From assembly GCA_963977015.1 (NCBI GenBank), contig CAXBMO010000030.1, positions 16,387-80,386 on the forward strand: DNA of 64,000 bases, in the 5' to 3' direction. The position numbers and the translations under genes are program-made. Below, in pieces: positions 1 through 64,000 of the stretch. Every line of letters begins with the position of its first letter. Position 1 is the first letter of the stretch. Under the pieces are notes generated by a model. It ran no database searches. It was not told the DNA's origin and worked only from the letters and a program-made list of their open reading frames with translations. The stretch is from an uncultured bacterium (lineage in GTDB: Bacteria > Verrucomicrobiota > Verrucomicrobiia > Verrucomicrobiales > DEV007).

Positions 1-66
1 ATTTCAGACCGCGAATCCGGCAGCTCGCTCGTCCGGCAATGGAAGTAAGGAAGTAAAACCCGTTCG

Positions 67-786
67 TTAGGAGGCGACAGCCTTTTCCGTTTCCTCGTCG
101 GATTCAGGAGCATCTTCGTCCTGAGCCTCGAATTCTTGTTCCTCTCCTTCGTGGTGATCATCATCGTGATGCTCTTCGTCATCATCGTCGTGAAAATCAT
201 CTTCATCCACGTAGTCATCGGGAATCTCGACGCGGAACTTGCGCTCGCGCTGACCTTCGGGAAGCGGAGACATCATCATGATGATCTGGCGTCCACTGAG
301 CTTGGGGTCGATATCGACCTTGGCCATGGTCTTGAGATCTTCTTCGATTCGCTTCATTAAGACGAAACCCAGATCGCGGTGTGCGTTCTCCCGGCCTCGG
401 AACTGAAGCTGAATGCGCAGTTTGTCGCCATGATCGAGGAAATCCTCCGCACGCGTCATCTTGATCCCGTAATCGTGATCGCCGATGTTGATGCGAAACT
501 TAACTTCCTTCGTCTTGTTCTTCGTCTTTGGCGCAGCTTTTTGCTGCTTGGAGAGATCGTATTTGTACTTGCCGTAATCGACAATTTTACAAACCGGAGG
601 GTCCGCGTTGGGCGCGATTTCCACAAGGTCAAGTCCGAGAGCTTTGGCTTTGCCCAAGGCTTCCCGGGTGGGGAGGACCATGTTGATCGTCTCGTAGACC
701 ACTCGCACTTTCGGTGCGCGAATGCGTTCATTCAGCCGAGTCATGTCGCGGCGTGGTCTGTTGAATTTACGTCTTTTCTTAGCGAT
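67..786 (-). CDS. infC: Translation initiation factor IF-3 with an acidic, His-rich C-terminal tail; probable ATC start at 786 (first ATG at 744)
   Basis: IF3 motifs LNERIRAPKVRV, LDLVEIAPNADPPVCKIVDYGKYKY, KEVKFR, FRGRE; downstream of thrS; frame stays open upstream to ATC GCT AAG AAA (IAKKRRKFNRPRRD-M). Confidence 0.96.
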   Translation of the reverse strand: MAKKRRKFNRPRRDMTRLNERIRAPKVRVVYETINMVLPTREALGKAKALGLDLVEIAPNADPPVCKIVDYGKYKYDLSKQQKAAPKTKNKTKEVKFRINIGDHDYGIKMTRAEDFLDHGDKLRIQLQFRGRENAHRDLGFVLMKRIEEDLKTMAKVDIDPKLSGRQIIMMMSPLPEGQRERKFRVEIPDDYVDEDDFHDDDDEEHHDDDHHEGEEQEFEAQDEDAPESDEETEKAVAS

Positions 787-859
787 AGGAGTTATGGGTT
801 GGAGTTCAGTGTTAGTGTCATAGACGAAAGTAAGTCAGCGGGGTGCACCAATTAAGCAA

Positions 860-1119
860 TGAGTGCGTGCGTTTCCATGATTCGAGGAAAGTTCCCTGCT
901 GTTCCCTTGATGAAGGGAGCGGAAATGTCACCCTGGATCCGATTAGCCATGGATTACGCCCCGAGCACGACCGCGAGGAGAGCTTTGCGGCTTAGGCTGG
1001 AGGAGGTCGGTGATGTGTTTTTCCGAGAGGTCATCAAAAAATCTTCGGATCCCAACCAAGGCTCTGTGCGCTCGTGGCCTGGAGAAAAAGCCTTTCAGCC
1101 TCTCACTCCTGGGTTCCTA
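860..1119 (-). ncRNA. Candidate structured 5' leader RNA of infC
   Basis: Several stems with G-U pairs that form only on the minus strand, a GAAA-tetraloop hairpin (about 1078-1112), and crossing long-range helices 1068-1078/958-968 and 1045-1052/935-942. Confidence 0.4.
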
Positions 1120-1125
1120 GCATCA

Positions 1126-1154
1126 TATATACGGAGTTTTCGGTTTTTGGGCAA
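1126..1154 (-). promoter_or_regulatory. Sigma70-type promoter for the infC leader
   Basis: TTGCCC (1154-1149), 17-nt spacer, TATATA (1131-1126) on the minus strand. Confidence 0.6.
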
Positions 1155-1250
1155 GGCGAAACTTACGGGCAATTTCTCCGTTGGGCCGGAATTTGAGCCA
1201 AAATGCCGGAAACCGGGTTGGATCTGGTGATTTTGTCAGAATTCGGGGAC

Positions 1251-3152
1251 TTAAATCGCCCGTTCCTGGATCTCCGCGACGACTTTCTCGACGAACGCAT
1301 CCACCGAGAGTTGGCCTTCGTCCCCGCGATTGCGGTGGCGGACGGAAACCTCGCCCGCTTCCTGTTCCTTGGCGCCCGCGACGAGCATGTAGGGAACCTT
1401 GGCGAGTTGGGCGAGACGGATTTTCGCACCGACCTTCTCGCTCGTCGTATCGAGATTCACACGAACTCTGGCCGCCTTCAGCTTCGCCTCGATTTCCGCG
1501 GCGTAGTCGTTGAACTTCTCGCTGATCGGCAGAATCCGCACCTGTTCCGGCGCGAGCCACGTTGGGAAGTGCCCTGCAAAATGCTCGATGAGAACGCCGA
1601 CAAAGCGTTCCATGCTGCCAAACGGCGCCCGGTGAATCATGACCGGGCGATGCTTCTCGTTGTCCGCACCGATGTAGCTCAAATCGAAGCGTTCCGGCAG
1701 ATTGTAGTCGACCTGAACCGTGCCGAGTTGCCATTCGCGGCCAATCACGTCTTTCACCACGAAATCGATCTTTGGCCCGTAAAACGCGGCTTCTCCCGGT
1801 TCTTCCGTGAACGGTTTGCCGAGCGATTCCGCCGCTTTGCGCAAGGCATCCTCCGCCTTGTCCCAATTCGCGGGATCGCCGACGTATTTGTCGCTCTCCG
1901 GATCGCGGAGGCTGACGCGAACGCGGTAGTCGTCCATCTTCAGGGTTCCGAGGACGATTTTCACCAGTTCCAGACAACCCTGAATCTCTTCATCGAGCTG
2001 TTCCGGCGTCACGAAAAGGTGCGCGTCATCCTGCGTGAAGCAGCGCACCCGCGTCATTCCGCCCAGCTCACCGGACTGTTCCCAGCGATAGACCGTGCCG
2101 AATTCCGCCAGCCGAACCGGCAAATCGCGATACGAATGCGGGCTCGCGTCGAAAATCCGAATGTGATGCGGGCAGTTCATCGGCTTGAGCAAAAAACCGT
2201 CGGCATCACCGGTTTTGAGCGCATTCTGCAGCTCGGCGCAGGAGCACCCGTCGTCGGCCAGTTTGTTCAGCGCGTCGCGTTCCACCACCGGCACAAATTG
2301 CGAGTCCTCGTAATACGGGAAATGCCCGGACGTGCGATACAAATCCAGCTTGCCGATGTGCGGGGTGAAAACCTGGGAATAGCCTTGGCGTTCCAATTCC
2401 TCGCCAATGAAATTCTGCAATTCCTGGCGGACAATCGCGCCGTTCGGCAACCAAAGCACGAGGCCCTGACCGACCTGATCGTCGATCTTGAACAGCTCCA
2501 GTTCCTTGCCGAGTTTGCGGTGGTCGCGCAATTTCGCCTCTTCGACCCGCTCCAAATGCTCCGTCAGCAGCGTCTTGTTCTTGAACGACGTTCCGTAAAC
2601 CCGCTGAAGCTGCGGATTGCTCGCGTCGCCCTTATAAAAGGCGCTCGCCACGCTCTGGATCTTGAACGCTTTGCAGTTTCCCGTCCGGCCCACGTGGGGA
2701 CCGGCGCACAAATCCCAGAAATCGCCATTTTTGTAGATCGAGATCGCTTCGCCCTCGGGAATGTCCTCCAACAGGTCGATTTTGAACTGCGAAGGCACGT
2801 CGCGCTCCGTCAGTCCGCCCAAACGACCGCTTTTCGCCAGTTCCAGCGCTTCCTCACGGCTCACTTCCATCCGCTCGAACGTCTGGTTTTCCTTCACGAT
2901 CTTCTTCATCTCCGCCTCGATTTTTTCGAAGTCGTCGGGCGTGATCCGATGCTTCAGATCCACATCGTAGTAGAATCCGTAAACCTCGTGATCGATCGGC
3001 GGTCCGTAGGCGAACTGCGCATCGGGCCAGATCTTCAAAATCGCGGTCGCCATCACGTGCGCGGTCGAGTGGCGCAACCGCTCGAGGTCTGACATTTGGT
3101 GGCGCTCTTCGAGCGTCTTGCGTTCTGAAGGTTGGGATTCCGTTTTGGACAT
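1251..3152 (-). CDS. thrS: Threonine--tRNA ligase
   Basis: RHSTAH, DLCAGPH, RDHRKLGKEL, LKPMNCPHH, GEAAFYGPKIDF, IHRAPFGSMERF and a C-terminal anticodon-binding domain. Confidence 0.98.
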   Translation of the reverse strand: MSKTESQPSERKTLEERHQMSDLERLRHSTAHVMATAILKIWPDAQFAYGPPIDHEVYGFYYDVDLKHRITPDDFEKIEAEMKKIVKENQTFERMEVSREEALELAKSGRLGGLTERDVPSQFKIDLLEDIPEGEAISIYKNGDFWDLCAGPHVGRTGNCKAFKIQSVASAFYKGDASNPQLQRVYGTSFKNKTLLTEHLERVEEAKLRDHRKLGKELELFKIDDQVGQGLVLWLPNGAIVRQELQNFIGEELERQGYSQVFTPHIGKLDLYRTSGHFPYYEDSQFVPVVERDALNKLADDGCSCAELQNALKTGDADGFLLKPMNCPHHIRIFDASPHSYRDLPVRLAEFGTVYRWEQSGELGGMTRVRCFTQDDAHLFVTPEQLDEEIQGCLELVKIVLGTLKMDDYRVRVSLRDPESDKYVGDPANWDKAEDALRKAAESLGKPFTEEPGEAAFYGPKIDFVVKDVIGREWQLGTVQVDYNLPERFDLSYIGADNEKHRPVMIHRAPFGSMERFVGVLIEHFAGHFPTWLAPEQVRILPISEKFNDYAAEIEAKLKAARVRVNLDTTSEKVGAKIRLAQLAKVPYMLVAGAKEQEAGEVSVRHRNRGDEGQLSVDAFVEKVVAEIQERAI

Positions 3153-3254
3153 AATCTGGACTCACAGTGTTACCTCAATGCGCCAAAATGACAACCGACG
3201 AACGCACCGAGACGCGGTGGTGGGCGATGAAAACGTCCCTTCCCGGATTTTGGC

Positions 3255-3448
3255 GATCTTCGTGCGGAAAATCGAGACCTAGCCAATCCAGTCCGGAATC
3301 GGCTTGATCCCGGAATCGACGAGGTAGTGGGGGCGCCCGCGCGCGTCCTCAATCGTGGTCCGAACCGGATCGATGCCGATACAACGATAGAGGGTGGCGA
3401 AGACCTCCTGAAACTTGACGGGGCGCTGTGTGGGGGGGCATGCCTGTC
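3255..3448 (-). pseudogene. Isolated 3'-end remnant of a DUF1501 gene (copy 1)
   Basis: 3279-3422 aligns ungapped to 15915-16058 with about 12 mismatches in 144 nt (manual count); encodes PVKFQEVFATLYRCIGIDPVRTTIEDARGRPHYLVDSGIKPIPDWIG*; no start or upstream part. Confidence 0.9.
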
Positions 3449-3602
3449 TTCTTCGACCGATTCCTGATGTTCAGTTAGGAGCGTTTTACGGTTTCAAGTT
3501 TGGGAGGCGGCGCCAACCGGCGAACTTTTCGTGAGGTATTTCGTTACCAGATTTATCGACTTGGTCTTGTAACTGTGTAATCAAACACGCTAGCCTCAAA
3601 TC

Positions 3603-5495
3603 GTGGCACGGAACCAACTCTTCACTTCTCAAATTCGGCTCCCTATCTTCATCGGCATCGCGGCCTTGTCACTTGCCGGGATACTCGCACAACTCGAGCA
3701 TATTCGTGGATTTGACTGGCGCCTCTACGATTACGCGCTAAGCCAACGCCAGCCTACGGTTTTCGAGAACGTCGTCCTCGTTGGGGTGACCAACAGCGAT
3801 GTTTCGTGGCTCGACCAGCCTTTCCCGTGGTCGCGCGATCAACAATCGGTCATCTTCGAGAAAATCGCGAGTCAAAAACCCCGAGCGGTAGCTGTCGATT
3901 TTCTCTACACCGAACCATCGTCCGCGGAAAACGACCTTCGACTTGGGCGAGAACTGGCAGCTTGTGGTAAGCTGGCCGGGGCTTTTTATTTTGATACGGG
4001 GCCGCCTCCTGGCCCTGCCGAAACAGAGTTGCTAAAGGCAAGTGGCAATTTGCTTGGTGCTAATCTTGTAGACTCACGCTGGCCGAGGCCGCCCCATCAG
4101 CCCAAGCTCCCGGTTGCAAATGTGGCTGCTGGAATGACGCGGGTAGGGCACGCCATCACACTGCCGGATCCCGACGGCATCACCCGCCGGATTCCATTGT
4201 TGGCGAGCGACGGACAACGGCTTTATCCGGCGCTTGCGCTGCAAGGCGTGTTGCTGCATTGGGGCGCAGATTGGTCCCAAATCCGGGCGACTCCGCGGGA
4301 AATCACGATCGTTGGATTGCCTGGACAAAACTCGATTCGAATTCCCCTCGATGGAAAGGGCAACTTTCTCGCTCCGTTCCCGGTTCGAACCGACGAACGG
4401 TTTGTCGGGGTGAGTGTTCAGCAGTTGATGACACTTGAAGATGAGCTTCCCGAAATGGATGACAAGCTTGTTTTTGTTGGATCGCTCTTGACGGGGCATG
4501 GCGACATTTATCCCACGCCGGTCGAACCTGCGACCGCAGGGTTGATGATTAACGCGGCGGTTGCGGGCTTGATTTTGCAGGAGGAATTCGTCACACCGGC
4601 ACGATGGTGGATGGAAGCGTTATTGGCGGCAGTCGCCCTTCTATTTATTTGCGGGTTAGTTGCTCTAAAGCGACCTATCCTTTCGTTGTTGCTGAGCCTG
4701 ATCCTTCTTGCCGGGATCGTTGGACTTTCGATTTGGCTCCTCATTGATTTGGGCCGGTGGATTCCGCCGTCCTTTCCCGTGCTGGCCGGGGCTTTGGGAG
4801 CGTTTGCGCTCACCATTCAGAGTTTCGTTGCCGTCGAGACGCAGCGGAAGAACACGTTCGAGCTGCTTTCGCGGTTCTTGAGTCCCGCATTAGCTGCTAA
4901 GCTGGCCAAGGACCCCAACGCCATGAATCGGAAACCGGTGCGCAAAGAGTTGAGCGTGTTTTTCTCCGACATTGTGGATTACACCAATACTTCCGAGCGA
5001 CTCGAACCGGAGGACCTGTTCTCAGTGCTGGACCAATACTACAACGCGATGACCGAAGTGGCTTACCGGCACCACGGCACGGTCAACAAATACCTGGGCG
5101 ATGGCATGATGGTGTTCTTCAACGATCCCGTAGCACAGGAAGATCATGCGTTACTAGCCGTTCGCATGGCGGTCGATATGCAACGCGCGTTGAGCGAGCT
5201 GAATCGCCGGTTGGAAGAACAGGGCTTGCCGTCTCTACAGGCTCGCATGGGGGTTTGCACTGGCTATGCGACGGTTGGCAACGTGGGTTCCGGCGGTTTT
5301 GTGGATTATACCGCGATCGGGCCGACGGTAAATCTCGCGGCACGTGTCATGAATCTGGCTGGAGGTGGCGAGATCTACCTCTCCGAAAAGACATTGCTCG
5401 GAATTCAACCGGGCGAGTTTGACTTTGAAGATTTGGGACCCAAACCGGTCAAGGGATTCTCTGAGCCAGTCCGGGTTTACCGAGCAGACACGTAA
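3603..5495 (+). CDS. CHASE2-domain class III adenylate/guanylate cyclase
   Basis: N-terminal TM, CHASE2 motifs (PFPWSR, AVAVDFLY, DPDGITRRIPL), three TMs, cyclase motifs FFSDIVDYT, KYLGDGMM, DYTAIGPTVNLAAR. Confidence 0.92.
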   Translation: MARNQLFTSQIRLPIFIGIAALSLAGILAQLEHIRGFDWRLYDYALSQRQPTVFENVVLVGVTNSDVSWLDQPFPWSRDQQSVIFEKIASQKPRAVAVDFLYTEPSSAENDLRLGRELAACGKLAGAFYFDTGPPPGPAETELLKASGNLLGANLVDSRWPRPPHQPKLPVANVAAGMTRVGHAITLPDPDGITRRIPLLASDGQRLYPALALQGVLLHWGADWSQIRATPREITIVGLPGQNSIRIPLDGKGNFLAPFPVRTDERFVGVSVQQLMTLEDELPEMDDKLVFVGSLLTGHGDIYPTPVEPATAGLMINAAVAGLILQEEFVTPARWWMEALLAAVALLFICGLVALKRPILSLLLSLILLAGIVGLSIWLLIDLGRWIPPSFPVLAGALGAFALTIQSFVAVETQRKNTFELLSRFLSPALAAKLAKDPNAMNRKPVRKELSVFFSDIVDYTNTSERLEPEDLFSVLDQYYNAMTEVAYRHHGTVNKYLGDGMMVFFNDPVAQEDHALLAVRMAVDMQRALSELNRRLEEQGLPSLQARMGVCTGYATVGNVGSGGFVDYTAIGPTVNLAARVMNLAGGGEIYLSEKTLLGIQPGEFDFEDLGPKPVKGFSEPVRVYRADT

Positions 5496-5524
5496 AAAAG
5501 AACCTCTAACCATTAACCCTCACC

Positions 5525-6358
5525 ATGAAGTTTAGCTGCCCTGAATGTGAAACCAAAATAGAGGCAGGACCAGAGTGGTTCGGCCTGGATACACAGTGCC
5601 CTCATTGCCAACATCCCATTCACATTCCCAAACCTGTTTCATCGGGGCCCCAGAAACGTCATTCAAAGCCGCAGAAAACGGCGAAGAAGATTCCCGTGGG
5701 TGCTGTCGTCGGCATCTTTCTGGTGATTGGAGTTCTCATTCTGGTTCCCGTGACCATGCACTATCTGGATAACAAGGAGACGCCCCAACGGCCAAGTCGA
5801 ACGTATTCAGATTCGAGCGCGGCCGCTAAAGCAGCTGCACCCCAAAATGAGGTAGTAGAGGCACTTCCGGACCCGGAAGAGGAAGGGCCAAAAGTGTTGC
5901 GGGACCAGAATTCGAAGGGCTATATAAGTCTTGGCTCTTTAAAGAGTCGGCTTGAACTGGAAAATCACGTATTGCTGGATGTGTGTGGCGTTTATATCCA
6001 TGAGTTTGGGGATTTTTCTACGAGCGCGGTTTTCCAAAAAGATCGAAAGCCCGGTCACAAATTGGTAAAGGTGAGTATTGGTTTAGACTTTTCGGATGAC
6101 CCGTTTACGATTCACACCAAGAACGATACGTTCGTCCTGGCCAATGAGAAGACCACGGAATTCTACCCAGTGTGGGGAGTGTTTGATGCCTTTGGGGGGA
6201 GCGTTAGCCGAGGCAACATCACGGGGAAACTAACCACCAGTGGCGGAAGTAAGGCGGCACCTCATACAAAGATCATCAATCTCTACGAGATCCCCAGTAA
6301 TCTTGACCCAGGCAGATTGAGCCTTTGGTTCGATCCGGAATCCCAGAACGTAGATTGA
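5525..6358 (+). CDS. Zinc-ribbon, single-TM membrane protein
   Basis: N-terminal CPEC...CPHC, then a hydrophobic TM and a soluble domain; co-oriented in an operon. Confidence 0.75.
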   Translation: MKFSCPECETKIEAGPEWFGLDTQCPHCQHPIHIPKPVSSGPQKRHSKPQKTAKKIPVGAVVGIFLVIGVLILVPVTMHYLDNKETPQRPSRTYSDSSAAAKAAAPQNEVVEALPDPEEEGPKVLRDQNSKGYISLGSLKSRLELENHVLLDVCGVYIHEFGDFSTSAVFQKDRKPGHKLVKVSIGLDFSDDPFTIHTKNDTFVLANEKTTEFYPVWGVFDAFGGSVSRGNITGKLTTSGGSKAAPHTKIINLYEIPSNLDPGRLSLWFDPESQNVD

Positions 6359-6418
6359 CTTCCGAACGAGGGCAATGCGGCTTGATGCGCGAACGAAAGG
6401 TCCGATAGTGGATCGCGA

Positions 6419-8203
6419 ATGAGTTCCGCGAAAACCTGGGCTTGGCCGTCACCCACTCCGGAAGAACTGGATGCGCAAATCGACGCCTTCAAGGTTCATC
6501 GCCGTTTGGGACGCGGTGGGATGGGGGCTGTTTACCTGGCTACGCAGCTCAATTTAGAGCGCGAAGTCGCCATCAAACTGTTGCCCGAGCAACTCGCTGT
6601 CGATCCCGAGTTTGAGGCCCGTTTTAACCGCGAAGCTCGGCTCATGGCGAAGCTGGCCCACCCCAACATCGTCCCGGTGTTCGATTTTGGTGAGACTAAC
6701 GCCGGACACCGTTTTTACGTCATGGAGTATGTGCCGGGAGGGCATCTCGGAGAAGAAATGCGCGATGAAGGATTGCCAGTCGAGCGGGCTTTCAGCGTTT
6801 TTGGTCAAGTTTGCGCGGGGATGAAGCACGCCCACGATAAAGGATTGATTCATCGCGACCTCAAACCCGCCAATATCTTGCTTGGCGAAACCGGGTTCGT
6901 GAAAATCGGGGATTTTGGTCTGGCGAAGATGGTAGTCTCCACCGATTCTCGAGTCACGGAACAACTGGGATTGACCAACAGCCGCGCAGCCATGGGCACG
7001 CCAGACTATGCGGCCCCGGAACAGCTCAACGCGGAGCCTGTCGATCATCGCGCGGATCTCTACAGCCTGGGGGTTTTGCTCTACGAAATGCTGACCGGTT
7101 CCTTGCCGCGAGGCTCCTTTTCAGCGACTTCGTCGCGGAATCCGGATTGTCCACAATTCCTGGATGCGGTGATTGAGCGTGCCCTTCAACCGGAGCCTGG
7201 GGAGCGTTTTCAATCCGTCGAAGAGCTGCTTCAGGCCGTTCTTCCCGGTCAGCAGCTCCGCGCTAACTCCGTCTCAGTTCATCACGAAGCTCTGCCGTTT
7301 CCACCTTGCCCAGAACAACCGCTTTGCCGCATCGCCGTGATACCGGCTTCGCGAGATTCAGATTCCCTTCCGCCTTTTCAATGGTTCTCAGAAGTCGAGC
7401 AGAGTAACCACGGTGATCTTATCCAGATCGCCAGCCCTTCCGCGGGAAGCCACAAGCACCTGGTTGCCTTGAAAGGGACCGGCCGGGTTTGCTTTTTTGG
7501 AGGCGAGCCGGAGGAAGGCGAACTAATCAATCACGAAGAAAACGCCGCCTACGTCATCGCCAATCCGCCCCTCAAATTAACGAGTGAAGGACACTTGGTT
7601 GGAGGTGGTGCACCAGCTGGCGAGTTCAGTCAATTGCGGTGCGCTGACGGATTTGCCCTCGCGCTCCGCCGGGATGGCCAGGTCGTTGGGATCGGGCCCA
7701 AACTTAGCCGGCTCAACCAGGAGCCTCACGCTTTCGCCCTTCAGTCCGTCGTCCAAATTGAAGCATCGCGGACAGGTCATGCCGCTGCGTTGCACCATGA
7801 CGGCACGATTTCTGAGATTTTGACATCCGGGAGCACCTGCGAAGTTCGCCGAGATCAAACCCGCCATTACCAACGGCTCATTAGCGAAGGATTCGCCATC
7901 TGCACGGATGGCAGCCTGGCAACAATCGATCCGGAAAACCCGGAGTATGCCGACTTAAGCGAATCGCTTTCCGGGCTGCAACCCGAAACGATTGTTTCGA
8001 TCGAGCAGCGTCCGGCCTGGGCTTTGGTGCGACTTTCGGATGGGCAATGGCGGGTTTTGGCACGAGACCGGAGCACCGGCGGGAAGTTGGCGGAGATCGA
8101 TTCCGAATTCGCAGACGCATTGCGTGGAGCCGTTTCCGTATTCGGCTTGAGTGCCGGGCACGTCGTTCGCTTGGACTACTGCGTCGCTCTGTTTCCTGTC
8201 TGA
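6419..8203 (+). CDS. Hanks-type Ser/Thr protein kinase with a C-terminal RCC1-like propeller; no TM evident
   Basis: LGRGGMGAVY, VAIK, HRDLKPANILL, DFGLAK, GTPDYAAPE; C-terminal ALALRRDGQVV / AAALHHDGTI repeats. Confidence 0.93.
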   Translation: MSSAKTWAWPSPTPEELDAQIDAFKVHRRLGRGGMGAVYLATQLNLEREVAIKLLPEQLAVDPEFEARFNREARLMAKLAHPNIVPVFDFGETNAGHRFYVMEYVPGGHLGEEMRDEGLPVERAFSVFGQVCAGMKHAHDKGLIHRDLKPANILLGETGFVKIGDFGLAKMVVSTDSRVTEQLGLTNSRAAMGTPDYAAPEQLNAEPVDHRADLYSLGVLLYEMLTGSLPRGSFSATSSRNPDCPQFLDAVIERALQPEPGERFQSVEELLQAVLPGQQLRANSVSVHHEALPFPPCPEQPLCRIAVIPASRDSDSLPPFQWFSEVEQSNHGDLIQIASPSAGSHKHLVALKGTGRVCFFGGEPEEGELINHEENAAYVIANPPLKLTSEGHLVGGGAPAGEFSQLRCADGFALALRRDGQVVGIGPKLSRLNQEPHAFALQSVVQIEASRTGHAAALHHDGTISEILTSGSTCEVRRDQTRHYQRLISEGFAICTDGSLATIDPENPEYADLSESLSGLQPETIVSIEQRPAWALVRLSDGQWRVLARDRSTGGKLAEIDSEFADALRGAVSVFGLSAGHVVRLDYCVALFPV

Positions 8204-8303
8204 ACTGGGTGCATCGGCGTTACCTTACTCACGTACCGGGTATTTCAGGTATAGAACCCCAAACAACACTTGCTTGGTTTCCGGGGGCCGAGCATCCTTC
8301 CTC

Positions 8304-9845
8304 ATGAATCATCGTTGGACTCAGGCAGTTACCGTCACCGTGTTGGTGGTCGTAGGCAGCATCCACTCACAGGAGCAAAAACCGCCTCCAAGTCTCCTCG
8401 TCTTCAGCTCCAAAGGGAAAGTCAATGTCGGTGAGCGCATCGTCCCCGCCGCCCAGCGCGACATGCGGAACTTCGAAGCGAAACTCCAAGCAAAAGAGGT
8501 GGTCAGCACGGGCGCGGATGGCCAGGTTCAGCTGGGTGTTTTCGGCGAGGCGAAGGTTCTGCTCGCTCCCAATACCGTCGTGCGCGTTCCCGAGCCGGCA
8601 GCGCGGGCGGAAGACGTGGCCGTGATGGAGATCGAAAAAGGCCGGGCGTTTCTGCGGGTTGAGAAGCGGCCCGAACGGGAGTTTCGGCTCAGAACCCCCA
8701 CGATGACGATCGCCGTGCGTGGGACCGAGTTTTTCGTGAACGTATCGCCAAAAGGGGAAGTGGTGGGCACGCACCAGGGCGCGGTCGAGGTCGGCTTGGA
8801 ATTCGGCGGAAATCGGCGATTGGTGAACGTGCCGGCTGGCAAGGCCGTTGTCGCCAATGGAGAGGATGCGCCCCAGTTGCGCAACCTAACGGCCGGAGAG
8901 CAAAATCTGGCACGGATCTATGCGATGCTGGATATTCCGGTTTTGCCGCGGCCAAGGATTGCCGGGGATTTGCGTTCCTGGGTTTTTGGCAATCGCCGAG
9001 GTTGGGATGCGAGTTTCGCGGTGCCTAGAGCCGCGAGTGAAAACATGGTTCAACTGAGCATGGAACCTCAAACCATCATCAATGAAGGCCGAGTGGCTGC
9101 GATGCGAGCCGATGGCAAGTTGTTCGTATTTCAGGAAAACGAACTGGAAACCCCTGAGAATCTCGAACCCATCTCGGAAGTCCAGCTTTATCCAAAAGGC
9201 GTCGCCGTTTTGACCGAGAGGGGAATCATCCACAGCTGGGGAGCCTTCCAAGGGACACTGGAAGGAATAACGGCTATTCAGGCAACCCGGGAAGCGGTTC
9301 TAGGGATTGCACGCGATGGTTCTGTCAGAGGTGTTACCGTGAAAGGTGCCGAATCTTTCCCCCAAATCGACCCTGCGGATGGATTTGGATTTGTTGAAGG
9401 TGAGAACGGGGAATTTTTACTGTTTCGCGGAAAGAAACTCGAGCTTGGGCGAATTGACCGTGGAGTCGTGAGAAGCGATGAATTTAGGGTGGGCCAGGAT
9501 TGGGTTGAAGTCCACCACGGCACGTTCGATGCATGTTGGATTGACCGCAACGGTATGATCTTTTCCCAGGATCTGGGCAAGCTTGGCGAGCGGGCGCGAA
9601 AGGTTGTTCTGGCCGAAAACACGATCTTATGGATGGATGCCGATTTGGAATGGCACAGCCCGAAGATGGACCGATTCGAAGAGGAACGAAGCACGTTTCG
9701 CAAACTGGTTTCCGGTGCAGTGGATCTGGCGTTCGGCGACAGCCGGTTTTATGCAATCATTCCACGTGACCGGGAGAAGGCGAAGGAACTCGTGGAGGAA
9801 GAGTGGAAACTGAAATTGCGTCGCCGCGAGAATGTAGGAGATTAG
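8304..9845 (+). CDS. Exported FecR-domain protein with a C-terminal RCC1-like propeller
   Basis: Signal-like N-terminus from ATG 8304; FecR motifs VSTGADG, LRTPTMTIAVRGTEFFV; AAMRADGKL / AVLTERG / LGIARDGSV repeats. Confidence 0.8.
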   Translation: MNHRWTQAVTVTVLVVVGSIHSQEQKPPPSLLVFSSKGKVNVGERIVPAAQRDMRNFEAKLQAKEVVSTGADGQVQLGVFGEAKVLLAPNTVVRVPEPAARAEDVAVMEIEKGRAFLRVEKRPEREFRLRTPTMTIAVRGTEFFVNVSPKGEVVGTHQGAVEVGLEFGGNRRLVNVPAGKAVVANGEDAPQLRNLTAGEQNLARIYAMLDIPVLPRPRIAGDLRSWVFGNRRGWDASFAVPRAASENMVQLSMEPQTIINEGRVAAMRADGKLFVFQENELETPENLEPISEVQLYPKGVAVLTERGIIHSWGAFQGTLEGITAIQATREAVLGIARDGSVRGVTVKGAESFPQIDPADGFGFVEGENGEFLLFRGKKLELGRIDRGVVRSDEFRVGQDWVEVHHGTFDACWIDRNGMIFSQDLGKLGERARKVVLAENTILWMDADLEWHSPKMDRFEEERSTFRKLVSGAVDLAFGDSRFYAIIPRDREKAKELVEEEWKLKLRRRENVGD

Positions 9846-11608
9846 CGGCGAATCACTTGGTTGGGGCCTGACGGGCCCACTTTTTTGAGGTTGTCGCAAT
9901 TGGCAAGATCCAGAAATCGCAATTTGGGGTGATTGGCGAGTCCGTCGACCTCCTCCACGATTTCGGAATCCAAATCGAGGAACTCCAGATTTCTGAGAGG
10001 CGCCAAGTCCATGGTCCGGAAGCCGAGTCCACGTGCCTCAAGCCAGCGCAGGCGAGGGAAACTGGTCAGATCCTTGGACGTCGATTCGTCCACAGCATCG
10101 GGGGTGAAACTTTTTTCGAAGAAGGAAAGCTCCATCGCTTCGATGCTGTCGCGATTGCCGAATCGGCAAATCGTGCGCCAATTGTCCTCCTTAATGCCCC
10201 CTGCATTGAAGTATTTTAGTTCCTTGGGAGAACCGTAGCTGCGTAAAATGCCTTGGTCGTCTTGAATTGACAGCGTGAAATCCAGTTCAACGGCTCGAAG
10301 CTTCGGAAAGTGGGTTCCAGAAACCGGTTTGGAAATTCTCAGGATTTCCAGATTCGCGAGCGCTCCGCTTTTAGCCCACGTCGTAAAATCTTCCTCCGAT
10401 AAACCTCTTTCCTCCAGCAATTGAAGCTGATTGAGATTCGCGAATTCTTTCACTCCAGGATCGTTTTGAGGCCGCAGATCAGATAGCATCGTCAATGATC
10501 GGAGGTGCTGGAGCGAGCCGATTTCTGCCGGATCGACAATGATCCGAGCCAGATCGAGCCGCTCCAGGTTGCTGTTTTTGCTGAGACCGGTCCATTGAAC
10601 CGGTGCCGGATTTCTTGCCGCCATTTGGAGAATCCGTAAGTTCGTGAGCTTCGACAAAGCGAGTTGCAGATCTGCCGTAAGTTCAAAGCCCGAAAGAGAC
10701 AGATCCCGGACAGGAGGCAAGTCGGTAATCGGGATCGGTCCGGAATCTCGAGCGCCGCTGGCGCTGATCTTGAGCGCTTCGAGCGTGGTAAGGGCCGAGA
10801 GCGCCGACACCGTATCAATGGTGATGTCTGCATAAAGGGCTAAGGGCTTGTGCGTCGCGATAGCTTTCAGTCGTTCTGCATCAGGGGCCGAATCGAGAAA
10901 AAAAGCAACCGGCTTACCGCCGACTGGAGGCAGCGTGCTCAGTTCGACCCGATTGTCCCAGTTAAAGCAGACCGAGGCTCCAAACGGATGCGAGTTAGCT
11001 TTCAACGCTGCCTCGAAGCTATTCCCACGCTGTTGGTCATCACGGAAGATTCCAACAATCTCAGCAGGTCCCCCGTCTCTCGAGACCAGGAGGAACGGGC
11101 CGTCGGTTGAGAGCTTCCAGTGGGCTGCGCCATTGAAGCGGACGATGTGCTTGTGATAGGTTGACCCAGCGCGAACCTGCAAAATTACCCAGCCTCCAAT
11201 TGGCAGCAGCATCTCGGAAGTGGTGGCTCCGGTGGGGAACGATGCTGTCATTCGATTTGCGCCAATGTATTCCACCATTTCGGAGACGCTTGGTGGAGAG
11301 GGATGCTCGACGACCAAGGGTTGCCAAGGAGCACCCGGCGTAGTGGAGGCAGCGGGAGTTGTCGATTTCTGGCTTTTGATCCAGGCTTGATCCGCCGCGC
11401 TGAGACTAGCGAGTGGAAGCGTGAAGGTCTTTCCATCCGAGATGCGCCGAATCCTGACACTCGCCCCCTGCAACCCGAGAAATTCGGCTTTCAACTCGAC
11501 GCCTTTGGAATTGCGGAAGGTCCGGACTTCGGAGAACGCCGTTTGATTCATGATTGCGGCGATTACAAAAAGGACAGCTAAAACGATACGTAAGTGGGGT
11601 GACTTCAT
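9842..11608 (-). CDS. Secreted SHD1-domain plus leucine-rich-repeat protein
   Basis: Signal peptide from ATG 11608; SHD1 motif RTFRNSKGVELKAEFLG...LPLASLSAADQAWI; multiple LxxLxLxx repeats. Confidence 0.8.
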   Translation of the reverse strand: MKSPHLRIVLAVLFVIAAIMNQTAFSEVRTFRNSKGVELKAEFLGLQGASVRIRRISDGKTFTLPLASLSAADQAWIKSQKSTTPAASTTPGAPWQPLVVEHPSPPSVSEMVEYIGANRMTASFPTGATTSEMLLPIGGWVILQVRAGSTYHKHIVRFNGAAHWKLSTDGPFLLVSRDGGPAEIVGIFRDDQQRGNSFEAALKANSHPFGASVCFNWDNRVELSTLPPVGGKPVAFFLDSAPDAERLKAIATHKPLALYADITIDTVSALSALTTLEALKISASGARDSGPIPITDLPPVRDLSLSGFELTADLQLALSKLTNLRILQMAARNPAPVQWTGLSKNSNLERLDLARIIVDPAEIGSLQHLRSLTMLSDLRPQNDPGVKEFANLNQLQLLEERGLSEEDFTTWAKSGALANLEILRISKPVSGTHFPKLRAVELDFTLSIQDDQGILRSYGSPKELKYFNAGGIKEDNWRTICRFGNRDSIEAMELSFFEKSFTPDAVDESTSKDLTSFPRLRWLEARGLGFRTMDLAPLRNLEFLDLDSEIVEEVDGLANHPKLRFLDLANCDNLKKVGPSGPNQVIRR

Positions 11609-11680
11609 AACATGGTTGGGTTGACGAAGGTAAGTAGCGGTTCCGGGACGCGAGGTAACGCTTTGCGGCACAAGAAAAGA

Positions 11681-12589
11681 CTATTTCGCCAGATCGCGAG
11701 CGAGTTGCTGGCTCTCCGCGGATAGGTTTTCGAGCGAAATCTCCACCGCCCGGTTAGTGGATTTTAACAGCATTTTGACCTTTCCTTCGTTCAGCCCCAA
11801 AAACCGCCCCTGAATCGTTTTGGAACCATCCGCACTTTTCCACGGATGGAATTTTCGGAGTTCCGGCCTCAACTCCGCCTGAATGATCTCCAGGTCGTAT
11901 TCGCGCATCCTGTTGGCTCCCACTCTTTCCGTCACCCCCCATCGCAAACTCGCATGGGCGATGCGGCAAATCTCTCCGATAGCACCTGCCGCGTCTGTGG
12001 GTGCGACGGTGAAATCATAGCGCTGGGCAAAGGCGAATTTGTCACGGAGATGACTGACGCGATAAGATACTCCGTCGCGCTCGGGATCCTCGCGCTTGAC
12101 CATCTTGGACCAAGCCTCCACGGCCTCCAGGAATTCGGTGTCGCGAAGGCGGATTTCCGGCAGTTGGATGCTCCTGGCTTTAGCTTCGCCGGGCGGCAAG
12201 ACTCTGTCATCGATATCAACGTAGGAATCATTCCATTCGGCGGCTAGCATGGCCTTGGTGGTCTGAGCGTTGAACTCCTCGATGATTTTTTCCAGCGCAT
12301 CGTAAGCCGTGACGTTTTTGAGACTGAGGGTGAGCCGAGCGTCGTCAAAATGGTAGGAGATACTTTTGCGCTGTGAATAAACTCCGTAGCCTTTGGGATC
12401 GGCGGCTTTGGCCGCCTGCTTCCAGCGTTCAATCGCTTCTTCAACCGTTGCCTGGTTGAGTTGGAACGTAGTGAAGGTCAGGGATTTCCCTTTGGGAGGG
12501 CGTGGAGAACGCTGTTTGCTGGTTGTTTGTCCAAATGAGGCGCTCAACAGCGCAATCCAAATCATCCATAATAGAGTCCTGCCTTTCAT
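11681..12589 (-). CDS. Secreted protein with two STN-like segments and a C-terminal SHD1 domain
   Basis: Signal peptide; LTLSLKNVTAYDAL and LPEIRLRDTEFLEAV segments; SHD1 WKSADGSKTIQGRFLG...ISLENLSAESQQL. Confidence 0.7.
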   Translation of the reverse strand: MKGRTLLWMIWIALLSASFGQTTSKQRSPRPPKGKSLTFTTFQLNQATVEEAIERWKQAAKAADPKGYGVYSQRKSISYHFDDARLTLSLKNVTAYDALEKIIEEFNAQTTKAMLAAEWNDSYVDIDDRVLPPGEAKARSIQLPEIRLRDTEFLEAVEAWSKMVKREDPERDGVSYRVSHLRDKFAFAQRYDFTVAPTDAAGAIGEICRIAHASLRWGVTERVGANRMREYDLEIIQAELRPELRKFHPWKSADGSKTIQGRFLGLNEGKVKMLLKSTNRAVEISLENLSAESQQLARDLAK

Positions 12590-12681
12590 GATCGAAGGAT
12601 ATTCTCCCGGAAAAAACTTTTCGAGCATAAACTGCATCTTTGGCTTGTTCCGGAACGGCCTGCCATCAAAACTCAGTCCCT

Positions 12682-13404
12682 ATGGAGAAACCGAGTTTCT
12701 TTCCACAAACGCGATGGTCCTTGGTGCGTCAGGTCCAACAGGCTAACCCTGCCGAGCGCGAACATGCCCTTGAAGAACTTTGCCGGATTTACTGGAAGCC
12801 GCTCTACCGTTTTGCGCGCTCCCGGGGCCATTCCAAAGAAGATGCAGAAGATCAGGTCCAGGGATTTCTCGCCAACCTGCTAAAATACAACTCCTGGGCC
12901 ACCGTCGATGAGTCGAAAGGACGATTGCGGGCGTTTCTCTACCGCAGTTTTGAAAATCATCTCCGGAACTGCTGGCGCAAGGGCCAGGCTATTAAGAACG
13001 GGGGAGGCGTAAAATTACTATCCTTGGATTTCGACGATGCAGAATCCCTTTTGCCGATTGCCCATCCGGCCGAGGACTCCGCCAACCTCAGCTTTGATCG
13101 GCATTGGGCCGCCGCACTGGTTCAACAGGCCGTGAATAGAATTGAGGAGGAGTTTGACGAAAAGAAAACACGTCTCTTGGCTGCTTTGCGTCCCCATTTC
13201 GTCCCTGGAATCGGAGGAGGGAAACCCTACGCGGAAATTGCCGTCGAATTGAACCAAAGTGAGGCCTCCATCAAGATGGCGGTGAAACGCTTGCGGGAAA
13301 AACTGCGAAACCGGCTGGAGGGTGCAGTGATGGAAACGGTTGATAGCCAGGAAGCCGCCGAGGAAGAATTGCGCTACCTGTTCGACCTGCTCAATCTGGA
13401 GTGA
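12682..13404 (+). CDS. ECF sigma-70 factor of the PVC kinase-associated type
   Basis: FPQTRWSLV N-terminus, YWKPLYRFAR, DAEDQVQGFL, KGRLRAFL, region 4 YAEIAVELNQSEASIKMAVKRLR. Confidence 0.9.
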   Translation: MEKPSFFPQTRWSLVRQVQQANPAEREHALEELCRIYWKPLYRFARSRGHSKEDAEDQVQGFLANLLKYNSWATVDESKGRLRAFLYRSFENHLRNCWRKGQAIKNGGGVKLLSLDFDDAESLLPIAHPAEDSANLSFDRHWAAALVQQAVNRIEEEFDEKKTRLLAALRPHFVPGIGGGKPYAEIAVELNQSEASIKMAVKRLREKLRNRLEGAVMETVDSQEAAEEELRYLFDLLNLE

Positions 13405-13516
13405 GGCTGCTTCCAAGTGGAAGACCGCATAACGGATATCTTGCCTGCGATTCCCAGGAAGCGGTTTCTTTCCGTTTGTCGATAGCGAATTGAATTGGGC
13501 GTCGCAATCGTGATTT

Positions 13517-13569
13517 GATCTTCGCGCGGAAAATCGAGACTCAGCCGATCCATTCCGGAATCGGCCTGA
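13517..13569 (-). repeat. Short DUF1501 3'-end copy (copy 2), including 24 nt downstream of the stop
   Basis: GATCTTCGCGCGGAAAATCGAGACTCAGCCGATCCATTCCGGAATCGGCCTGA matches 3255-3307 and, from the stop codon on, 15915-15943; encodes RPIPEWIG*. Confidence 0.85.
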
Positions 13570-13961
13570 GCCACTCCGACATCGATGTGCTGGAAAAAGC
13601 TAGCCAAGCCCTCCTTGCCGAGATGAACCGGTTCGAAACCGCGCGCGACGTCAGTGACGATTACAACAAGGGCAAATCCCAGCTCGACTTCACCCTGCTG
13701 CCGGAAGGCCGCGCCCTCGGACTCACCAGTGCCGAAGTCGGCCAGCAAGTGCGCGACGCTTTCTACGGTGCGCTGGCCCTGCGCCAATTGCGCGGCACCA
13801 ACGAAGTCGAAGTTCGGGTCAAACTGCCGCTCGCCGAACGCCAGGACATCCATCACCTCGAAGAACTCGTCATCTTGACCCCGGCGGGAACCGAAGTCCC
13901 CCTGCTCGACGTCCTTCAGGTCGAACGCGGCGAAGCCTTCACCACCATCAACCGCAATGGC
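13566..13961 (+). pseudogene. Internal fragment of an AcrB/AcrD/AcrF-family RND transporter
   Basis: [41 protein letters not shown]...EVEVRVKLP...VPLLDV...TTINRNG is a periplasmic segment of RND permeases; about 130 aa with no native start or TMs. Confidence 0.85.
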
Positions 13962-14000
13962 AACCTGTACCAAAAAGCAAAAAACTATCGACAGACCACC

Positions 14001-14597
14001 TCAGATGTTCGATTCGCCGACGTTTTCGAGGTCTGCTGGAGGCTGCGTGGGTTTTGCAATCGCAGCTCGAAGTTCCTTGCGATACCGGCGTTCTATGAAC
14101 ATGCGTGGAGGGCGACTCGTCAACCCATCGTTGCTTTCACGTTTCCAATTCTGAAAAAGTAGATGTTGTTCATGAGCGATGGCAGTCTCGAGCTGCTCCA
14201 GAAACTTATCAAAAAGATCATCGCTCTTCCTTACCTTGAAATAGACGGTTCTTTCATTCAAAAGCGCGGCCTCCCCTTTTCTTAGTTCGAACGACTCAAC
14301 TTTTGCGTCGAGGGTGAATCGGAATCCCTTAATGAACGGCGAGTAGACCTTGAGGTTCGTCTTAATTCGATATGTGTGCTTAGGAAGAATAAGATACGCA
14401 AACCAAATGGTGAATGGAATTAGAATGATCCCAGTGATTAGTAGTGTTAGGAAGAACTTGGGGAAGAATGGTACCTTTAAGAAGAAAGATGTAATGAATC
14501 CAGCGAGTGCGATGATTGCTATTACGCCTAGGAAAATAGTCGCATTCTTTGCGAACGGAGAAATTTTGAAAATTGCCTGAAGGATCTTCGTAGTCAT
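14001..14597 (-). CDS. Hypothetical 2-TM membrane protein, probable second gene cassette
   Basis: AT-rich ORF with two hydrophobic helices, starting about 35 nt after the attC R' site. Confidence 0.6.
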
Positions 14598-14631
14598 TTA
14601 GGACGTATTGTTCTTGGTTTCCTCATATTCT

Positions 14632-14758
14632 GGCGAACGTCCGAGCGCTGGCACCCGCTACGGGTTGCGCAGCGTCGCAACAGGGTTAAGAATTCGAGTA
14701 AAGAGGGTCATGTCGACTCGCCAGCGGTAGCGGGTTGCTCAGCCGCGTCTTGTTCGAT
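14632..14758 (-). mobile_element. Integron attC recombination site (127 bp)
   Basis: R'' ATCGAAC (14758-14752) and R' GTTCGCC (14638-14632); arms GCGGCTGAGCAACCCGCTAC / GTAGCGGGTGCCAGCGC pair with unpaired extra bases; overlaps the 3' end of the DUF2971 ORF. Confidence 0.8.
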
Positions 14759-15559
14759 CTCGTTGGTTATGATTCGGAAGTCCGTTGGATGACGCTCCGC
14801 CTGCAGAATTTTAGCGTGAGGATAGTCGTCTTTCGCAATTTCAATGATCTCACGACGGAGTTCCTCCGGGGCACGGCATCCGATGACGACCTCACGGACT
14901 GCCTCTGGAGGAAACTCTAGAAAATGCATCTTTCTGCCCTTGATTTCACGTTCAGTGCAGACCTGCCATGCGATGATAATTCTGTATTCATCCTCGTATG
15001 ACCACTCCGGTGACTTCGTTTTCATTACTCGCCGGTATGGATCATCTGGATCGGCATTGAATAATGGATGATATTCGCCTCTCTCCGTGGAATAGATCAC
15101 ACGGTGCAAAACGTCTTCGAAGTGATCTGAGTCAAATCCGATCGCGATACCCCTGTGGTTGTCAGCGTAGTGTGACCATAAAAGGATGTTTTCCCGGCCA
15201 CCGCAAAAGCAACATACTCCTAAGCGCTTTCCGGCGGCATCATAAAATCGTTCAGGGCTCGCCGCGCCGTGGCCTGTATACGTTGAGAAGATGGTATCGA
15301 CCCAGCTCTCTTCATCCTTACGAATCTCTTCCTTAAAGGCGTCGAAATCGAGTAGGCACCCATTCGAAACTTGGATCTCATAAAAATTCTGCAGAAAGCT
15401 AGGATTGTTGAGCTTGATTCTCGCATGCTCCCGATTCACATTAGCCATTCGCGGGAAAAACTCAAACGGGTCATTGAACTCGGAAGGCTGTGAAATCTTA
15501 AACTCTCGCTTTTGGAGCGTCGCGGGGCCAAATCCACCCGTGTATTTGTAGATTATCAT
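14708..15559 (-). CDS. DUF2971 domain-containing protein (gene cassette)
   Basis: IYKY, SQPSEFNDPFE, ILLWSHYADNHRGIAIGF, KSPEWSYEDEYRII, EVVIGCR. Confidence 0.88.
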   Translation of the reverse strand: MIIYKYTGGFGPATLQKREFKISQPSEFNDPFEFFPRMANVNREHARIKLNNPSFLQNFYEIQVSNGCLLDFDAFKEEIRKDEESWVDTIFSTYTGHGAASPERFYDAAGKRLGVCCFCGGRENILLWSHYADNHRGIAIGFDSDHFEDVLHRVIYSTERGEYHPLFNADPDDPYRRVMKTKSPEWSYEDEYRIIIAWQVCTEREIKGRKMHFLEFPPEAVREVVIGCRAPEELRREIIEIAKDDYPHAKILQAERHPTDFRIITNEIEQDAAEQPATAGEST

Positions 15560-15563
15560 TTGG

Positions 15564-15602
15564 ATCGAACTGTGGATATCCTGCAGAATTGCAGGAATAT
15601 CC
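15564..15602 (-). mobile_element. attI-like (or attG-like) cassette insertion site
   Basis: Minus strand GGATATTCCTGCAATTCTGCAGGATATCCACAG|TTCGAT; GTTCGAT is the exact complement of the cassette R'' ATCGAAC; imperfect palindrome just upstream. Confidence 0.55.
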
Positions 15603-15718
15603 TTTTATAGTCAACATTCTTGCAGGGAGAATTGTGTATTAGGACGGGGAGGAATGCCGGGCATAGCGGTGGGTGAATTTTCCATGATTGCCTTGGCTTA
15701 CTGCCGCCTTTGGTGGGA

Positions 15719-15747
15719 ATGCTAGTGCGACGAATGGGGAGTGTCAA
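15719..15747 (-). promoter_or_regulatory. Pc-like sigma70 promoter facing the cassettes
   Basis: TTGACA (15747-15742), 17-nt spacer, TAGCAT (15724-15719). Confidence 0.65.
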
Positions 15748-15914
15748 GCTTTTGGAGGCGTGGCGGTTTCGCGGGTTGAGGCTTAGGAATTCGGATAGAT
15801 TTTCCGGAATTCGCCCTGCGAGGTTGTCAAGATATCACGGGAACCTGGGACGATCGGAAAAACGATTTTACCATGCGCCCCGGAAGAGGCGCCAGAAGCA
15901 GGATCCTGACGCGC

Positions 15915-17282
15915 TCAGCCGATCAATTCCGGAATCGGCTTGATCCCGGAATCCACGAGATAGTGTGGGCGGCCGCGCGCGTCCTCAATCGTGGTCCGGA
16001 CCGGATCGATGCCGATACAATGATAGAGGGTGGCGAAGACCTCTTGAAACTTGACGGGTCGTTCCGTGGGCGCGGTTCCATGCTTGTCGGTCGCGCCGAT
16101 GACCTGACCGGTGTTCATCCCGCCGCCCGCCATCAGAGCAAAACTCGCTCTGGGCCAATGATCGCGGCTGTTGAGCTTGTTCAGTTTCGGGGTGCGGCCG
16201 AATTCGCCCCAAACGACGACGGCGACATCGCGGTCGAGCCCGCGCAAATGAAGATCTTCCAGCATCGCGGCCAAGCCTTGGTCCAGCATCGGGAAATCTT
16301 CGCGTGCCCGTTTGAAATTGAAGAGGTCGGCGGTGCCATGCCAATCCCAGCGACTGAAGTTCAGGCTGACAACTCGGGCGCCGGCTTCGACCAATCGCAG
16401 CGCGACCAGAAAGTTGCGAATCATCTTGGGCGGACCGTCGTAAGTGTAAATCGGATCATCCACGCCGTAGCGCGCCACGACCTTGGGATCTTCCTTGGAA
16501 AGATCGAGCGCGTCGGTGAGTTTGGAACCTGTCAGGATGTCGAGCGCTTGTTGGTGATAGACGTTGAGGCCATCGCCTTCTCCCACCGCATCCGCGTCGC
16601 GCTGAAACGTGTTGAGGGCGTCTCGCAAGCGAGTCCGATCGTCGAGGCGATCCAGCGTGATGCCCCGCAGGCCGATGTCTTGAGGTTTCGAGAGTGGATC
16701 GCGTTCCACCAGATTCATCGGTTTGTGGGCGGGGCCGACAAACCCTCCACCGTAGGGTTCGCCCCAGTTCCCGCCTTTGCTGGGATACATCATCGCGAGA
16801 TTGGCTGGAACTCCTGCATTGGAACCGGCCACTTTGGAGACCCAGGCCCCAAAATTGGGCCAACCTCCGGGAGGCGCCGCCGGATCCAGCTTTCGCCGGC
16901 CCGTCATGCATTGATGAGGATCGTGCCGGCCTTCGCTGTCGGCGATGGAACGGATGATGGCGAATTTGTCGGCGCATTTGGCGAGGTTGGGGAACAACTC
17001 GCAGAATTCCATCCCGGGCACGTTGCTCTTGATCGGTTGGAATTCGCCCCGGATTTCGCGCGGAGCCCCCGGCTTCATGTCGAACATGTCGAGGTGGGGA
17101 GGACCGCCCGGCAAAAAGATATTGATGATGGCCTTGTGAGAGCTTCCGACGTTCTGCCTGGCCTCGGCAGCGAGGAGTTGAGGGAGCGAAAGCCCGCCCG
17201 CAGCCATGCCGCCGATATTGAGAAAATGCCGTCGTGGAGCTCTTCCTCGGCGCGAGTTGGGTTTGTCGAAAAGCGTGATCAT
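15915..17282 (-). CDS. DUF1501 domain-containing protein
   Basis: Tat-like RRHFL leader, IFLPGGPPHLDMFDMKP, WDWHG, VWGEFGRTPK, RDHWP; true start ATG 17282. Confidence 0.93.
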   Translation of the reverse strand: MITLFDKPNSRRGRAPRRHFLNIGGMAAGGLSLPQLLAAEARQNVGSSHKAIINIFLPGGPPHLDMFDMKPGAPREIRGEFQPIKSNVPGMEFCELFPNLAKCADKFAIIRSIADSEGRHDPHQCMTGRRKLDPAAPPGGWPNFGAWVSKVAGSNAGVPANLAMMYPSKGGNWGEPYGGGFVGPAHKPMNLVERDPLSKPQDIGLRGITLDRLDDRTRLRDALNTFQRDADAVGEGDGLNVYHQQALDILTGSKLTDALDLSKEDPKVVARYGVDDPIYTYDGPPKMIRNFLVALRLVEAGARVVSLNFSRWDWHGTADLFNFKRAREDFPMLDQGLAAMLEDLHLRGLDRDVAVVVWGEFGRTPKLNKLNSRDHWPRASFALMAGGGMNTGQVIGATDKHGTAPTERPVKFQEVFATLYHCIGIDPVRTTIEDARGRPHYLVDSGIKPIPELIG

Positions 17283-17402
17283 GACAGGGTGCCTGTTCCT
17301 TACACGTTCCCAGGCGACGGATTGTTTCGACCGTGGGGAGCCTATTCTTTTTCCGTATCGCGAGGACTCGACTTCAGAGTCTGTCTCCTCCAAGATTTCA
17401 GG

Positions 17403-18581
17403 ATGAAAATTCGAACCTGGATCACGGTGAGTTTTGGCTTGGTCAGTCTTTCCATCGCGTCCCTCAACGCAGCCCCGGTTTCCGTGAACGACCGCGCCGG
17501 CTTGATTACTGCGGCTCAATCGGCGATTCCGGGAACCGTCATTCGCTTGGAGGCCGGGAACTATGCCGGAGGAGTGCAGATCCGGGCGGTAAACGGGACC
17601 GAATCGGCGCCGATCGTCATCGAGGCCGCAGATCCGGAAAACCCGCCCTTGTTCTCGGCCAACCTTGGCGGCAACACAGCCATTCAACTTTCGGGGTGTT
17701 CTCACATCATCCTGCGAAACCTGCGCGTCACCGGTTTTCCGGCGAATGGCATCAATGCGGATGACGGCGGGGATCGTGAACGCCCGTCCCGCGGTTTGCG
17801 GTTCGAGAACCTCGCCATCGAGAACACCGGTCCACGCGGAAATCACGACGCGCTCAAGTTGTCCGGCCTTGCCGAATTTGCAGTGTCGCAGTGTTCCTTT
17901 CGAGGCTGGGGCGGTTTCGCCATCGACATGGTTGGCTGTCACGACGGCGCGATCGAGCATTGCCAATTCCGGGGCCGCGAAGGCTTCTCGCAATCCAACG
18001 CCGTTCAGATCAAGGGAGGCTCGTCGCGAATCCAGGTTTTGCGGTCCTACTTTCAGAACGCCGGGCACCGTTCCGTCAATCTCGGGGGCAGCACCGGATT
18101 GCCCTACTTTCGTCCGCCGGATGCGACATGGGAGGCGCGAGATGTCGAGATCGCCGGAAACCGTTTCGTCGGAAGCATGGCGCCGATTGCCTGGGTTGGT
18201 TGCGACAACGGGCACGTTCATCGCAACACCATTTACCTGCCCGAAAAGTGGGTCGTCCGTATTCTGCAGGAGAACGTCGACCCCCGGTTTGGTCATTGCC
18301 GAGCCGGAACCTTTGAGCACAATCTGATCGTGTTCGATCGACGCGTTCGGGTCTTCGCCAATGTGGGCGGCAACACCCAACTCGACACATTTCTCGTTCG
18401 CCACAACGCCTGGTTCTGTCTCGATCAACCGCATCGACGGCCAACCGGATTGCCCGGTGAGCCGGTTGATGAGATCACTGGGACGAATCCGGAGTTGAGC
18501 GATCCTGGCCAGCCCACCATGCAGATCGGGAACCCGGCTCTTGCCGATGTCGGGGCCGACGCCTATGCCGATTCCGAATAG
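17403..18581 (+). CDS. Secreted right-handed parallel beta-helix protein
   Basis: Signal peptide from ATG 17403; PGTVIRLEAGNY, GINADDGG, DALKLSG, IDMVGCH, VQIKGG repeats. Confidence 0.85.
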   Translation: MKIRTWITVSFGLVSLSIASLNAAPVSVNDRAGLITAAQSAIPGTVIRLEAGNYAGGVQIRAVNGTESAPIVIEAADPENPPLFSANLGGNTAIQLSGCSHIILRNLRVTGFPANGINADDGGDRERPSRGLRFENLAIENTGPRGNHDALKLSGLAEFAVSQCSFRGWGGFAIDMVGCHDGAIEHCQFRGREGFSQSNAVQIKGGSSRIQVLRSYFQNAGHRSVNLGGSTGLPYFRPPDATWEARDVEIAGNRFVGSMAPIAWVGCDNGHVHRNTIYLPEKWVVRILQENVDPRFGHCRAGTFEHNLIVFDRRVRVFANVGGNTQLDTFLVRHNAWFCLDQPHRRPTGLPGEPVDEITGTNPELSDPGQPTMQIGNPALADVGADAYADSE

Positions 18582-18644
18582 GGCTCGCTCCAATCTTCCA
18601 AAATTGTGGCTGGAAATTGCGGCGGATCTCCCCAACATCCTCCT

Positions 18645-19538
18645 ATGAATCGCCCCATTCTAGTCGCCATCGCGTTCGCCCTCGTTCTCTCTTTTGCGCA
18701 AGCTCAAGACAAACCCAAGGAACCCGACTACCCGGTTCAACCGGAATCCGTGCGGCAGGATGGCGTGCCCCAGGGAACGGTTACCAAGTCCACCTTCAAG
18801 AGCGAGGTTTTCCCGAACACCCTGCGCGAATACTACGTTTACGTCCCCGCGCAATACGACGGCAGCCAGCCCGCCGCTGTCATGGTCTTTCAGGATGGCC
18901 ACACCTATATTGGCGAAAACGGCGACTTCAAAACGCCCATCGTCCTCGACAACCTCATCCACCAGGGCGACATGCCTGTCACCATCGGCATCTTCATCAA
19001 CCCCGGCTGGTTCATCGATGCATTTGAGAAGCCGCAGGGGTGGAAGGCGCCGGAAGGCGTTCGCAGCAATCGCATGATCGAATACGATCGCCTCACCGAA
19101 GACTATGCCACCTTTCTCGAAACCGAAATGCTCCCCGAAGTCGCCAAGACCTACAAGTTGACGGACGACCCCGAGCAACGCGCGATTTGCGGCATCAGCT
19201 CCGGCGGCATCTGCGCCTGGACCGTCGCTTGGAAGCGGCCCGACCTCTTTCGCAAAGTCCTCAGCCACGTCGGCAGCTTCGTCAACATTCAGGGCGGCCA
19301 CATCTACCCCGCCCTCATCCGCAAGACCGATCCCAAACCCATCCGTATCTTCCTTCAGGATGGCTCCAACGATCTCGACAACGAGCACGGCAACTGGCCC
19401 CTCGCCAATCAGCAGATGGCCGCCGCCCTCAAGTTCGCCAACTACGATTACCAATTCGTCTACGGCGAAGGCGGCCACAACGGCAAACACGGCGGCGCAA
19501 TCCTCCCGGAGTCGCTCAAGTGGCTTTGGCGGGAGTAG
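18645..19538 (+). CDS. Secreted esterase, alpha/beta hydrolase (enterochelin esterase-like)
   Basis: [17 protein letters not shown], nucleophile elbow GISSGG, catalytic His in GGHNG. Confidence 0.9.
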
Positions 19539-19553
19539 GGTAATTCTCGGCTG

Positions 19554-19850
19554 CTAGATGCGGTCCAACCCGAAACCCTCATTGCGTCCATCATGCCGAA
19601 CCACGAGAATTCGGATCTGCTTTTCGGTTAGCTTGTAGATCACACTGTAGGGAAAATGTTCCAAGTGAATGGTGCGGCGATTTTCTCCAGGCTTAAGGGG
19701 CCGCCATTGGGTGGGATGCTCGCAGATCGAGCAGAAGATCTTGTTGAGATCAATCAAGAAACGATCCCCGGCGACATTGGATCGTTCGTCATACCAAGCG
19801 ACGATCTGGGAAATATCGTCGCGAGCCGCTTTGGCGATGACGAATTTCAC
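19554..19850 (-). CDS. Type II toxin, RelE/ParE family
   Basis: AARDDISQIVAWY, HFPYSVIY, ILVVRH; GTGA overlap with the antitoxin. Confidence 0.85.
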   Translation of the reverse strand: MKFVIAKAARDDISQIVAWYDERSNVAGDRFLIDLNKIFCSICEHPTQWRPLKPGENRRTIHLEHFPYSVIYKLTEKQIRILVVRHDGRNEGFGLDRI

Positions 19851-20065
19851 CGTTTCCGGTTGTGCATTTGATCCATGAATTCGTTCACTGGCATCCAGCC
19901 ATCAGGGGCGGCATCCGCTTCGCGCTCTCGTTCATCGCACAGTTGGATCAAAGAATCCATCTCATCGCCGGAAAGCTCGATGCTATCCCAAATCCGTTGC
20001 GCGAGTTGTTTGCGCTCCTCAACGGAAAGGGCCATCACCGCATTTTCAACTTCGGCAAAACTCAT
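19847..20065 (-). CDS. Addiction-module antitoxin (TIGR02574-like)
   Basis: VMALSVEERKQLAQRIWDSI; small acidic ORF directly upstream of the ParE-like toxin. Confidence 0.85.
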   Translation of the reverse strand: MSFAEVENAVMALSVEERKQLAQRIWDSIELSGDEMDSLIQLCDEREREADAAPDGWMPVNEFMDQMHNRKR

Positions 20066-20302
20066 GAGCTCAATAAATGGGTTCTCAAGGTCACGTCAAT
20101 TGGCAACAGGTATTATCCCTTGTGCCGTTTGGGACGAAATCCCCCTTGAATGGCGAATTGTTCAGACCGAAAATCCTAAACCAAAAGCTGCCGCAACTAG
20201 TCTTCCACCAAGTTAAACGCGTCTTCGGGTCTCCACTACGGGATTCACAAAGATAGATAGCGCTGCGGAGGACCGCATGGAAGTAGAGTTCCTGGCATTG
20301 CA

Positions 20303-20330
20303 TTCATCCTTCATCCCTCCGCCTTCATCC
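20303..20330. repeat. Four tandem heptamers (TTCATCC type) supplying the stop of the HTTM gene
   Basis: ttcatcc ttcatcc ctccgcc ttcatcc. Confidence 0.7.
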
Positions 20331-21189
20331 TTTGGAAAAGCGCCGGGTAGTAACTGAGGATGATCCAGGAAAACGGACCGACGCGCATAAAGAAGTGGAT
20401 GCCGAGGTGGAAGAGGATGCCCCAGATGGCGAAGCAGAGCGGGTAGTTGATGCGGTTGAAGACGCGACGCTGGCGACCGGGGCGATCTGCGGTTGCGCGG
20501 TAGTAAAGGGCGAGGAGAAGGAGCGGGGAAAGGACTTCGAACCACCAGGAGAAGGCGGTGGTGAGTTGAGTGATGGGGTAGGCTTGGCTGAGCCCGGGAG
20601 TCAGGTCCCAACGTCGCCAGAAGGGATCCTGCAGGGTGTAGTAAACCGCGCTGAGGTCGCCGCCGGGTAACCAGTGTCCGCTGATTTTCTGGACGCCGGT
20701 GGACCAGTAACAGAGCACGAGCTGAAGGATCATGACGAGGCGCGGCCAGGCGGTGACGAGGGTGGGGGAGGTCCAGCGCCCGTGCCGGAGTTTGCAGTCG
20801 AGCGAGAGGGTGGCACCGGCTCCGCTGAAGATGAGGAGGAAGAGTTGGTTGGTGAGGAGGGAGTCGTAGGCGCTGCCGTCGTGGGGATTGAGGTGGATGA
20901 GCAGGTTGAAGAGGACGAGGGAAAGGATGGCGGCGATGCGGGTGAAGAGGCCGAGCGCGAGGAGGAGCCCCGAGAGGAGGGTGGTGAAGGCGAGGATCCA
21001 GATGAGGCTGGGTGACGGCCCGCCGCGATAGCCGGCGTCACTCCAGAGGGCGATGAGGGTTCCGTGCGGGAGGACGAAGCTGACGGAGGCGACGAGGCCG
21101 ATGCCGGCCATGATGCGGCAGAGGGCAAGCTGGAGGCCGGGTTCGCGGAGTTCGAGAAGGTGGAGCCAGCGCGCCCAGAGTTTCTTCAT
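20311..21189 (-). CDS. HTTM-domain (vitamin K-dependent carboxylase-like) membrane protein
   Basis: LALCRI, LGLFTR, LSLD, WPRLVMILQLVLCYWSTGVQK, W..G, FHLGIHFFMRVGPFSW. Confidence 0.85.
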   Translation of the reverse strand: MKKLWARWLHLLELREPGLQLALCRIMAGIGLVASVSFVLPHGTLIALWSDAGYRGGPSPSLIWILAFTTLLSGLLLALGLFTRIAAILSLVLFNLLIHLNPHDGSAYDSLLTNQLFLLIFSGAGATLSLDCKLRHGRWTSPTLVTAWPRLVMILQLVLCYWSTGVQKISGHWLPGGDLSAVYYTLQDPFWRRWDLTPGLSQAYPITQLTTAFSWWFEVLSPLLLLALYYRATADRPGRQRRVFNRINYPLCFAIWGILFHLGIHFFMRVGPFSWIILSYYPALFQRMKAEG

Positions 21190-22067
21190 GGGGTGAAGTC
21201 GCGCGTGCGGAGTTGTTTGGCTTCGGCGAAGGAGAGGGGCGCTGGGGCGGTTGAGGCGCCGGGTTTCATCGCGGGGACGATTTCAAAGCCGACGCGGAGG
21301 CGGGTGGCGTTGGGGAAGTCGCGCTTTGCTTCGGCGGCGAGCCAGTCGACGAATTGCTCGTAGGTCTCCGGGTAGAGGCCCCAGGCGTAGAGGTTGAGCG
21401 CGGCGCGGAACCGATCGCGTTCGAAGTGGTGCGCGAGCCAGCGGTGTTCCGGCGAACCCATGAGGTGGACGGTTTCCCAGGATGCGGAGAGACTGGACTC
21501 AGGGACCCCGGCTGGCTTTTCTGGCCGCCACGGTGCTTGATGCATTGGAGCGGGGACTCTTTGGCGACGGGAAAGCGTAGGGGCAGCGCTCGACCCGGGC
21601 AAGCCGGGCCGGGGCGTTCGGATCGATGGCGGGGGCTGTGGTTGATCTACCTTCCACCGGCGCGAGACCGGTGGAGAGGGGATCTGCTGATTCGCTTCTC
21701 GATTCTCGATCCAAATGTCGATGCGGAGGCGGACCGGTTCTTCAACGGCGGCGGGAAACATGCGCCAGCGTTGGCGCGTCCCGGCGAGGTGGTAGTAGGG
21801 GTGAAAGGGGCGATTCAGGCTCTGCTGAACGTGGAGAATTCCGGTCGCGGCGTCCCAGGCGGTTTGGGCGACGTCTTCCCGGCTGGACTCGAAGCCCCAT
21901 CCGGTGAGGCGATCGGCCCAATTCGCGAACTCGGCTTGCGCGATGGGATCCTCCCAGGCTTCCGGAGTGAGGACGCGTTGGTCGACGAGAACGGGGAGAG
22001 AACCGGCGGTGATCGCGACCACGTGAATCGCAACGAGGATTCCGCGGGCGTGGGCCAGTTTGCTCAA
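21186..22067 (-). CDS. HTTM-partner membrane-anchored protein with a low-complexity in-frame insertion
   Basis: TTG start overlapping the upstream stop (TTGA); N-terminal TM; PYY.LAGTRQRWRMF motif; ATGA coupling to the HTTM gene. Confidence 0.7.
   Translation of the reverse strand: MSKLAHARGILVAIHVVAITAGSLPVLVDQRVLTPEAWEDPIAQAEFANWADRLTGWGFESSREDVAQTAWDAATGILHVQQSLNRPFHPYYHLAGTRQRWRMFPAAVEEPVRLRIDIWIENREANQQIPSPPVSRRWKVDQPQPPPSIRTPRPGLPGSSAAPTLSRRQRVPAPMHQAPWRPEKPAGVPESSLSASWETVHLMGSPEHRWLAHHFERDRFRAALNLYAWGLYPETYEQFVDWLAAEAKRDFPNATRLRVGFEIVPAMKPGASTAPAPLSFAEAKQLRTRDFTP
21480..21710. repeat. Palindromic REP-like mosaic inserted in frame in a CDS
   Basis: Hairpins TCCACCGG/CCGGTGGA and GTAGGGGC-AGCGCTC...CCCGG/CCGGG...GGGCGTT; complementary ends; TTCTCGA heptamer doublet. 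Confidence 0.55.
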
Positions 22068-22534
22068 ACCCGGACCTGTGTTTTGATCGTATTGAGAGCC
22101 TCGCGGAAGTCGGTCCAGCATTCGGAGCGAAAGCGATCGCGCTCGATCATCCAGCTTTTGGGGAAGCCGCGTTTGGAGCGGTAAAAGATGGTGGCGAGGT
22201 TGTCCTCAACGAAGATTTTCTCGATTTTGGCGAGTTCGAGCTGGCGCTTGGCCAGTTTGCTGGTGCGGATGATGAGGTAGTCGTCGGTGGTCTCGACGAG
22301 GCATTTTTGGGGATTGCAGACCCAGATGAGGAAGGGGAGAACGACCAAAAGCGTCGCGAGGACGCCGAGAGCGAGCCAGAACCACAGGGTGTGTTGTTCC
22401 GTGAGATCGAGCCGCGCGGGAAGGCTTCCAAAATGCCCAGTGGCGGCGACACCAGCGATGGCGATGCCCCACAGCACCATTCCGACTGGTTTGGTGCGAC
22501 GTAGGGGTAGTTCAGCCAATTGCTTGGTCTCCAC
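22064..22534 (-). CDS. Hypothetical 2-TM membrane protein
   Basis: Two hydrophobic helices and a soluble C-terminal domain; translationally coupled to the next gene. Confidence 0.65.
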   Translation of the reverse strand: METKQLAELPLRRTKPVGMVLWGIAIAGVAATGHFGSLPARLDLTEQHTLWFWLALGVLATLLVVLPFLIWVCNPQKCLVETTDDYLIIRTSKLAKRQLELAKIEKIFVEDNLATIFYRSKRGFPKSWMIERDRFRSECWTDFREALNTIKTQVRV

Positions 22535-22632
22535 TGAGATGCCATTGTTGAAAGGAACGGCGTCCTGGCAAGTGCCAAACTGAAAAACTTATTGTCAGGG
22601 GCGGAATTGCGCCCTTTTTCCCGCGAAACGAG

Positions 22633-22668
22633 CAACCCCCGAACCGCCTTGCAGCAATCCGGGGGTTG
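22633..22668 (-). terminator. Strong hairpin, probable terminator of a minus-strand transcript
   Basis: CAACCCCCGGAUUGCU-GCAA-GGCGGUUCGGGGGUUG; the G-U pairs form only on the minus strand; U-tract is weak. Confidence 0.55.
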
Positions 22669-22683
22669 AGTCCTCAACTCAAC

Positions 22684-22806
22684 TCACACAGAGCGATGAT
22701 TTCGATTCACGGATTTCGAAACGTGTTCCAGGGGCTGGAACTTGGCTGTGATGTGGGGTTGAGCGTCGGAGAAGGCGGTGATGAGAAGGAGGCCAAGTAC
22801 AACCAT
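22684..22806 (-). CDS. Candidate 40-aa small exported peptide
   Basis: MVVLGLLLITAFSDAQPHITAKFQPLEHVSKSVNRNHRSV*, followed by the hairpin; below the ORF-track cutoff. Confidence 0.35.
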   Translation of the reverse strand: MVVLGLLLITAFSDAQPHITAKFQPLEHVSKSVNRNHRSV

Positions 22807-23200
22807 TTCTCGCTGCGCCAAAATTCCTTACTACTATCAAATTCGTTCTTTTTATAAAACCGTCAACCTCATATGCTGGAAAAGTATCGTAATTATCTCT
22901 TAATTCTGATTATTACGGAATTGCGACCGGTTGGTATCTCGAAGGCGGTCTAAGTTTGGGAAAGGAAGGCGCGAAGCGTTCCCTTTCTGAGCTGTTGTGG
23001 AGAAAAAGGTTGATTTCAGGGGGCGATACCGGGTTTTATCCTGACCGGACAACCAGTCTCGCGACTCCGAGAAGCCACCACATTCTCGAAGAGGAACGAG
23101 TTGCAGATTGCGGATTTTTATCCACATTGTCTGATATTTAACTTTGTTTAAATAACGTTTTCGAACAATCGGCCCCCAATCGGGTCTTTTACTAGTCTCC

Positions 23201-26200
23201 ATGGGGGAACCAGAGAACCAGCCTGCTTCTGATTTGGGCACCGCCGCCAGCCATGGCGCGGGCTCGGATTCTACGTACGGCCCCATGTTTGTGGCGCCGA
23301 CGGTGGAGGAGTTGAACGAAAGTCTTCCCCAGTTCGAGTTTGTTGAGCTCCTGGGCCAGGGCGGGATGGGAGCGGTTTACAAGGCGCGGCAACCTCGATT
23401 GGACCGCTATGTGGCGATCAAGCTGCTTCCGGCGTTTGCGGGGCTGGACGAGCACAACTTTGCCGAACGATTTGAGAGAGAAGCGCGGGCGATGGCGAAG
23501 ATGAATCACCCGAACATCGTCACGGTGCATGATTTCGGTGAGACGGATGCCGGGCATCGCTACATTGTGATGGAGTACGTGGACGGATACGATCTGCACC
23601 ACGCGATCCAAAGCGGGGAGTTGACTTCCAAGCATGTCTTGGCGTGGATCCCGCTGATTTGTAAGGCGCTGGATTACGCTCACGAGCACGGTCTCGTTCA
23701 TCGCGACATCAAGCCGGCCAACATCCTGATCAGCAAAGAAGGGGAAGTGAAGGTCGGCGATTTTGGTCTCGCCAAGTTGGTGGGGCGAAAGCACGAGACC
23801 TCGATCACGAAAACCCGGGTTTCGATGGGGACGCCGGATTATGCGGCTCCCGAAGCCTTGGAAGAAGGTGGCGTCGTCGATCGGCGTGCGGATATTTACT
23901 CGCTGGGCGTACTTTGCTACGAACTCTTTACCGGGAAAGTGCCTCGCGGCGCCTGGAAGCCACCCTCGGCCTACACCGATATCGATGTGCGGTTGGATCA
24001 GATCATCATCAAGGCGATGCAGCCTGATGCGGAACATCGTTACCAGTCGGTCAGCCAGATGCTGGAATCGCTCAATGACGTCCGGAATTCGCCCAAAATG
24101 GTGGTTTCCCAGTCGAGTAGCAAGCAGTTGCTGACAGGAACGGTGAACGTGCCGTCCAAGAAAGATATCGAAAGCCTGACGGGCGGGGACAAGTCCGGAT
24201 CCAAGACGTCCACCCGAAGGCGGGAGCGAACGCATCCGTTGGTTGTGGCCGGGATTGCGATCGGTGGAATCCTGCTCGCGGTGGGAGTGATTCTTCTGTT
24301 GATGATGAAGCTGGACGCCAATGCGAAGGCGCAGGCGAAGATCGTCCCCAATTCGAAACCGCCACGGATCGTTAATCCGGGAGAAGCATCAAAGAAAGAT
24401 CCGGTCGTGGTTGAGGTGAAAAATCCGAAGCCCAATCCTCCGGTGCGGCCAAAAACTACCGAAGAACCGAAAACGCCTCCACCGCGTCCGCAATTCACCA
24501 TCCTTGACCCTCCTCGACCCAATGACGGTTGGGCCGACCTGATGGAAGGGGTCCGCACCAAGCACCGGGGCGTAGAGGGAAACTGGGAACTTGGAGAGGA
24601 TGGCGTTCTCGTCCTGGACGGGAAAGATTTCTCCAAAGGGCAGGTGCCAAGGATTCCGTTTGCCGTGCAGGCGCCGCAGAAAGTGGGTTATGAGGTAAAA
24701 ATGGAGGTCTCCCAAATCAGCTCGGGCCGAATGTTTGGCTTTTTGCTGCCCGTTGACGACCAAAGTGTGTTTTTTGCGATCAACGCGCCATCTAATCAGG
24801 ACAAAATCAGCTATTGCGGGATTTCGATGGTTGATGGTCGCCCTGCCGGGCATCCGGAAAATCCAACGCGGACGAAATTGGAGATCGATCCGGAAAGAAT
24901 CTATGATCTGGAGCTTCAGGTTTTGACGGACGGAAACAAGGTCGGGATTTATGCAGCCCTGGATTCCAAGCAGGTCTTGCGATGGGAGGGGAAGCTCAGC
25001 CAGCTGAAATCGCCCGATGAGGCCCGGGGAAGTGCCCGCCGCTTGATCACGGTTGTTTCGATGAGCCCGTTGAGCGTCGCGAAGGCTCAAATGAGAACGC
25101 TTGGACCGGGGGCAACGTTGGCCGGCAAGCCCGCGCCGCCCAAGCCAGAACCCGTGATGTCGCCGGAGTTGCTTCAGAAACTGGCTGATTTCGAGAAAAC
25201 GACTGCGGATCGAATCGCAACGGAAGCTGAGGCTCCGTTTCAGGATCTGGTGGCGACCCAGCTTCACAAAGGTTATGAAGCGGCCCTTGGGCGTTTGATT
25301 GAGACTGCAGAGCGGTCGCGGGACCTTCTGACCAAGGCTTCTGCGCTTCGAGAACTGGAGCGAATCTCCGCGCTACGGCCGATTGAGCCCGAGGATCCTC
25401 CCGAGATGCCCCAAGCGGTGAAAGATGCGCGCGCGCGTTATCGGGTAGAAATTGGGAAGCTCGAAGCCCAGCGGGACTTGTTGCTGTTGCCAATTTTGCG
25501 CGACCAGCTGATTTCGATCGAGTCCCTACGCGATGAGTTCGCCAGCCTGGGCAAGCCTGCGTTGGATCAAATCGACAACGCGGCAAACCCGCTTCGAAAG
25601 CGGATCACGGAAATTGAAGAAGGAATTCCCTCCGCACCGGTTGGATCGCCAATCCCACGAATGGCTCCCGGCTCTCCGGAAGTCGAGATGACCCCGGAGC
25701 CTACGTTCGAGCCACTCCAGCGCGCTTCGTTTCCGCGTTCACGGCCGGTTGAGAAAGGTGAGGTTGTTGCCTGGGGGCGGAAGCCTGATATGGCTGAGGT
25801 TGAAATGGGAGATGTCCCCGCCGGGCTGGCCACGACCGCTGTCGCGATTGCCGGATATGGAGATTGCGCGGTTGCGTTGAAGTCGAACGGGAAACTTCAG
25901 GTTTGGGGGAAGCTGGAAGGGCCCGTGCCGGTCGAGATCACCGGAATGAGCGGGATCGTGGATGTGGCGGTTTCCTACGACTCAAGAGACTTCCATTTCG
26001 CAGCCCTGGATGAATCAGGAAGCGTCGAATTTTATGCGTTGGGATGGGGGGACTTGACCGACGAGCAGACCAAGGTTGGGATGCTTGAGCGTGTTGTTGG
26101 CTTGGGCGCCACCCCCCGAAGTGGATTTGCCGTTCTTGACGATGGTTCTCTCGGGTATTGGGGAAGGTTGCCCGATGCTGCGGCAGCCAGTTTGCCTGAC

Positions 26201-26605
26201 AAAGTGGCGAAGCTGAAAATCGGGCCGGGAGTTGCCGCCGCGATTTGTGAGGATCGATCCGTGAAGGTGTTTGGAGGCGGAACCTCGTCTTTTCCCCCAA
26301 ATCTGACCGAAGCCATCGACCTGGAGTTTGGTCAACAGGAAGCCTTGGGTGGTGTTGCCATCCTGCCGGACGGAAAGGCCCTGACATTCGGTTCGTTTGC
26401 CGGTTATCAGGACAAACTCAGCATGTTGCTGGAAACCAAGACCATAGAGAAAGTGGTCGCCGGCTTGGATGCGTTTGCCGTTCTGGACTCCGAACAAAAT
26501 TGGCACTTTTTCGGCGCCAATATTGATCCGATGCATTGTGCTGCAGAAGCTGCGGGATGCTCAGATGTCGTAATTGGAAATTTCTACGTCATTGGACTTC
26601 GATAA
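23201..26605 (+). CDS. Membrane-anchored Ser/Thr protein kinase with a large extracytoplasmic region and a C-terminal RCC1-like propeller
   Basis: LGQGGMGAVY, HRDIKPANILI, DFGLAK, GTPDYAAPE; TM VVAGIAIGGILLAVGVILLLMM; VALKSNGKLQVWG / AVLDDGSLGYWG repeats. Confidence 0.93.
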   Translation: MGEPENQPASDLGTAASHGAGSDSTYGPMFVAPTVEELNESLPQFEFVELLGQGGMGAVYKARQPRLDRYVAIKLLPAFAGLDEHNFAERFEREARAMAKMNHPNIVTVHDFGETDAGHRYIVMEYVDGYDLHHAIQSGELTSKHVLAWIPLICKALDYAHEHGLVHRDIKPANILISKEGEVKVGDFGLAKLVGRKHETSITKTRVSMGTPDYAAPEALEEGGVVDRRADIYSLGVLCYELFTGKVPRGAWKPPSAYTDIDVRLDQIIIKAMQPDAEHRYQSVSQMLESLNDVRNSPKMVVSQSSSKQLLTGTVNVPSKKDIESLTGGDKSGSKTSTRRRERTHPLVVAGIAIGGILLAVGVILLLMMKLDANAKAQAKIVPNSKPPRIVNPGEASKKDPVVVEVKNPKPNPPVRPKTTEEPKTPPPRPQFTILDPPRPNDGWADLMEGVRTKHRGVEGNWELGEDGVLVLDGKDFSKGQVPRIPFAVQAPQKVGYEVKMEVSQISSGRMFGFLLPVDDQSVFFAINAPSNQDKISYCGISMVDGRPAGHPENPTRTKLEIDPERIYDLELQVLTDGNKVGIYAALDSKQVLRWEGKLSQLKSPDEARGSARRLITVVSMSPLSVAKAQMRTLGPGATLAGKPAPPKPEPVMSPELLQKLADFEKTTADRIATEAEAPFQDLVATQLHKGYEAALGRLIETAERSRDLLTKASALRELERISALRPIEPEDPPEMPQAVKDARARYRVEIGKLEAQRDLLLLPILRDQLISIESLRDEFASLGKPALDQIDNAANPLRKRITEIEEGIPSAPVGSPIPRMAPGSPEVEMTPEPTFEPLQRASFPRSRPVEKGEVVAWGRKPDMAEVEMGDVPAGLATTAVAIAGYGDCAVALKSNGKLQVWGKLEGPVPVEITGMSGIVDVAVSYDSRDFHFAALDESGSVEFYALGWGDLTDEQTKVGMLERVVGLGATPRSGFAVLDDGSLGYWGRLPDAAAASLPDKVAKLKIGPGVAAAICEDRSVKVFGGGTSSFPPNLTEAIDLEFGQQEALGGVAILPDGKALTFGSFAGYQDKLSMLLETKTIEKVVAGLDAFAVLDSEQNWHFFGANIDPMHCAAEAAGCSDVVIGNFYVIGLR

Positions 26606-26947
26606 GCGCCCGGTAAGAACACTGGAGCACGGTGGTCTTACCGAAATGCTGAGATTTTAAGGTCTCGAGTCCATTAAGGGTCCGGGAATACCAATTCTTG
26701 ATTGAAACCCATTTTTGGGGTCAAAATTCGTCCAAATTGTCCGAATCTAAGGGAATACAGGAAGCAGAGGTGGGTAAAGGATGTGAATATGTTAGGAGCG
26801 TAAATGTGGATAGTTTAGGAAAATTACCTTTTTCTCAAATGGTAATTTCTTTCGTGCTGAGTTAATTATCGAAAATCTGAAAATTCAAGCAACCATTAGG
26901 AAAAAGGGTTGACGGATGGTTTGATTTTTGGTTTCTGAGACGCAGTT

Positions 26948-27475
26948 ATGAAATCGATAGTTGCCACGTTAACAGTCGCTCTTCTTGGAACCGCTTTGGT
27001 TCAAGCTGGGCCCTATATTGATAAAAACCCACCCATCATTGACGTTTGTGATTGCTACCCTCCCGGGTTACAGGTCGGCGGCTTTGTTGGCGGCTACTTC
27101 CCTGACAGCAGTGTGGAGGAAGAAGCACTTGGTGGCGGTATTACCCTTGGCTATTTCTTCACCGATCGGATCGGTTTGGAGCTTGGCTACGGGGCGTATG
27201 ACACGGAACCTGATGTGACTCACATGACAACGTTGGATCTGATCTACCGTTTGTTCATCAACGACAACAACTGCTTCTCGCCCTACCTCATTGCAGGTGG
27301 CGGTGGAGTTTTCAACGACGTTAACCGCGGTCTTTTCCGTGGTGGTGCCGGCGTTGAAATGCGCTTTGAAGGTAACAACTGCTGGGGACTCTTCCTCGAC
27401 GGGACCTTCAACTGGCTTGCCGATGGTGGCGATGATCCAGTGGTTGCACGTTTGGGAGTCCGCATCCCGTGGTAA
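26948..27475 (+). CDS. Outer-membrane beta-barrel protein (OmpA/porin-like)
   Basis: Signal peptide, alternating beta-strands (LGYFFTDRIGLE, SPYLIAGGG), C-terminal aromatic residue (LGVRIPW). Confidence 0.82.
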   Translation: MKSIVATLTVALLGTALVQAGPYIDKNPPIIDVCDCYPPGLQVGGFVGGYFPDSSVEEEALGGGITLGYFFTDRIGLELGYGAYDTEPDVTHMTTLDLIYRLFINDNNCFSPYLIAGGGGVFNDVNRGLFRGGAGVEMRFEGNNCWGLFLDGTFNWLADGGDDPVVARLGVRIPW

Positions 27476-27512
27476 ACTGAAGTTTTAACCCCTCAACACA
27501 TTTTTGCATGAG

Positions 27513-27540
27513 AAGTCGGGGCCGCAAGGTCCCGGCTTTT
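27513..27540 (+). terminator. Rho-independent terminator
   Basis: AAGTCGGGGCC-GCAA-GGTCCCGGCTT then TT, downstream of the barrel gene. Confidence 0.75.
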
Positions 27541-27738
27541 CGCGTTTCATTCAGTCTGGAAGTGGAGAGGTAGCCGGTGTCGCAGTGGCTACTCTTCCCT
27601 CTGCGAAACCGCACCTCTTTTTCTTGGGCCTGCTCCTCTCACATCGGCTCCAGGTTCCCGGAAAGGGCTCCTGGTGGCAATTCTCTTTGCCTCTCCGCTC
27701 TTGATCCTCGATTCGGCAGGTGCCACGATGCAGGCCTC

Positions 27739-29055
27739 ATGAACCCCTCTGCTTTTCTCAGTTTCGTCGTCGTCCTTTGCCTTGGCTCGGCCGCCCTGGC
27801 AAAGAATCCCGCGTTTGAGCCGGTGATCGACGATCCTGCGCTGCCGCGGGTTCTTCTCATTGGCGATTCCATTTCGATTGGCTACACCGTTGCAGTTCAG
27901 GAGTTGATGGCGGGAAAGGCCAATGTGCATCGCATCCCAACCAACGCAGGTCACACGGGCATGGGACTCGACGGACTGCCAAAGTGGTTCGAGAAAATGG
28001 GGCGGGATTGGGACGTCATCCATTTCAACTGGGGGCTTTGGGACCTTTGCTACCGCCACCCCGAAGCGAAGACTCAGGGCAAGCGCGATAAAGTGAATGG
28101 AACCCAGACGCACACCATTGAGCAATACGTCGCGAATTTGGACAACCTCGTCACGCAGCTCCAATCAACCGGCGCCAAATTGATCTTTGCGACCACAACG
28201 CCGGTTCCGGAGGGGGAATTCGGACGCAAAATTGGCGATGATCTTCGCTACAATGCCGCTGCCGTCGAATTGATGAACCGTCATGGAATCACGATCAATG
28301 ATCTCAATGCGGTAATGGCGGGAAAAATGAGCGAATTTGGGGTGAAGCCCGGCGACGTCCACTTCAAGCAGGAAGGCAGCCAACTGCTCGCTCAACACGT
28401 TGCCGAGCACCTTTTGAAGGCCTTGAGCGAGCCGATTACCCTCTACGACGGTAAGAATCTTGCCGCTTGGGAATTTGCGGAGAATGCCTGGGAGATTCTT
28501 GAGGATGGCTCCGTCGTTTGCCGGATGAAAGAGGGCGTCGACAAGAAGGGGAATCCCAGGACGATCGGGATGGGAGACATCTGGACGCGCCAAGAGTTCA
28601 GCGATTTTGATCTCACTCTCAGCTACAAACTTTCCGTGGGGGCGAACAGTGGGGTTTTCTATCGGGCGGACAAGAACAACCCGGTGCAGGGTGGGTTTGA
28701 GGTTCAACTGATGGACAACGAGGGATTTCAGAAAACCCACGGCGCCAGAGATGCCCGCAAACTGAATGGGTCGTTTTATGATGGCAAAGCCCCCTCTCAT
28801 GACCCATCGAACCCGCCCGGGGAGTGGAACCGGCTCCAGTTGACCTGCGAAGGCCCCAGAATTCGGATCGCGATCAATGGAGAACAAGTGATCGATGTCA
28901 ATGTCGACGATTGGGATACCGCCGGTCAAAATCCTGACGGCACGACCAACAAATTCAAAACCGCGTTCAAGGATCTCCCTCGTACCGGGCGCATCGGCCT
29001 TCAGAATCACGGACAGGTTGTCTGGTTCAAAGACATCGTGATCAGGTCTTTGTAG
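27739..29055 (+). CDS. Secreted SGNH/GDSL hydrolase fused to DUF1080
   Basis: VLLIGDSISIGY, HFNWGLWD, DVHF; DUF1080 motifs GANSGVFYR, FEVQLMD, GEWN, GRIGLQNHG...FKDI. Confidence 0.9.
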   Translation: MNPSAFLSFVVVLCLGSAALAKNPAFEPVIDDPALPRVLLIGDSISIGYTVAVQELMAGKANVHRIPTNAGHTGMGLDGLPKWFEKMGRDWDVIHFNWGLWDLCYRHPEAKTQGKRDKVNGTQTHTIEQYVANLDNLVTQLQSTGAKLIFATTTPVPEGEFGRKIGDDLRYNAAAVELMNRHGITINDLNAVMAGKMSEFGVKPGDVHFKQEGSQLLAQHVAEHLLKALSEPITLYDGKNLAAWEFAENAWEILEDGSVVCRMKEGVDKKGNPRTIGMGDIWTRQEFSDFDLTLSYKLSVGANSGVFYRADKNNPVQGGFEVQLMDNEGFQKTHGARDARKLNGSFYDGKAPSHDPSNPPGEWNRLQLTCEGPRIRIAINGEQVIDVNVDDWDTAGQNPDGTTNKFKTAFKDLPRTGRIGLQNHGQVVWFKDIVIRSL

Positions 29056-29122
29056 TCAATTTTCAATTCTCTCACGAACGATCCGCGTTCATTCTCGTCT
29101 CAAACTTATCAAATAGCGTTTC

Positions 29123-30937
29123 ATGGCAGGCAATCCGCATCATCAACCCAGAATTGATCAGGTTCCGATTCTGGTCGGCATTATTGGGCATCGCGACATT
29201 CCCGAAGCAGATCACCCGGAACTGGAGAAGAAGTTGCGCGCGGTCTTTGCCTCGCTCCGCAAAAGTTATCCCAATACCACGATCTATGCGCTGACCGCGC
29301 TGGCCGAAGGGGCGGATTCGATCGGTGCCCGGGCTGCCATCGCGGAAAAGGTGGCCATTATTGCGCCGCTTCCCATGGAGGCTGATTCCTATAAGCAGAC
29401 GTTCAGTTCAACACAGAAGGCGTCTGAACTGGATCATTTCATGAAGCACTCCATGTGCATGGTGATGCCGTCTCATAGTGGTGTTCCAGACTCGATGGAT
29501 CACCAGTTTGCCCGGGCCGGTGCCGCGGTGGTGCAGTATTCCCACATCGTTATTGCGCTTTGGAACGGGGAGGATTCCCACCTTGAAGCCGGGACGTCTT
29601 ATCTGATTCGCCATGCCATTGACGGGATACCCAAAGATATCGTCTACGATTTGGAAGGCGTTTATCCGTCGCCGTTGGATCCCATTGCCACGGCCATGGT
29701 TCGCCAACTTCCGGTCACTCGATCTTCAAATCCCGGCGTCTCGAAAGTTGGCAGCTTCAAAGATGCCGAGCCCGGAAAGTTTGAAGAGTTGGAATTTCGG
29801 GGAAGTAAGCCCAAGCTCCGCCTCACCCATTCGCAGAAGAAGATGTTCGATCATTTTGAAGCGTTCAATAAGGACATCTGCAAGTATCGGCCGAAGTCGG
29901 GAACCTGGGTTGACGCGGCCATTCTCGAAGCGAAAGGAAACTATCATCCGCTGGTTAAGGACGAGCGGATTACCCTTCCCAAAGGGTTGCAGCATCTTCG
30001 TGAGCGATTTGCGATGGCGGATTGCCTGGCCAGTCACTATCAGAAGCGGCGGCATTGGCGCATTACCCGCTACGTTGTCATTTTGGCCGCGTTGATCGCC
30101 TTCGTTCACCAGATCATCAGTTCCAATCTTCCCATCTCTCAATTGCTCAGCCCGCCTCCGGGGTGGGCTGATGGCATTCCAGGGAACGGCCTCTTCGATT
30201 ACGCAGAGAACTGGCCGTTTATTGGCTATGCCGTCCTCTTGGTCTTTGCCTACGGTGTCGTCTTTTATGCCCGGCTGAAGCGTTGGCAGGAGCGGTATCT
30301 GGACTACCGGACCATTGCCGAAGGGGCTCGAATTCAGTTCTACTGGCTCATCGCCGGGATACGCACGCCGGTCGTGAATTTCTTTCTCCGCAAGCAGCGT
30401 GACGAATTGGAGTGGATTCGGGGCGTGTTGAGAATGTGGTACCTTCGAGCCGTGGTGGATGGCGGGGTGATCACGGAAGCCAGTCCCGATCAGGCGGCGT
30501 TGATTGAGGATCACTGGATTCGTGATCAACGGCGATACAGCAATAAAACCGCGCTTCGCGCCAGCGTCATCGACGGCACCCTCAGCGTGCTGGCGATGCT
30601 CTTTCTGGGAGTGTTGGTCATTACCATGGTGACCAAGCCGTTTATTTCGAAAGACGATTTTGAGCACCTTTTGGTTCTCGGAACCGCAGCCGCAGGCGCG
30701 CTGGTGTTGATGGTTTCCTCGCTGCGCTATTTCCTCGGCTATCGCGAAATCCACAAATCCAACACGCGAATGATGGTTCTCTTCTCGGACGCAGATAAAT
30801 TCTACGACCCCACGGATGGCATTCAGGACGACGAACGCGCGATCCTTGAGGAACTTGGTCGCGAAGCGCTGACGGAAACCGGTGATTGGCTCCTCTCCAA
30901 CCGGAACCGGAAGGTCAATTTGCCCAAGGCCACATAA
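29123..30937 (+). CDS. SLOG-like nucleotide-binding domain fused to SLATT/DUF4231-like TM modules
   Basis: VGIIGHR, LAEGAD, APLPM, IALWNG...AGT; two 2-TM modules with ASHYQK and WQERYLDYRTIAEGAR; ELGREALTETGDW. Confidence 0.7.
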   Translation: MAGNPHHQPRIDQVPILVGIIGHRDIPEADHPELEKKLRAVFASLRKSYPNTTIYALTALAEGADSIGARAAIAEKVAIIAPLPMEADSYKQTFSSTQKASELDHFMKHSMCMVMPSHSGVPDSMDHQFARAGAAVVQYSHIVIALWNGEDSHLEAGTSYLIRHAIDGIPKDIVYDLEGVYPSPLDPIATAMVRQLPVTRSSNPGVSKVGSFKDAEPGKFEELEFRGSKPKLRLTHSQKKMFDHFEAFNKDICKYRPKSGTWVDAAILEAKGNYHPLVKDERITLPKGLQHLRERFAMADCLASHYQKRRHWRITRYVVILAALIAFVHQIISSNLPISQLLSPPPGWADGIPGNGLFDYAENWPFIGYAVLLVFAYGVVFYARLKRWQERYLDYRTIAEGARIQFYWLIAGIRTPVVNFFLRKQRDELEWIRGVLRMWYLRAVVDGGVITEASPDQAALIEDHWIRDQRRYSNKTALRASVIDGTLSVLAMLFLGVLVITMVTKPFISKDDFEHLLVLGTAAAGALVLMVSSLRYFLGYREIHKSNTRMMVLFSDADKFYDPTDGIQDDERAILEELGREALTETGDWLLSNRNRKVNLPKAT

Positions 30938-30939
30938 AA

Positions 30940-32331
30940 TTAGTGGTCAGTGGCCGATTTCGGCATCGTCGTTTCGACGACCGCAGCTCCGATTGAATCT
31001 CCAAACACATTGGTAGCCGTTCGGAAGCGATCCAAGAACCAGTCAACCGGTAGGATCAGCGCGATATACTCGGTGGGCAGATCAACCGCGCGCAAGACGA
31101 TGAGCATGGTAATGAGTCCGGCCTCCGGGATCCCGGCCGCTCCAATCGCGGCGAGGGTTGCGGTGATTGCAACAATGAGTTGCTGACCGAACCCCAGATC
31201 CTGGCCAATGGCCTGGGCAATGAACAGAACGGCGGCTGCTTCGTAGAGCGCGGTGCCATCCATGTTGATCGTGGCTCCGAGAGGAAGCACAAACTCGGTC
31301 GATTCCCGCGAAACTTTCGCCTTCTCAATCGCGGACTCCATCGTGATGGGCAGGGTGGCCGAGGAGCTGGCCGTGGAAAACGCGGTGAGCAACGCCTGGC
31401 TCATCTGGAGCATGAACCGATAAGGATTGCGTTTGGTCACGAACCAGAGGATGAGCGGCAGGGTTACGAGAAAGTGGAACCCGAGTCCAAGGATGACCGT
31501 TCCGACAAAGCGACCGATCTGCGAAAGTTGCTCCACGAACTCGCCCTTGTGTTCGGCCTCTCCGAATCGTGCTGCAACGAGGCAAAAAATTCCGACCGGC
31601 GCCAGCTTCATCAGCAGAAGAATCACCTTCATCAGGGCGGTGTTGCTCTGCTCAATCAGCTCCTTCAGACCATCGACTTGTTTGCCCATCGTCGTGAGCA
31701 CGCTGGCAAACACGATCGAAAAGACAATGAGCGGCAGCAGCTCCATGTCCATCGCGGCTTTGAAGAGGTTGTCCGTTACCAGCATCAGAAACAGGTTCTC
31801 AATAATGTCCCCAATGTTCTGATCCCGAGCTTCTCCCGGAGGAAGGCCGCCCAGCACCGATCCCACTTCCTCCATCGTCAGGCCGGTTTCGTTGGCGATG
31901 CTTTTTGCGACTTTGTAACGAGGCGATTCCTCGTCGACCGTGCCCCGCCCAATCTCGGCGACTTTCTCCGGGTCAACGGATCCGCCCGGTTGCATGATGT
32001 TTACGACGACCAGTCCGACGAGCACCGCCAACACCGTGGTGCAAAGGTAGTAGCCGATCGCGGTTCCTCCCGGTTTCCCCAGTTTGCGAACGTCGCCCAT
32101 CCCGAAAATGCCGCTCATTACGGACGTCACTACCAGGGGCACCACCAGCATTTTCAACAGGTTGAGGAAAACCTCGCCACCAACGTGAAACTTCATCGCG
32201 GCTTCCGGAGCCTTCAGCGCGACGACTACGGCAAGAAGCAGCGCAATCAGAATCCAGAGCGTCAAGTTGCGATGGCCACCCTTGCGGATGAACTCTGCAA
32301 ACCATTTGAGAACGATGTTAGGGCCAGCCAT
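30940..32331 (-). CDS. Dicarboxylate/amino acid:cation symporter (DAACS family)
   Basis: FLNLLKMLVVPL, AFSTASSSATLP, LPLGATINMDGTALY, DRFRTATNVFGD. Confidence 0.95.
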   Translation of the reverse strand: MAGPNIVLKWFAEFIRKGGHRNLTLWILIALLLAVVVALKAPEAAMKFHVGGEVFLNLLKMLVVPLVVTSVMSGIFGMGDVRKLGKPGGTAIGYYLCTTVLAVLVGLVVVNIMQPGGSVDPEKVAEIGRGTVDEESPRYKVAKSIANETGLTMEEVGSVLGGLPPGEARDQNIGDIIENLFLMLVTDNLFKAAMDMELLPLIVFSIVFASVLTTMGKQVDGLKELIEQSNTALMKVILLLMKLAPVGIFCLVAARFGEAEHKGEFVEQLSQIGRFVGTVILGLGFHFLVTLPLILWFVTKRNPYRFMLQMSQALLTAFSTASSSATLPITMESAIEKAKVSRESTEFVLPLGATINMDGTALYEAAAVLFIAQAIGQDLGFGQQLIVAITATLAAIGAAGIPEAGLITMLIVLRAVDLPTEYIALILPVDWFLDRFRTATNVFGDSIGAAVVETTMPKSATDH

Positions 32332-32421
32332 GGCCGGATTATGGGCGGGATCGCGGGAGAGTCGACCGAAAAATTGCGTCGTCACCGTTGCGATTTCGCA
32401 ATCCTTGTGCTCGTTGAGGCG

Positions 32422-33165
32422 GTGGCCCGCTACTTGCTCATCAACAACAACAATTCGCGGACGAAGTTTGCGCTCGCGGAAGCAGGCCAACTTCTCGCGG
32501 AGCGCGACTGGATCGAAACCCGGCGGCTGGATCATGCCGCCCTGGCGGAATTCGCCCGGCGTTGGGACGTTGAAAACGTCGTCCTCGCCTCAGTCGTTCC
32601 GGAAAAAGCGCGCGTCGTAAAGGAGCACTTTGGCGACATCGTGTTCGAGATTCGGCACGATGTTGAACTCGGTGTCGCTCTGGACTTTCCCGATCCCTCC
32701 ACGATTGGGGCGGACCGGCTCGCCAACGCCTCCGGGATGGTTGCGCTGTATGGCGAATTTCCGGCCATCGTCGTCGATTTCGGCACTGCGGTGACGTTCG
32801 ACATCCTATCCAGGGAGCAAGCCTATATCGGTGGCATTATCGCCCCCGGTTTGGACGTGATGACGAGCTACATGCATGAGCGAACCGCCTTGTTGCCGAA
32901 GATCGAAATTGAAGAACCCAGCGAGCTGATCGGCAAATCGACCCGCAGCGCGATGCTCTCCGGAGCCGTACATGGATATCGCGGGCTGATCCGCGAGATT
33001 CTCGAGCAATTGAGAGCGGAATTGGCCCCGGAATCCGGTTGGGTCAAAACCGTTGCCACCGGCGGCTACGCAGAGTTGATCTCCACCAAAATTGAGTCTA
33101 TCGATGCCGTCCTTCCCGACCTCACGCTCGAAGGAATGCGCGTGATCGCGAATTTGAACATCTAA
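32422..33165 (+). CDS. coaX: Type III pantothenate kinase
   Basis: ASVVP, IGADRLAN, VVDFGTAVTFD, GGIIAPG, TALLP, ATGG, PDLTLEG; GTG start at 32422. Confidence 0.92.
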   Translation: MARYLLINNNNSRTKFALAEAGQLLAERDWIETRRLDHAALAEFARRWDVENVVLASVVPEKARVVKEHFGDIVFEIRHDVELGVALDFPDPSTIGADRLANASGMVALYGEFPAIVVDFGTAVTFDILSREQAYIGGIIAPGLDVMTSYMHERTALLPKIEIEEPSELIGKSTRSAMLSGAVHGYRGLIREILEQLRAELAPESGWVKTVATGGYAELISTKIESIDAVLPDLTLEGMRVIANLNI

Positions 33166-33168
33166 CTT

Positions 33169-34113
33169 ATGAACAGCCCTCTCACCATTGGCATGGACTT
33201 CGGCGGTACCACCGTAAAACTTGGCGTCTGCCAAGGCGAAGATCTCATCGAAGTCTGCGAGCCGATTCCCACCGACCGTTACCCCGGAGTTGATCCATTG
33301 GTCGAGGCCATGGTGAGGGATATCGACAAACTTCGCGAGAAACACGATGTCGTCGCGATCGGCGCCGGCGTCCCTGGCTTTGTCGACTTTGAAGCCGGCT
33401 TCATCTACAACCTCACCAACGTTCCCGGCTGGCACGACGTTCCCCTCAAGCACATCCTTCATCAGCGGACCAATCTCCCCGTCGTCGTGGAAAACGACGC
33501 CAACGCCATGGCCTATGCGGAATGGAAATGCGGCGCCGCCAAGGGGCTTACCAACGTCGTCTGCATCACCCTCGGCACCGGAGTAGGAGGCGGACTCATT
33601 TTGGACGGCAAACCCTTCCGCGGAAGCTCGTTCGGAGCTGGAGAGATCGGCCAGATGAGCATCGACGCCAACGGCCGGGCCGGAAACTACGGCAACCTCG
33701 GCGCGCTCGAGAAATACATCGGCAATCAGCAAATCGAAGACCTCGCCCGCAAGCGCTACGCCAACGTCGGGGAAGATGCCCGGCCTGATGACTGCACCCC
33801 ACGTCACATCGCCGAAGCCGCAGCGAACGGAGACGACATCGCGCGCCAGATTTGGGGCGAAATCGGTGGCTGGCTCGGCTGCGCCCTCACCAGCATTACC
33901 TGGATCCTCAACCCCGATGCCATCGTCATTGGCGGAGGCATCGCCAAAGCCGGCAACCTCCTCTTCGATCCCCTCAAGCGGCAAATGCAATGCCAACTCA
34001 ACCCCGTTTTCTGGGAGAACATCCAAATCCTCCGCGCCAAATTCGGGAACGAAGCCGGCATGATCGGAGCCGCCGCCCTCGCCGCAGAGGAAGCGCAAAA
34101 AATGGAAGTGTAG
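33169..34113 (+). CDS. ROK family sugar kinase (probable glucokinase)
   Basis: GMDFGGT, GAGVPG, ENDANA, TLGTGVGGG, GAGEIG, AGMIGAA. Confidence 0.92.
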   Translation: MNSPLTIGMDFGGTTVKLGVCQGEDLIEVCEPIPTDRYPGVDPLVEAMVRDIDKLREKHDVVAIGAGVPGFVDFEAGFIYNLTNVPGWHDVPLKHILHQRTNLPVVVENDANAMAYAEWKCGAAKGLTNVVCITLGTGVGGGLILDGKPFRGSSFGAGEIGQMSIDANGRAGNYGNLGALEKYIGNQQIEDLARKRYANVGEDARPDDCTPRHIAEAAANGDDIARQIWGEIGGWLGCALTSITWILNPDAIVIGGGIAKAGNLLFDPLKRQMQCQLNPVFWENIQILRAKFGNEAGMIGAAALAAEEAQKMEV

Positions 34114-34133
34114 GTGTTGTGTCTTGCGAGGCT

Positions 34134-34199
34134 GCTGAAAACGTATTGCGGAGATTTCTCCGCAAGGTTCCGGACAAATGTCCGGAATACGGTTTCAGC
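34134..34199. repeat. Intergenic double-hairpin palindrome closed by terminal inverted repeats
   Basis: GCTGAAAACGTATT...AATACGGTTTCAGC enclosing TTGCGGAGATTTCTCCGCAA and TTCCGGACAAATGTCCGGAA. Confidence 0.75.
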
Positions 34200-34268
34200 C
34201 ACGACGGAGGGCCGCTCTCCAGGTTTCATCATTTGGCCTCCTCGTGACTTTCTGCTAGGGGTGTCCTT

Positions 34269-35459
34269 ATGGAACGCCGTCATTTTCTTCGAACCACCAC
34301 TGCTGCAACCTTGGCTGCACCTGCTCTTCTTCGAGCGGCGGATGAATTGCCTTCGAAACTTCGCGTGGGGGTGATTGGGCACACGGGCCGCGGGAGTTTC
34401 GGGCATGGGTTGGATACGGTGTGGACGAAGGTGGAGGAGACGGAGATCGTGGCGGTGGCGGATGCGGATGCAGCCGGGCTGGAAAAGGCGAAGGGGCGAT
34501 TGAACTTGGATTCCGGTTTCGCGGACTACCGAACGATGCTCGCCGAAGTTCGGCCGGAGATCGTGGCGGTTTGCCCACGTCATGCAGATCAGCATCATGA
34601 GATGGCGTTGGCGGCGATCGAGGCGGGGGCGAAGGGTGTTTACATCGAGAAGCCGTTTGTCCGCACTCCGGCGGAGGCGGATGCGATCGTGGCGGCCTGC
34701 CTGTCGAGCGGTGCGAAACTGGCGGTGGCGCATCGCAATCGGTATCACCCGACGTTGAAGGCGATCGATGCGTTGATCGAAGCAGGGAAGATCGGGAAGG
34801 TGCTGGAAATTCGCGCTCGCGGAAAAGGGGATGCGCGCGGCGGGGCGCAGGATTTGTGGGTGCTGGGATCGCACAGCTTGAATTTGGTTCACTATTTCGG
34901 GGGCGCTCCGAGGTCGTGTTCGGCGGTGTTGAAGAAGGATGGCAAGCCGGTGACGAAGGCGGACGTGGTCGAGGGCGCGGAGGGGCTCGGGTTGCTTGCC
35001 GGCAATGAACTGCACGCGCGTTTTGAGCTGGAGAGTGGCCTAACGGCTTACTTTGATTCGATCGCGAATGATGGGACGAAGAGCGCGGGGTTCGGCCTCC
35101 AGATCATTGGGAGCGAGGGGCTTCTGAACCTTCAATGTGACAAGACGATTCTGGCTCACCTGGCGCCGGGCAACCCGTTCCAGCCGACGAAAGGGGCGCG
35201 TCCCTGGATTCCGGTGTTTTCAGATGGGTTGACGGAGGCGGAGCCGAATTTGGAGCTGATTCACGAGGCGCAACATCATGTGGCGGCGGTGCGGGATCTG
35301 GTGGCGGCGATTCGCGAGGATCGCGAGCCGTTGTGCTCGGCGGCTGACGGGGCGCTAACGGTTGAGATGATCTGCGCAACGTTTGAGTCGCACCGGCAGG
35401 GGGGCAGGGCGGTCGCGTTTCCACTCCAGCAGCGGGAGAATGCGTTGAGTCTGCTTTGA
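34269..35459 (+). CDS. Tat-exported Gfo/Idh/MocA oxidoreductase
   Basis: RRHFL Tat motif, VGVIGHTG, YIEKP, DLWVLGSH. Confidence 0.92.
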   Translation: MERRHFLRTTTAATLAAPALLRAADELPSKLRVGVIGHTGRGSFGHGLDTVWTKVEETEIVAVADADAAGLEKAKGRLNLDSGFADYRTMLAEVRPEIVAVCPRHADQHHEMALAAIEAGAKGVYIEKPFVRTPAEADAIVAACLSSGAKLAVAHRNRYHPTLKAIDALIEAGKIGKVLEIRARGKGDARGGAQDLWVLGSHSLNLVHYFGGAPRSCSAVLKKDGKPVTKADVVEGAEGLGLLAGNELHARFELESGLTAYFDSIANDGTKSAGFGLQIIGSEGLLNLQCDKTILAHLAPGNPFQPTKGARPWIPVFSDGLTEAEPNLELIHEAQHHVAAVRDLVAAIREDREPLCSAADGALTVEMICATFESHRQGGRAVAFPLQQRENALSLL

Positions 35460-35510
35460 GCTCGGGTCTCCCACTTGCAACGCGACGCGGGTCGCTTTAA
35501 GAGTCCCCGC

Positions 35511-36122
35511 ATGAACGACACCTACGAGCGTCTCGAGTTTGTGCCGCGCGATGGTGACTACTTCGCGGAGGCCGCGCCGTCCGATATTTTTGAGCGCGAT
35601 GCGCCTCTGGAGTTGGATTTGGGGTGTGGCGATGGCGGGTTTTTGATGGCGATGGCGGCGGAGTTTCCGGATCGCAATTTCATCGGCGTGGAGCGTTTGC
35701 TCGGCCGGGTTCGCGCCGTGTGCCGAAAGGCGGATCGACGTGGGTTGGAGAATCTGCGCGTGTTGCGGCTCGATAGCGCCTACGCCGCGGGTTGGCTCTT
35801 TCCCAAGAATGCGTTTTCGCGGATTCACCTCCTGTTTCCCGATCCCTGGCCGAAGAAGAAGCATCAAAAACGGCGCATCGTCACTCCCGAGTTTGTGGCC
35901 GCGATTCATGCGTTGTTGGAGCCCGGCGGCGAGTTTCTCTTCAAGACCGATCACGAAGAATATTTTGAGCAGGCGAGTGAGGTGATCCGGGCTTTCGAAC
36001 CGATGGAGGAAGTTCCGTGGCCGGCAGACGCCTTTTTTTATGCGGAGACGGACTTTGAGCGTCAGTGGAAGGAGGAAGGGAAACGGATTCAGGGCGTCCG
36101 GGTGCGGAAGCCGGAGGCATAA
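35511..36122 (+). CDS. trmB: tRNA (guanine-N7)-methyltransferase
   Basis: LDLGCGDG, FIGVE, FPDPWPKKKHQKRR, FKTDHEEY, TDFE. Confidence 0.95.
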   Translation: MNDTYERLEFVPRDGDYFAEAAPSDIFERDAPLELDLGCGDGGFLMAMAAEFPDRNFIGVERLLGRVRAVCRKADRRGLENLRVLRLDSAYAAGWLFPKNAFSRIHLLFPDPWPKKKHQKRRIVTPEFVAAIHALLEPGGEFLFKTDHEEYFEQASEVIRAFEPMEEVPWPADAFFYAETDFERQWKEEGKRIQGVRVRKPEA

Positions 36123-36148
36123 GGCGGATTTGTGACCGAGACTATGCG

Positions 36149-36176
36149 TTGACCACCCTAGCAACTTCACTATAGT
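36149..36176 (+). promoter_or_regulatory. Sigma70 promoter of the peroxiredoxin gene
   Basis: TTGACC, 16-nt spacer, TATAGT. Confidence 0.65.
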
Positions 36177-36219
36177 CGCGCACGTTACATCAACCCTAAT
36201 TTTTTAAACAACTACGACC

Positions 36220-36714
36220 ATGGCATTAGCAATTGGAACCAAAGCCCCTGATTTCACCCTGACCACGCTTGGCGAAAGCGGCCCGGAACTCTGGACCCTC
36301 AGCGAGAAGGTTGGCGAGAAGAACCTGCTGCTCCTCTTTGTGCCCATGGCATTTACCGGCGGTTGCACCAAGGAATTCTGTGAGATCACCAGCACGATGA
36401 ACGAGTACACGGATCTGAACGCGACCGTGGTCGGCATTTCCGGGGACAATCCCTTCGCGCAGGCGGCCTGGGCCGAAAAAGAAGGCATCAAAATGACGCT
36501 TCTCGCTGATTATGAGCACGAAGTGACTTCTGCGTTCGATGTAAAATACGACACCTTCCTCCCTGCGAAGAATTTGACGATGGGTGGCGTTTCCAAGCGT
36601 TCCGCGTTCATCATCGACAAGGAAGGCGTGGTTCAGTATGCGGAAAGCAACGACGATCCAGGCCAGATGCCCGATTTCGCGGCAATCAAAGCCAAATTGG
36701 CTGAATTGGGCTAG
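36220..36714 (+). CDS. Peroxiredoxin (AhpC/TSA family)
   Basis: APDFTL, FVPMAFTGGCTKEFC (PxxxTxxC), RSAFIIDKEG. Confidence 0.92.
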   Translation: MALAIGTKAPDFTLTTLGESGPELWTLSEKVGEKNLLLLFVPMAFTGGCTKEFCEITSTMNEYTDLNATVVGISGDNPFAQAAWAEKEGIKMTLLADYEHEVTSAFDVKYDTFLPAKNLTMGGVSKRSAFIIDKEGVVQYAESNDDPGQMPDFAAIKAKLAELG

Positions 36715-36747
36715 GCTGCAGACCCTCAGATCTTCTCACAACTCCAG

Positions 36748-37233
36748 ATGAACTGGCGAAGCACGTTAGGCGTGGCCTTCTTCGGGTGCCTTGCGCTCGT
36801 TGGTTGCCGTTCGGATCAGCCGGGCCCTTTGACGTGGGAGGTGGATTCTCCCGCGGCGCTTGAACTGACGGAACTCAATCGCAGGCTGACTGAGGCTTAC
36901 GAAAACGAGGACATCGCCGCGTTGCGGGGGTTTCTGGCGGATGATCACGTTCACAACAACGTATTTGGCTTTGCCATGGGGAAAGACCAGTTTCTGAGCG
37001 ACATCGAGTCGGGAACGCTGGAATTTCTCTCCTATGAGACCCCGGAAATCCGCTGGCATCTTCAGGATGACGTCGCCATCGCGACGGGATTGATTCATGC
37101 CAAGGCCGAGCGAGGCGGGAAGGCGGTGCCTGCCGAGAAGTTCCGGTTTACGCGGATCTTCGTTCGGCGGGAAGGGGAGTGGAAGGTGCTTCTCTTCCAC
37201 AACACGATGGATGGAAAGCCTCCGGGAGCTTAG
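36748..37233 (+). CDS. NTF2-like (DUF4440) lipoprotein
   Basis: Lipobox LVGC; LADDHV, FRFTRIFVRREGEWKV. Confidence 0.85.
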   Translation: MNWRSTLGVAFFGCLALVGCRSDQPGPLTWEVDSPAALELTELNRRLTEAYENEDIAALRGFLADDHVHNNVFGFAMGKDQFLSDIESGTLEFLSYETPEIRWHLQDDVAIATGLIHAKAERGGKAVPAEKFRFTRIFVRREGEWKVLLFHNTMDGKPPGA

Positions 37234-37300
37234 GTTTCTTGGGAAGGTAATTGGTTGTCTTTTCGTGGGCTTGGTTCCCTCAAACTTCGTAAGTTACAAA

Positions 37301-37320
37301 CAGACTAGTCAGTCTATAAT
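37301..37320 (+). promoter_or_regulatory. TetR operator 1 overlapping a -10 TATAAT
   Basis: CAGAC-TAGTCA-GTCTA (37301-37316) overlaps TATAAT (37315-37320) directly upstream of the tetR start. Confidence 0.7.
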
Positions 37321-37331
37321 GCTATATCATC

Positions 37332-37898
37332 ATGCGAGTCCCTGCTAAACAACGAATCCTCGACACCGCCTCACGCCTCTTTGCCGAGCGTGGATACTCC
37401 GAGGTGGGTATCAACGAAATCATCGAAAAATCAGGCACCGCGAAGGCGACCTTCTACCATCATTTTCCGTCCAAAGAAGCCCTCTGCGAAGCGTGGTTGT
37501 TGTCGATGCATGATCGCTCTGAAGTCAATCGCCAGAATATCATCAATAGCGACGGACCCGTGGCTGAAAAAGTGGTCACTTACTTCCAGGGATTGCGTGA
37601 TTACCTGAAGAATAACGAATTTAGAGGCTGTCCCTTCTCCAATACGGCGGCGGTTTGCACGGATGAAGAATCGACGCTTTGCCGCCATGTGGAGGATCAT
37701 AAACTCGGGATTCGCGACTTTTTCCGCGATTTGGCGAGCGAGTTTACGGCGACGGGGGCGCGGGCTCGGGAAATTGGCGATGTGCTCTTTGTGCTTTACT
37801 CCGGAGCGTCGGTTGAGGCCCAGAATTTGAAGGCCATGTGGCCGGTCGATGCGGCGATTCAGGCGGCTCGCGAAATTTGTGAGCGAGAGAATTGTTAG
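37332..37898 (+). CDS. TetR/AcrR family regulator, Cys-rich (NemR/YxaF-like)
   Basis: RILDTASRLF...GTAKATFYHHFPSKEAL HTH; FRGCPF. Confidence 0.92.
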   Translation: MRVPAKQRILDTASRLFAERGYSEVGINEIIEKSGTAKATFYHHFPSKEALCEAWLLSMHDRSEVNRQNIINSDGPVAEKVVTYFQGLRDYLKNNEFRGCPFSNTAAVCTDEESTLCRHVEDHKLGIRDFFRDLASEFTATGARAREIGDVLFVLYSGASVEAQNLKAMWPVDAAIQAAREICERENC

Positions 37899-37914
37899 TT
37901 TTTTTGTTTGCGAA

Positions 37915-37930
37915 CAGACAGACTGGTCTG
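37915..37930. promoter_or_regulatory. TetR operator 2 upstream of the ECF sigma gene
   Basis: CAGAC-AGACTG-GTCTG, the same AGAC-N6-GTCT palindrome as operator 1. Confidence 0.65.
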
Positions 37931-38052
37931 TATCGGTATAAGCCAAGAGCGAGATGCGCTTCCTTCTGCAAATCAGACAAAAAAAGTAACTCTGCTCTGC
38001 AATCAGCAAGCCATCTCATCCGTAATCTCAATCGATCAACCTTCCCAACCCA

Positions 38053-38658
38053 ATGAACGCAATCGCTACTCACGAGCTCGATCCATACAACTGGAACGAA
38101 AACCATCGGGACTACCTCATGCACTACGCCTTGGGCAAAGTGCGCAACCCATCCATTGCCGAAGACGTCGTCCAAGAGACCTTTCTCGCTGCCTGGAAGG
38201 CACGGAAGAAGTTTCAGGGCAAAGCGGCCGAGCGCACCTGGCTCACCCGCATCCTCTTGAACAAAATCTCCGACTTTTATCGCTCCGCCGCCCGCAAACC
38301 CAGCGTGATGATGAGCCAACTCGACATTGATGCCGACGAAAACGACGCGCTCGATGCCATCAACTACGCTCAAAACGGCGACCAGAGTCCGGCCCATGAG
38401 CAACCGGCGCGCGCCGCTGAAAACGCGGAATTCGTCGAAATGGTCGAGACGGCCCTCGGAAACATCCCGGGACCAGCCGCTGAAGCCTTCCGGATGCGCG
38501 AACTCCAGGGGCTTTCGACCGAAGACATCACCAGCAAACTCGGGATCAGCCGCAATCACCTTTGGGTGCTGATTCACCGCGCCAAAAAGGCGTTGCGCGA
38601 CCAACTGAGTTCCATTTGGGAACCGACCGTGGTGATGCGTCCTTGCCCGGGTTGCTAA
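38053..38658 (+). CDS. ECF sigma-70 factor (TIGR02943-like) with C-terminal CPGC
   Basis: AEDVVQETFLAA, ERTWLTRILLNKISD, AFRMRELQGLSTEDI...NHLWVLIHRA. Confidence 0.92.
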   Translation: MNAIATHELDPYNWNENHRDYLMHYALGKVRNPSIAEDVVQETFLAAWKARKKFQGKAAERTWLTRILLNKISDFYRSAARKPSVMMSQLDIDADENDALDAINYAQNGDQSPAHEQPARAAENAEFVEMVETALGNIPGPAAEAFRMRELQGLSTEDITSKLGISRNHLWVLIHRAKKALRDQLSSIWEPTVVMRPCPGC

Positions 38659-38716
38659 ATCCGATTTCTACCTCCCCAACCGAAAGGAATCGTCTGTTTT
38701 GGTCGTGATCCGTGTG

Positions 38717-41134
38717 ATGACCAAACAGGCGATTTCTCTTTTACTGATTCTCGTTTTTGGGGCCGTGGCCCGCGGGGCGGATTCGCCGGATTTCGATCGC
38801 GATGTCGCCCCATTTTTCGAGCAGCATTGTGTTCGTTGTCACGGGGAAAAGAGGCAGAAGGGCGATTTTCGGATCGATACGCTTTCCAAGGATGTTGGGA
38901 CGGGGCACTCGGTCAATCATTGGCTCGAGGTGATTGAGAAGATCAACTCTGCGGAAATGCCGCCGGATGATGAGCCGGAATTGCCGACTGCGGAAGAAGC
39001 TTCCGCCATCACGGAATGGCTCGCGGCTCGCATCGACGAGGGCGAGGCGGTGCGATTGGCGACGCGGGAGGCGGTTTCGTTTCACCGGCTGAGCCGGGAG
39101 GAATACGCCAACACGGTTTACGACCTTCTCGGCGTCAATTTCGACGTCACCGATCCCACCGGCTTGACCGAGGATTCCATCTGGCACGGGTTCGAGCGAA
39201 TTGGTTCGGTCCTGTCGCTTTCCGCCTCGCACGTGGAGAAATACTTCGCGGCGGCGGAGACGATCCTGGCGGAAGCCTATCCCGAAAAACCGACGGAACC
39301 GTTCCTGGTTCGGAAAAAGGCGCTGGATTTGCGGGGCGGGCCGAGCAAGGAGCAGATTGCGAAGTTGGAGGAGCAGGGGATCGCAGACAAGGTGCGCGTC
39401 GACATGTGGCCGGGTCACAACCTTCAAGGCGGCCGCCCGGGACCGGGAAAACGCTTCGAAGTCGGTGGTGAATTCAAGGTGCGCCTCCAGGTGAGCGGAT
39501 TGAAGCCGAAAGGCGGGCGCGCGCCGCATCTCAAGTTTTACGCCGACAAGCTGGACCGCATTCTTTACGAACAGGACATTCTCGCGCCGGAAGACGAGCC
39601 GGTCGTGATCGAGTTTCAAACCCATCTTCCGGCAGGAAGTCACTCGTTTCGGGTGGTGAACGACGTCCCGGGACCATCGATTCTGCCACGTTCGGGGCGT
39701 CCCGGGCGCAAACCCTTTTTCAGCCTGGCAGAGGGCCGGATTCCCTGGCAGTTGAAGCTGACCGACGAAGAAGGCGTTCCGCTGTATCCGTTCCTGATTC
39801 TGGATTGGATCGAATGGGAAGGGCCGATCATTACCGACGACGCCAAAGCCAGGCGCGATGGTTATGTGGCAATGGATGGTAAAACGGCCGACCAGGCCCG
39901 GGCCGGGCTCGAGAAATTCGCAAAACGCGCCTTTCGACGCCCACCAACCGAGGCCGAGATCACCAAATATCTGGAGCTGATCGACTCCGAAATCGAAGCT
40001 GGTTCCGATTTCGTCTCCGCCGTGAAAACCGCGATGCTCGGAATCCTCTGTTCGAAGGATTTTCTCTACATCGTGGAGGGCTCGACCACCGATCAATCCG
40101 GAACGATCAACGATTGGGAGTTGGCGACTCGGCTCGCCTATTTTCTTTGGAGCACGATGCCAGATGAGGAGCTGTTTGCCTTGGCTGAGGCGGGAACGCT
40201 CCACGAAACCGGGATTCTCCAGGGCCAGGTCGCCCGAATGCTTGATGATCCCAAAGCCAGGCGCTTTGCCGAGGGATTTCCGCGCCAATGGTTTCAGCTT
40301 CAGAAGGTTGGAATGTTCACGCCCGACTCCAAACTGTATCCGGAATACGACAAGTATCTGGAGCGCAGCATGATTCGCGAGACGACCGCTTTCTTTGCCG
40401 AGGTGTTGGAGAAGAATCTCAGCCTGAAGGAGTTTCTCGATTCCGATTGGACGATGATGAATCCGCGATTGGCGATGCACTACGGGTTGCCGCAGCCGGA
40501 TCAGGATGTCTTTCAGCGCGTCTCGTTGTTGCCCGAGCACAACCGGGGCGGAATCCTGACTCAGGCGTCGATTCTCTCGCTCACGTCCGATGGAACCCGC
40601 CATCGCCCGGTTCACCGCGGTGTTTGGGTCATGGAATCGATCTTCGGCAAATCACCTCCGCCCCCGCCCGCCAACGTCGATCCGATCGAACCGAATCCGG
40701 TGGATTCGCCCAAAGCGACGGTTCGCATGAAGCTGGAAGCGCACAAGGCCGACCCCAATTGCGCGTCCTGTCATCAGAAGATCGATCCGCTCGGAATCGC
40801 GTTCGACAACTACGACGCGATTGGTCGCTGGCGCGAAGTCGAGAAGGTTCAAAACGGAGTCGGTGACGATCCCAAAGTCGATGCGAGCGGCGAGCTGGCC
40901 GACGGACGTGCGTTCACGGGACCGGAGGAATTCAAGGCGTTGCTTGAGGCGGACCTAGATGCCTTCAACGCGACGTTCGTGAAGAAGATGGCCACCTATG
41001 CGCTGCGCCGAACCATGTCGGTCGACGACCGGTCTGACCTGGCGAATATCGCGGAATCGAGCAAGGAATCCGGATACCGGCTGCGTTCCGCGGTTGAAGC
41101 GTTTGTGCTCTCGGATCTCTTTCAGACGCGTTAG
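38717..41134 (+). CDS. DUF1592-family planctomycete cytochrome c protein
   Basis: CVRCH, RLSREEYANTVYDLLG, FAKRAFRRP, ELATRLAYFLWSTMPD, RGGILTQ, CASCH...IDPLG. Confidence 0.93.
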   Translation: MTKQAISLLLILVFGAVARGADSPDFDRDVAPFFEQHCVRCHGEKRQKGDFRIDTLSKDVGTGHSVNHWLEVIEKINSAEMPPDDEPELPTAEEASAITEWLAARIDEGEAVRLATREAVSFHRLSREEYANTVYDLLGVNFDVTDPTGLTEDSIWHGFERIGSVLSLSASHVEKYFAAAETILAEAYPEKPTEPFLVRKKALDLRGGPSKEQIAKLEEQGIADKVRVDMWPGHNLQGGRPGPGKRFEVGGEFKVRLQVSGLKPKGGRAPHLKFYADKLDRILYEQDILAPEDEPVVIEFQTHLPAGSHSFRVVNDVPGPSILPRSGRPGRKPFFSLAEGRIPWQLKLTDEEGVPLYPFLILDWIEWEGPIITDDAKARRDGYVAMDGKTADQARAGLEKFAKRAFRRPPTEAEITKYLELIDSEIEAGSDFVSAVKTAMLGILCSKDFLYIVEGSTTDQSGTINDWELATRLAYFLWSTMPDEELFALAEAGTLHETGILQGQVARMLDDPKARRFAEGFPRQWFQLQKVGMFTPDSKLYPEYDKYLERSMIRETTAFFAEVLEKNLSLKEFLDSDWTMMNPRLAMHYGLPQPDQDVFQRVSLLPEHNRGGILTQASILSLTSDGTRHRPVHRGVWVMESIFGKSPPPPPANVDPIEPNPVDSPKATVRMKLEAHKADPNCASCHQKIDPLGIAFDNYDAIGRWREVEKVQNGVGDDPKVDASGELADGRAFTGPEEFKALLEADLDAFNATFVKKMATYALRRTMSVDDRSDLANIAESSKESGYRLRSAVEAFVLSDLFQTR

Positions 41135-43282
41135 TTAGAACCGGACAAGACCGCCGTGGGCGGCTTCGTCACCGAGCCCGCTCGCCTCTTCGTTGGATAA
41201 CGCGCGGTCGAATACGGCGATTTCATCGAGTCGGCCTTCCCAACCGTCCTGTCCATCGCTACGTCCTCCAACAAACAGGTCGCGTGATCGGGGCATGAGG
41301 ATTTTCGCGGTGAATTCGAGTTTTCCGTTGAGGTAAACGTTGGCCTCTTTTTCTCCGACGGTGAGGATCACATGCGTCCAGTTCCAGCGGGCTACGGTAG
41401 TGCTGCCGGTTGCCAGTTCTTTCCCTTGGGCGTGGAGGGTGAGTTTGCCTTGTGAATTGACTCCAAGATGAAGCCCACTTGAGGTAAGCCCATGATGCTC
41501 GTCGCACGAAACCAGCCATCCGAGAATTTCGCGAGACTCATTCGGCATTCCATTCCAGACACTCAAGGCGATGCTCCATCCGGAACCAACGGTGTTGGGA
41601 AGGCGGGAATGGAGTCGACCGCCGGCAAAGTGAGCTGAACGGTTCCCTTCCACCTCCGGAATGATCCCCGGTCCGGAACCGGGCCAATCAGCTTCGGGGA
41701 TTGGACTGCAATACCCACGGGGACCTGTTAGAAACGGCAGGATCGGTTGTTCCAGCGTCGCGGAACGCTCATTCCCACTCGAATCGCGCGCCAGGTTCCC
41801 ACCAAACTCATCCATCCGCCACCAGGCGATCGGCTTGAGCGCGACGAGAGCTTTCGCGGCCGCGCCTCCCTGACTTTGTTCGTAAGCCTTGCGCGGTTCA
41901 CCCGTGATCTCCTCCAGCAGCTCCAACCCAGCTCCCACGATCTTTGGCTCGGCCATTACCTCCAGCCCCGCCGAACGCGCGGCCCACGTGTTGTAGCCGC
42001 CGAGAAGATGTTGCTCCGGTGGCGGGATGTAGCCGTCCGCGCCATTGGTCAGATCCAGCGTCATGGTGTGAGCCGTCGGGCTCTGGAGTTTGAGTTTCAG
42101 TCCCGAGATCGCGTAAGTCTCGTTCGGCGTCGTCACGATGCTGATATGGTCGCCAATTCGCAGCGCCTGAACCACGACGTCGGTGCGCTGCAACTTGTGG
42201 AGCTCGATCGCCTCGTTCGCGTAAACCTCGGTTCGCGTTTTGGGATCGCGATCGCCCATTTCCGCCACGATGCGTTCGGCCCATTCGAGTCGTTGCTTGG
42301 TCGGGACGCGGTAGGCCAGGTCGAGCCGTCGCTCCGCCATCCTGAGATCGACATCGCTTTGAAAATCGGACGAACCCGCCGCGCCCAAAATCAGGTCGCC
42401 TAGCGCTTTACTGTAGGTCTCGATTTCAGGTGAAACCCAGTTTTTATCGCGGTAGTCGCGCCGCCAGATGTCGCCGCTGCAGCCGTGTGACATGAGCGCC
42501 AATCCGCCGCCGAGTTGTTCCTCGATGTGATCGCAAAAGAGACCGAAGTAATCGGGGTTCACCGCTTTCACTCCACTAAAATAATGCATGCTGAAGTTGG
42601 CGAGAAAGGCGATGGGCTTCCCGTCGGTTGATTGAATCACTATCGCGGAAAGCTCCGGATCGAGAGGCCCGGATTCGCCGGTCACGTCGTCGAGATTCTT
42701 CGCGGCGTGCATGTTGGCGCGAACCGTCAAGTTTCCGAACGGATCCTCGCGCACCCGATCCGGCCGCAGCACCCATCGGCGGAGCGCGGTGTATTCGGCC
42801 GCGTCGGTTGAGGCCCAGCCAACTTGGGCGGGTTGCAGTTGGGAAGCCGCTTCCGTGATCGCTTCCGCCAGTTGCTCAATGAGCTGGGCGGAATACTTCA
42901 AATCCTGACGCGTGCCGAGACAACCGAACGAAGATGGTGCCGTGTGAGTGTGGGTTGCGGCAATCAGCATGTGATCCGGCGCGATGCCGGTGCGTTCCGA
43001 CGCCAGCGCCTTGGCTTTGTCGAGCAAGGGACGCGGCATCATGCAACTGTCGGCGACGACGATGGCCAGCTTCGTCGCGCCATCACTGAGAACGATCGCG
43101 CGAGCGTGAATCGGCTTGGTCGCGGATTCCGCCGAGCGACTCGTCATCCCGCCATTCACGAGCACCGGCCATGCCCGGGGCGTGATATCGATCTTGGCGG
43201 TGCCTGCCTGGAATTCGGCAAAAGCAGGGACGGCCAAACACAGAGAGCAAAGCGCCAGCAACCGGCGCAGAAGGGGTTTCAT
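41135..43282 (-). CDS. Secreted neutral ceramidase-like hydrolase with a C-terminal LamG domain
   Basis: AGTAKIDITP, ARAIVL, IAATHTHTAP, NFSMHY, GCSGDI, GYIP; LamG motifs WWRMDE...GRLDEIAVFDRALS. Confidence 0.88.
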   Translation of the reverse strand: MKPLLRRLLALCSLCLAVPAFAEFQAGTAKIDITPRAWPVLVNGGMTSRSAESATKPIHARAIVLSDGATKLAIVVADSCMMPRPLLDKAKALASERTGIAPDHMLIAATHTHTAPSSFGCLGTRQDLKYSAQLIEQLAEAITEAASQLQPAQVGWASTDAAEYTALRRWVLRPDRVREDPFGNLTVRANMHAAKNLDDVTGESGPLDPELSAIVIQSTDGKPIAFLANFSMHYFSGVKAVNPDYFGLFCDHIEEQLGGGLALMSHGCSGDIWRRDYRDKNWVSPEIETYSKALGDLILGAAGSSDFQSDVDLRMAERRLDLAYRVPTKQRLEWAERIVAEMGDRDPKTRTEVYANEAIELHKLQRTDVVVQALRIGDHISIVTTPNETYAISGLKLKLQSPTAHTMTLDLTNGADGYIPPPEQHLLGGYNTWAARSAGLEVMAEPKIVGAGLELLEEITGEPRKAYEQSQGGAAAKALVALKPIAWWRMDEFGGNLARDSSGNERSATLEQPILPFLTGPRGYCSPIPEADWPGSGPGIIPEVEGNRSAHFAGGRLHSRLPNTVGSGWSIALSVWNGMPNESREILGWLVSCDEHHGLTSSGLHLGVNSQGKLTLHAQGKELATGSTTVARWNWTHVILTVGEKEANVYLNGKLEFTAKILMPRSRDLFVGGRSDGQDGWEGRLDEIAVFDRALSNEEASGLGDEAAHGGLVRF

Positions 43283-43330
43283 GGAGCAAGCTTCGGAAAT
43301 CGATGCCGCGAACGCCAGCCCAAATGTCGC

Positions 43331-44296
43331 CTAAATCACCGGCTCGTTCAGCGGTGTGAGCGGGCGTTCGCCCAAAAGGACGCGTCGCACATTTTCGGCT
43401 GCGGTCAGGCGGGCGACCTTCCGGGCTTCGCGGGTCGCGCCGCCGAGATGAGGCGTCAGCACGACGTTCTCCATCGTCAACAACTCCGGGTGAACCTCCG
43501 GCTCGTGCTCAAACACATCGAGCCCCGCTCCGCCCAACTGACCCGACTTCAGCGCGTCCACCAGCGCCGTTTCATGAACCACCGGCCCACGAGCCAGGTT
43601 CACCAGAAACGCTCCCCGCTTCATCATCGCCAACGCATCGGCATCGATCAGGTGACGCGTTTCCGGCGTCAAGGGCGTGTGGAGGCTCACGATGTCCGCT
43701 TCGGCAAGAAGATCGCCCAGGATACGATACCCGCAGCCGTCATCGGGCGTGCGGCGATGGTAAATCACTTTCATCCCAAACGCCTCAGCGCGTTGTGCGA
43801 CCGCCTTGCCAATCGCGCCGAACCCAACGATCCCGAGCGTCTTTCCGCGCAATTCCATCCCTTCCCAATTCTGGGTCACAATGCCTTTTGCCGCCCAGTC
43901 GCCGGAGCGCACAAACTGATCGCCCGTAACGGTCTTCCGCGCCAAACCCAGGATCAGGGCAAACGCGGCATCGGCCGTCGCGTCGACGAACGCGTCCGGC
44001 GTATTCGTCCCCCAAATTCCATGCTCGGCCATCGCCTCGAGCGGCAGATTGTTGAACCCCGCCGCCGTATTCGCCAGCACGCGCAGGCTCGGGAACTCTG
44101 CCAGTCGTGCCGGATCGATCTTCAACTCACCGGGAATGATCGCGCCAGCGGCTGAGTGCTCCTGGATCGTGGTCGCCAACTCCTCAAACGTCATCACATT
44201 GGCGTGATCGGGCTGGATGATGTGGGCCACGTCGTGCAACGGCTCAAGATAGTCGTCAGGTACACGGACGGCATTGATCACGGTGGGTTGGCTCAT
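43331..44296 (-). CDS. D-2-hydroxyacid dehydrogenase (glyoxylate/hydroxypyruvate reductase-like)
   Basis: TNTPD, LGIVGFGAIG, SLHTPLTPETRHLI, NLARG, LDVFEHEP, TPHLG; ATGA overlap with queC. Confidence 0.92.
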   Translation of the reverse strand: MSQPTVINAVRVPDDYLEPLHDVAHIIQPDHANVMTFEELATTIQEHSAAGAIIPGELKIDPARLAEFPSLRVLANTAAGFNNLPLEAMAEHGIWGTNTPDAFVDATADAAFALILGLARKTVTGDQFVRSGDWAAKGIVTQNWEGMELRGKTLGIVGFGAIGKAVAQRAEAFGMKVIYHRRTPDDGCGYRILGDLLAEADIVSLHTPLTPETRHLIDADALAMMKRGAFLVNLARGPVVHETALVDALKSGQLGGAGLDVFEHEPEVHPELLTMENVVLTPHLGGATREARKVARLTAAENVRRVLLGERPLTPLNEPVI

Positions 44297-44952
44297 GGGG
44301 AAAGGTAGGTCGTGGGGTCGGGGACGCCGGAAAGGGTGAACGCCTCGATTCGCTCCACGCAGGTGCCGCACGTTCCGCAATGGATCTCGCCGCCCTTGTA
44401 GCACGACCAGGTTTGCGCGAAGTCGACGCCCAGTTCCGCCCCGCGCGCTGCGATCGCCGTCTTATCCATCGCGATGAACGGACGCAACAGTTCGATCTCC
44501 GCATACGTTCCCGTCCGCATCGCCTGCGCCATGCCCTCCATGAACGGTTCCCGGCAATCCGGATAGATGGTGTGATCGCCGGAATGCGCTGCGATGACGA
44601 GTCCCTCCGCCTCCCGGCTTTCGGCAAAGCCACACGCGATCGACAGCATGATCCCGTTGCGAAACGGAACCACGGTCCGCTTCATGCTCGCCTCCTCATA
44701 GTGACCGTCCGGGACCTCGCCGCCGGACTTCAACAGGTCCGACGCGAACAATTCGTTCATGAAACCCAGCTCGATCACCTCATGCGCCACGCCCAGCTTC
44801 TCCGCGTGATGGCTGGCAAAGGGAATCTCACGGGCATTGTGCTTTGAGCCGTAATCAAAGCTCAAGGTCGCTGCGATTTCGTGCGTTTCCGCCGCATCAT
44901 AAAGCGCCGTCACCGAATCCATTCCGCCACTCAAGAGGACAACGACTTTCAT
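44293..44952 (-). CDS. queC: 7-cyano-7-deazaguanine synthase
   Basis: LLSGGMDS, FDYGSKH, VPFRN, YPDCR, TWSCYKGG..HCGTCGTC. Confidence 0.96.
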   Translation of the reverse strand: MKVVVLLSGGMDSVTALYDAAETHEIAATLSFDYGSKHNAREIPFASHHAEKLGVAHEVIELGFMNELFASDLLKSGGEVPDGHYEEASMKRTVVPFRNGIMLSIACGFAESREAEGLVIAAHSGDHTIYPDCREPFMEGMAQAMRTGTYAEIELLRPFIAMDKTAIAARGAELGVDFAQTWSCYKGGEIHCGTCGTCVERIEAFTLSGVPDPTTYLSP

Positions 44953-44955
44953 GGG

Positions 44956-45369
44956 TTAATCGGGTTCGGGATACGTCACTTCGACGGAAAGGCTGATGCC
45001 GCCACGCGCCGCAAACTGGCCAAACACCTCCAGCTTCTGCGGTTGGCACACCGCCATGAGATCATCCGCGATGCGATTGACAATTTCCTCGTTAAACGCC
45101 GCCGTGTGGCGAAATGACGCCAGGTAATACTTGAGCGACTTCGTCTCGACGCACAGCTCGCCCGGAATGTAGGCAATCTGCAACTGCGCGTAATCCGGCT
45201 GCCCCGTCACCGGGCAATGGGAGCTGAACTCCGCGCAATCCAGCTTGATCCAATACTTCCGGTGCGGCGAATGATTCGCAAACGTCTCCAGAATTTCCGC
45301 GCTCGGCGACTGCGGCAAATCCGAGGAACTCCCCAGCAACTTCAGGTCAGGCTTTTCGGCATCAGGCAT
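44956..45369 (-). CDS. queF: NADPH-dependent preQ0 reductase (type I)
   Basis: EFSSHCPVTGQPDYA, VETKSLKYYLASFR, ARGGI. Confidence 0.95.
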   Translation of the reverse strand: MPDAEKPDLKLLGSSSDLPQSPSAEILETFANHSPHRKYWIKLDCAEFSSHCPVTGQPDYAQLQIAYIPGELCVETKSLKYYLASFRHTAAFNEEIVNRIADDLMAVCQPQKLEVFGQFAARGGISLSVEVTYPEPD

Positions 45370-45456
45370 TGGGGGACTCTAGGGTGGGGGAACCCGGAAT
45401 TCAAATCCCCGGCGCATCGGAATCTCGCGTTGCCAGCGACCCTCGGTTCCCGTTTC

Positions 45457-45677
45457 GCGTCGCAGAGCGACGAAGCATGGTAGGCGTGGGTTTCAACCCA
45501 CGTTCGGGATGATGGTTCCACGGCGTCGCGTCAGCGACTGCTCATCTGGAGAATGTTGATTAGCGCGATTCGCGTTGCTTTCAGAGCTGAGCAGTCGCTG
45601 ACGCGACGCCGGTTCTCTTACGCTTTAACCGTGGGCTAAAGCCGCACGGCTATCATGAGCGGTCGCTAAACGCGACG
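45457..45677. repeat. Nested REP/REPIN-like palindromic element
   Basis: GTAGGCGTGGGTTTCAACCCACG...CCGTGGGCTAAAGCCGCACGGCTAT outer arms; inner GGCGTCGCGTCAGCGACTGCTCA / TGAGCAGTCGCTGACGCGACGCC inverted repeat. Confidence 0.85.
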
Positions 45678-45704
45678 ACCGCGGCGCTACGGCTGCTATA
45701 CCTA

Positions 45705-46742
45705 TTACAACGCTTCCGCGGCGTCGAGGATGACGCGTTCGGTCGTTTTCCAGTCGATGCAGGCGTCGGTGATGGATTGGCCGTAGTTGAGGCTCTCGGC
45801 GCTGGGGAATTTCTGGTTTCCGGCTTTGAGGTTGCTCTCCATCATGATGGCGGTGATGGAGCGGTTGCCCTTGGCGCGTTGGGCAAGGATGTCTTCGAGA
45901 ACGGCGGGTTGGCGGTTGTGATCCTTGTCGCTGTTGCCGTGACTGCAGTCGATCATCATGGTTTGGGGAAGACCGGCTTTTTCAAGGCGTTCTTCGGTTT
46001 CGGCGACGTGTTGGGCCGAGTAGTTGGGGCCGTTGGAGCCGCCGCGCAGAATGATGTGGCAATGGGGATTGCCGCTGGTGCGAACGGAGGAGGCGGTGCC
46101 TTGTGAGCTGATGCCGAGAAAGGTTTGCGGCTGGGTCGCAGCGAGAATCGCGTTGATGGCGGGCGCGAGCGAACCGGGCGTTGAGTTCTTGAAGCCGACC
46201 GGCATGGAGAGACCGGAGGCCATCTGGCGGTGGGTCTGGGACTCGGTGGTGCGCGCGCCAATGGCCGACCAACAGATGAAGTCGGCGATGTATTGCGGCG
46301 TAATCGGGTCGAGCAACTCAGTTGCCGTCGGCATCCCGAGATCGATCAATTCGCGTAGAAACTGGCGCGCCTGGCGCAGGCCTTCGGGAATGTCGTCCGT
46401 GCCGTCGAGATGGGGATCCATGATGAGCCCTTTCCAGCCGAGCGTGGTGCGGGGCTTCTCGAAATAGGCGCGCATGACGATGTAGACCTTCTCGTTGACC
46501 TTTTCAGCCAAATCGCGCAGGCGTTCGGCATACTCCAGGCCAGCCTTGGTATCGTGAATCGAGCAGGGGCCGACGACGAAGAGGAGCCGGGGATCGCGGC
46601 GATAGAGGATTTCTGCAATGTGTTGCCGCGACTGGGAAACAAATGCGGCCTGGGCCTCGTTGCGTGGAATTTCCTCGAGGAATTCCCCGGGAGTCGGAAG
46701 TGGGATGTTGGCCTCGATATGGAGATCAGTGACGTCCTTCAT
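45705..46742 (-). CDS. Class I DAHP synthase (AroF/AroG/AroH type)
   Basis: VGPCSIHD, RAYFEKPRTTLGWKG, IGARTTESQTHR, GFKN, IDCSHGNS, YGQSITDAC. Confidence 0.96.
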   Translation of the reverse strand: MKDVTDLHIEANIPLPTPGEFLEEIPRNEAQAAFVSQSRQHIAEILYRRDPRLLFVVGPCSIHDTKAGLEYAERLRDLAEKVNEKVYIVMRAYFEKPRTTLGWKGLIMDPHLDGTDDIPEGLRQARQFLRELIDLGMPTATELLDPITPQYIADFICWSAIGARTTESQTHRQMASGLSMPVGFKNSTPGSLAPAINAILAATQPQTFLGISSQGTASSVRTSGNPHCHIILRGGSNGPNYSAQHVAETEERLEKAGLPQTMMIDCSHGNSDKDHNRQPAVLEDILAQRAKGNRSITAIMMESNLKAGNQKFPSAESLNYGQSITDACIDWKTTERVILDAAEAL

Positions 46743-46831
46743 GGAACGGAGAACATAGCGCACCCTCAGAGATTTCCAATCTCCGTGTCGTTCTGATTGT
46801 CGATCAAGGGTGGGCAGGCGGCTTTGGGGGC

Positions 46832-47464
46832 TTAGAGAGGCTTGACTTTGATACTCTTAAAGTGGACTTCGCTGCCAGGATCGTGGCACTGGATGGCGAT
46901 GGTGCCGCTGCTGAGCTTGCGATCAAACGGTCCTTCGATCACCGGGCCACCTTCGGGCTCGGTGTAATCAACCGTGGTTTCGCCATTCACTTTGATGATG
47001 ATCCGGCTGCCTTTGACGATGATGTGATACTCGAACCACTCGTTGTCCTTGTGAGGGGCGATATCCATCACGTTTTCAACCGCGTAGAGGCTGCCGGTCT
47101 TCTTGGGATCCTTGTGAGTGGCGTTGATTTGAGCTTCGTAACCTTTTTTGGGCCAGCCTTCGTCCTGAAATTCGGTGTGGAAGTAGAAGCCGGCGTTGGC
47201 GCTTGGCTTCGTCAGGATGACGAGCTTGGCTTCAAAGTCGGTGAACTTGGCGCCGCCAACCGAGCCGACGTAAAAAAGGTGCGAGCGTTCGCCGAGAGCC
47301 ACCAGTTCCCCGTCGACGACTTTAAAGGAGTCAGGATTCTCGTTCACCTTCCATCCCGTCAGATCCTTGCCGTTCAGCAACTCGTGAAAGCCGTCTTCGT
47401 CTTGAGCGGTGAGGAGAGCGGCGGAGGAAAGGAAGAGCGCAACGAGGGTTTTTAGCGATTTCAT
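46832..47464 (-). CDS. Secreted DUF1080 protein
   Basis: Signal peptide; LNGKDLTGW, ANAGFYF, GYEAQI, GTIAIQCHDPGS. Confidence 0.9.
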   Translation of the reverse strand: MKSLKTLVALFLSSAALLTAQDEDGFHELLNGKDLTGWKVNENPDSFKVVDGELVALGERSHLFYVGSVGGAKFTDFEAKLVILTKPSANAGFYFHTEFQDEGWPKKGYEAQINATHKDPKKTGSLYAVENVMDIAPHKDNEWFEYHIIVKGSRIIIKVNGETTVDYTEPEGGPVIEGPFDRKLSSGTIAIQCHDPGSEVHFKSIKVKPL

Positions 47465-47620
47465 GGCGTCTTGATTAGGGTGGATTCCCGCTTTGGCAAG
47501 CCAAAAGCCCGACAGGGGCCGGTCCGGGGCCAGAAATTGAGGGAGCGGAGGAAGTTTGTTGAGGAATTTGCGCTCTGTGGCGTCGAATGAATCCAAATCA
47601 AAAGCTCCTGCGTCCTCGCA

Positions 47621-47648
47621 TTGACATTAAATGTCTCTTCCCTACACT
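47621..47648 (+). promoter_or_regulatory. Sigma70 promoter of the protease operon
   Basis: TTGACA, 16-nt spacer, TACACT. Confidence 0.65.
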
Positions 47649-47682
47649 TGAGCCCGTTCTGTGACCAAAGATTCACCTTTTT

Positions 47683-49371
47683 ATGCACTTGCCTGATACT
47701 TCGCGAACCTGGCTGGGGTTCCTTTTCACTCTCTTACTGCTGAATGCTGTTGTTGGGCAGGATGCCGTCGACCCCGCAGCGCCTTCTGAGGCAGAACCTG
47801 CGGAGGCGACAACCGACTCTCCGCCGCCAGCAACGTCCGACGTCCCGCCGCCGGCAACCGATCCCGCACCGGAGCCCCCTTCATTGCCTCCGGCGCTCGC
47901 GCCCAAGCCGCCGGGGCAATCTCTCCCCGCAGTCGGCCCTCGCATTGCAGCCAAACCCCAGCAGCCTCCCTTTGCTGCGATCGTCCGTGTCGAGAACCAA
48001 TCCTGGAACCCGAACTACCAAACCCCGTGGAATGCCGGTGGAACCGGTGGCGGCTCCGGAACCGGGTTTCTGGTTGGGCCGAACCAATTCCTCACCAACG
48101 CTCACGTCGTCAGCAACAGCCGGTTGCTCTACATTAAAAAGGTCGACGACCCGACTCCCTACGAGGCAGAGATTCTCCACATTGCCCACGATTGCGATCT
48201 GGCGTTGCTCCGGGTAAAGGACGATACCGCGTTTCGCGATGTCGAGCCCCTCAGGTTCGGCGGGATTCCACAGCTCAACAGCACCGTTATCGCGGTGGGT
48301 TATCCCATCGGTGGACAGCGCATCTCTGTAACGCGCGGGGTCGTCTCGCGGGTTGACTTCCGTTCCTACGCTCACTCCGGTGTCGACTACCACCTCGCGG
48401 TTCAGGTGGATGCGGCGATCAACCCGGGAAACAGCGGTGGTCCCGTGATTCAGGAAGGGAACGTGGTCGGTGTCGCGTTTCAGGGATACAGCGGGAGCGT
48501 GGCCCAGAACACCGGTTACATGATCCCGGTTCCGGTGATTTTCCGCTTTTTGAGCGACGTGAAGGACGGGGAGTATGATCACTACCCGGATTTGGCGATG
48601 GCGCATTTCAACATCCAGAACCCGGCGCAACGCAAGGCGCTGAATTTGGAAAAGGACGGGCTTGGTGTGATGGTAAGTTCGGCCGATAGCGCGGGTTCAG
48701 CCGGTGGGATTCTGGAAACGGGCGACATCGTCATCGCGATGGACGGGTTTCCAGTGGCAAGTGACGGGTTCGTCTCGATCGGCGGTTCGCGCGTCAACAT
48801 GAACGAGATCGTGGAACGCAAATACGTTGGCGACACGGTCAAGCTGACCGTTTTGCGCGACGGAGAGGAAATGACCTTCGACATCGAGTTGAAGCGCTTC
48901 CTTCCCTATCTGATTCAGGCCAATCAATATGATCAGGAAACGCAGTTCGTAATGTTTGCGGGATTGCTCTTCCAGCCGCTCGATCGCAACCTGATGGCCG
49001 CGCATAAAATCTCCAGCCTTCAAGTGCGCTACCTCTACAACTACTTCAGCGACAAGGAGGTTTACAAAGACAAGCCCCAGGTGGTGGTCCTGACCGACAT
49101 CCTTCGCGATGAGATCAATACGCATCTGGATCGGTTCCAACACAAGGTGGTCGATGAGATCAATGGCACGACGATTCGGACGTTGAAAGATGTTTATACC
49201 GCCCTTTACGAGAATGAACCGGAAGGCGACTTCCACGTCATTCGCCTGATGGGGGAGGGGTTGCCCATTGTGCTTGAGAAATCCAGAATCGAGGCCGCGC
49301 AAGAGCGGGTTCGCAGCAAATACAACGTCACCATGGACTATCGCCTCGGCGAATCCATCATGGGAGAATAA
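47683..49371 (+). CDS. Deg/HtrA-family trypsin-like serine protease with PDZ domains (Deg2-like)
   Basis: Intact triad TNAHVV, DCDLALL, INPGNSGGP; PDZ domains; Pro-rich linker after the signal peptide. Confidence 0.93.
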   Translation: MHLPDTSRTWLGFLFTLLLLNAVVGQDAVDPAAPSEAEPAEATTDSPPPATSDVPPPATDPAPEPPSLPPALAPKPPGQSLPAVGPRIAAKPQQPPFAAIVRVENQSWNPNYQTPWNAGGTGGGSGTGFLVGPNQFLTNAHVVSNSRLLYIKKVDDPTPYEAEILHIAHDCDLALLRVKDDTAFRDVEPLRFGGIPQLNSTVIAVGYPIGGQRISVTRGVVSRVDFRSYAHSGVDYHLAVQVDAAINPGNSGGPVIQEGNVVGVAFQGYSGSVAQNTGYMIPVPVIFRFLSDVKDGEYDHYPDLAMAHFNIQNPAQRKALNLEKDGLGVMVSSADSAGSAGGILETGDIVIAMDGFPVASDGFVSIGGSRVNMNEIVERKYVGDTVKLTVLRDGEEMTFDIELKRFLPYLIQANQYDQETQFVMFAGLLFQPLDRNLMAAHKISSLQVRYLYNYFSDKEVYKDKPQVVVLTDILRDEINTHLDRFQHKVVDEINGTTIRTLKDVYTALYENEPEGDFHVIRLMGEGLPIVLEKSRIEAAQERVRSKYNVTMDYRLGESIMGE

Positions 49372-49374
49372 CCA

Positions 49375-50919
49375 ATGCGCCCACTCACAATGAATCGTTT
49401 CTTTCTTTCCACGCTGGCCTTGATTGCTTTGAGCGCCGGACTGTCGTCCTGCCTCGAAAACGGGCTTTCCGTCGGCACGACGGGCGAAGCCGCAAAACCT
49501 CCCGCGGATCAACCCACCGCGGGAACGTCCGTGGTTCGCGTCAACGCGACCGATCAGGGCTACAACTTCATTCGGCCCTGGGAAAAGATGGGACCAGTCA
49601 CCCGGAAGGGGTTGGGTGCCGTCCTGCCCAACAACCAGGTTTTGGTGACCGCGGAGCTCGTCGCGGACAACACTTACATTGAATTGGAGAAAGCGGATAG
49701 CGGCGAAAAGACTCCGGCCAAAGTGATCGGGGTCGATTACGAGGTGAACCTGGCCTTGGTCGCTCCGAACGATCCGGAGTCCACGTTTCTCGACGACATG
49801 AAGCCGTTGGAACTGGATTTGAGCGTTGAAGCAGGGGACGAACTGGAGGTCTGGCAACTGGAAGACAACGGAACGCCGGCGTCCACCACGGGAACGGTGA
49901 TCAAAGTTTCGATCGGTCGCTATTTCGTGGATGGTTCCTACTTTCTGAACTACCTGCTGCGAGGCTCGCTGCAATACCGGGCCGGAAGCTTCACCCTGCC
50001 GGTGGTGAAAGACGGAAACCTGGTGGGGCTGCTTTTGAGCTACAGCTCCAAAGAGCTAACCAGTGACATTATCTCGGCTCCCATCATCAAGCATTTCCTC
50101 AACGACCTCGCCGATGGCGAATACGCCGGGTTCCCGAATCTGGGTATCAGCTATGCGCCCATGCTGGATGAGCAGCTTCGCAAATACATGAAGCTGAACG
50201 GGCACGAAGGTGGCATTTATGTGCGGCGGGTCGCCAAGGATGGCTCCGCGAAAGCTGCCGGGATGGAAGTTGGCGACGTGCTGCTCGAGGTGAACGGTCA
50301 CCCCATCGATTCCCGCGGAAACTACGATCACCCCAAGTATGGCAAGCTCAATTTCAGTCACCTGGTTCGCGGCGAACCGGAAGTGGGACAGCAGATTCCG
50401 ATCAAGATCCTTCGTGACGGGGAAGTGATGGAGATGGAACTCGCGTTACTCCGGAAGAATCCCGAAGACTATCTGGTGGACCCCTACATGTTTGATCGCG
50501 GCCCGCGTTTCCTCATCATGGGCGGCATCATTTTTCAGGAGCTGACGCTTCCCTACCTCAAGGCGTGGGGAGACAGTTGGGCAACGCGGGCACCGTTCAA
50601 GCTGGTGCACGCGCACGCCCATCAGGACGTTTACGAGGACGAGGGGCGCGAGAAACTGGTGATCCTCAGCGCCGTCATTCTCAGTCCCAGCACCGTCGGT
50701 TATGACAAGCTCAACAACGTCATTGTCACAAACGTGAATGATCAGCCCATCAACTCGATCCGCGATCTGAAAACGGCTTTCGACTCGCCCATCGACGGCA
50801 TCCACAAGATCGAGTTCGACGATTTCCCCAAAGTCATCTACGTCGACGCGAAAGCCGCCGAAGCCAGCAATGAACGCTTCCAGAGCCTTGGCATTTCCCA
50901 GTTGGAACGACTTGATTGA
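49375..50919 (+). CDS. Deg-like PDZ lipoprotein with a degenerate protease domain
   Basis: Paralogous to the upstream gene, but triad positions read VTAELV, YEVNLALV and AGSFTLP; lipobox LSSC. Confidence 0.85.
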   Translation: MRPLTMNRFFLSTLALIALSAGLSSCLENGLSVGTTGEAAKPPADQPTAGTSVVRVNATDQGYNFIRPWEKMGPVTRKGLGAVLPNNQVLVTAELVADNTYIELEKADSGEKTPAKVIGVDYEVNLALVAPNDPESTFLDDMKPLELDLSVEAGDELEVWQLEDNGTPASTTGTVIKVSIGRYFVDGSYFLNYLLRGSLQYRAGSFTLPVVKDGNLVGLLLSYSSKELTSDIISAPIIKHFLNDLADGEYAGFPNLGISYAPMLDEQLRKYMKLNGHEGGIYVRRVAKDGSAKAAGMEVGDVLLEVNGHPIDSRGNYDHPKYGKLNFSHLVRGEPEVGQQIPIKILRDGEVMEMELALLRKNPEDYLVDPYMFDRGPRFLIMGGIIFQELTLPYLKAWGDSWATRAPFKLVHAHAHQDVYEDEGREKLVILSAVILSPSTVGYDKLNNVIVTNVNDQPINSIRDLKTAFDSPIDGIHKIEFDDFPKVIYVDAKAAEASNERFQSLGISQLERLD

Positions 50920-50921
50920 TC

Positions 50922-51590
50922 ATGGATCCCGAGCGCGGCGTAATCTTTGATTGGGACGGAGTCATCATTGACTCCCACGATCAGCATCAACAAGCGTGGT
51001 TTCGTCTGGCTGACGAGATGGGGAAGCCCATGACCCCGGAACTCTTTGATCAGAGCTTCGGCATGCGCAACGAGTCCTGCATCCCGGAAGTCTTCCAGTG
51101 GGCGGAACAAGGCGACCACGCCCGCATCCGGGAGATCGGTGATCGCAAGGAAGAGCTCTATCGTGAAGTGCTTCGCGAAACGGGAATCGAGCCCCTGCCC
51201 GGAGTTGTCAAGCTCCTGGAGGAACTGCGCGAAAACCGTATTCCCGCCGCGGTTGGTTCCTCCACCTCGCGCCTCAACATCCTAACCGTCATGGAGGTCG
51301 CCAACCTGGCTCCGCTCTTCGTCGCCATCTCCGCGGCGGAGGACGTGGATCAGGGCAAACCGGCGCCGGATGTCTTCCTCAAAGCAGCGGAGAAAATGCT
51401 GCGCGAGCCGGAGCACTGTGTCGTGTTTGAAGACGCGTTTGTCGGGCTCCAAGCCGCCAAAGCCGCGGGCATGAAACGCATTGCCGTCGCCACCACGCAT
51501 CCGCTCGAAGCCCTGACCGACTCTGATTTGGCCGTTCGCAGTCTCGAAGACGTGAACCTGGCAACGATTGATTCCCTTTTTGCGGGTTAG
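50922..51590 (+). CDS. HAD-family phosphatase (beta-phosphoglucomutase-like)
   Basis: IFDWDGVIIDS, GSS, GKPAPDVF, VFEDA. Confidence 0.92.
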   Translation: MDPERGVIFDWDGVIIDSHDQHQQAWFRLADEMGKPMTPELFDQSFGMRNESCIPEVFQWAEQGDHARIREIGDRKEELYREVLRETGIEPLPGVVKLLEELRENRIPAAVGSSTSRLNILTVMEVANLAPLFVAISAAEDVDQGKPAPDVFLKAAEKMLREPEHCVVFEDAFVGLQAAKAAGMKRIAVATTHPLEALTDSDLAVRSLEDVNLATIDSLFAG

Positions 51591-51626
51591 TAGCGGGATT
51601 CGCCAGAATTCCGAACCGAATCGCGA
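51590..51626 (+). repeat. Single GTAG-type REP copy
   Basis: GTAGCGGGATTCGCCAGAATTCCGAACC matches the arms of the 53377-53448 element. Confidence 0.75.
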
Positions 51627-51651
51627 TGCGACGATCCTGTCGGGATTGACG

Positions 51652-52179
51652 TCAATCCAACCGCTTCACCACCGCCTCCATTTGCTTGCGATGGATTTGC
51701 AGATGGAAGCCGAACATGCAATGCCAGCGATGGGGATCGAAGGGACCGAAGATCGGGTGCTTGGAGGTGAGGCTGCTCTTGAGGCTGGTCTCCAGCTCGA
51801 TGTGGGCCAGGTGCTCGCCGATGGATTTGCTGAACTCGTCGATGATCGCGAGCGCCGGCTGCTCGGAAGGCAGCACATCATTCTTGGGATCGAAGTCGTC
51901 GGAATCCAGCGTGTTTCCTTGCAGCAATGCCCGGATGGTCTCGGTGATGCGACGGTTCACGATGACGTTGTGCTCCAGAATTTGCAGGAGCGACCACTCA
52001 CGCATCTCGGGATCAATGCCGAGCATTGAGGGCACCGCAACGGATTGAGCAGCCTTCTCCGGCGGCACAGATTTTGCGAGGTCGATGGAACGCTGGGCCT
52101 CACGCCGAATCTGAGCCGTCGCCGCGCTCTTCGACGTCAAGGCGAACCTGAGTCGAACCGCTTTGACGATGAGGCTCAT
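51652..52179 (-). CDS. DinB-family protein
   Basis: WSLLQILEH, HPIFG, W...GFHLQIHRKQ. Confidence 0.85.
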   Translation of the reverse strand: MSLIVKAVRLRFALTSKSAATAQIRREAQRSIDLAKSVPPEKAAQSVAVPSMLGIDPEMREWSLLQILEHNVIVNRRITETIRALLQGNTLDSDDFDPKNDVLPSEQPALAIIDEFSKSIGEHLAHIELETSLKSSLTSKHPIFGPFDPHRWHCMFGFHLQIHRKQMEAVVKRLD

Positions 52180-52197
52180 GGTGGGAAGCTTACGCGA

Positions 52198-53313
52198 TCA
52201 CGCGCTGTGACGGAAGTCGACGACATCGCCGTCCTTCATCTCATAGTCTTTCCCTTCAATCCGAACCTTACCGGCTTCGCGTGCGGCCGCCATCGTTCCG
52301 AAGGCGTCGAGATCGACAAAGGAGACGACCTCCGCCTTGATGAAGTGCTTCTCAAAGTCGGTGTGGATCACGCCGGCGGCTTGCGGGGCCGTCGCGCCCA
52401 TCGGGATGGTCCAGGCGCGGGTCTCCTTCTCCCCGGTGGTGAGATAGGTGCGCAGGCCGAGCAGATGATAGACGCCTTTGATCAGGGCGGAAACGCCGCT
52501 GTCTTCCACGCCCATGTCGGTGAGGAACTCCGCTGCTTCGTCCGGCTCCAGGTCGATCATCTCTTCCTCGATCCGGGCGGATATGACGACGGCTTCGGCA
52601 CCGTGGCTCTCCGCCGCATACTTGCGAACCGCTGCCACCATCTCATGACCGTCCGGGTTCTTCTGCGTTTCGCCCAGATCTTCCTCTGCCACGTTGCAGG
52701 CAAAAATGGTCGGTTTGGAGGAAAGCAGGAAGAACTCGCGCATGATCTCCTTCTCCTCCTTGGAGAGATCCAGCGTCAGCGCCATTTTGCCGGAATCGAG
52801 ATGGGGAATGAGCTTGTCCATCACCTCGACTTCGCGCTTGGCCTCCTTGTCGCCGATCTTCGCTTTCTTGGCGCGGTTGGAGTGGCGTTTTTCCAGCGAG
52901 GCGAGATCGGCGAGGATCAGCTCGGCGTTGATGATCTCAATGTCGCGGATCGGATCGACCGAGCCCATTTCATGGATGATGTCGTCGTTGGTAAAGCAGC
53001 GCACCACCTGTACCACGGCGTCGACTTCGCGAATATTGGCGAGGAACTTGTTGCCGAGTCCCTGGCCCTGGCTTGCTCCTTCCACCAGCCCGGCGATGTC
53101 GACAAACTCAATCGCGGTCGGAACGAGTTTTTGCGAGTGGGAAATTTCCGAGAGTCGCGCCAGCCGCTCGTCCGGCACGTTCACCACGCCAACGTTGGGC
53201 TCGATGGTGCAGAACGGAAAGTTCTCCGCAGCCGCTTTCCGGTTCCGGGTGAGCGCGTTAAAAAGGGTCGATTTGCCCACGTTTGGCAGGCCAACAATTC
53301 CAGCTTGAAGCAT
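52198..53313 (-). CDS. ychF: Redox-regulated ribosome-binding ATPase YchF
   Basis: GIVGLPNVGKSTLFNALT, FPFCTIEPN, DIAGLV, AAGVIHTDF, EGKDY; true start ATG 53313. Confidence 0.97.
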   Translation of the reverse strand: MLQAGIVGLPNVGKSTLFNALTRNRKAAAENFPFCTIEPNVGVVNVPDERLARLSEISHSQKLVPTAIEFVDIAGLVEGASQGQGLGNKFLANIREVDAVVQVVRCFTNDDIIHEMGSVDPIRDIEIINAELILADLASLEKRHSNRAKKAKIGDKEAKREVEVMDKLIPHLDSGKMALTLDLSKEEKEIMREFFLLSSKPTIFACNVAEEDLGETQKNPDGHEMVAAVRKYAAESHGAEAVVISARIEEEMIDLEPDEAAEFLTDMGVEDSGVSALIKGVYHLLGLRTYLTTGEKETRAWTIPMGATAPQAAGVIHTDFEKHFIKAEVVSFVDLDAFGTMAAAREAGKVRIEGKDYEMKDGDVVDFRHSA

Positions 53314-53376
53314 AGCGGGGATGCTAGCGAGAAGGAGGCCCTGCGCACGCGAAAAGTTTGGGGAGTGCGCTCCTCC

Positions 53377-53448
53377 GTAGCGGAATTTGCCAGAAATTCC
53401 GCCTCGGAACCTCGCGGATTGGTTCGGAATTCTGGCGAATTCCGCTAC
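53377..53448. repeat. Inverted REP doublet (GTAG type)
   Basis: GTAGCGGAATTTGCCAGAAATTCCG...CGGAATTCTGGCGAATTCCGCTAC. Confidence 0.85.
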
Positions 53449-53470
53449 TTGCCGGGCTTGAGACGGTTCC

Positions 53471-54517
53471 CTACTTTCGCTCGATGGGGATCTCCATGAG
53501 CTTGTCGAAGGATTGGGTGAATTCCCGGATGCTGAAGGTCCAGATGACGAGTTTTTTGTGGTCCCAATATCCCGGTTTGCCCGCGGCATGGCGGTAGAGT
53601 TGGACGCGGGCGGCTTTCATGCCGGAACCGCGAACGCCGACCTGGTCGATCGCCAGTCCGCAGTCGACCTGGAGGTTGTCGAGCAACCCGGCGCCCTTGC
53701 AATGCATCCCGCGGGAGGAACCCTCCTGAAAGACGAGGGTGTGGCTGTCGCCCAAGAGGAGAATGGGGCTTTGGTCGCTGGGCGGGACGGGGGCAAGTTT
53801 GCCGCCCTGGTTGGTGCCGCAGTATTGGACGTCGAGCACCTCGGTGAACTTGCTGCGCTGGTCTTCCGGAACCTGATCGCCGATGATGATGAGGTCTTTC
53901 CCTTCGCTGCGGAGAAAGCCGGACTCCGGTTGGGGCGTGAACCAGTCCGCGTCCTGATAGCGTTGGGCGATGAGTTTGGAAATGACGGCGCAGGCGTGGG
54001 GCGTGAAGTGGGCATCCTGCTCGCAATGCATCTTGTTGCCGGCGGCGCGTTCCGCTTTGAAGACGGGTTCGAGATCGAGACAGGTGAGCCCGGCGCTGGT
54101 GAGTTGATCGAGAAAGGGCTTGGCAGGGTAGGGTGCGTCGACGCCGAATTTGGAGCTGACCTTGTCCGGGTGGATCGAGGTCTTGGCGGGAATGGGAACG
54201 ACGAGCAGCTCGATGCCCCGGGCCTGGAGCAGATCCTGAAACTGGACCATGAAGGGAACGGGATCCTGCTTGTTGATGGCGACCTCGGCCCAGTCCCTGG
54301 TCCAGAACTGGCCGGTTCCGGCGTGGAGAAGTTCGCTGGTCAGGAAGAACCAGTCGCGATCTTCGCCCTGGGTGCTGGGTTTTCCGGCTTCGCGGGATTC
54401 CAGTCCCAGTTTTTGGCAGTGAGCGGCGAAGTCCTCCGCGGGATCAGCGGTGGAGAAGGCAGGGAGAAGCGTGAGCAGCGCCAAGAGGCCGGAGCTGAGT
54501 CGTGAAGCGTGATTCAT
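53471..54517 (-). CDS. AlgX/AlgJ-like SGNH polysaccharide O-acetyltransferase
   Basis: Signal peptide; GEDRDWFF, LLVVPIPAK, DAHFTP, LLLGDSH, LVIWTFSIRE. Confidence 0.8.
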   Translation of the reverse strand: MNHASRLSSGLLALLTLLPAFSTADPAEDFAAHCQKLGLESREAGKPSTQGEDRDWFFLTSELLHAGTGQFWTRDWAEVAINKQDPVPFMVQFQDLLQARGIELLVVPIPAKTSIHPDKVSSKFGVDAPYPAKPFLDQLTSAGLTCLDLEPVFKAERAAGNKMHCEQDAHFTPHACAVISKLIAQRYQDADWFTPQPESGFLRSEGKDLIIIGDQVPEDQRSKFTEVLDVQYCGTNQGGKLAPVPPSDQSPILLLGDSHTLVFQEGSSRGMHCKGAGLLDNLQVDCGLAIDQVGVRGSGMKAARVQLYRHAAGKPGYWDHKKLVIWTFSIREFTQSFDKLMEIPIERK

Positions 54518-54579
54518 AACGGGAAATTAGGACGGGAAAGGCCGTCCCTCCCGTCAATCGAAGTTCGGCTGAAGATCGT

Positions 54580-55491
54580 CTATGCCAAGCCAAAAACGCG
54601 ATCCATGTTGGCGGAAATTTCCTTGAGTCGAGCGAGGTCGCCGCCACCCACCTCGGCCGCGCACCAGCCCTTGAATTTGATCTCGGTCAGCGCCTTGCGC
54701 ACATCCGTCCAATCGAGGTCACCCTCGCCTATCTTGGTGAATTTGTTCTTCTCGCGGGAGAAACCTTTGACGTCGAGCTTGATGATCCGCTTGTCGAGCG
54801 TGCGAATCCAATCGCCGGTGTTGCCGTACTTCCAATGGTTGCCAATGTCGAACTGCATCCCGACCATGGGGGAGTCGAATGCGTCAATGTAGGCCGCGAG
54901 TCGGTCGGCGGTCTGGGTGGCCGGGCCGTCGTGATCGTAGTGCATGTGGTTCCACACGTTTTCGACCGCAATGGGAACCCCCAATTCTTCGGACAGGGGA
55001 ATGGCCTTCGAGATATTCTCGATGGACCGCGCGTCGACTTCCTCCGTCGTGCCGTCTTTGCCGTGTCCCACGACGAGGAGCACGGTGTCGCCACCAACGG
55101 CCTTGGTTTCGCGAAGCGCACCCATCAGGTACTCCAGCGCCTTGGCCCGGACGGCGGGATCGGGATCGGTGTGACGGACTTGCCAATGCTCCGCGCAAAC
55201 GGAGCCATCGACCGGGAGACCCGATTCGTCGATGGCTTTGCGGACCTCATCAACGTCGCTGCCGGGGCAACTCAACTCAATGGCGCCGAACCCGGCTTCC
55301 TTGGCCGCCTGGAAGCGTTCGGTCAGGGTTTTGCCGGCCTTCGACGTCATCCCGATCTTGAGCGTTTTGAAGAGGACGCCTTTCAGCGGAAAACTGACGG
55401 CCTCCTCCTGGGCTGCCCAAAGTGGGGAAGTGAGGAGAGCGGGGGCGGCCTGAAGCAGGCGACGGCGAGAGAGTGAGCGTGAGGTATTCAT
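54580..55491 (-). CDS. Tat-exported sugar phosphate isomerase/epimerase (TIM barrel)
   Basis: SRRRLL, GFGAIE, AVENVWN, FDIGNH, LDVKGF, GEGDLDW. Confidence 0.9.
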   Translation of the reverse strand: MNTSRSLSRRRLLQAAPALLTSPLWAAQEEAVSFPLKGVLFKTLKIGMTSKAGKTLTERFQAAKEAGFGAIELSCPGSDVDEVRKAIDESGLPVDGSVCAEHWQVRHTDPDPAVRAKALEYLMGALRETKAVGGDTVLLVVGHGKDGTTEEVDARSIENISKAIPLSEELGVPIAVENVWNHMHYDHDGPATQTADRLAAYIDAFDSPMVGMQFDIGNHWKYGNTGDWIRTLDKRIIKLDVKGFSREKNKFTKIGEGDLDWTDVRKALTEIKFKGWCAAEVGGGDLARLKEISANMDRVFGLA

Positions 55492-55559
55492 CAAAGCTAG
55501 AGGTTTGTCGTAGCCTGAACCATCCGCTGTGGGCCGTCAACGCCAAGCTCGATGGCAAC

Positions 55560-57866
55560 TTAGTGCGCCAGGGTGGTGTCGGATTCGTCGATGGAAGTCC
55601 GCTCGTGGCGTATGGCGGGCGTTTTGCCGCGCTCGGGGGGCGAGACGCGCCGACAGCTGCGAAAACGCTTTCCGCCTTCGGTCTCGAATTCGTCAGACTT
55701 GCGAATGACGGCGTAGGCCGTGGCCAACGTGAGATCGAGATCTTCCCGGATTCCGTAGGCCAAGTCGACCAGCGGAAGCACATCGGCCCCGGCGTCGTCG
55801 AACTTCTGATGCAGCCAATCGTGAACGGGTTGGGTGCAGCTGGGCCAACGTCCTCTTTGCTTGGGAGGATTGAGATGGGGATCCTCCAGCGAATTGAACA
55901 TGGCAACCCAGCCGTCGTCTGCGGGTTGAAGGTCCAACGCGGGATGAAAGCGGAGGGCTTTCCTGGCTTCCCGGGCGGAAAGGCCGGTGGCCTCGCTGAG
56001 GGACGCCTGAAGTGCCTGAAAATCGATCGTCTTGGACTCCGCTTCAGCGAAGAGGGACAACAGGAACTCGGTCAGCGCGACCGATGAAAGGCTTGCCGGG
56101 CCTTCGTTCCAATCGGCGAGGCTCCAGGAATCGCCTCCGTGCGCAACAAAGCGACCGGCGGCCTCTTTGAGTGCCTGGCGGATGGTCTTGACCGAATGTC
56201 GCTGCCACGGTGGCAGGCTTTTGACGAGTTCGAGCGAGCGCAACGGCTCCCCGGACGTTTGCAGCGCGGTTTGCGCATACTCTTCCAGCTGCGGCTGCTG
56301 CCGAGCCATCCAGCTTTGATGCGCCCAGTAACCGGTGCGTCCGACGGCCACGAGTTGATCAAGATAGGCAAGCCGCTTGCTCAGACTGGAATTGGTCATC
56401 GATTCAACCGGTGAATCGGGACTGAGGGTGAGAATCCGTTCGCGAATGTCGCGCAGATGCAGAGGCTTACCGGCGGTTCTCAGTATGCGGGCGGCTTGCC
56501 GGGCGAACGAAAGCTTGGTGAACCGAAAATCGAACTGCCCATCCGGAGTGGTTTCAATGTGCTTGGAAAACCGGATGACTTCGAGGAGTTCGTTCGCCTG
56601 AATCGCCATGTCCCGGTTGAGATGGGCGTTCGCGGCTTTGAGCAGTGAATCGGCGGGAAGCGGTTCGGGGGCCTCCTTGAGCGCCTTTTGCACTGCCATC
56701 ATGCGCCGGTAATGACGGTCGCGTTCGGCAATGGCGAGGTTGGGAGGATAAAGCGTCGGGGGAAGGCGGGGATTCGATGAAATGATGGCCTCGAACTCGA
56801 AAAGCTCGGTGAACAGCGTCGCATATTGGTTCACGAACGATTCCGGCACGTCCCAGAGACTGCTGAGTTCCCTGAGCCATTCCGGGAGCTTCCAAATGTG
56901 GTTGCCGAAGGTGGCAAAGTGATCGCGAGTGCGCTGCGCGGAGATCTCCAGCTCGGTTCGAAAGCGAAATGGCAACTGCTCGTAGTTCGAGTGAAACAAG
57001 CCATTGCGAAGGGCCGACAGGATGCTGTCTTCGAGCTGCCGAACCCGTTCCCGCGTGATTCCATAGCGCTGGCTGATTTGTTCCAGGGTTGGTCGTTCCG
57101 GCCGAGGCAACAGCAAGCGATCCCGCGCGATTTCGACGCCGCGGTTTTGGCTGGTCAGGGCACCGATGCGCAGGACGACGTCCGGCAAACACCGCTCCAA
57201 CTGCTGTTGCTGGGACGCCCTTTGTTTTTTCCTGGGCAGAATCTCGTGCCCGAGGTCGTTCGCGATCTGGATCCAGTCGACGTGACCGTCCTGATTGATG
57301 GCGAGGGAGAGACGTTGGGCCGATTCCTCGATTTCCCGGAGCTTTGACTTGCCGATACCGGGAAGTTCGCTCGGCAACCCGTTCGCGAAGAAGCGAATGA
57401 ACTCCCCAACCTGGTGGATCTCGAACTTGCGGAGCAGGAGATGGGCGCGAGAGAGGTGCAAGGATCCGATGTCGCGGGAGCGTTCCGCGGGGCAAAGTCG
57501 ATCGAATTCCGGGCCCGCAATGTAAAGCCGGGTGACGCCGCCGATCGTTGGATCATGGGCAAAACGGGTCCAGTAAACCCGGTGAGTTCCAGGCTCAAGG
57601 TAACGTTGCAGCGTGGAGAGGCGCGCGGGAACTTCCACCGGGACCTTGCTTCCAAACCGCTTTCGCTTGGTGATATCGCCACTCTTCCACGCGTCGATGA
57701 CGTCGCCGACGTTGGAAAGGCCTGCCCGGCGAAGGGCATTGAGAGAGGGAGGGGATAGCTGAAGAATGTCGTAGGGGCGCGCGCGATCGGCATCCACCAA
57801 TTTCGACAGGTTCGAGTCATGGTAGCTGGGAGCGTTTTGCTGCGCTTTTACGAGATTCTTTGTCAC
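55560..57866 (-). CDS. Multi-HTH protein: two RNAP alpha-CTD-like domains, sigma70 region 4 and HARE-HTH-like repeats
   Basis: LQLSPPSLNALRRAGLSNVGDV; LPGIGKSKLREI; TLEQISQRYGITRERVRQLE; ILRTAGKPLHLRDI...GYWAHQSW. Confidence 0.75.
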   Translation of the reverse strand: MTKNLVKAQQNAPSYHDSNLSKLVDADRARPYDILQLSPPSLNALRRAGLSNVGDVIDAWKSGDITKRKRFGSKVPVEVPARLSTLQRYLEPGTHRVYWTRFAHDPTIGGVTRLYIAGPEFDRLCPAERSRDIGSLHLSRAHLLLRKFEIHQVGEFIRFFANGLPSELPGIGKSKLREIEESAQRLSLAINQDGHVDWIQIANDLGHEILPRKKQRASQQQQLERCLPDVVLRIGALTSQNRGVEIARDRLLLPRPERPTLEQISQRYGITRERVRQLEDSILSALRNGLFHSNYEQLPFRFRTELEISAQRTRDHFATFGNHIWKLPEWLRELSSLWDVPESFVNQYATLFTELFEFEAIISSNPRLPPTLYPPNLAIAERDRHYRRMMAVQKALKEAPEPLPADSLLKAANAHLNRDMAIQANELLEVIRFSKHIETTPDGQFDFRFTKLSFARQAARILRTAGKPLHLRDIRERILTLSPDSPVESMTNSSLSKRLAYLDQLVAVGRTGYWAHQSWMARQQPQLEEYAQTALQTSGEPLRSLELVKSLPPWQRHSVKTIRQALKEAAGRFVAHGGDSWSLADWNEGPASLSSVALTEFLLSLFAEAESKTIDFQALQASLSEATGLSAREARKALRFHPALDLQPADDGWVAMFNSLEDPHLNPPKQRGRWPSCTQPVHDWLHQKFDDAGADVLPLVDLAYGIREDLDLTLATAYAVIRKSDEFETEGGKRFRSCRRVSPPERGKTPAIRHERTSIDESDTTLAH

Positions 57867-58060
57867 TATAACTATCGTGTCATCCAGAAAGTAAGGTAAT
57901 ATTAGCTAATTGGGGATTGCTTCCATGCAAGCGCTTTTTGGCATTGTGTTAGAGCGCTGGGCTGTCGAAGATGACAGAACGGACGCTTTTTGCGCGATCG
58001 TAAGGATTCCGATTGGTTTGCTACCAACTGGAAAGCGGAAATTCCCCAACCACCACTGAC

Positions 58061-60046
58061 ATGGCAGATCCCAATACCCCTGAAATGAACGACGTGATTG
58101 GCGACGTCGATTTGAACGAACTGATTGAGCAACTGCGCAATCTCTTCGAGATTCGCGATCGCAAATATGGAATCCCGCCAAAGGTTTACACCAAATGCTT
58201 TGTCGGGAAAGACGCCGTGGATTTGTTGGTTTCCCATGAGATTGCCGTGGACCGGGAAGACGCCGTTCGGATCGGCGATCTCTTGCTCAACGAAGGCGTC
58301 TTTCATCACGTTTTGAAGGAACACTCGTTCAAGGATGAGAAGCTCTTCTACCGCTTCAAAGAGGACGAAGATCATGGCGAAGTGGCCAAAAACCTGGAAG
58401 GACAGCCGGTGAGTTGGGCGGACTTTCTCGCTCCGGGCATGCTTTCGAAGAGTGAGGTTTCCCTGCAGCCCGGGATACCGGAGCGCGATCCGAATCTCGC
58501 CGAATTTCTTCAGGATGAATTGGATTCCATCGGGATCGCTCCGTTGGACGAGCACAACGTTGCGTTGTTGGACAACACCCATCCCAAAGAATGGCTGGAT
58601 CCCGATCCCGCCAAGAAATACAATCTGGTGGTGATTGGCGCCGGAGCTGGTGGGCTCGTAACCGCAGCGGGGTCAGCGGGCGTCGGTGCCCGGGTTGCCC
58701 TGATTGAGTCGCACCTGCTCGGGGGCGATTGCCTAACCGTTGGGTGTGTGCCTTCAAAGGCGTTGATCAGCGCCGCGCGAGTGGCGGCCACGGCCAGAAA
58801 CGCCGCGGAGTTTGGCGTCAACACGGGGGAAGTGACCGTCGATTTTCCCAGGGTGATGGAACGCCTTCGCCGATTGCGCGCCGGGATTTCTCCGGTCGAT
58901 TCCGCAGAGCGGTTTACCAGGGAGCTCGGTGTCGATGTCTACATGGGGCGGGCGAAATTCACCGGGCCGAACACGGTCGAAGTGAATGGAAAGACGCTCA
59001 CCTTTGCCAAAGCGGTTGTCGCCACGGGAGGGACCGCCGCGATTCCGCCGATTGAAGGGTTGGCTGAAGCTCCCTACCTAACCAACGCAAATGTTTTCAA
59101 CCTGACGGAACTTCCTCAGCGGTTCGGAGTGATCGGAGCTGGCCCGATCGGGATGGAGCTCGCGCAGTGTTTCCAACGGTTCGGCGCCGACGTTACCGTG
59201 TTTTCCCGTCAGGACGGCATTCTGCCCAAGGAAGATCCTGACGCGGCGAAAATCGTGGAGGATTCCATGCGCAAAGACGGAGTCCATTTCGTCTTCAACA
59301 CGAATTATAAGAGAGTGGAGAGCGATGGGCCGGGAAACCCGGTCACGGTCGTCTACGAACAAGATGGTGAAGAGAAGTCGATCGAGTTTGACGGTTTGTT
59401 GATTGCCGCCGGAAGAAAGCCCAATGTGAAGGGACTGGGATTGGAAGAGGTCGGTGTCGAATACGATCCGCGAATGGGCGTGACCGTGGATGACAACCTG
59501 CGAACGACGAACTCAAGCATTTTTGCGGTGGGCGACGTGGCGAGCAAATATCAGTTCACCCACATGGCCGATTTCATGGCGCGCATTGTGATTCGAAACG
59601 CGCTCTTTTTTGGAAAGGACAAGTTCTCAGACTTGTTGATTCCCTGGTCGACTTATACCGATCCCGAAATCGCTCATGTCGGCCTTTACGAGAAGGACCT
59701 GGAAGAGAAGGGAATCGAATATACAACGATCAAGAAGCCGTTTGAGCATCTGGATCGGGCCATCCTCGAGGGAGAAACGGAAGGTTTTGTAAAACTCCAT
59801 TTGAAGAAGGGATCGGACAAGATTCTGGGCGCGACGATCGTCGGGCCGCACGCGGGAGACCTGATCAGCGAGATCAGTGTGGCGATCAAAGCTGAAATGG
59901 GGCTGGGTTCGCTCGCCGGAGTGATTCATCCGTATCCGACGCTGGCGGAGTCGATTCGACAGGCGGGCGATCTCTACAACAAGACGCGTCTCACTCCGAC
60001 CGTGAAGAAGATTTTCAATCGTTTGACGGCTTTGCAGCGGATGTGA
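58061..60046 (+). CDS. DEP domain fused to a MerA/LpdA-like pyridine nucleotide-disulfide oxidoreductase
   Basis: DEP: IRDRKY...YTKCFVGKDAVDLL...REDAVRIGDLLLNEGVFHHV...FKDEKLFYRF; reductase: GAGAGG, GGDCLTVGCVPSK, HPYPT. Confidence 0.9.
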   Translation: MADPNTPEMNDVIGDVDLNELIEQLRNLFEIRDRKYGIPPKVYTKCFVGKDAVDLLVSHEIAVDREDAVRIGDLLLNEGVFHHVLKEHSFKDEKLFYRFKEDEDHGEVAKNLEGQPVSWADFLAPGMLSKSEVSLQPGIPERDPNLAEFLQDELDSIGIAPLDEHNVALLDNTHPKEWLDPDPAKKYNLVVIGAGAGGLVTAAGSAGVGARVALIESHLLGGDCLTVGCVPSKALISAARVAATARNAAEFGVNTGEVTVDFPRVMERLRRLRAGISPVDSAERFTRELGVDVYMGRAKFTGPNTVEVNGKTLTFAKAVVATGGTAAIPPIEGLAEAPYLTNANVFNLTELPQRFGVIGAGPIGMELAQCFQRFGADVTVFSRQDGILPKEDPDAAKIVEDSMRKDGVHFVFNTNYKRVESDGPGNPVTVVYEQDGEEKSIEFDGLLIAAGRKPNVKGLGLEEVGVEYDPRMGVTVDDNLRTTNSSIFAVGDVASKYQFTHMADFMARIVIRNALFFGKDKFSDLLIPWSTYTDPEIAHVGLYEKDLEEKGIEYTTIKKPFEHLDRAILEGETEGFVKLHLKKGSDKILGATIVGPHAGDLISEISVAIKAEMGLGSLAGVIHPYPTLAESIRQAGDLYNKTRLTPTVKKIFNRLTALQRM

Positions 60047-60075
60047 GGGGGAACTCCCAAAGGCCCTGCCTTTGC

Positions 60076-60103
60076 TTGACCGCATCGGTGAAGTCCTTAT
60101 GTT
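60076..60103 (+). promoter_or_regulatory. Sigma70 promoter of lysA
   Basis: TTGACC, 16-nt spacer, TATGTT. Confidence 0.55.
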
Positions 60104-60121
60104 GGCCGCCCATTAACGATC

Positions 60122-61414
60122 ATGCACTCATTTCATTTTCAGGACGGTCATTTGCATTGTGAAAACGTGGATCTTCAGCAACTGGCGAAGAAACACGGCA
60201 CTCCCCTTTACGTCTACAGTGCGGGAACGATCCGGGACCACTATCAGCGGCTCGACTCAGCCTTGGGTGACCTGGATCACCTGATTTGTTACGCCACCAA
60301 GGCGAACTCGAATCTGGCCGTGCTCAGCCTGTTGGCGAAAATGGGATCGGGGTTCGACATCGTGTCAGCCGGCGAATTGTATCGCATCAAGAAGGCGGGC
60401 GGAGATCCTGGAAAATGCACCTTCGCCGGGGTGGGCAAAACGCGCAGCGAAATCGAGTACGCCATCAACGAGGGAATCTACTGTTTCAACGCAGAGTCCG
60501 AAGCGGAAGTCAGCTTCATCAATGAAGTGGCCGGACAACTCGGCAAGGTGGCTCCGGTGGCGTTGCGGGTGAATCCCAATGTTGACGCCAAGACCCACAA
60601 ATACATCTCGACCGGCAAGAGCGAGAACAAGTTTGGAATCGATTTTGAAGTCATTCGCGACGCTTACGAGCGAACCTCGAAGCTGCCGAACGTTTCGATT
60701 CGTGGCCTGCAAATGCACATCGGATCCCAGCTCACCAGCATCAATCCCTTCATCGAAGCGGTGGAGAAAGTGGCTCCGTTGGTGGAAGAGTTCCAGAAAG
60801 CCTACGGCATCGAATTCTGGAGTATCGGCGGCGGAATCGGAATCATCTACGAAAACTCCCTCGCGAGTGGGGATCAGTCCTGGTGGAGCCGCCAGGGTGA
60901 GGACACGCGCCCTCTAACGATCGAGCAATACGCGCAGAACCTCGTTCCCAAGATCAAGGACCTGGGGCTCAAGATCGTGGTGGAGCCTGGACGATACATG
61001 GTCGGAAACGCGGGCGTCATGATCACCGAAGTCGTTTATGAAAAGCGTGGCTCGGCGAAGGTCTTTCAGATTGTCGATGCCGGAATGAACGACCTCATTC
61101 GCCCCGCGCTTTATCAGGGGCATCACGATATCGTCCCCTTGATTGAGCCGAAGACTTCGGAAACGGAGAAGATCGATGTGGTCGGCCCCGTCTGCGAAAG
61201 CGGCGACTTCTTCGCCCAGGATCGCGAGCTCCCCAAGCTTTCCTCCGGCGACTTCATCGCCCTCATGAGCAGCGGCGCCTACGGCTTCGTCATGGCCTCC
61301 AACTACAACTCGCGCCCCTTCCCGGCCGAGATCCTCGTCGATGGAGACGCCGCCCACGTCATTCGCAAGCGGCAGACGTTTGACGATTTGATTGCCGGCG
61401 AGATCATCCCGTAA
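60122..61414 (+). CDS. lysA: Diaminopimelate decarboxylase
   Basis: GTPLYVYS, YATKAN, HIGSQ, EPGRY, GPVCESGD, GAYGFVMASNYNSRP. Confidence 0.97.
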   Translation: MHSFHFQDGHLHCENVDLQQLAKKHGTPLYVYSAGTIRDHYQRLDSALGDLDHLICYATKANSNLAVLSLLAKMGSGFDIVSAGELYRIKKAGGDPGKCTFAGVGKTRSEIEYAINEGIYCFNAESEAEVSFINEVAGQLGKVAPVALRVNPNVDAKTHKYISTGKSENKFGIDFEVIRDAYERTSKLPNVSIRGLQMHIGSQLTSINPFIEAVEKVAPLVEEFQKAYGIEFWSIGGGIGIIYENSLASGDQSWWSRQGEDTRPLTIEQYAQNLVPKIKDLGLKIVVEPGRYMVGNAGVMITEVVYEKRGSAKVFQIVDAGMNDLIRPALYQGHHDIVPLIEPKTSETEKIDVVGPVCESGDFFAQDRELPKLSSGDFIALMSSGAYGFVMASNYNSRPFPAEILVDGDAAHVIRKRQTFDDLIAGEIIP

Positions 61415-64000
61415 CCCGCGCCCGGATCGCCGCCATCTGTTCCCGCGCCCAGGTTTCCGGCTCCACGTCATCCGGTAGCGGCTCGCAAATCCACTCTTGC
61501 CAAAATCTTGGTAGGTATTCGAGCGCCCCTTCCTCAACGGCCATGAACCATGCGACTTTCGCCACTCCGCCATACCGGCGTAGGGTTTCCGTTGCCGTCA
61601 GATTCTTGTTTTCGGCATTGAATTTCTTACACCGCTTCTTCCACATTGCTTGCCATTGCCTTTCGCTAAGGAAGCCATCGCGTTTTCCAAATAACTTGTG
61701 TTTCGATTTTAGCTTCCCGCTGGAATGTCGGTAGATGATGAGCGAATCGTTGTCGCGCACACACGTGTCTTGCCCGGGAGCCGGTTGGCTCACCAGATTC
61801 ATCTCAAGCAGGCAATACTCACTTTCCAAATAGCTCTTCCCCATCACCGCGAGAACGATGTCAGTTTTTGCAATGTGGTCCATTAGCTCAGATATGGTTT
61901 TCCAACTTTGTTGATTGGCGTAGTGGACAACACGATCCTTTCCAAACACCCGGATCGCCTCAGCATGCAAGGCATCCGCACACGCCCGGATTTGAGGCCG
62001 CTCCGGATCAAGGCCCGAAACGGAAAACGCTATCTTTCCCTCTGTCACCTCTTCACGCGATCCTGCCACCGCTTGAATGGTTGATGAATTCGAATCTCCT
62101 TTCTCTGGCGTCTCGATAATCTCCAGCCGCCGCAACTCGCGTTCCAACGCGGATCGCATCGCATCCACCGCGCCATAGATCTTCACCACCAGCGTCCCGC
62201 CATACTGCTTGGGATCATCCTGGGTCCATTCCAGAAACGCGGCGGACGGTTCGCCCCGTTCCTTCGAGCTTTCGATGAAGGCCCCGTATTTCCACAAAAT
62301 CGCCTTCCGGCTGAAACTTTGCCCAATATTGATGAGCAAGGCCAGGATCGCTTCCGCCCCGAGATGCCGATCCTGGAGCTGGGGGAACTCGAAGGCCGGC
62401 TCGCCCCAATGCGCCATGCGCTGCTCCAATCGCTCCCGATACGCCAGCCGCGTCGGCAGATACTGCGGCGCGAGGTAGAGGGGTTCCCCATGCTTCGTTT
62501 CCTTGGCCCGCAAAAGTTGCACCGCGATCCTGCAGCTTTCCATGAAGCTGAGAAAGAGCGCCTGTTCCTCCGCATCGTAGCCATCTTCCTCCCACGCCCA
62601 TTTCCGCAAATTCGATGGCGTGAACCGGCCCTCCTGCATCGTGAGGTGATCGCGACAACGGCGGCGATCGAAGAGGGTGTAGATCCCCTCCAACGCCCAG
62701 GTTTGATCCACGATGATCCGGTCCGGCATCCGTTCCGCGTCATGGTAAACCACTCCGGCGTGATGGAGAAAATCGAGGAGATGGCTCGGATCGGACGCGT
62801 CGCTCGAACCGGGGATGTGGTTCGCGACGAGATCGGCGAATTGCGCTCGCGAAAGTAGCTTCGATTGGCAATCGAAGTCGACTGCACTCGCGGGTTCCGA
62901 CGTCGATTGCCAATCGACGCTACGTTGCAACGCCTCGATCACCCGAATCCGCCCCTTCGGCTGTCGTCGCTTCTCCGGCCCGCCCAGCATCCGCAACGCG
63001 GCTTGTCCAATCCACAGCCGCAAGGCATCGCGCTTTTCCCGAAACGGCTTGTTCGTCTCCCAAGCCGCAGCGCTGAACTCGAAAGCCGTCAGCTCGCGAT
63101 GCCCCGCCTCCGCCTGCTCCCGCCAATCCAGCGAATGATGCCGCCCCGCCACATGCTTCAGCTCCGCCTTATTCCGCACAATCACCACCTCCGCCTTCGG
63201 GTTGAGCGAATCCACCTGATCCAGCCAATACTGCAACGGCCGGTGCGGATCATCCTCCTCCCCGTCGTCCCATCGCTCCTGCGCGCTCCACACAATCACG
63301 AAAATCGCCCGGCTCCGCATAAAAAGCCGGTGGGTGTTGTGAAACAGATCCTGCCCGCCGAAATCCCAGAACTGCAGGTTCATCTCCACCGCGTCCGCTC
63401 CGTCCATCACCGGCCACTGCCCATCCCAATGGCGAATCCCGTGGGTCGAATTCTCGTTGGGATCGTGAGGATCGCCCCGCAGCGCCTTCACCAAGGACGT
63501 CTTCCCGACGCGTCCATTGCCCAGAACGATCACCTTGCACTGATGCCACTCCTCCGCCTCCTGCTCCTCCAGAGCCTGAAAATAGGCCCGAATTTTTGGA
63601 GCGGCGTTATCGGTATACGATTCGCCGAGAAGCTCGGCTGGTAGATGATCGATCGGGCATCCGTAGAGAATCAAATTTTCCAACGTGGGTGATAACGGAA
63701 GGAGCGGCCCGAGGTCGCCCACCTGTCCGCAGCCCCACAGGTCGAGGGAGGTGAGGGCGCTGAGCCCGGCCAGCGGCCCGAGGTCGCCCACCTGTCCGCA
63801 GCCCCCAAGGTCGAGGGAGGTGAGGGCGCTGAGCCCGGCCAGCGGCCCGAGGTCGCCCACCTGTCCGCAGCCCCCAAGGTCGAGGGAGGTGAGGGCGCTG
63901 AGCCCGGCCAGCGGCCCGAGGTCGCCCACCTGTCCGCAGCCCCCAAGGTCGAGGGAGGTGAGGGCGCTGAGCCCGGCCAGCGGCCCGAGGTCGCCCACCT
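61404..64000 (-). CDS. Roco protein, LRR-Roc-COR-TIR (5' end lies beyond the window)
   Basis: 23-aa LRRs; Roc GNGRVGKTSL, WDFGGQD, VRNKA; COR FLHHAGVVY...VDQTWALEGIYTLFDR; TIR-like IVLAVMGKSYLESEYCLLEM. Confidence 0.92.
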   Translation of the reverse strand, partial: VGDLGPLAGLSALTSLDLGGCGQVGDLGPLAGLSALTSLDLGGCGQVGDLGPLAGLSALTSLDLGGCGQVGDLGPLAGLSALTSLDLWGCGQVGDLGPLLPLSPTLENLILYGCPIDHLPAELLGESYTDNAAPKIRAYFQALEEQEAEEWHQCKVIVLGNGRVGKTSLVKALRGDPHDPNENSTHGIRHWDGQWPVMDGADAVEMNLQFWDFGGQDLFHNTHRLFMRSRAIFVIVWSAQERWDDGEEDDPHRPLQYWLDQVDSLNPKAEVVIVRNKAELKHVAGRHHSLDWREQAEAGHRELTAFEFSAAAWETNKPFREKRDALRLWIGQAALRMLGGPEKRRQPKGRIRVIEALQRSVDWQSTSEPASAVDFDCQSKLLSRAQFADLVANHIPGSSDASDPSHLLDFLHHAGVVYHDAERMPDRIIVDQTWALEGIYTLFDRRRCRDHLTMQEGRFTPSNLRKWAWEEDGYDAEEQALFLSFMESCRIAVQLLRAKETKHGEPLYLAPQYLPTRLAYRERLEQRMAHWGEPAFEFPQLQDRHLGAEAILALLINIGQSFSRKAILWKYGAFIESSKERGEPSAAFLEWTQDDPKQYGGTLVVKIYGAVDAMRSALERELRRLEIIETPEKGDSNSSTIQAVAGSREEVTEGKIAFSVSGLDPERPQIRACADALHAEAIRVFGKDRVVHYANQQSWKTISELMDHIAKTDIVLAVMGKSYLESEYCLLEMNLVSQPAPGQDTCVRDNDSLIIYRHSSGKLKSKHKLFGKRDGFLSERQWQAMWKKRCKKFNAENKNLTATETLRRYGGVAKVAWFMAVEEGALEYLPRFWQEWICEPLPDDVEPETWAREQMAAIRARVTG
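63703..64000 (-). repeat. 69-nt tandem coding repeat, four full copies plus a partial copy
   Basis: Units start at 63703, 63772, 63841, 63910 and 63979; identical except for 2 nt in the first; encode LGPLAGLSALTSLDLGGCGQVGD. Confidence 0.97.

What the first reader, a model, noticed from the sequence alone, without database searches (positions are those of the whole stretch)
3255..16090. Three copies of one DUF1501 3' end bracket two cargo blocks: a tandem-accretion hotspot with no integrase
Seen: the intact gene ends at 15915 (KPIPELIG*). A remnant of about 170 nt with roughly 92% identity lies at 3279-3448 (KPIPDWIG*), and a 53-nt copy lies at 13517-13569 (RPIPEWIG*). All are in the same orientation. 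The two distal copies also share 24 nt downstream of the stop that the intact gene lacks. Between the copies are a 10-kb signalling cluster and a 2.3-kb block with an AcrB fragment and integron cassettes. Established: integrative elements that target a gene 3' end restore the gene and displace the old end. Inference: successive insertions used this protein-coding 3' end as an attachment or recombination anchor. Because DUF1501 is highly multicopy in PVC genomes, it could be a general landing pad for accessory DNA. No recombinase is encoded in the interval.
Basis: partly seen in the sequence, partly recalled or inferred. Interest (0 to 1): 0.78.

Follow-up and report, generated by a model that had tools for sequence, protein, structure and literature searches.

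The report
Displaced DUF1501 gene ends bracket inserts
Two dead copies of the last part of one planctomycete gene lie downstream of the working gene and bracket blocks of accessory DNA; they look like scars of past recombination that gave the gene a new end, not a working docking site for mobile elements.

Summary
On the minus strand an intact DUF1501 gene (15915-17282) is followed by a 53-nt copy of its end (13517-13569) and a 170-nt copy (3279-3448). The two copies share a 24-nt tail that the intact gene lacks. None of this occurs elsewhere in the 6.9-Mb genome.

No recombinase, tRNA, integron integrase or attC-like site lies in or near the interval. None of 5 relatives has an empty site. 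The short copy is joined by a 6-of-7-nt microhomology to a 392-nt AcrB relic, and the closest relative has a full AcrB operon downstream of its DUF1501 orthologue.

The long copy differs from the intact gene mostly at third codon positions, so it was once a working gene end. Of 74 DUF1501 genes, only this locus and one other have orphan pieces, and all detected orphans are C-terminal.

Best reading (0.5): homology-anchored insertions, by single crossover or homology-facilitated illegitimate recombination, that pushed older ends downstream, as at rhs and type VI secretion loci. Rivals are decayed tandem paralogues and an att site served in trans.

Earlier notes of this scan report displaced gene ends in other genomes. 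Interest is modest.

The parts
1251..3152 (-). thrS (threonyl-tRNA synthetase), the conserved flank downstream of copy A
   Evidence: Pfam tRNA-synt_2b, HGTP_anticodon, tRNA_SAD. 82-83% nt identity to G001, G002 and G003. Homology to G003 ends at window 3204.
3255..3278 (-). 24-nt tail after the stop of copy A
   Evidence: 23 of 24 identical to 13517-13540. Absent after the intact gene and after the orthologues of G002, G001 and G006.
3279..3448 (-). Copy A: displaced DUF1501 3' end (...KPIPDWIG*), with a clean match to about 3430
   Evidence: Bias towards third-position differences.
3449..13516 (.). Block 1, a signalling cluster: CHASE2-cyclase 3603-5495(+), hypothetical 5525-6358(+), Ser/Thr kinase 6419-8203(+), FecR protein 8151-9845(+), LRR protein 9842-11671(-), hypothetical 11681-12637(-), ECF sigma 12640-13404(+)
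   Evidence: Pfam. No nucleotide counterpart in G001, G002, G003 or G006 apart from kinase-domain paralogues. Best cyclase homologue is 47% aa in another genus, without synteny. GC 54.9% against 56.0% for the genome.
13517..13540 (-). 24-nt tail after the stop of copy B
13541..13569 (-). Copy B: last ~23-29 nt of DUF1501 plus stop (RPIPEWIG*). Its 5' edge overlaps the AcrB homology by a GCCTGA/GCTTGA microhomology
13564..13955 (+). AcrB relic (about aa 676-809 of a ~1030-aa pump), broken at both ends
   Evidence: Pfam ACR_tran positions 680-809 of 1021. 86.6% nt identity to the full-length AcrB of G002, which lies convergent downstream of G002's DUF1501 orthologue. G000 has no full orthologue of that operon.
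13956..15914 (.). Block 2', low-GC insert: 198-aa ORF 14001-14597(-) and a DUF2971 / PDC-S31-like candidate defence gene 14708-15559(-)
   Evidence: GC 48.6%. Pfam DUF2971. PADLOC PDC-S31, E 1.2e-38. The 198-aa ORF has no family.
15915..17282 (-). Intact DUF1501 gene (455 aa)
   Evidence: Pfam PF07394. Orthologues at 88% (G002), 78% (G001) and 69% (G006) nt identity. Identity to G002 is even along the gene.
17300..18581 (+). Beta-helix protein gene, divergent from DUF1501 (start approximate)
   Evidence: Pfam Beta_helix on the + frame. Conserved together with DUF1501 in G002.
18606..19538 (+). Esterase gene, the conserved flank on the other side of the variable interval
   Evidence: Pfam Esterase. 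In G003 it lies 4.7 kb from thrS, with unrelated genes between.

Best explanation
The two partial copies are scars of at least two recombination events. In each, DNA carrying a homologous DUF1501 end plus foreign downstream genes was joined into the resident gene, and the older end was pushed downstream. The gene acted as a homologous anchor, not as a site-specific att site.

Most likely order (inferred):
1. A fragment holding a DUF1501 end, the 24-nt tail and block 1 went in. This was either a single crossover of a circularised piece or one homologous end plus one illegitimate end. It left the older end (copy A plus tail) next to thrS.
2. A fragment holding a DUF1501 end, the low-GC block with a candidate defence gene, and part of AcrB went in. 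Its far end joined illegitimately 23-29 nt before the resident stop, at a GCCTGA/GCTTGA microhomology. This left copy B plus tail.

Shown: the copies, their uniqueness, the microhomology joint, the coding-type divergence of copy A, the absence of a recombinase, and the variable content of the interval in relatives.

Inferred: the order of events, the donors, and which recombination pathway acted.
For: - The copies are real and unique to this locus.
- The 5' edge of copy B sits on a 6-of-7-nt microhomology with an AcrB relic. HFIR joints typically show 3-10 bp microhomology (PMC3240628, passages read).
- In E. coli, single crossover of circular molecules carrying part of a gene leaves direct duplications of 109-950 bp around the insert (same paper). 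Copy A plus tail is about 194 nt.
- A and the intact end differ by 13 nt in 147, split 0/3/10 over codon positions. Of 12 differing codons, 9 are synonymous and 3 are not (binomial p = 0.0016). Without the stop codon the count is 9 of 11 at position 3. The two ends therefore diverged as working genes and A was displaced later.
- A is closer to the intact end (91.7%) than either is to G002 (83.4% and 86.2%), which points to a donor or paralogue within this lineage.
- Block 1 is missing from 4 of 4 relatives searched (3 same-genus genomes and G006 of a neighbouring genus) at nucleotide level. Block 2' has 48.6% GC against 56.0% for the genome and carries a PDC-S31-like gene.
- No recombinase appears in 23 ORFs of the first ~19.5 kb of the window (interval and flanks), 46 of 72 ORFs of the rest of the window, or 14 ORFs of the contig's first 16.5 kb. 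The 6 PF00589 hits of the genome all lie on other contigs.
- Orphan DUF1501 pieces in the genome are only C-terminal: 0, 0, 0, 0, 3 over five segments.
- The same layout is described for rhs loci: partial cores as direct repeats of varying length, about 92% identical to the gene upstream, with a low-GC trough and no dedicated recombinase. [quoted passage not shown] For Vibrio T6SS arrays it is explained by HFIR (PMC5361080, passages).
Against: - No donor sequence and no intermediate allele was found, so the order and pathway of events are inferred.
- Only one of the four breakpoints could be tested for microhomology.
- Both proposed illegitimate joints fall within the last 170 nt of the same gene. 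This is a coincidence unless proximity to the anchor, or selection to spare thrS, explains it.
- The intact gene shows no mosaic step in identity to G002 (84-93% in 150-nt windows), so an imported 3' part is not visible.
- HFIR is rare where it has been measured, and natural transformation is not known to me for this group.
- A deletion between two tandem paralogues would give the same copy B joint.
Confidence: 0.5

Rival explanations
1. Decayed tandem paralogues. The locus once held two or three full-length, closely related DUF1501 genes in tandem, each with its own downstream DNA. Deletions, one of them running from inside AcrB to 23-29 nt before a paralogue's stop, removed their 5' parts and left only the ends. 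No insertion used the gene.
For: - DUF1501 has 74 full-length copies in this genome and 45-101 matches in five other genomes, so gene turnover is high.
- The coding-type divergence of A fits a former working paralogue as well as it fits a displaced allele.
- The copy B/AcrB microhomology joint is what a simple deletion would leave.
- The two orphan ends on contig C16 best match two different G002 paralogues, at 85% and 84%, so they may be separate relics.
Against: - No other paralogue in the genome is close at nucleotide level. The next best match to the 3' end is 79% over 43 nt.
- Random decay should leave pieces of any part of the gene, yet orphans are 0, 0, 0, 0, 3 over five segments.
- A and B share a 24-nt tail that then stops abruptly at the same base. 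This needs a duplication of end plus tail, not just decay.
- No tandem copies exist at the orthologous loci of G002, G001 or G006.
Confidence: 0.22
2. True site-specific tandem accretion. The DUF1501 end, with or without the tail, is an att site. Integrative elements inserted one after another, and their recombinase was lost or acts in trans (a host tyrosine recombinase or a Xer-type enzyme).
For: - Same-strand direct repeats of 49-53 nt (90% identical) flank the 10-kb block 1.
- The repeats lie at a gene 3' end that stays intact, and the cargo is accessory.
- The last 22 nt of the gene form an imperfect palindrome (read directly).
- The genome encodes 6 tyrosine recombinases elsewhere.
- Orphans are 3'-only, at two loci.
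Against: - No recombinase lies in the interval, the window or the contig.
- Copy lengths differ (170 nt against about 26 nt of gene end), and the homology edges do not define one core.
- The copy B edge is a joint inside an AcrB relic, and AcrB lies downstream of DUF1501 in G002 as well.
- No empty site was found in 5 relatives.
- The tail and core are found nowhere else: own genome, 0 hits in genome contigs, and only the same genome in metagenome contigs.
- The C16 orphans end in a different sequence with no such palindrome.
- 72 of 74 DUF1501 genes show no orphan end.
Confidence: 0.15
3. Assembly artefact. The metagenome-assembled contig is a chimera joined through the repeated DUF1501 ends.
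For: The genome is a 51-contig metagenome assembly. The only other records holding the locus, two metagenome scaffold pieces, are 100% identical to it and so are not independent.
Against: - The copies are not identical. The longest exact runs are about 26 nt between A and the intact end, and 15 nt between A and B (read directly), which is too short and too diverged to mislead an assembler.
- The homology edges are a microhomology joint and a decayed edge, not switches inside a repeat.
- Short contigs from four other runs match the interval without differences, and one (423 nt, 13589-14011) bridges the AcrB/block 2' junction.
Confidence: 0.03

Closest known systems
C-terminal (3'-end) displacement arrays at rhs loci (Jackson et al. 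2009, PMC2935791; abstract and section 10 read)
   Same: An intact gene is followed on the same strand by partial copies of its own 3' region. These copies vary in length and are about 92% identical to the gene upstream. Low-GC foreign DNA sits directly downstream. There is no dedicated recombinase. The proposed mechanism is homologous recombination with circular intermediates that displaces the old end.
   Different: At rhs loci each displaced piece carries a different toxin tip and usually an immunity gene, and diversity of tips is the point. Here the displaced ends are homologous to the current end, the gene is not a polymorphic toxin, and the cargo is unrelated (a signalling cluster and a candidate defence gene).
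Sequential displacement of T6SS effector-immunity modules in Vibrio cholerae, explained by homology-facilitated illegitimate recombination (Kirchberger et al. 2017, PMC5361080; passages read)
   Same: A conserved upstream sequence serves as the anchor and the far end joins illegitimately. Successive events shift older 3' ends and downstream genes further back. No integrase is involved.
   Different: There the retained genes are immunity genes under selection. Here nothing suggests that the displaced pieces are kept for a function, and only two events are seen in one genome.
HFIR and single-crossover integration measured in E. coli (PMC3240628; passages read)
   Same: One homologous end combines with a microhomology joint of 3-10 bp. 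Single crossover of circles carrying part of a gene leaves direct duplications of 109-950 bp around the insert. This compares with about 194 nt for copy A plus tail, and a 6-of-7-nt microhomology at copy B.
   Different: Those are laboratory events with plasmids. Here the pathway is inferred from scars, and DNA uptake routes in this organism are unknown.
Integrative elements that target the 3' end of a tRNA or protein gene and accrete in tandem (textbook knowledge, recalled)
   Same: Direct repeats flank accessory DNA. The target gene stays intact and older ends lie distal.
   Different: This locus has no integrase, no common core of fixed length, no empty site in relatives and no reuse of the site elsewhere. 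One repeat edge is an illegitimate joint.

Membership tests
att-flanked integrative element / tandem accretion at a gene 3' end | Direct repeats (att core) at both ends of the inserted block | tested here: met
   A and B share 49 nt at 89.8% around the 10-kb block 1. B and the intact end share 26 nt at 96.2% around the 2.3-kb block.
att-flanked integrative element / tandem accretion at a gene 3' end | A site-specific recombinase encoded in or beside the element | tested here: not met
   Pfam found no recombinase or transposase in 23 ORFs of the first ~19.5 kb of the window (interval and flanks), 46 of 72 ORFs of at least 180 aa in 19-64 kb, or 14 ORFs of the contig's first 16.5 kb. All 6 PF00589 hits lie on other contigs. 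Serine recombinases and transposases were not searched genome-wide.
att-flanked integrative element / tandem accretion at a gene 3' end | An empty site (gene end directly followed by the distal flank) in relatives | tested here: not met
   In 0 of 5 relatives (G001, G002, G003, G006, G013) is thrS preceded by a DUF1501 end. In G001 and G002 the orthologue and thrS lie on different contigs. G003 links thrS to the esterase through unrelated genes. These are different species, so strain-level alleles remain untested.
att-flanked integrative element / tandem accretion at a gene 3' end | The same core reused at other sites or in other genomes | tested here: not met
   There is no other copy in the own genome. 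The tail gave 0 hits in genome contigs. The 2 metagenome hits are the same genome. No extra copies occur at 3 orthologous loci.
att-flanked integrative element / tandem accretion at a gene 3' end | Excision products (circle junction or restored site) | tested here: inconclusive
   Only short, low-depth contigs of 4 runs could be laid, so the test has too little power.
3'-end (C-terminal) displacement array (rhs / cdiA-CT / T6SS type) | An intact gene followed on the same strand by partial 3' copies of varying length that closely match the gene upstream | tested here: met
   170 nt at about 92% and about 26 nt at 96%.
3'-end (C-terminal) displacement array (rhs / cdiA-CT / T6SS type) | Foreign, compositionally distinct DNA directly after the current gene end | tested here: met
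   Region 13956-15914 has 48.6% GC, against 56.0% for the genome and 60.2% for the gene. Homology to G002 stops at the stop codon.
3'-end (C-terminal) displacement array (rhs / cdiA-CT / T6SS type) | Variable toxin tips with cognate immunity genes | tested here: not met
   The displaced ends encode the same C-terminus as the current gene, with 3 of 48 residues differing. No toxin or immunity family lies in the interval.
3'-end (C-terminal) displacement array (rhs / cdiA-CT / T6SS type) | Displaced ends were once functional (coding-type divergence) | tested here: met
   The 13 differences fall 0/3/10 over codon positions, p = 0.0016.
Integron cassette array | An integron integrase (IntI) with attI next to the array | tested here: not met
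   No tyrosine recombinase lies on contig C30, and none appears among the window ORFs scanned.
Integron cassette array | attC sites after each cassette | tested here: inconclusive
   4 short inverted repeats occur in 13380-16000, and by eye none has the R''/R' consensus as I recall it. No attC covariance model was available.
DUF1501 (PF07394) protein family | A full-length match to the Pfam profile above the gathering score | tested here: met
   The intact gene scores 267.7 bits over profile positions 2-389 of 390. Copy A matches only the last ~50 residues.

The most novel reading that the evidence does not exclude
The end of DUF1501 genes is a real recombination target in planctomycetes. A short, partly palindromic gene-end sequence would be recognised by a recombinase or nuclease encoded elsewhere in the genome. 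Accessory DNA, including defence genes, would then be loaded just after the stop codon and older ends would pile up downstream. This would explain why every orphan DUF1501 piece in this genome is a 3' end and why homology between G000 and G002 breaks exactly at the stop codon.
Probability: 0.1. Interest if true: 0.7.

Novelty: new variant of a known kind. Interest (0 to 1): 0.35.

Why it matters
If the reading is right, the layout known from polymorphic-toxin loci also arises at an ordinary, highly multicopy gene in a marine planctomycete. That layout is a working gene followed by its own pushed-aside ends. Here it brings in unrelated cargo: a 10-kb signalling cluster and a candidate phage-defence gene.

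This suggests that homology-anchored insertion without any mobile-element machinery helps build accessory regions in genomes with few classical mobile elements. It also shows that displaced gene ends can date and order such events.

The evidence is one locus in one metagenome-assembled genome, so it remains an example rather than a rule.

Tried and rejected
- **Tail pattern in genome contigs:** 0 hits. In metagenome contigs there were 2 loci, both 100% identical to the window, so the same genome and no independent allele.
- **Read laying:** four marine runs of one study hold the strain only as short contigs at depth about 2-8. The 8 joints listed lie inside thrS, the cyclase gene or DUF1501 and look like other organisms. 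None links two of the three copies. With such data this says nothing for or against excision.
- **Origin of block 1:** the best cyclase homologue among 81 family genomes is 47% aa in G043, with no shared neighbours except an unrelated DUF1501 paralogue 4 kb away. No donor was found.
- **Orphan survey in other genomes with PF07394:** the listing is capped at the 150 best rows, so fragments were not visible. The generality of orphan ends outside G000 remains untested.
- **Mosaic test of the intact gene against G002 and G001:** no step in identity.
- **Homology beyond the tail (A against B), or downstream of the intact stop:** not above shuffles, with 205, 311 and 212 of 500 shuffles reaching the score.
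- **thrS promoter inside copy A or the tail as a reason for its survival:** 0 sigma-70-like sites in 3100-3650. The tail is also not conserved upstream of thrS in relatives, where homology ends at 3155-3204. The scan covers only one promoter type.
- **tRNA, tmRNA or known RNA as the real target:** none in 1-22000.
- **Homing-endonuclease-type cassette.** This idea was prompted by earlier notes of the scan.
  - The two genes after the intact stop are a DUF2971/PDC-S31-like protein and a 198-aa ORF with no family.
  - The 198-aa ORF has only weak Atlas matches to small membrane-protein clusters, and its model is poor (pLDDT 0.46).
  - No nuclease family was detected, and neither protein was folded.
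- **The C16 pair (F1, F2) as a second clear case:** they are 82% alike over 92 nt, and homology ends at the stop. However, they best match two different G002 paralogues, and their codon-position bias is weak (5/3/9, p = 0.075). They may be two separate relics.
- **Papers:**
  - 'DUF1501' with 'genomic island' gave 2 papers, neither on this subject by title and abstract.
  - No paper describing displaced DUF1501 ends was found with that one search.
  - The original HFIR paper (PMC122324) is not held. What I say of it comes from the papers that cite it.

Full report
**1. The observation**

All elements lie on the minus strand.
- The intact DUF1501 gene runs 17282 to 15915 and ends ...KPIPELIG*.
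- Copy A (3279-3448) reads ...RPVKFQEVFATLYRCIGIDPVRTTIEDARGRPHYLVDSGIKPIPDWIG*. It matches the intact end over 131 nt at 94.7% by blastn, or 133 of 145 aligned nt.
- Upstream of about 3430 the similarity carries indels and is not significant on its own.
- Copy B (13517-13569) ends RPIPEWIG*.
- A and B share 49 nt at 89.8%, including a 24-nt tail after the stop (23 of 24). The intact gene lacks this tail.
- In the whole 6.89-Mb assembly no other match to any copy or to the tail exceeds 19 nt, although the genome has 74 full-length DUF1501 genes.

It is not chance or ordinary paralogy.

**2. Gene content**

Pfam gives the following map.

| Coordinates (strand) | Gene or feature |
|---|---|
| 67-744 (-) | infC |
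| 1251-3152 (-) | thrS |
| 3255-3448 (-) | tail and copy A |
| 3603-5495 (+) | CHASE2-adenylate/guanylate cyclase |
| 5525-6358 (+) | hypothetical |
| 6419-8203 (+) | Ser/Thr kinase |
| 8151-9845 (+) | FecR-domain protein |
| 9842-11671 (-) | LRR protein |
| 11681-12637 (-) | hypothetical |
| 12640-13404 (+) | ECF sigma factor |
| 13517-13569 (-) | tail and copy B |
| 13564-13955 (+) | AcrB fragment |
| 14001-14597 (-) | 198-aa ORF without family |
| 14708-15559 (-) | DUF2971 protein |
| 15915-17282 (-) | DUF1501 |
| ~17300-18581 (+) | divergent beta-helix gene |
| 18606-19538 (+) | esterase |

- The DUF2971 protein matches the PADLOC candidate defence family PDC-S31 over nearly its full length (E 1.2e-38).
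- GC is 48.6% for 13956-15914, against 56.0% for the genome, 54.9% for block 1 and 60.2% for DUF1501.
- No tRNA and no Rfam family lies in 1-22000.
- No recombinase or transposase was found in the ORFs scanned: 23 in the first ~19.5 kb of the window (interval and flanks), 46 of the 72 ORFs of at least 180 aa in 19-64 kb, and 14 in the contig's first 16.5 kb.
- The genome's 6 tyrosine recombinase matches are all on other contigs.

**3. Relatives**

Orthologues of the intact gene occur in G002 (88% nt), G001 (78%) and G006 (69%).
- In G002 the beta-helix gene and DUF1501 are conserved up to the stop codon. There follow a 161-aa ORF, a TIR/FGE-sulfatase protein, and a full, convergent AcrB-MFP-OMP operon.
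- The window's AcrB fragment is 86.6% identical to that AcrB and has the same orientation. G000 has no full orthologue of the operon.
- The AcrB piece is therefore a relic linked to DUF1501 since before the two species split. It is broken at about aa 676 and aa 809.
- At the first break the AcrB homology and the DUF1501 homology of copy B overlap by GCCTGA against GCTTGA. This is a microhomology joint.
- The downstream DNA of the orthologue differs in G001, G002 and G006. None of these three loci has extra copies of the gene end.
- thrS has a different upstream neighbour in each of G001, G002, G003, G006 and G013. None of them has a DUF1501 end there.
- G003 links thrS and the esterase by 4.7 kb of unrelated genes: sulfatase, PQQ-propeller and TPR. 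The whole interval 3205-18596, intact gene included, is thus variable.
- In G002 the DUF1501 block lies in a 15.3-kb segment between two genes that are adjacent in G000 on contig C33. The block therefore sits at different chromosomal places in the two species.
- Block 1 has no nucleotide counterpart in G001, G002, G003 or G006. The best cyclase homologue among 81 family genomes is 47% identical and shows no synteny.

**4. What the copies were**

A and the intact end differ at 13 of 147 nt. By codon position these are 0 first, 3 second and 10 third. Of the 12 differing codons, 9 are synonymous and 3 are not (binomial p = 0.0016). Leaving out the stop codon gives 9 of 11 at third positions.

The two ends therefore diverged while both were working genes, and A became a dead piece only later. 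This excludes a recent local duplication followed by neutral decay.

A is closer to the intact end (91.7%) than either is to G002 (83.4% and 86.2%). The gene-end part of B is nearer to the intact end (25 of 26 nt; by eye 1 difference against 4 to A over the last 24 nt), while its tail is that of A (23 of 24). The A/B homology stops abruptly after the tail.

**5. Is it general?**

I built profiles of five ~80-residue segments from the genome's own 73 paralogues and scanned all six-frame ORFs.
- Orphan matches outside full-length genes numbered 0, 0, 0, 0 and 3. The three are C-terminal: copy A and two pieces on contig C16. Copy B is too short to detect.
- The C16 pieces are co-oriented, 3566 nt apart and 82% alike over 92 nt. 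Their homology ends at the stop, and they bracket two genes on the other strand.
- However, they best match two different G002 paralogues and show weak codon bias. They may be two separate relics.
- So 72 of 74 DUF1501 genes show no orphan end. A 3'-specific process is suggested, but a 'general landing pad' is not shown. I could not survey orphans in other genomes.

**6. Mechanism**

It also matches what Kirchberger et al. propose for Vibrio T6SS arrays, namely homology-facilitated illegitimate recombination in which successive events shift old 3' ends back (PMC5361080, passages).

In E. coli, HFIR joints show 3-10 bp microhomology, and single crossover of circles holding part of a gene leaves direct duplications of 109-950 bp (PMC3240628, passages).

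I therefore read the locus as two homology-anchored insertions.
1. The first brought the tail and block 1 and left copy A plus tail (about 194 nt) beside thrS.
2. The second brought block 2' and the AcrB piece and left copy B.

The rivals are as follows.
- **Decay of tandem paralogues by deletion.** This fits the copy B joint and the coding-type divergence. It fits poorly with the 3'-only orphans and with the shared tail.
- **A true att site served in trans.** This fits the direct repeats. It fails on the recombinase, the empty site, reuse of the core, and the illegitimate edge.
- **Mis-assembly.** This is unlikely, because the copies are too diverged and a contig from another run bridges one junction.

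**7. Verdict**

The gene end marks where accessory DNA went in and old ends were displaced. The evidence points to homology-anchored recombination rather than a dedicated attachment site, and the integron and landing-pad claims are not supported.

Earlier notes of this scan describe displaced ends of other genes in other genomes. I did not test them. The kind of scar is therefore not new, and this is a variant with an unusual gene and cargo.

Noticed in passing
G000 contig C16, locus L021:8727-8882 and L021:12347-12462 (+): This is a second locus with two orphan DUF1501 C-terminal pieces. They are co-oriented, 3566 nt apart and 82% alike over 92 nt, and their homology ends at the stop codon. 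They bracket a 265-aa gene and an 830-aa gene on the other strand. A full-length, unrelated DUF1501/PSCyt2-PSD1 pair starts 290 nt after the second piece. The two pieces best match two different G002 paralogues.
   Followed up: partly
G002 locus L011:~1100-16424 versus G000 contig C33:47516-50320: A 15.3-kb segment of G002 lies between two genes that are adjacent in G000. The segment holds three unknown ORFs, beta-helix, DUF1501, TIR/FGE-sulfatase and AcrB-MFP-OMP. In G000 the two flanking genes are about 690 nt apart, with two small minus-strand ORFs between them. The DUF1501 block thus sits at different chromosomal places in two species of one genus, and no recombinase was seen.
   Followed up: partly
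window 14708-15559 (-): The DUF2971 protein matches the PADLOC candidate single-gene defence family PDC-S31 (E 1.2e-38) in a 48.6% GC block just after the DUF1501 stop. G002 has a TIR-domain/FGE-sulfatase protein at the corresponding place. Both look like defence-type cargo at the same spot.
   Followed up: partly
window 3603-13404: This 10-kb cluster holds a CHASE2-cyclase, a hypothetical gene, a Ser/Thr kinase, a FecR-domain protein, an LRR protein, a second hypothetical gene and an ECF sigma factor. It has no nucleotide counterpart in four relatives (three same-genus genomes and G006 of a neighbouring genus). It may be a lineage-specific signalling module.
   Followed up: partly
window 8704-8752: The two metagenome scaffold pieces that hold this locus (L020 = window 1-8703, L019 = window 8753-21286) leave 49 nt between them. 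The genome's contig fills this gap without N, and the FecR ORF reads through it.
   Followed up: no
window 14653-14735: A 17-nt inverted repeat (82% complementary, 49 nt between the arms) spans the DUF2971 stop. One contig of run X1 differs at 13 places in 14662-14712, which suggests a variant strain or another organism there.
   Followed up: no
window 61407-63998 (-) and 23156-26602 (+): A Roc-COR GTPase with LRR and a weak TIR domain, and a 1149-aa Ser/Thr kinase. They add to the many signalling proteins of eukaryote-like type in this window.
   Followed up: no
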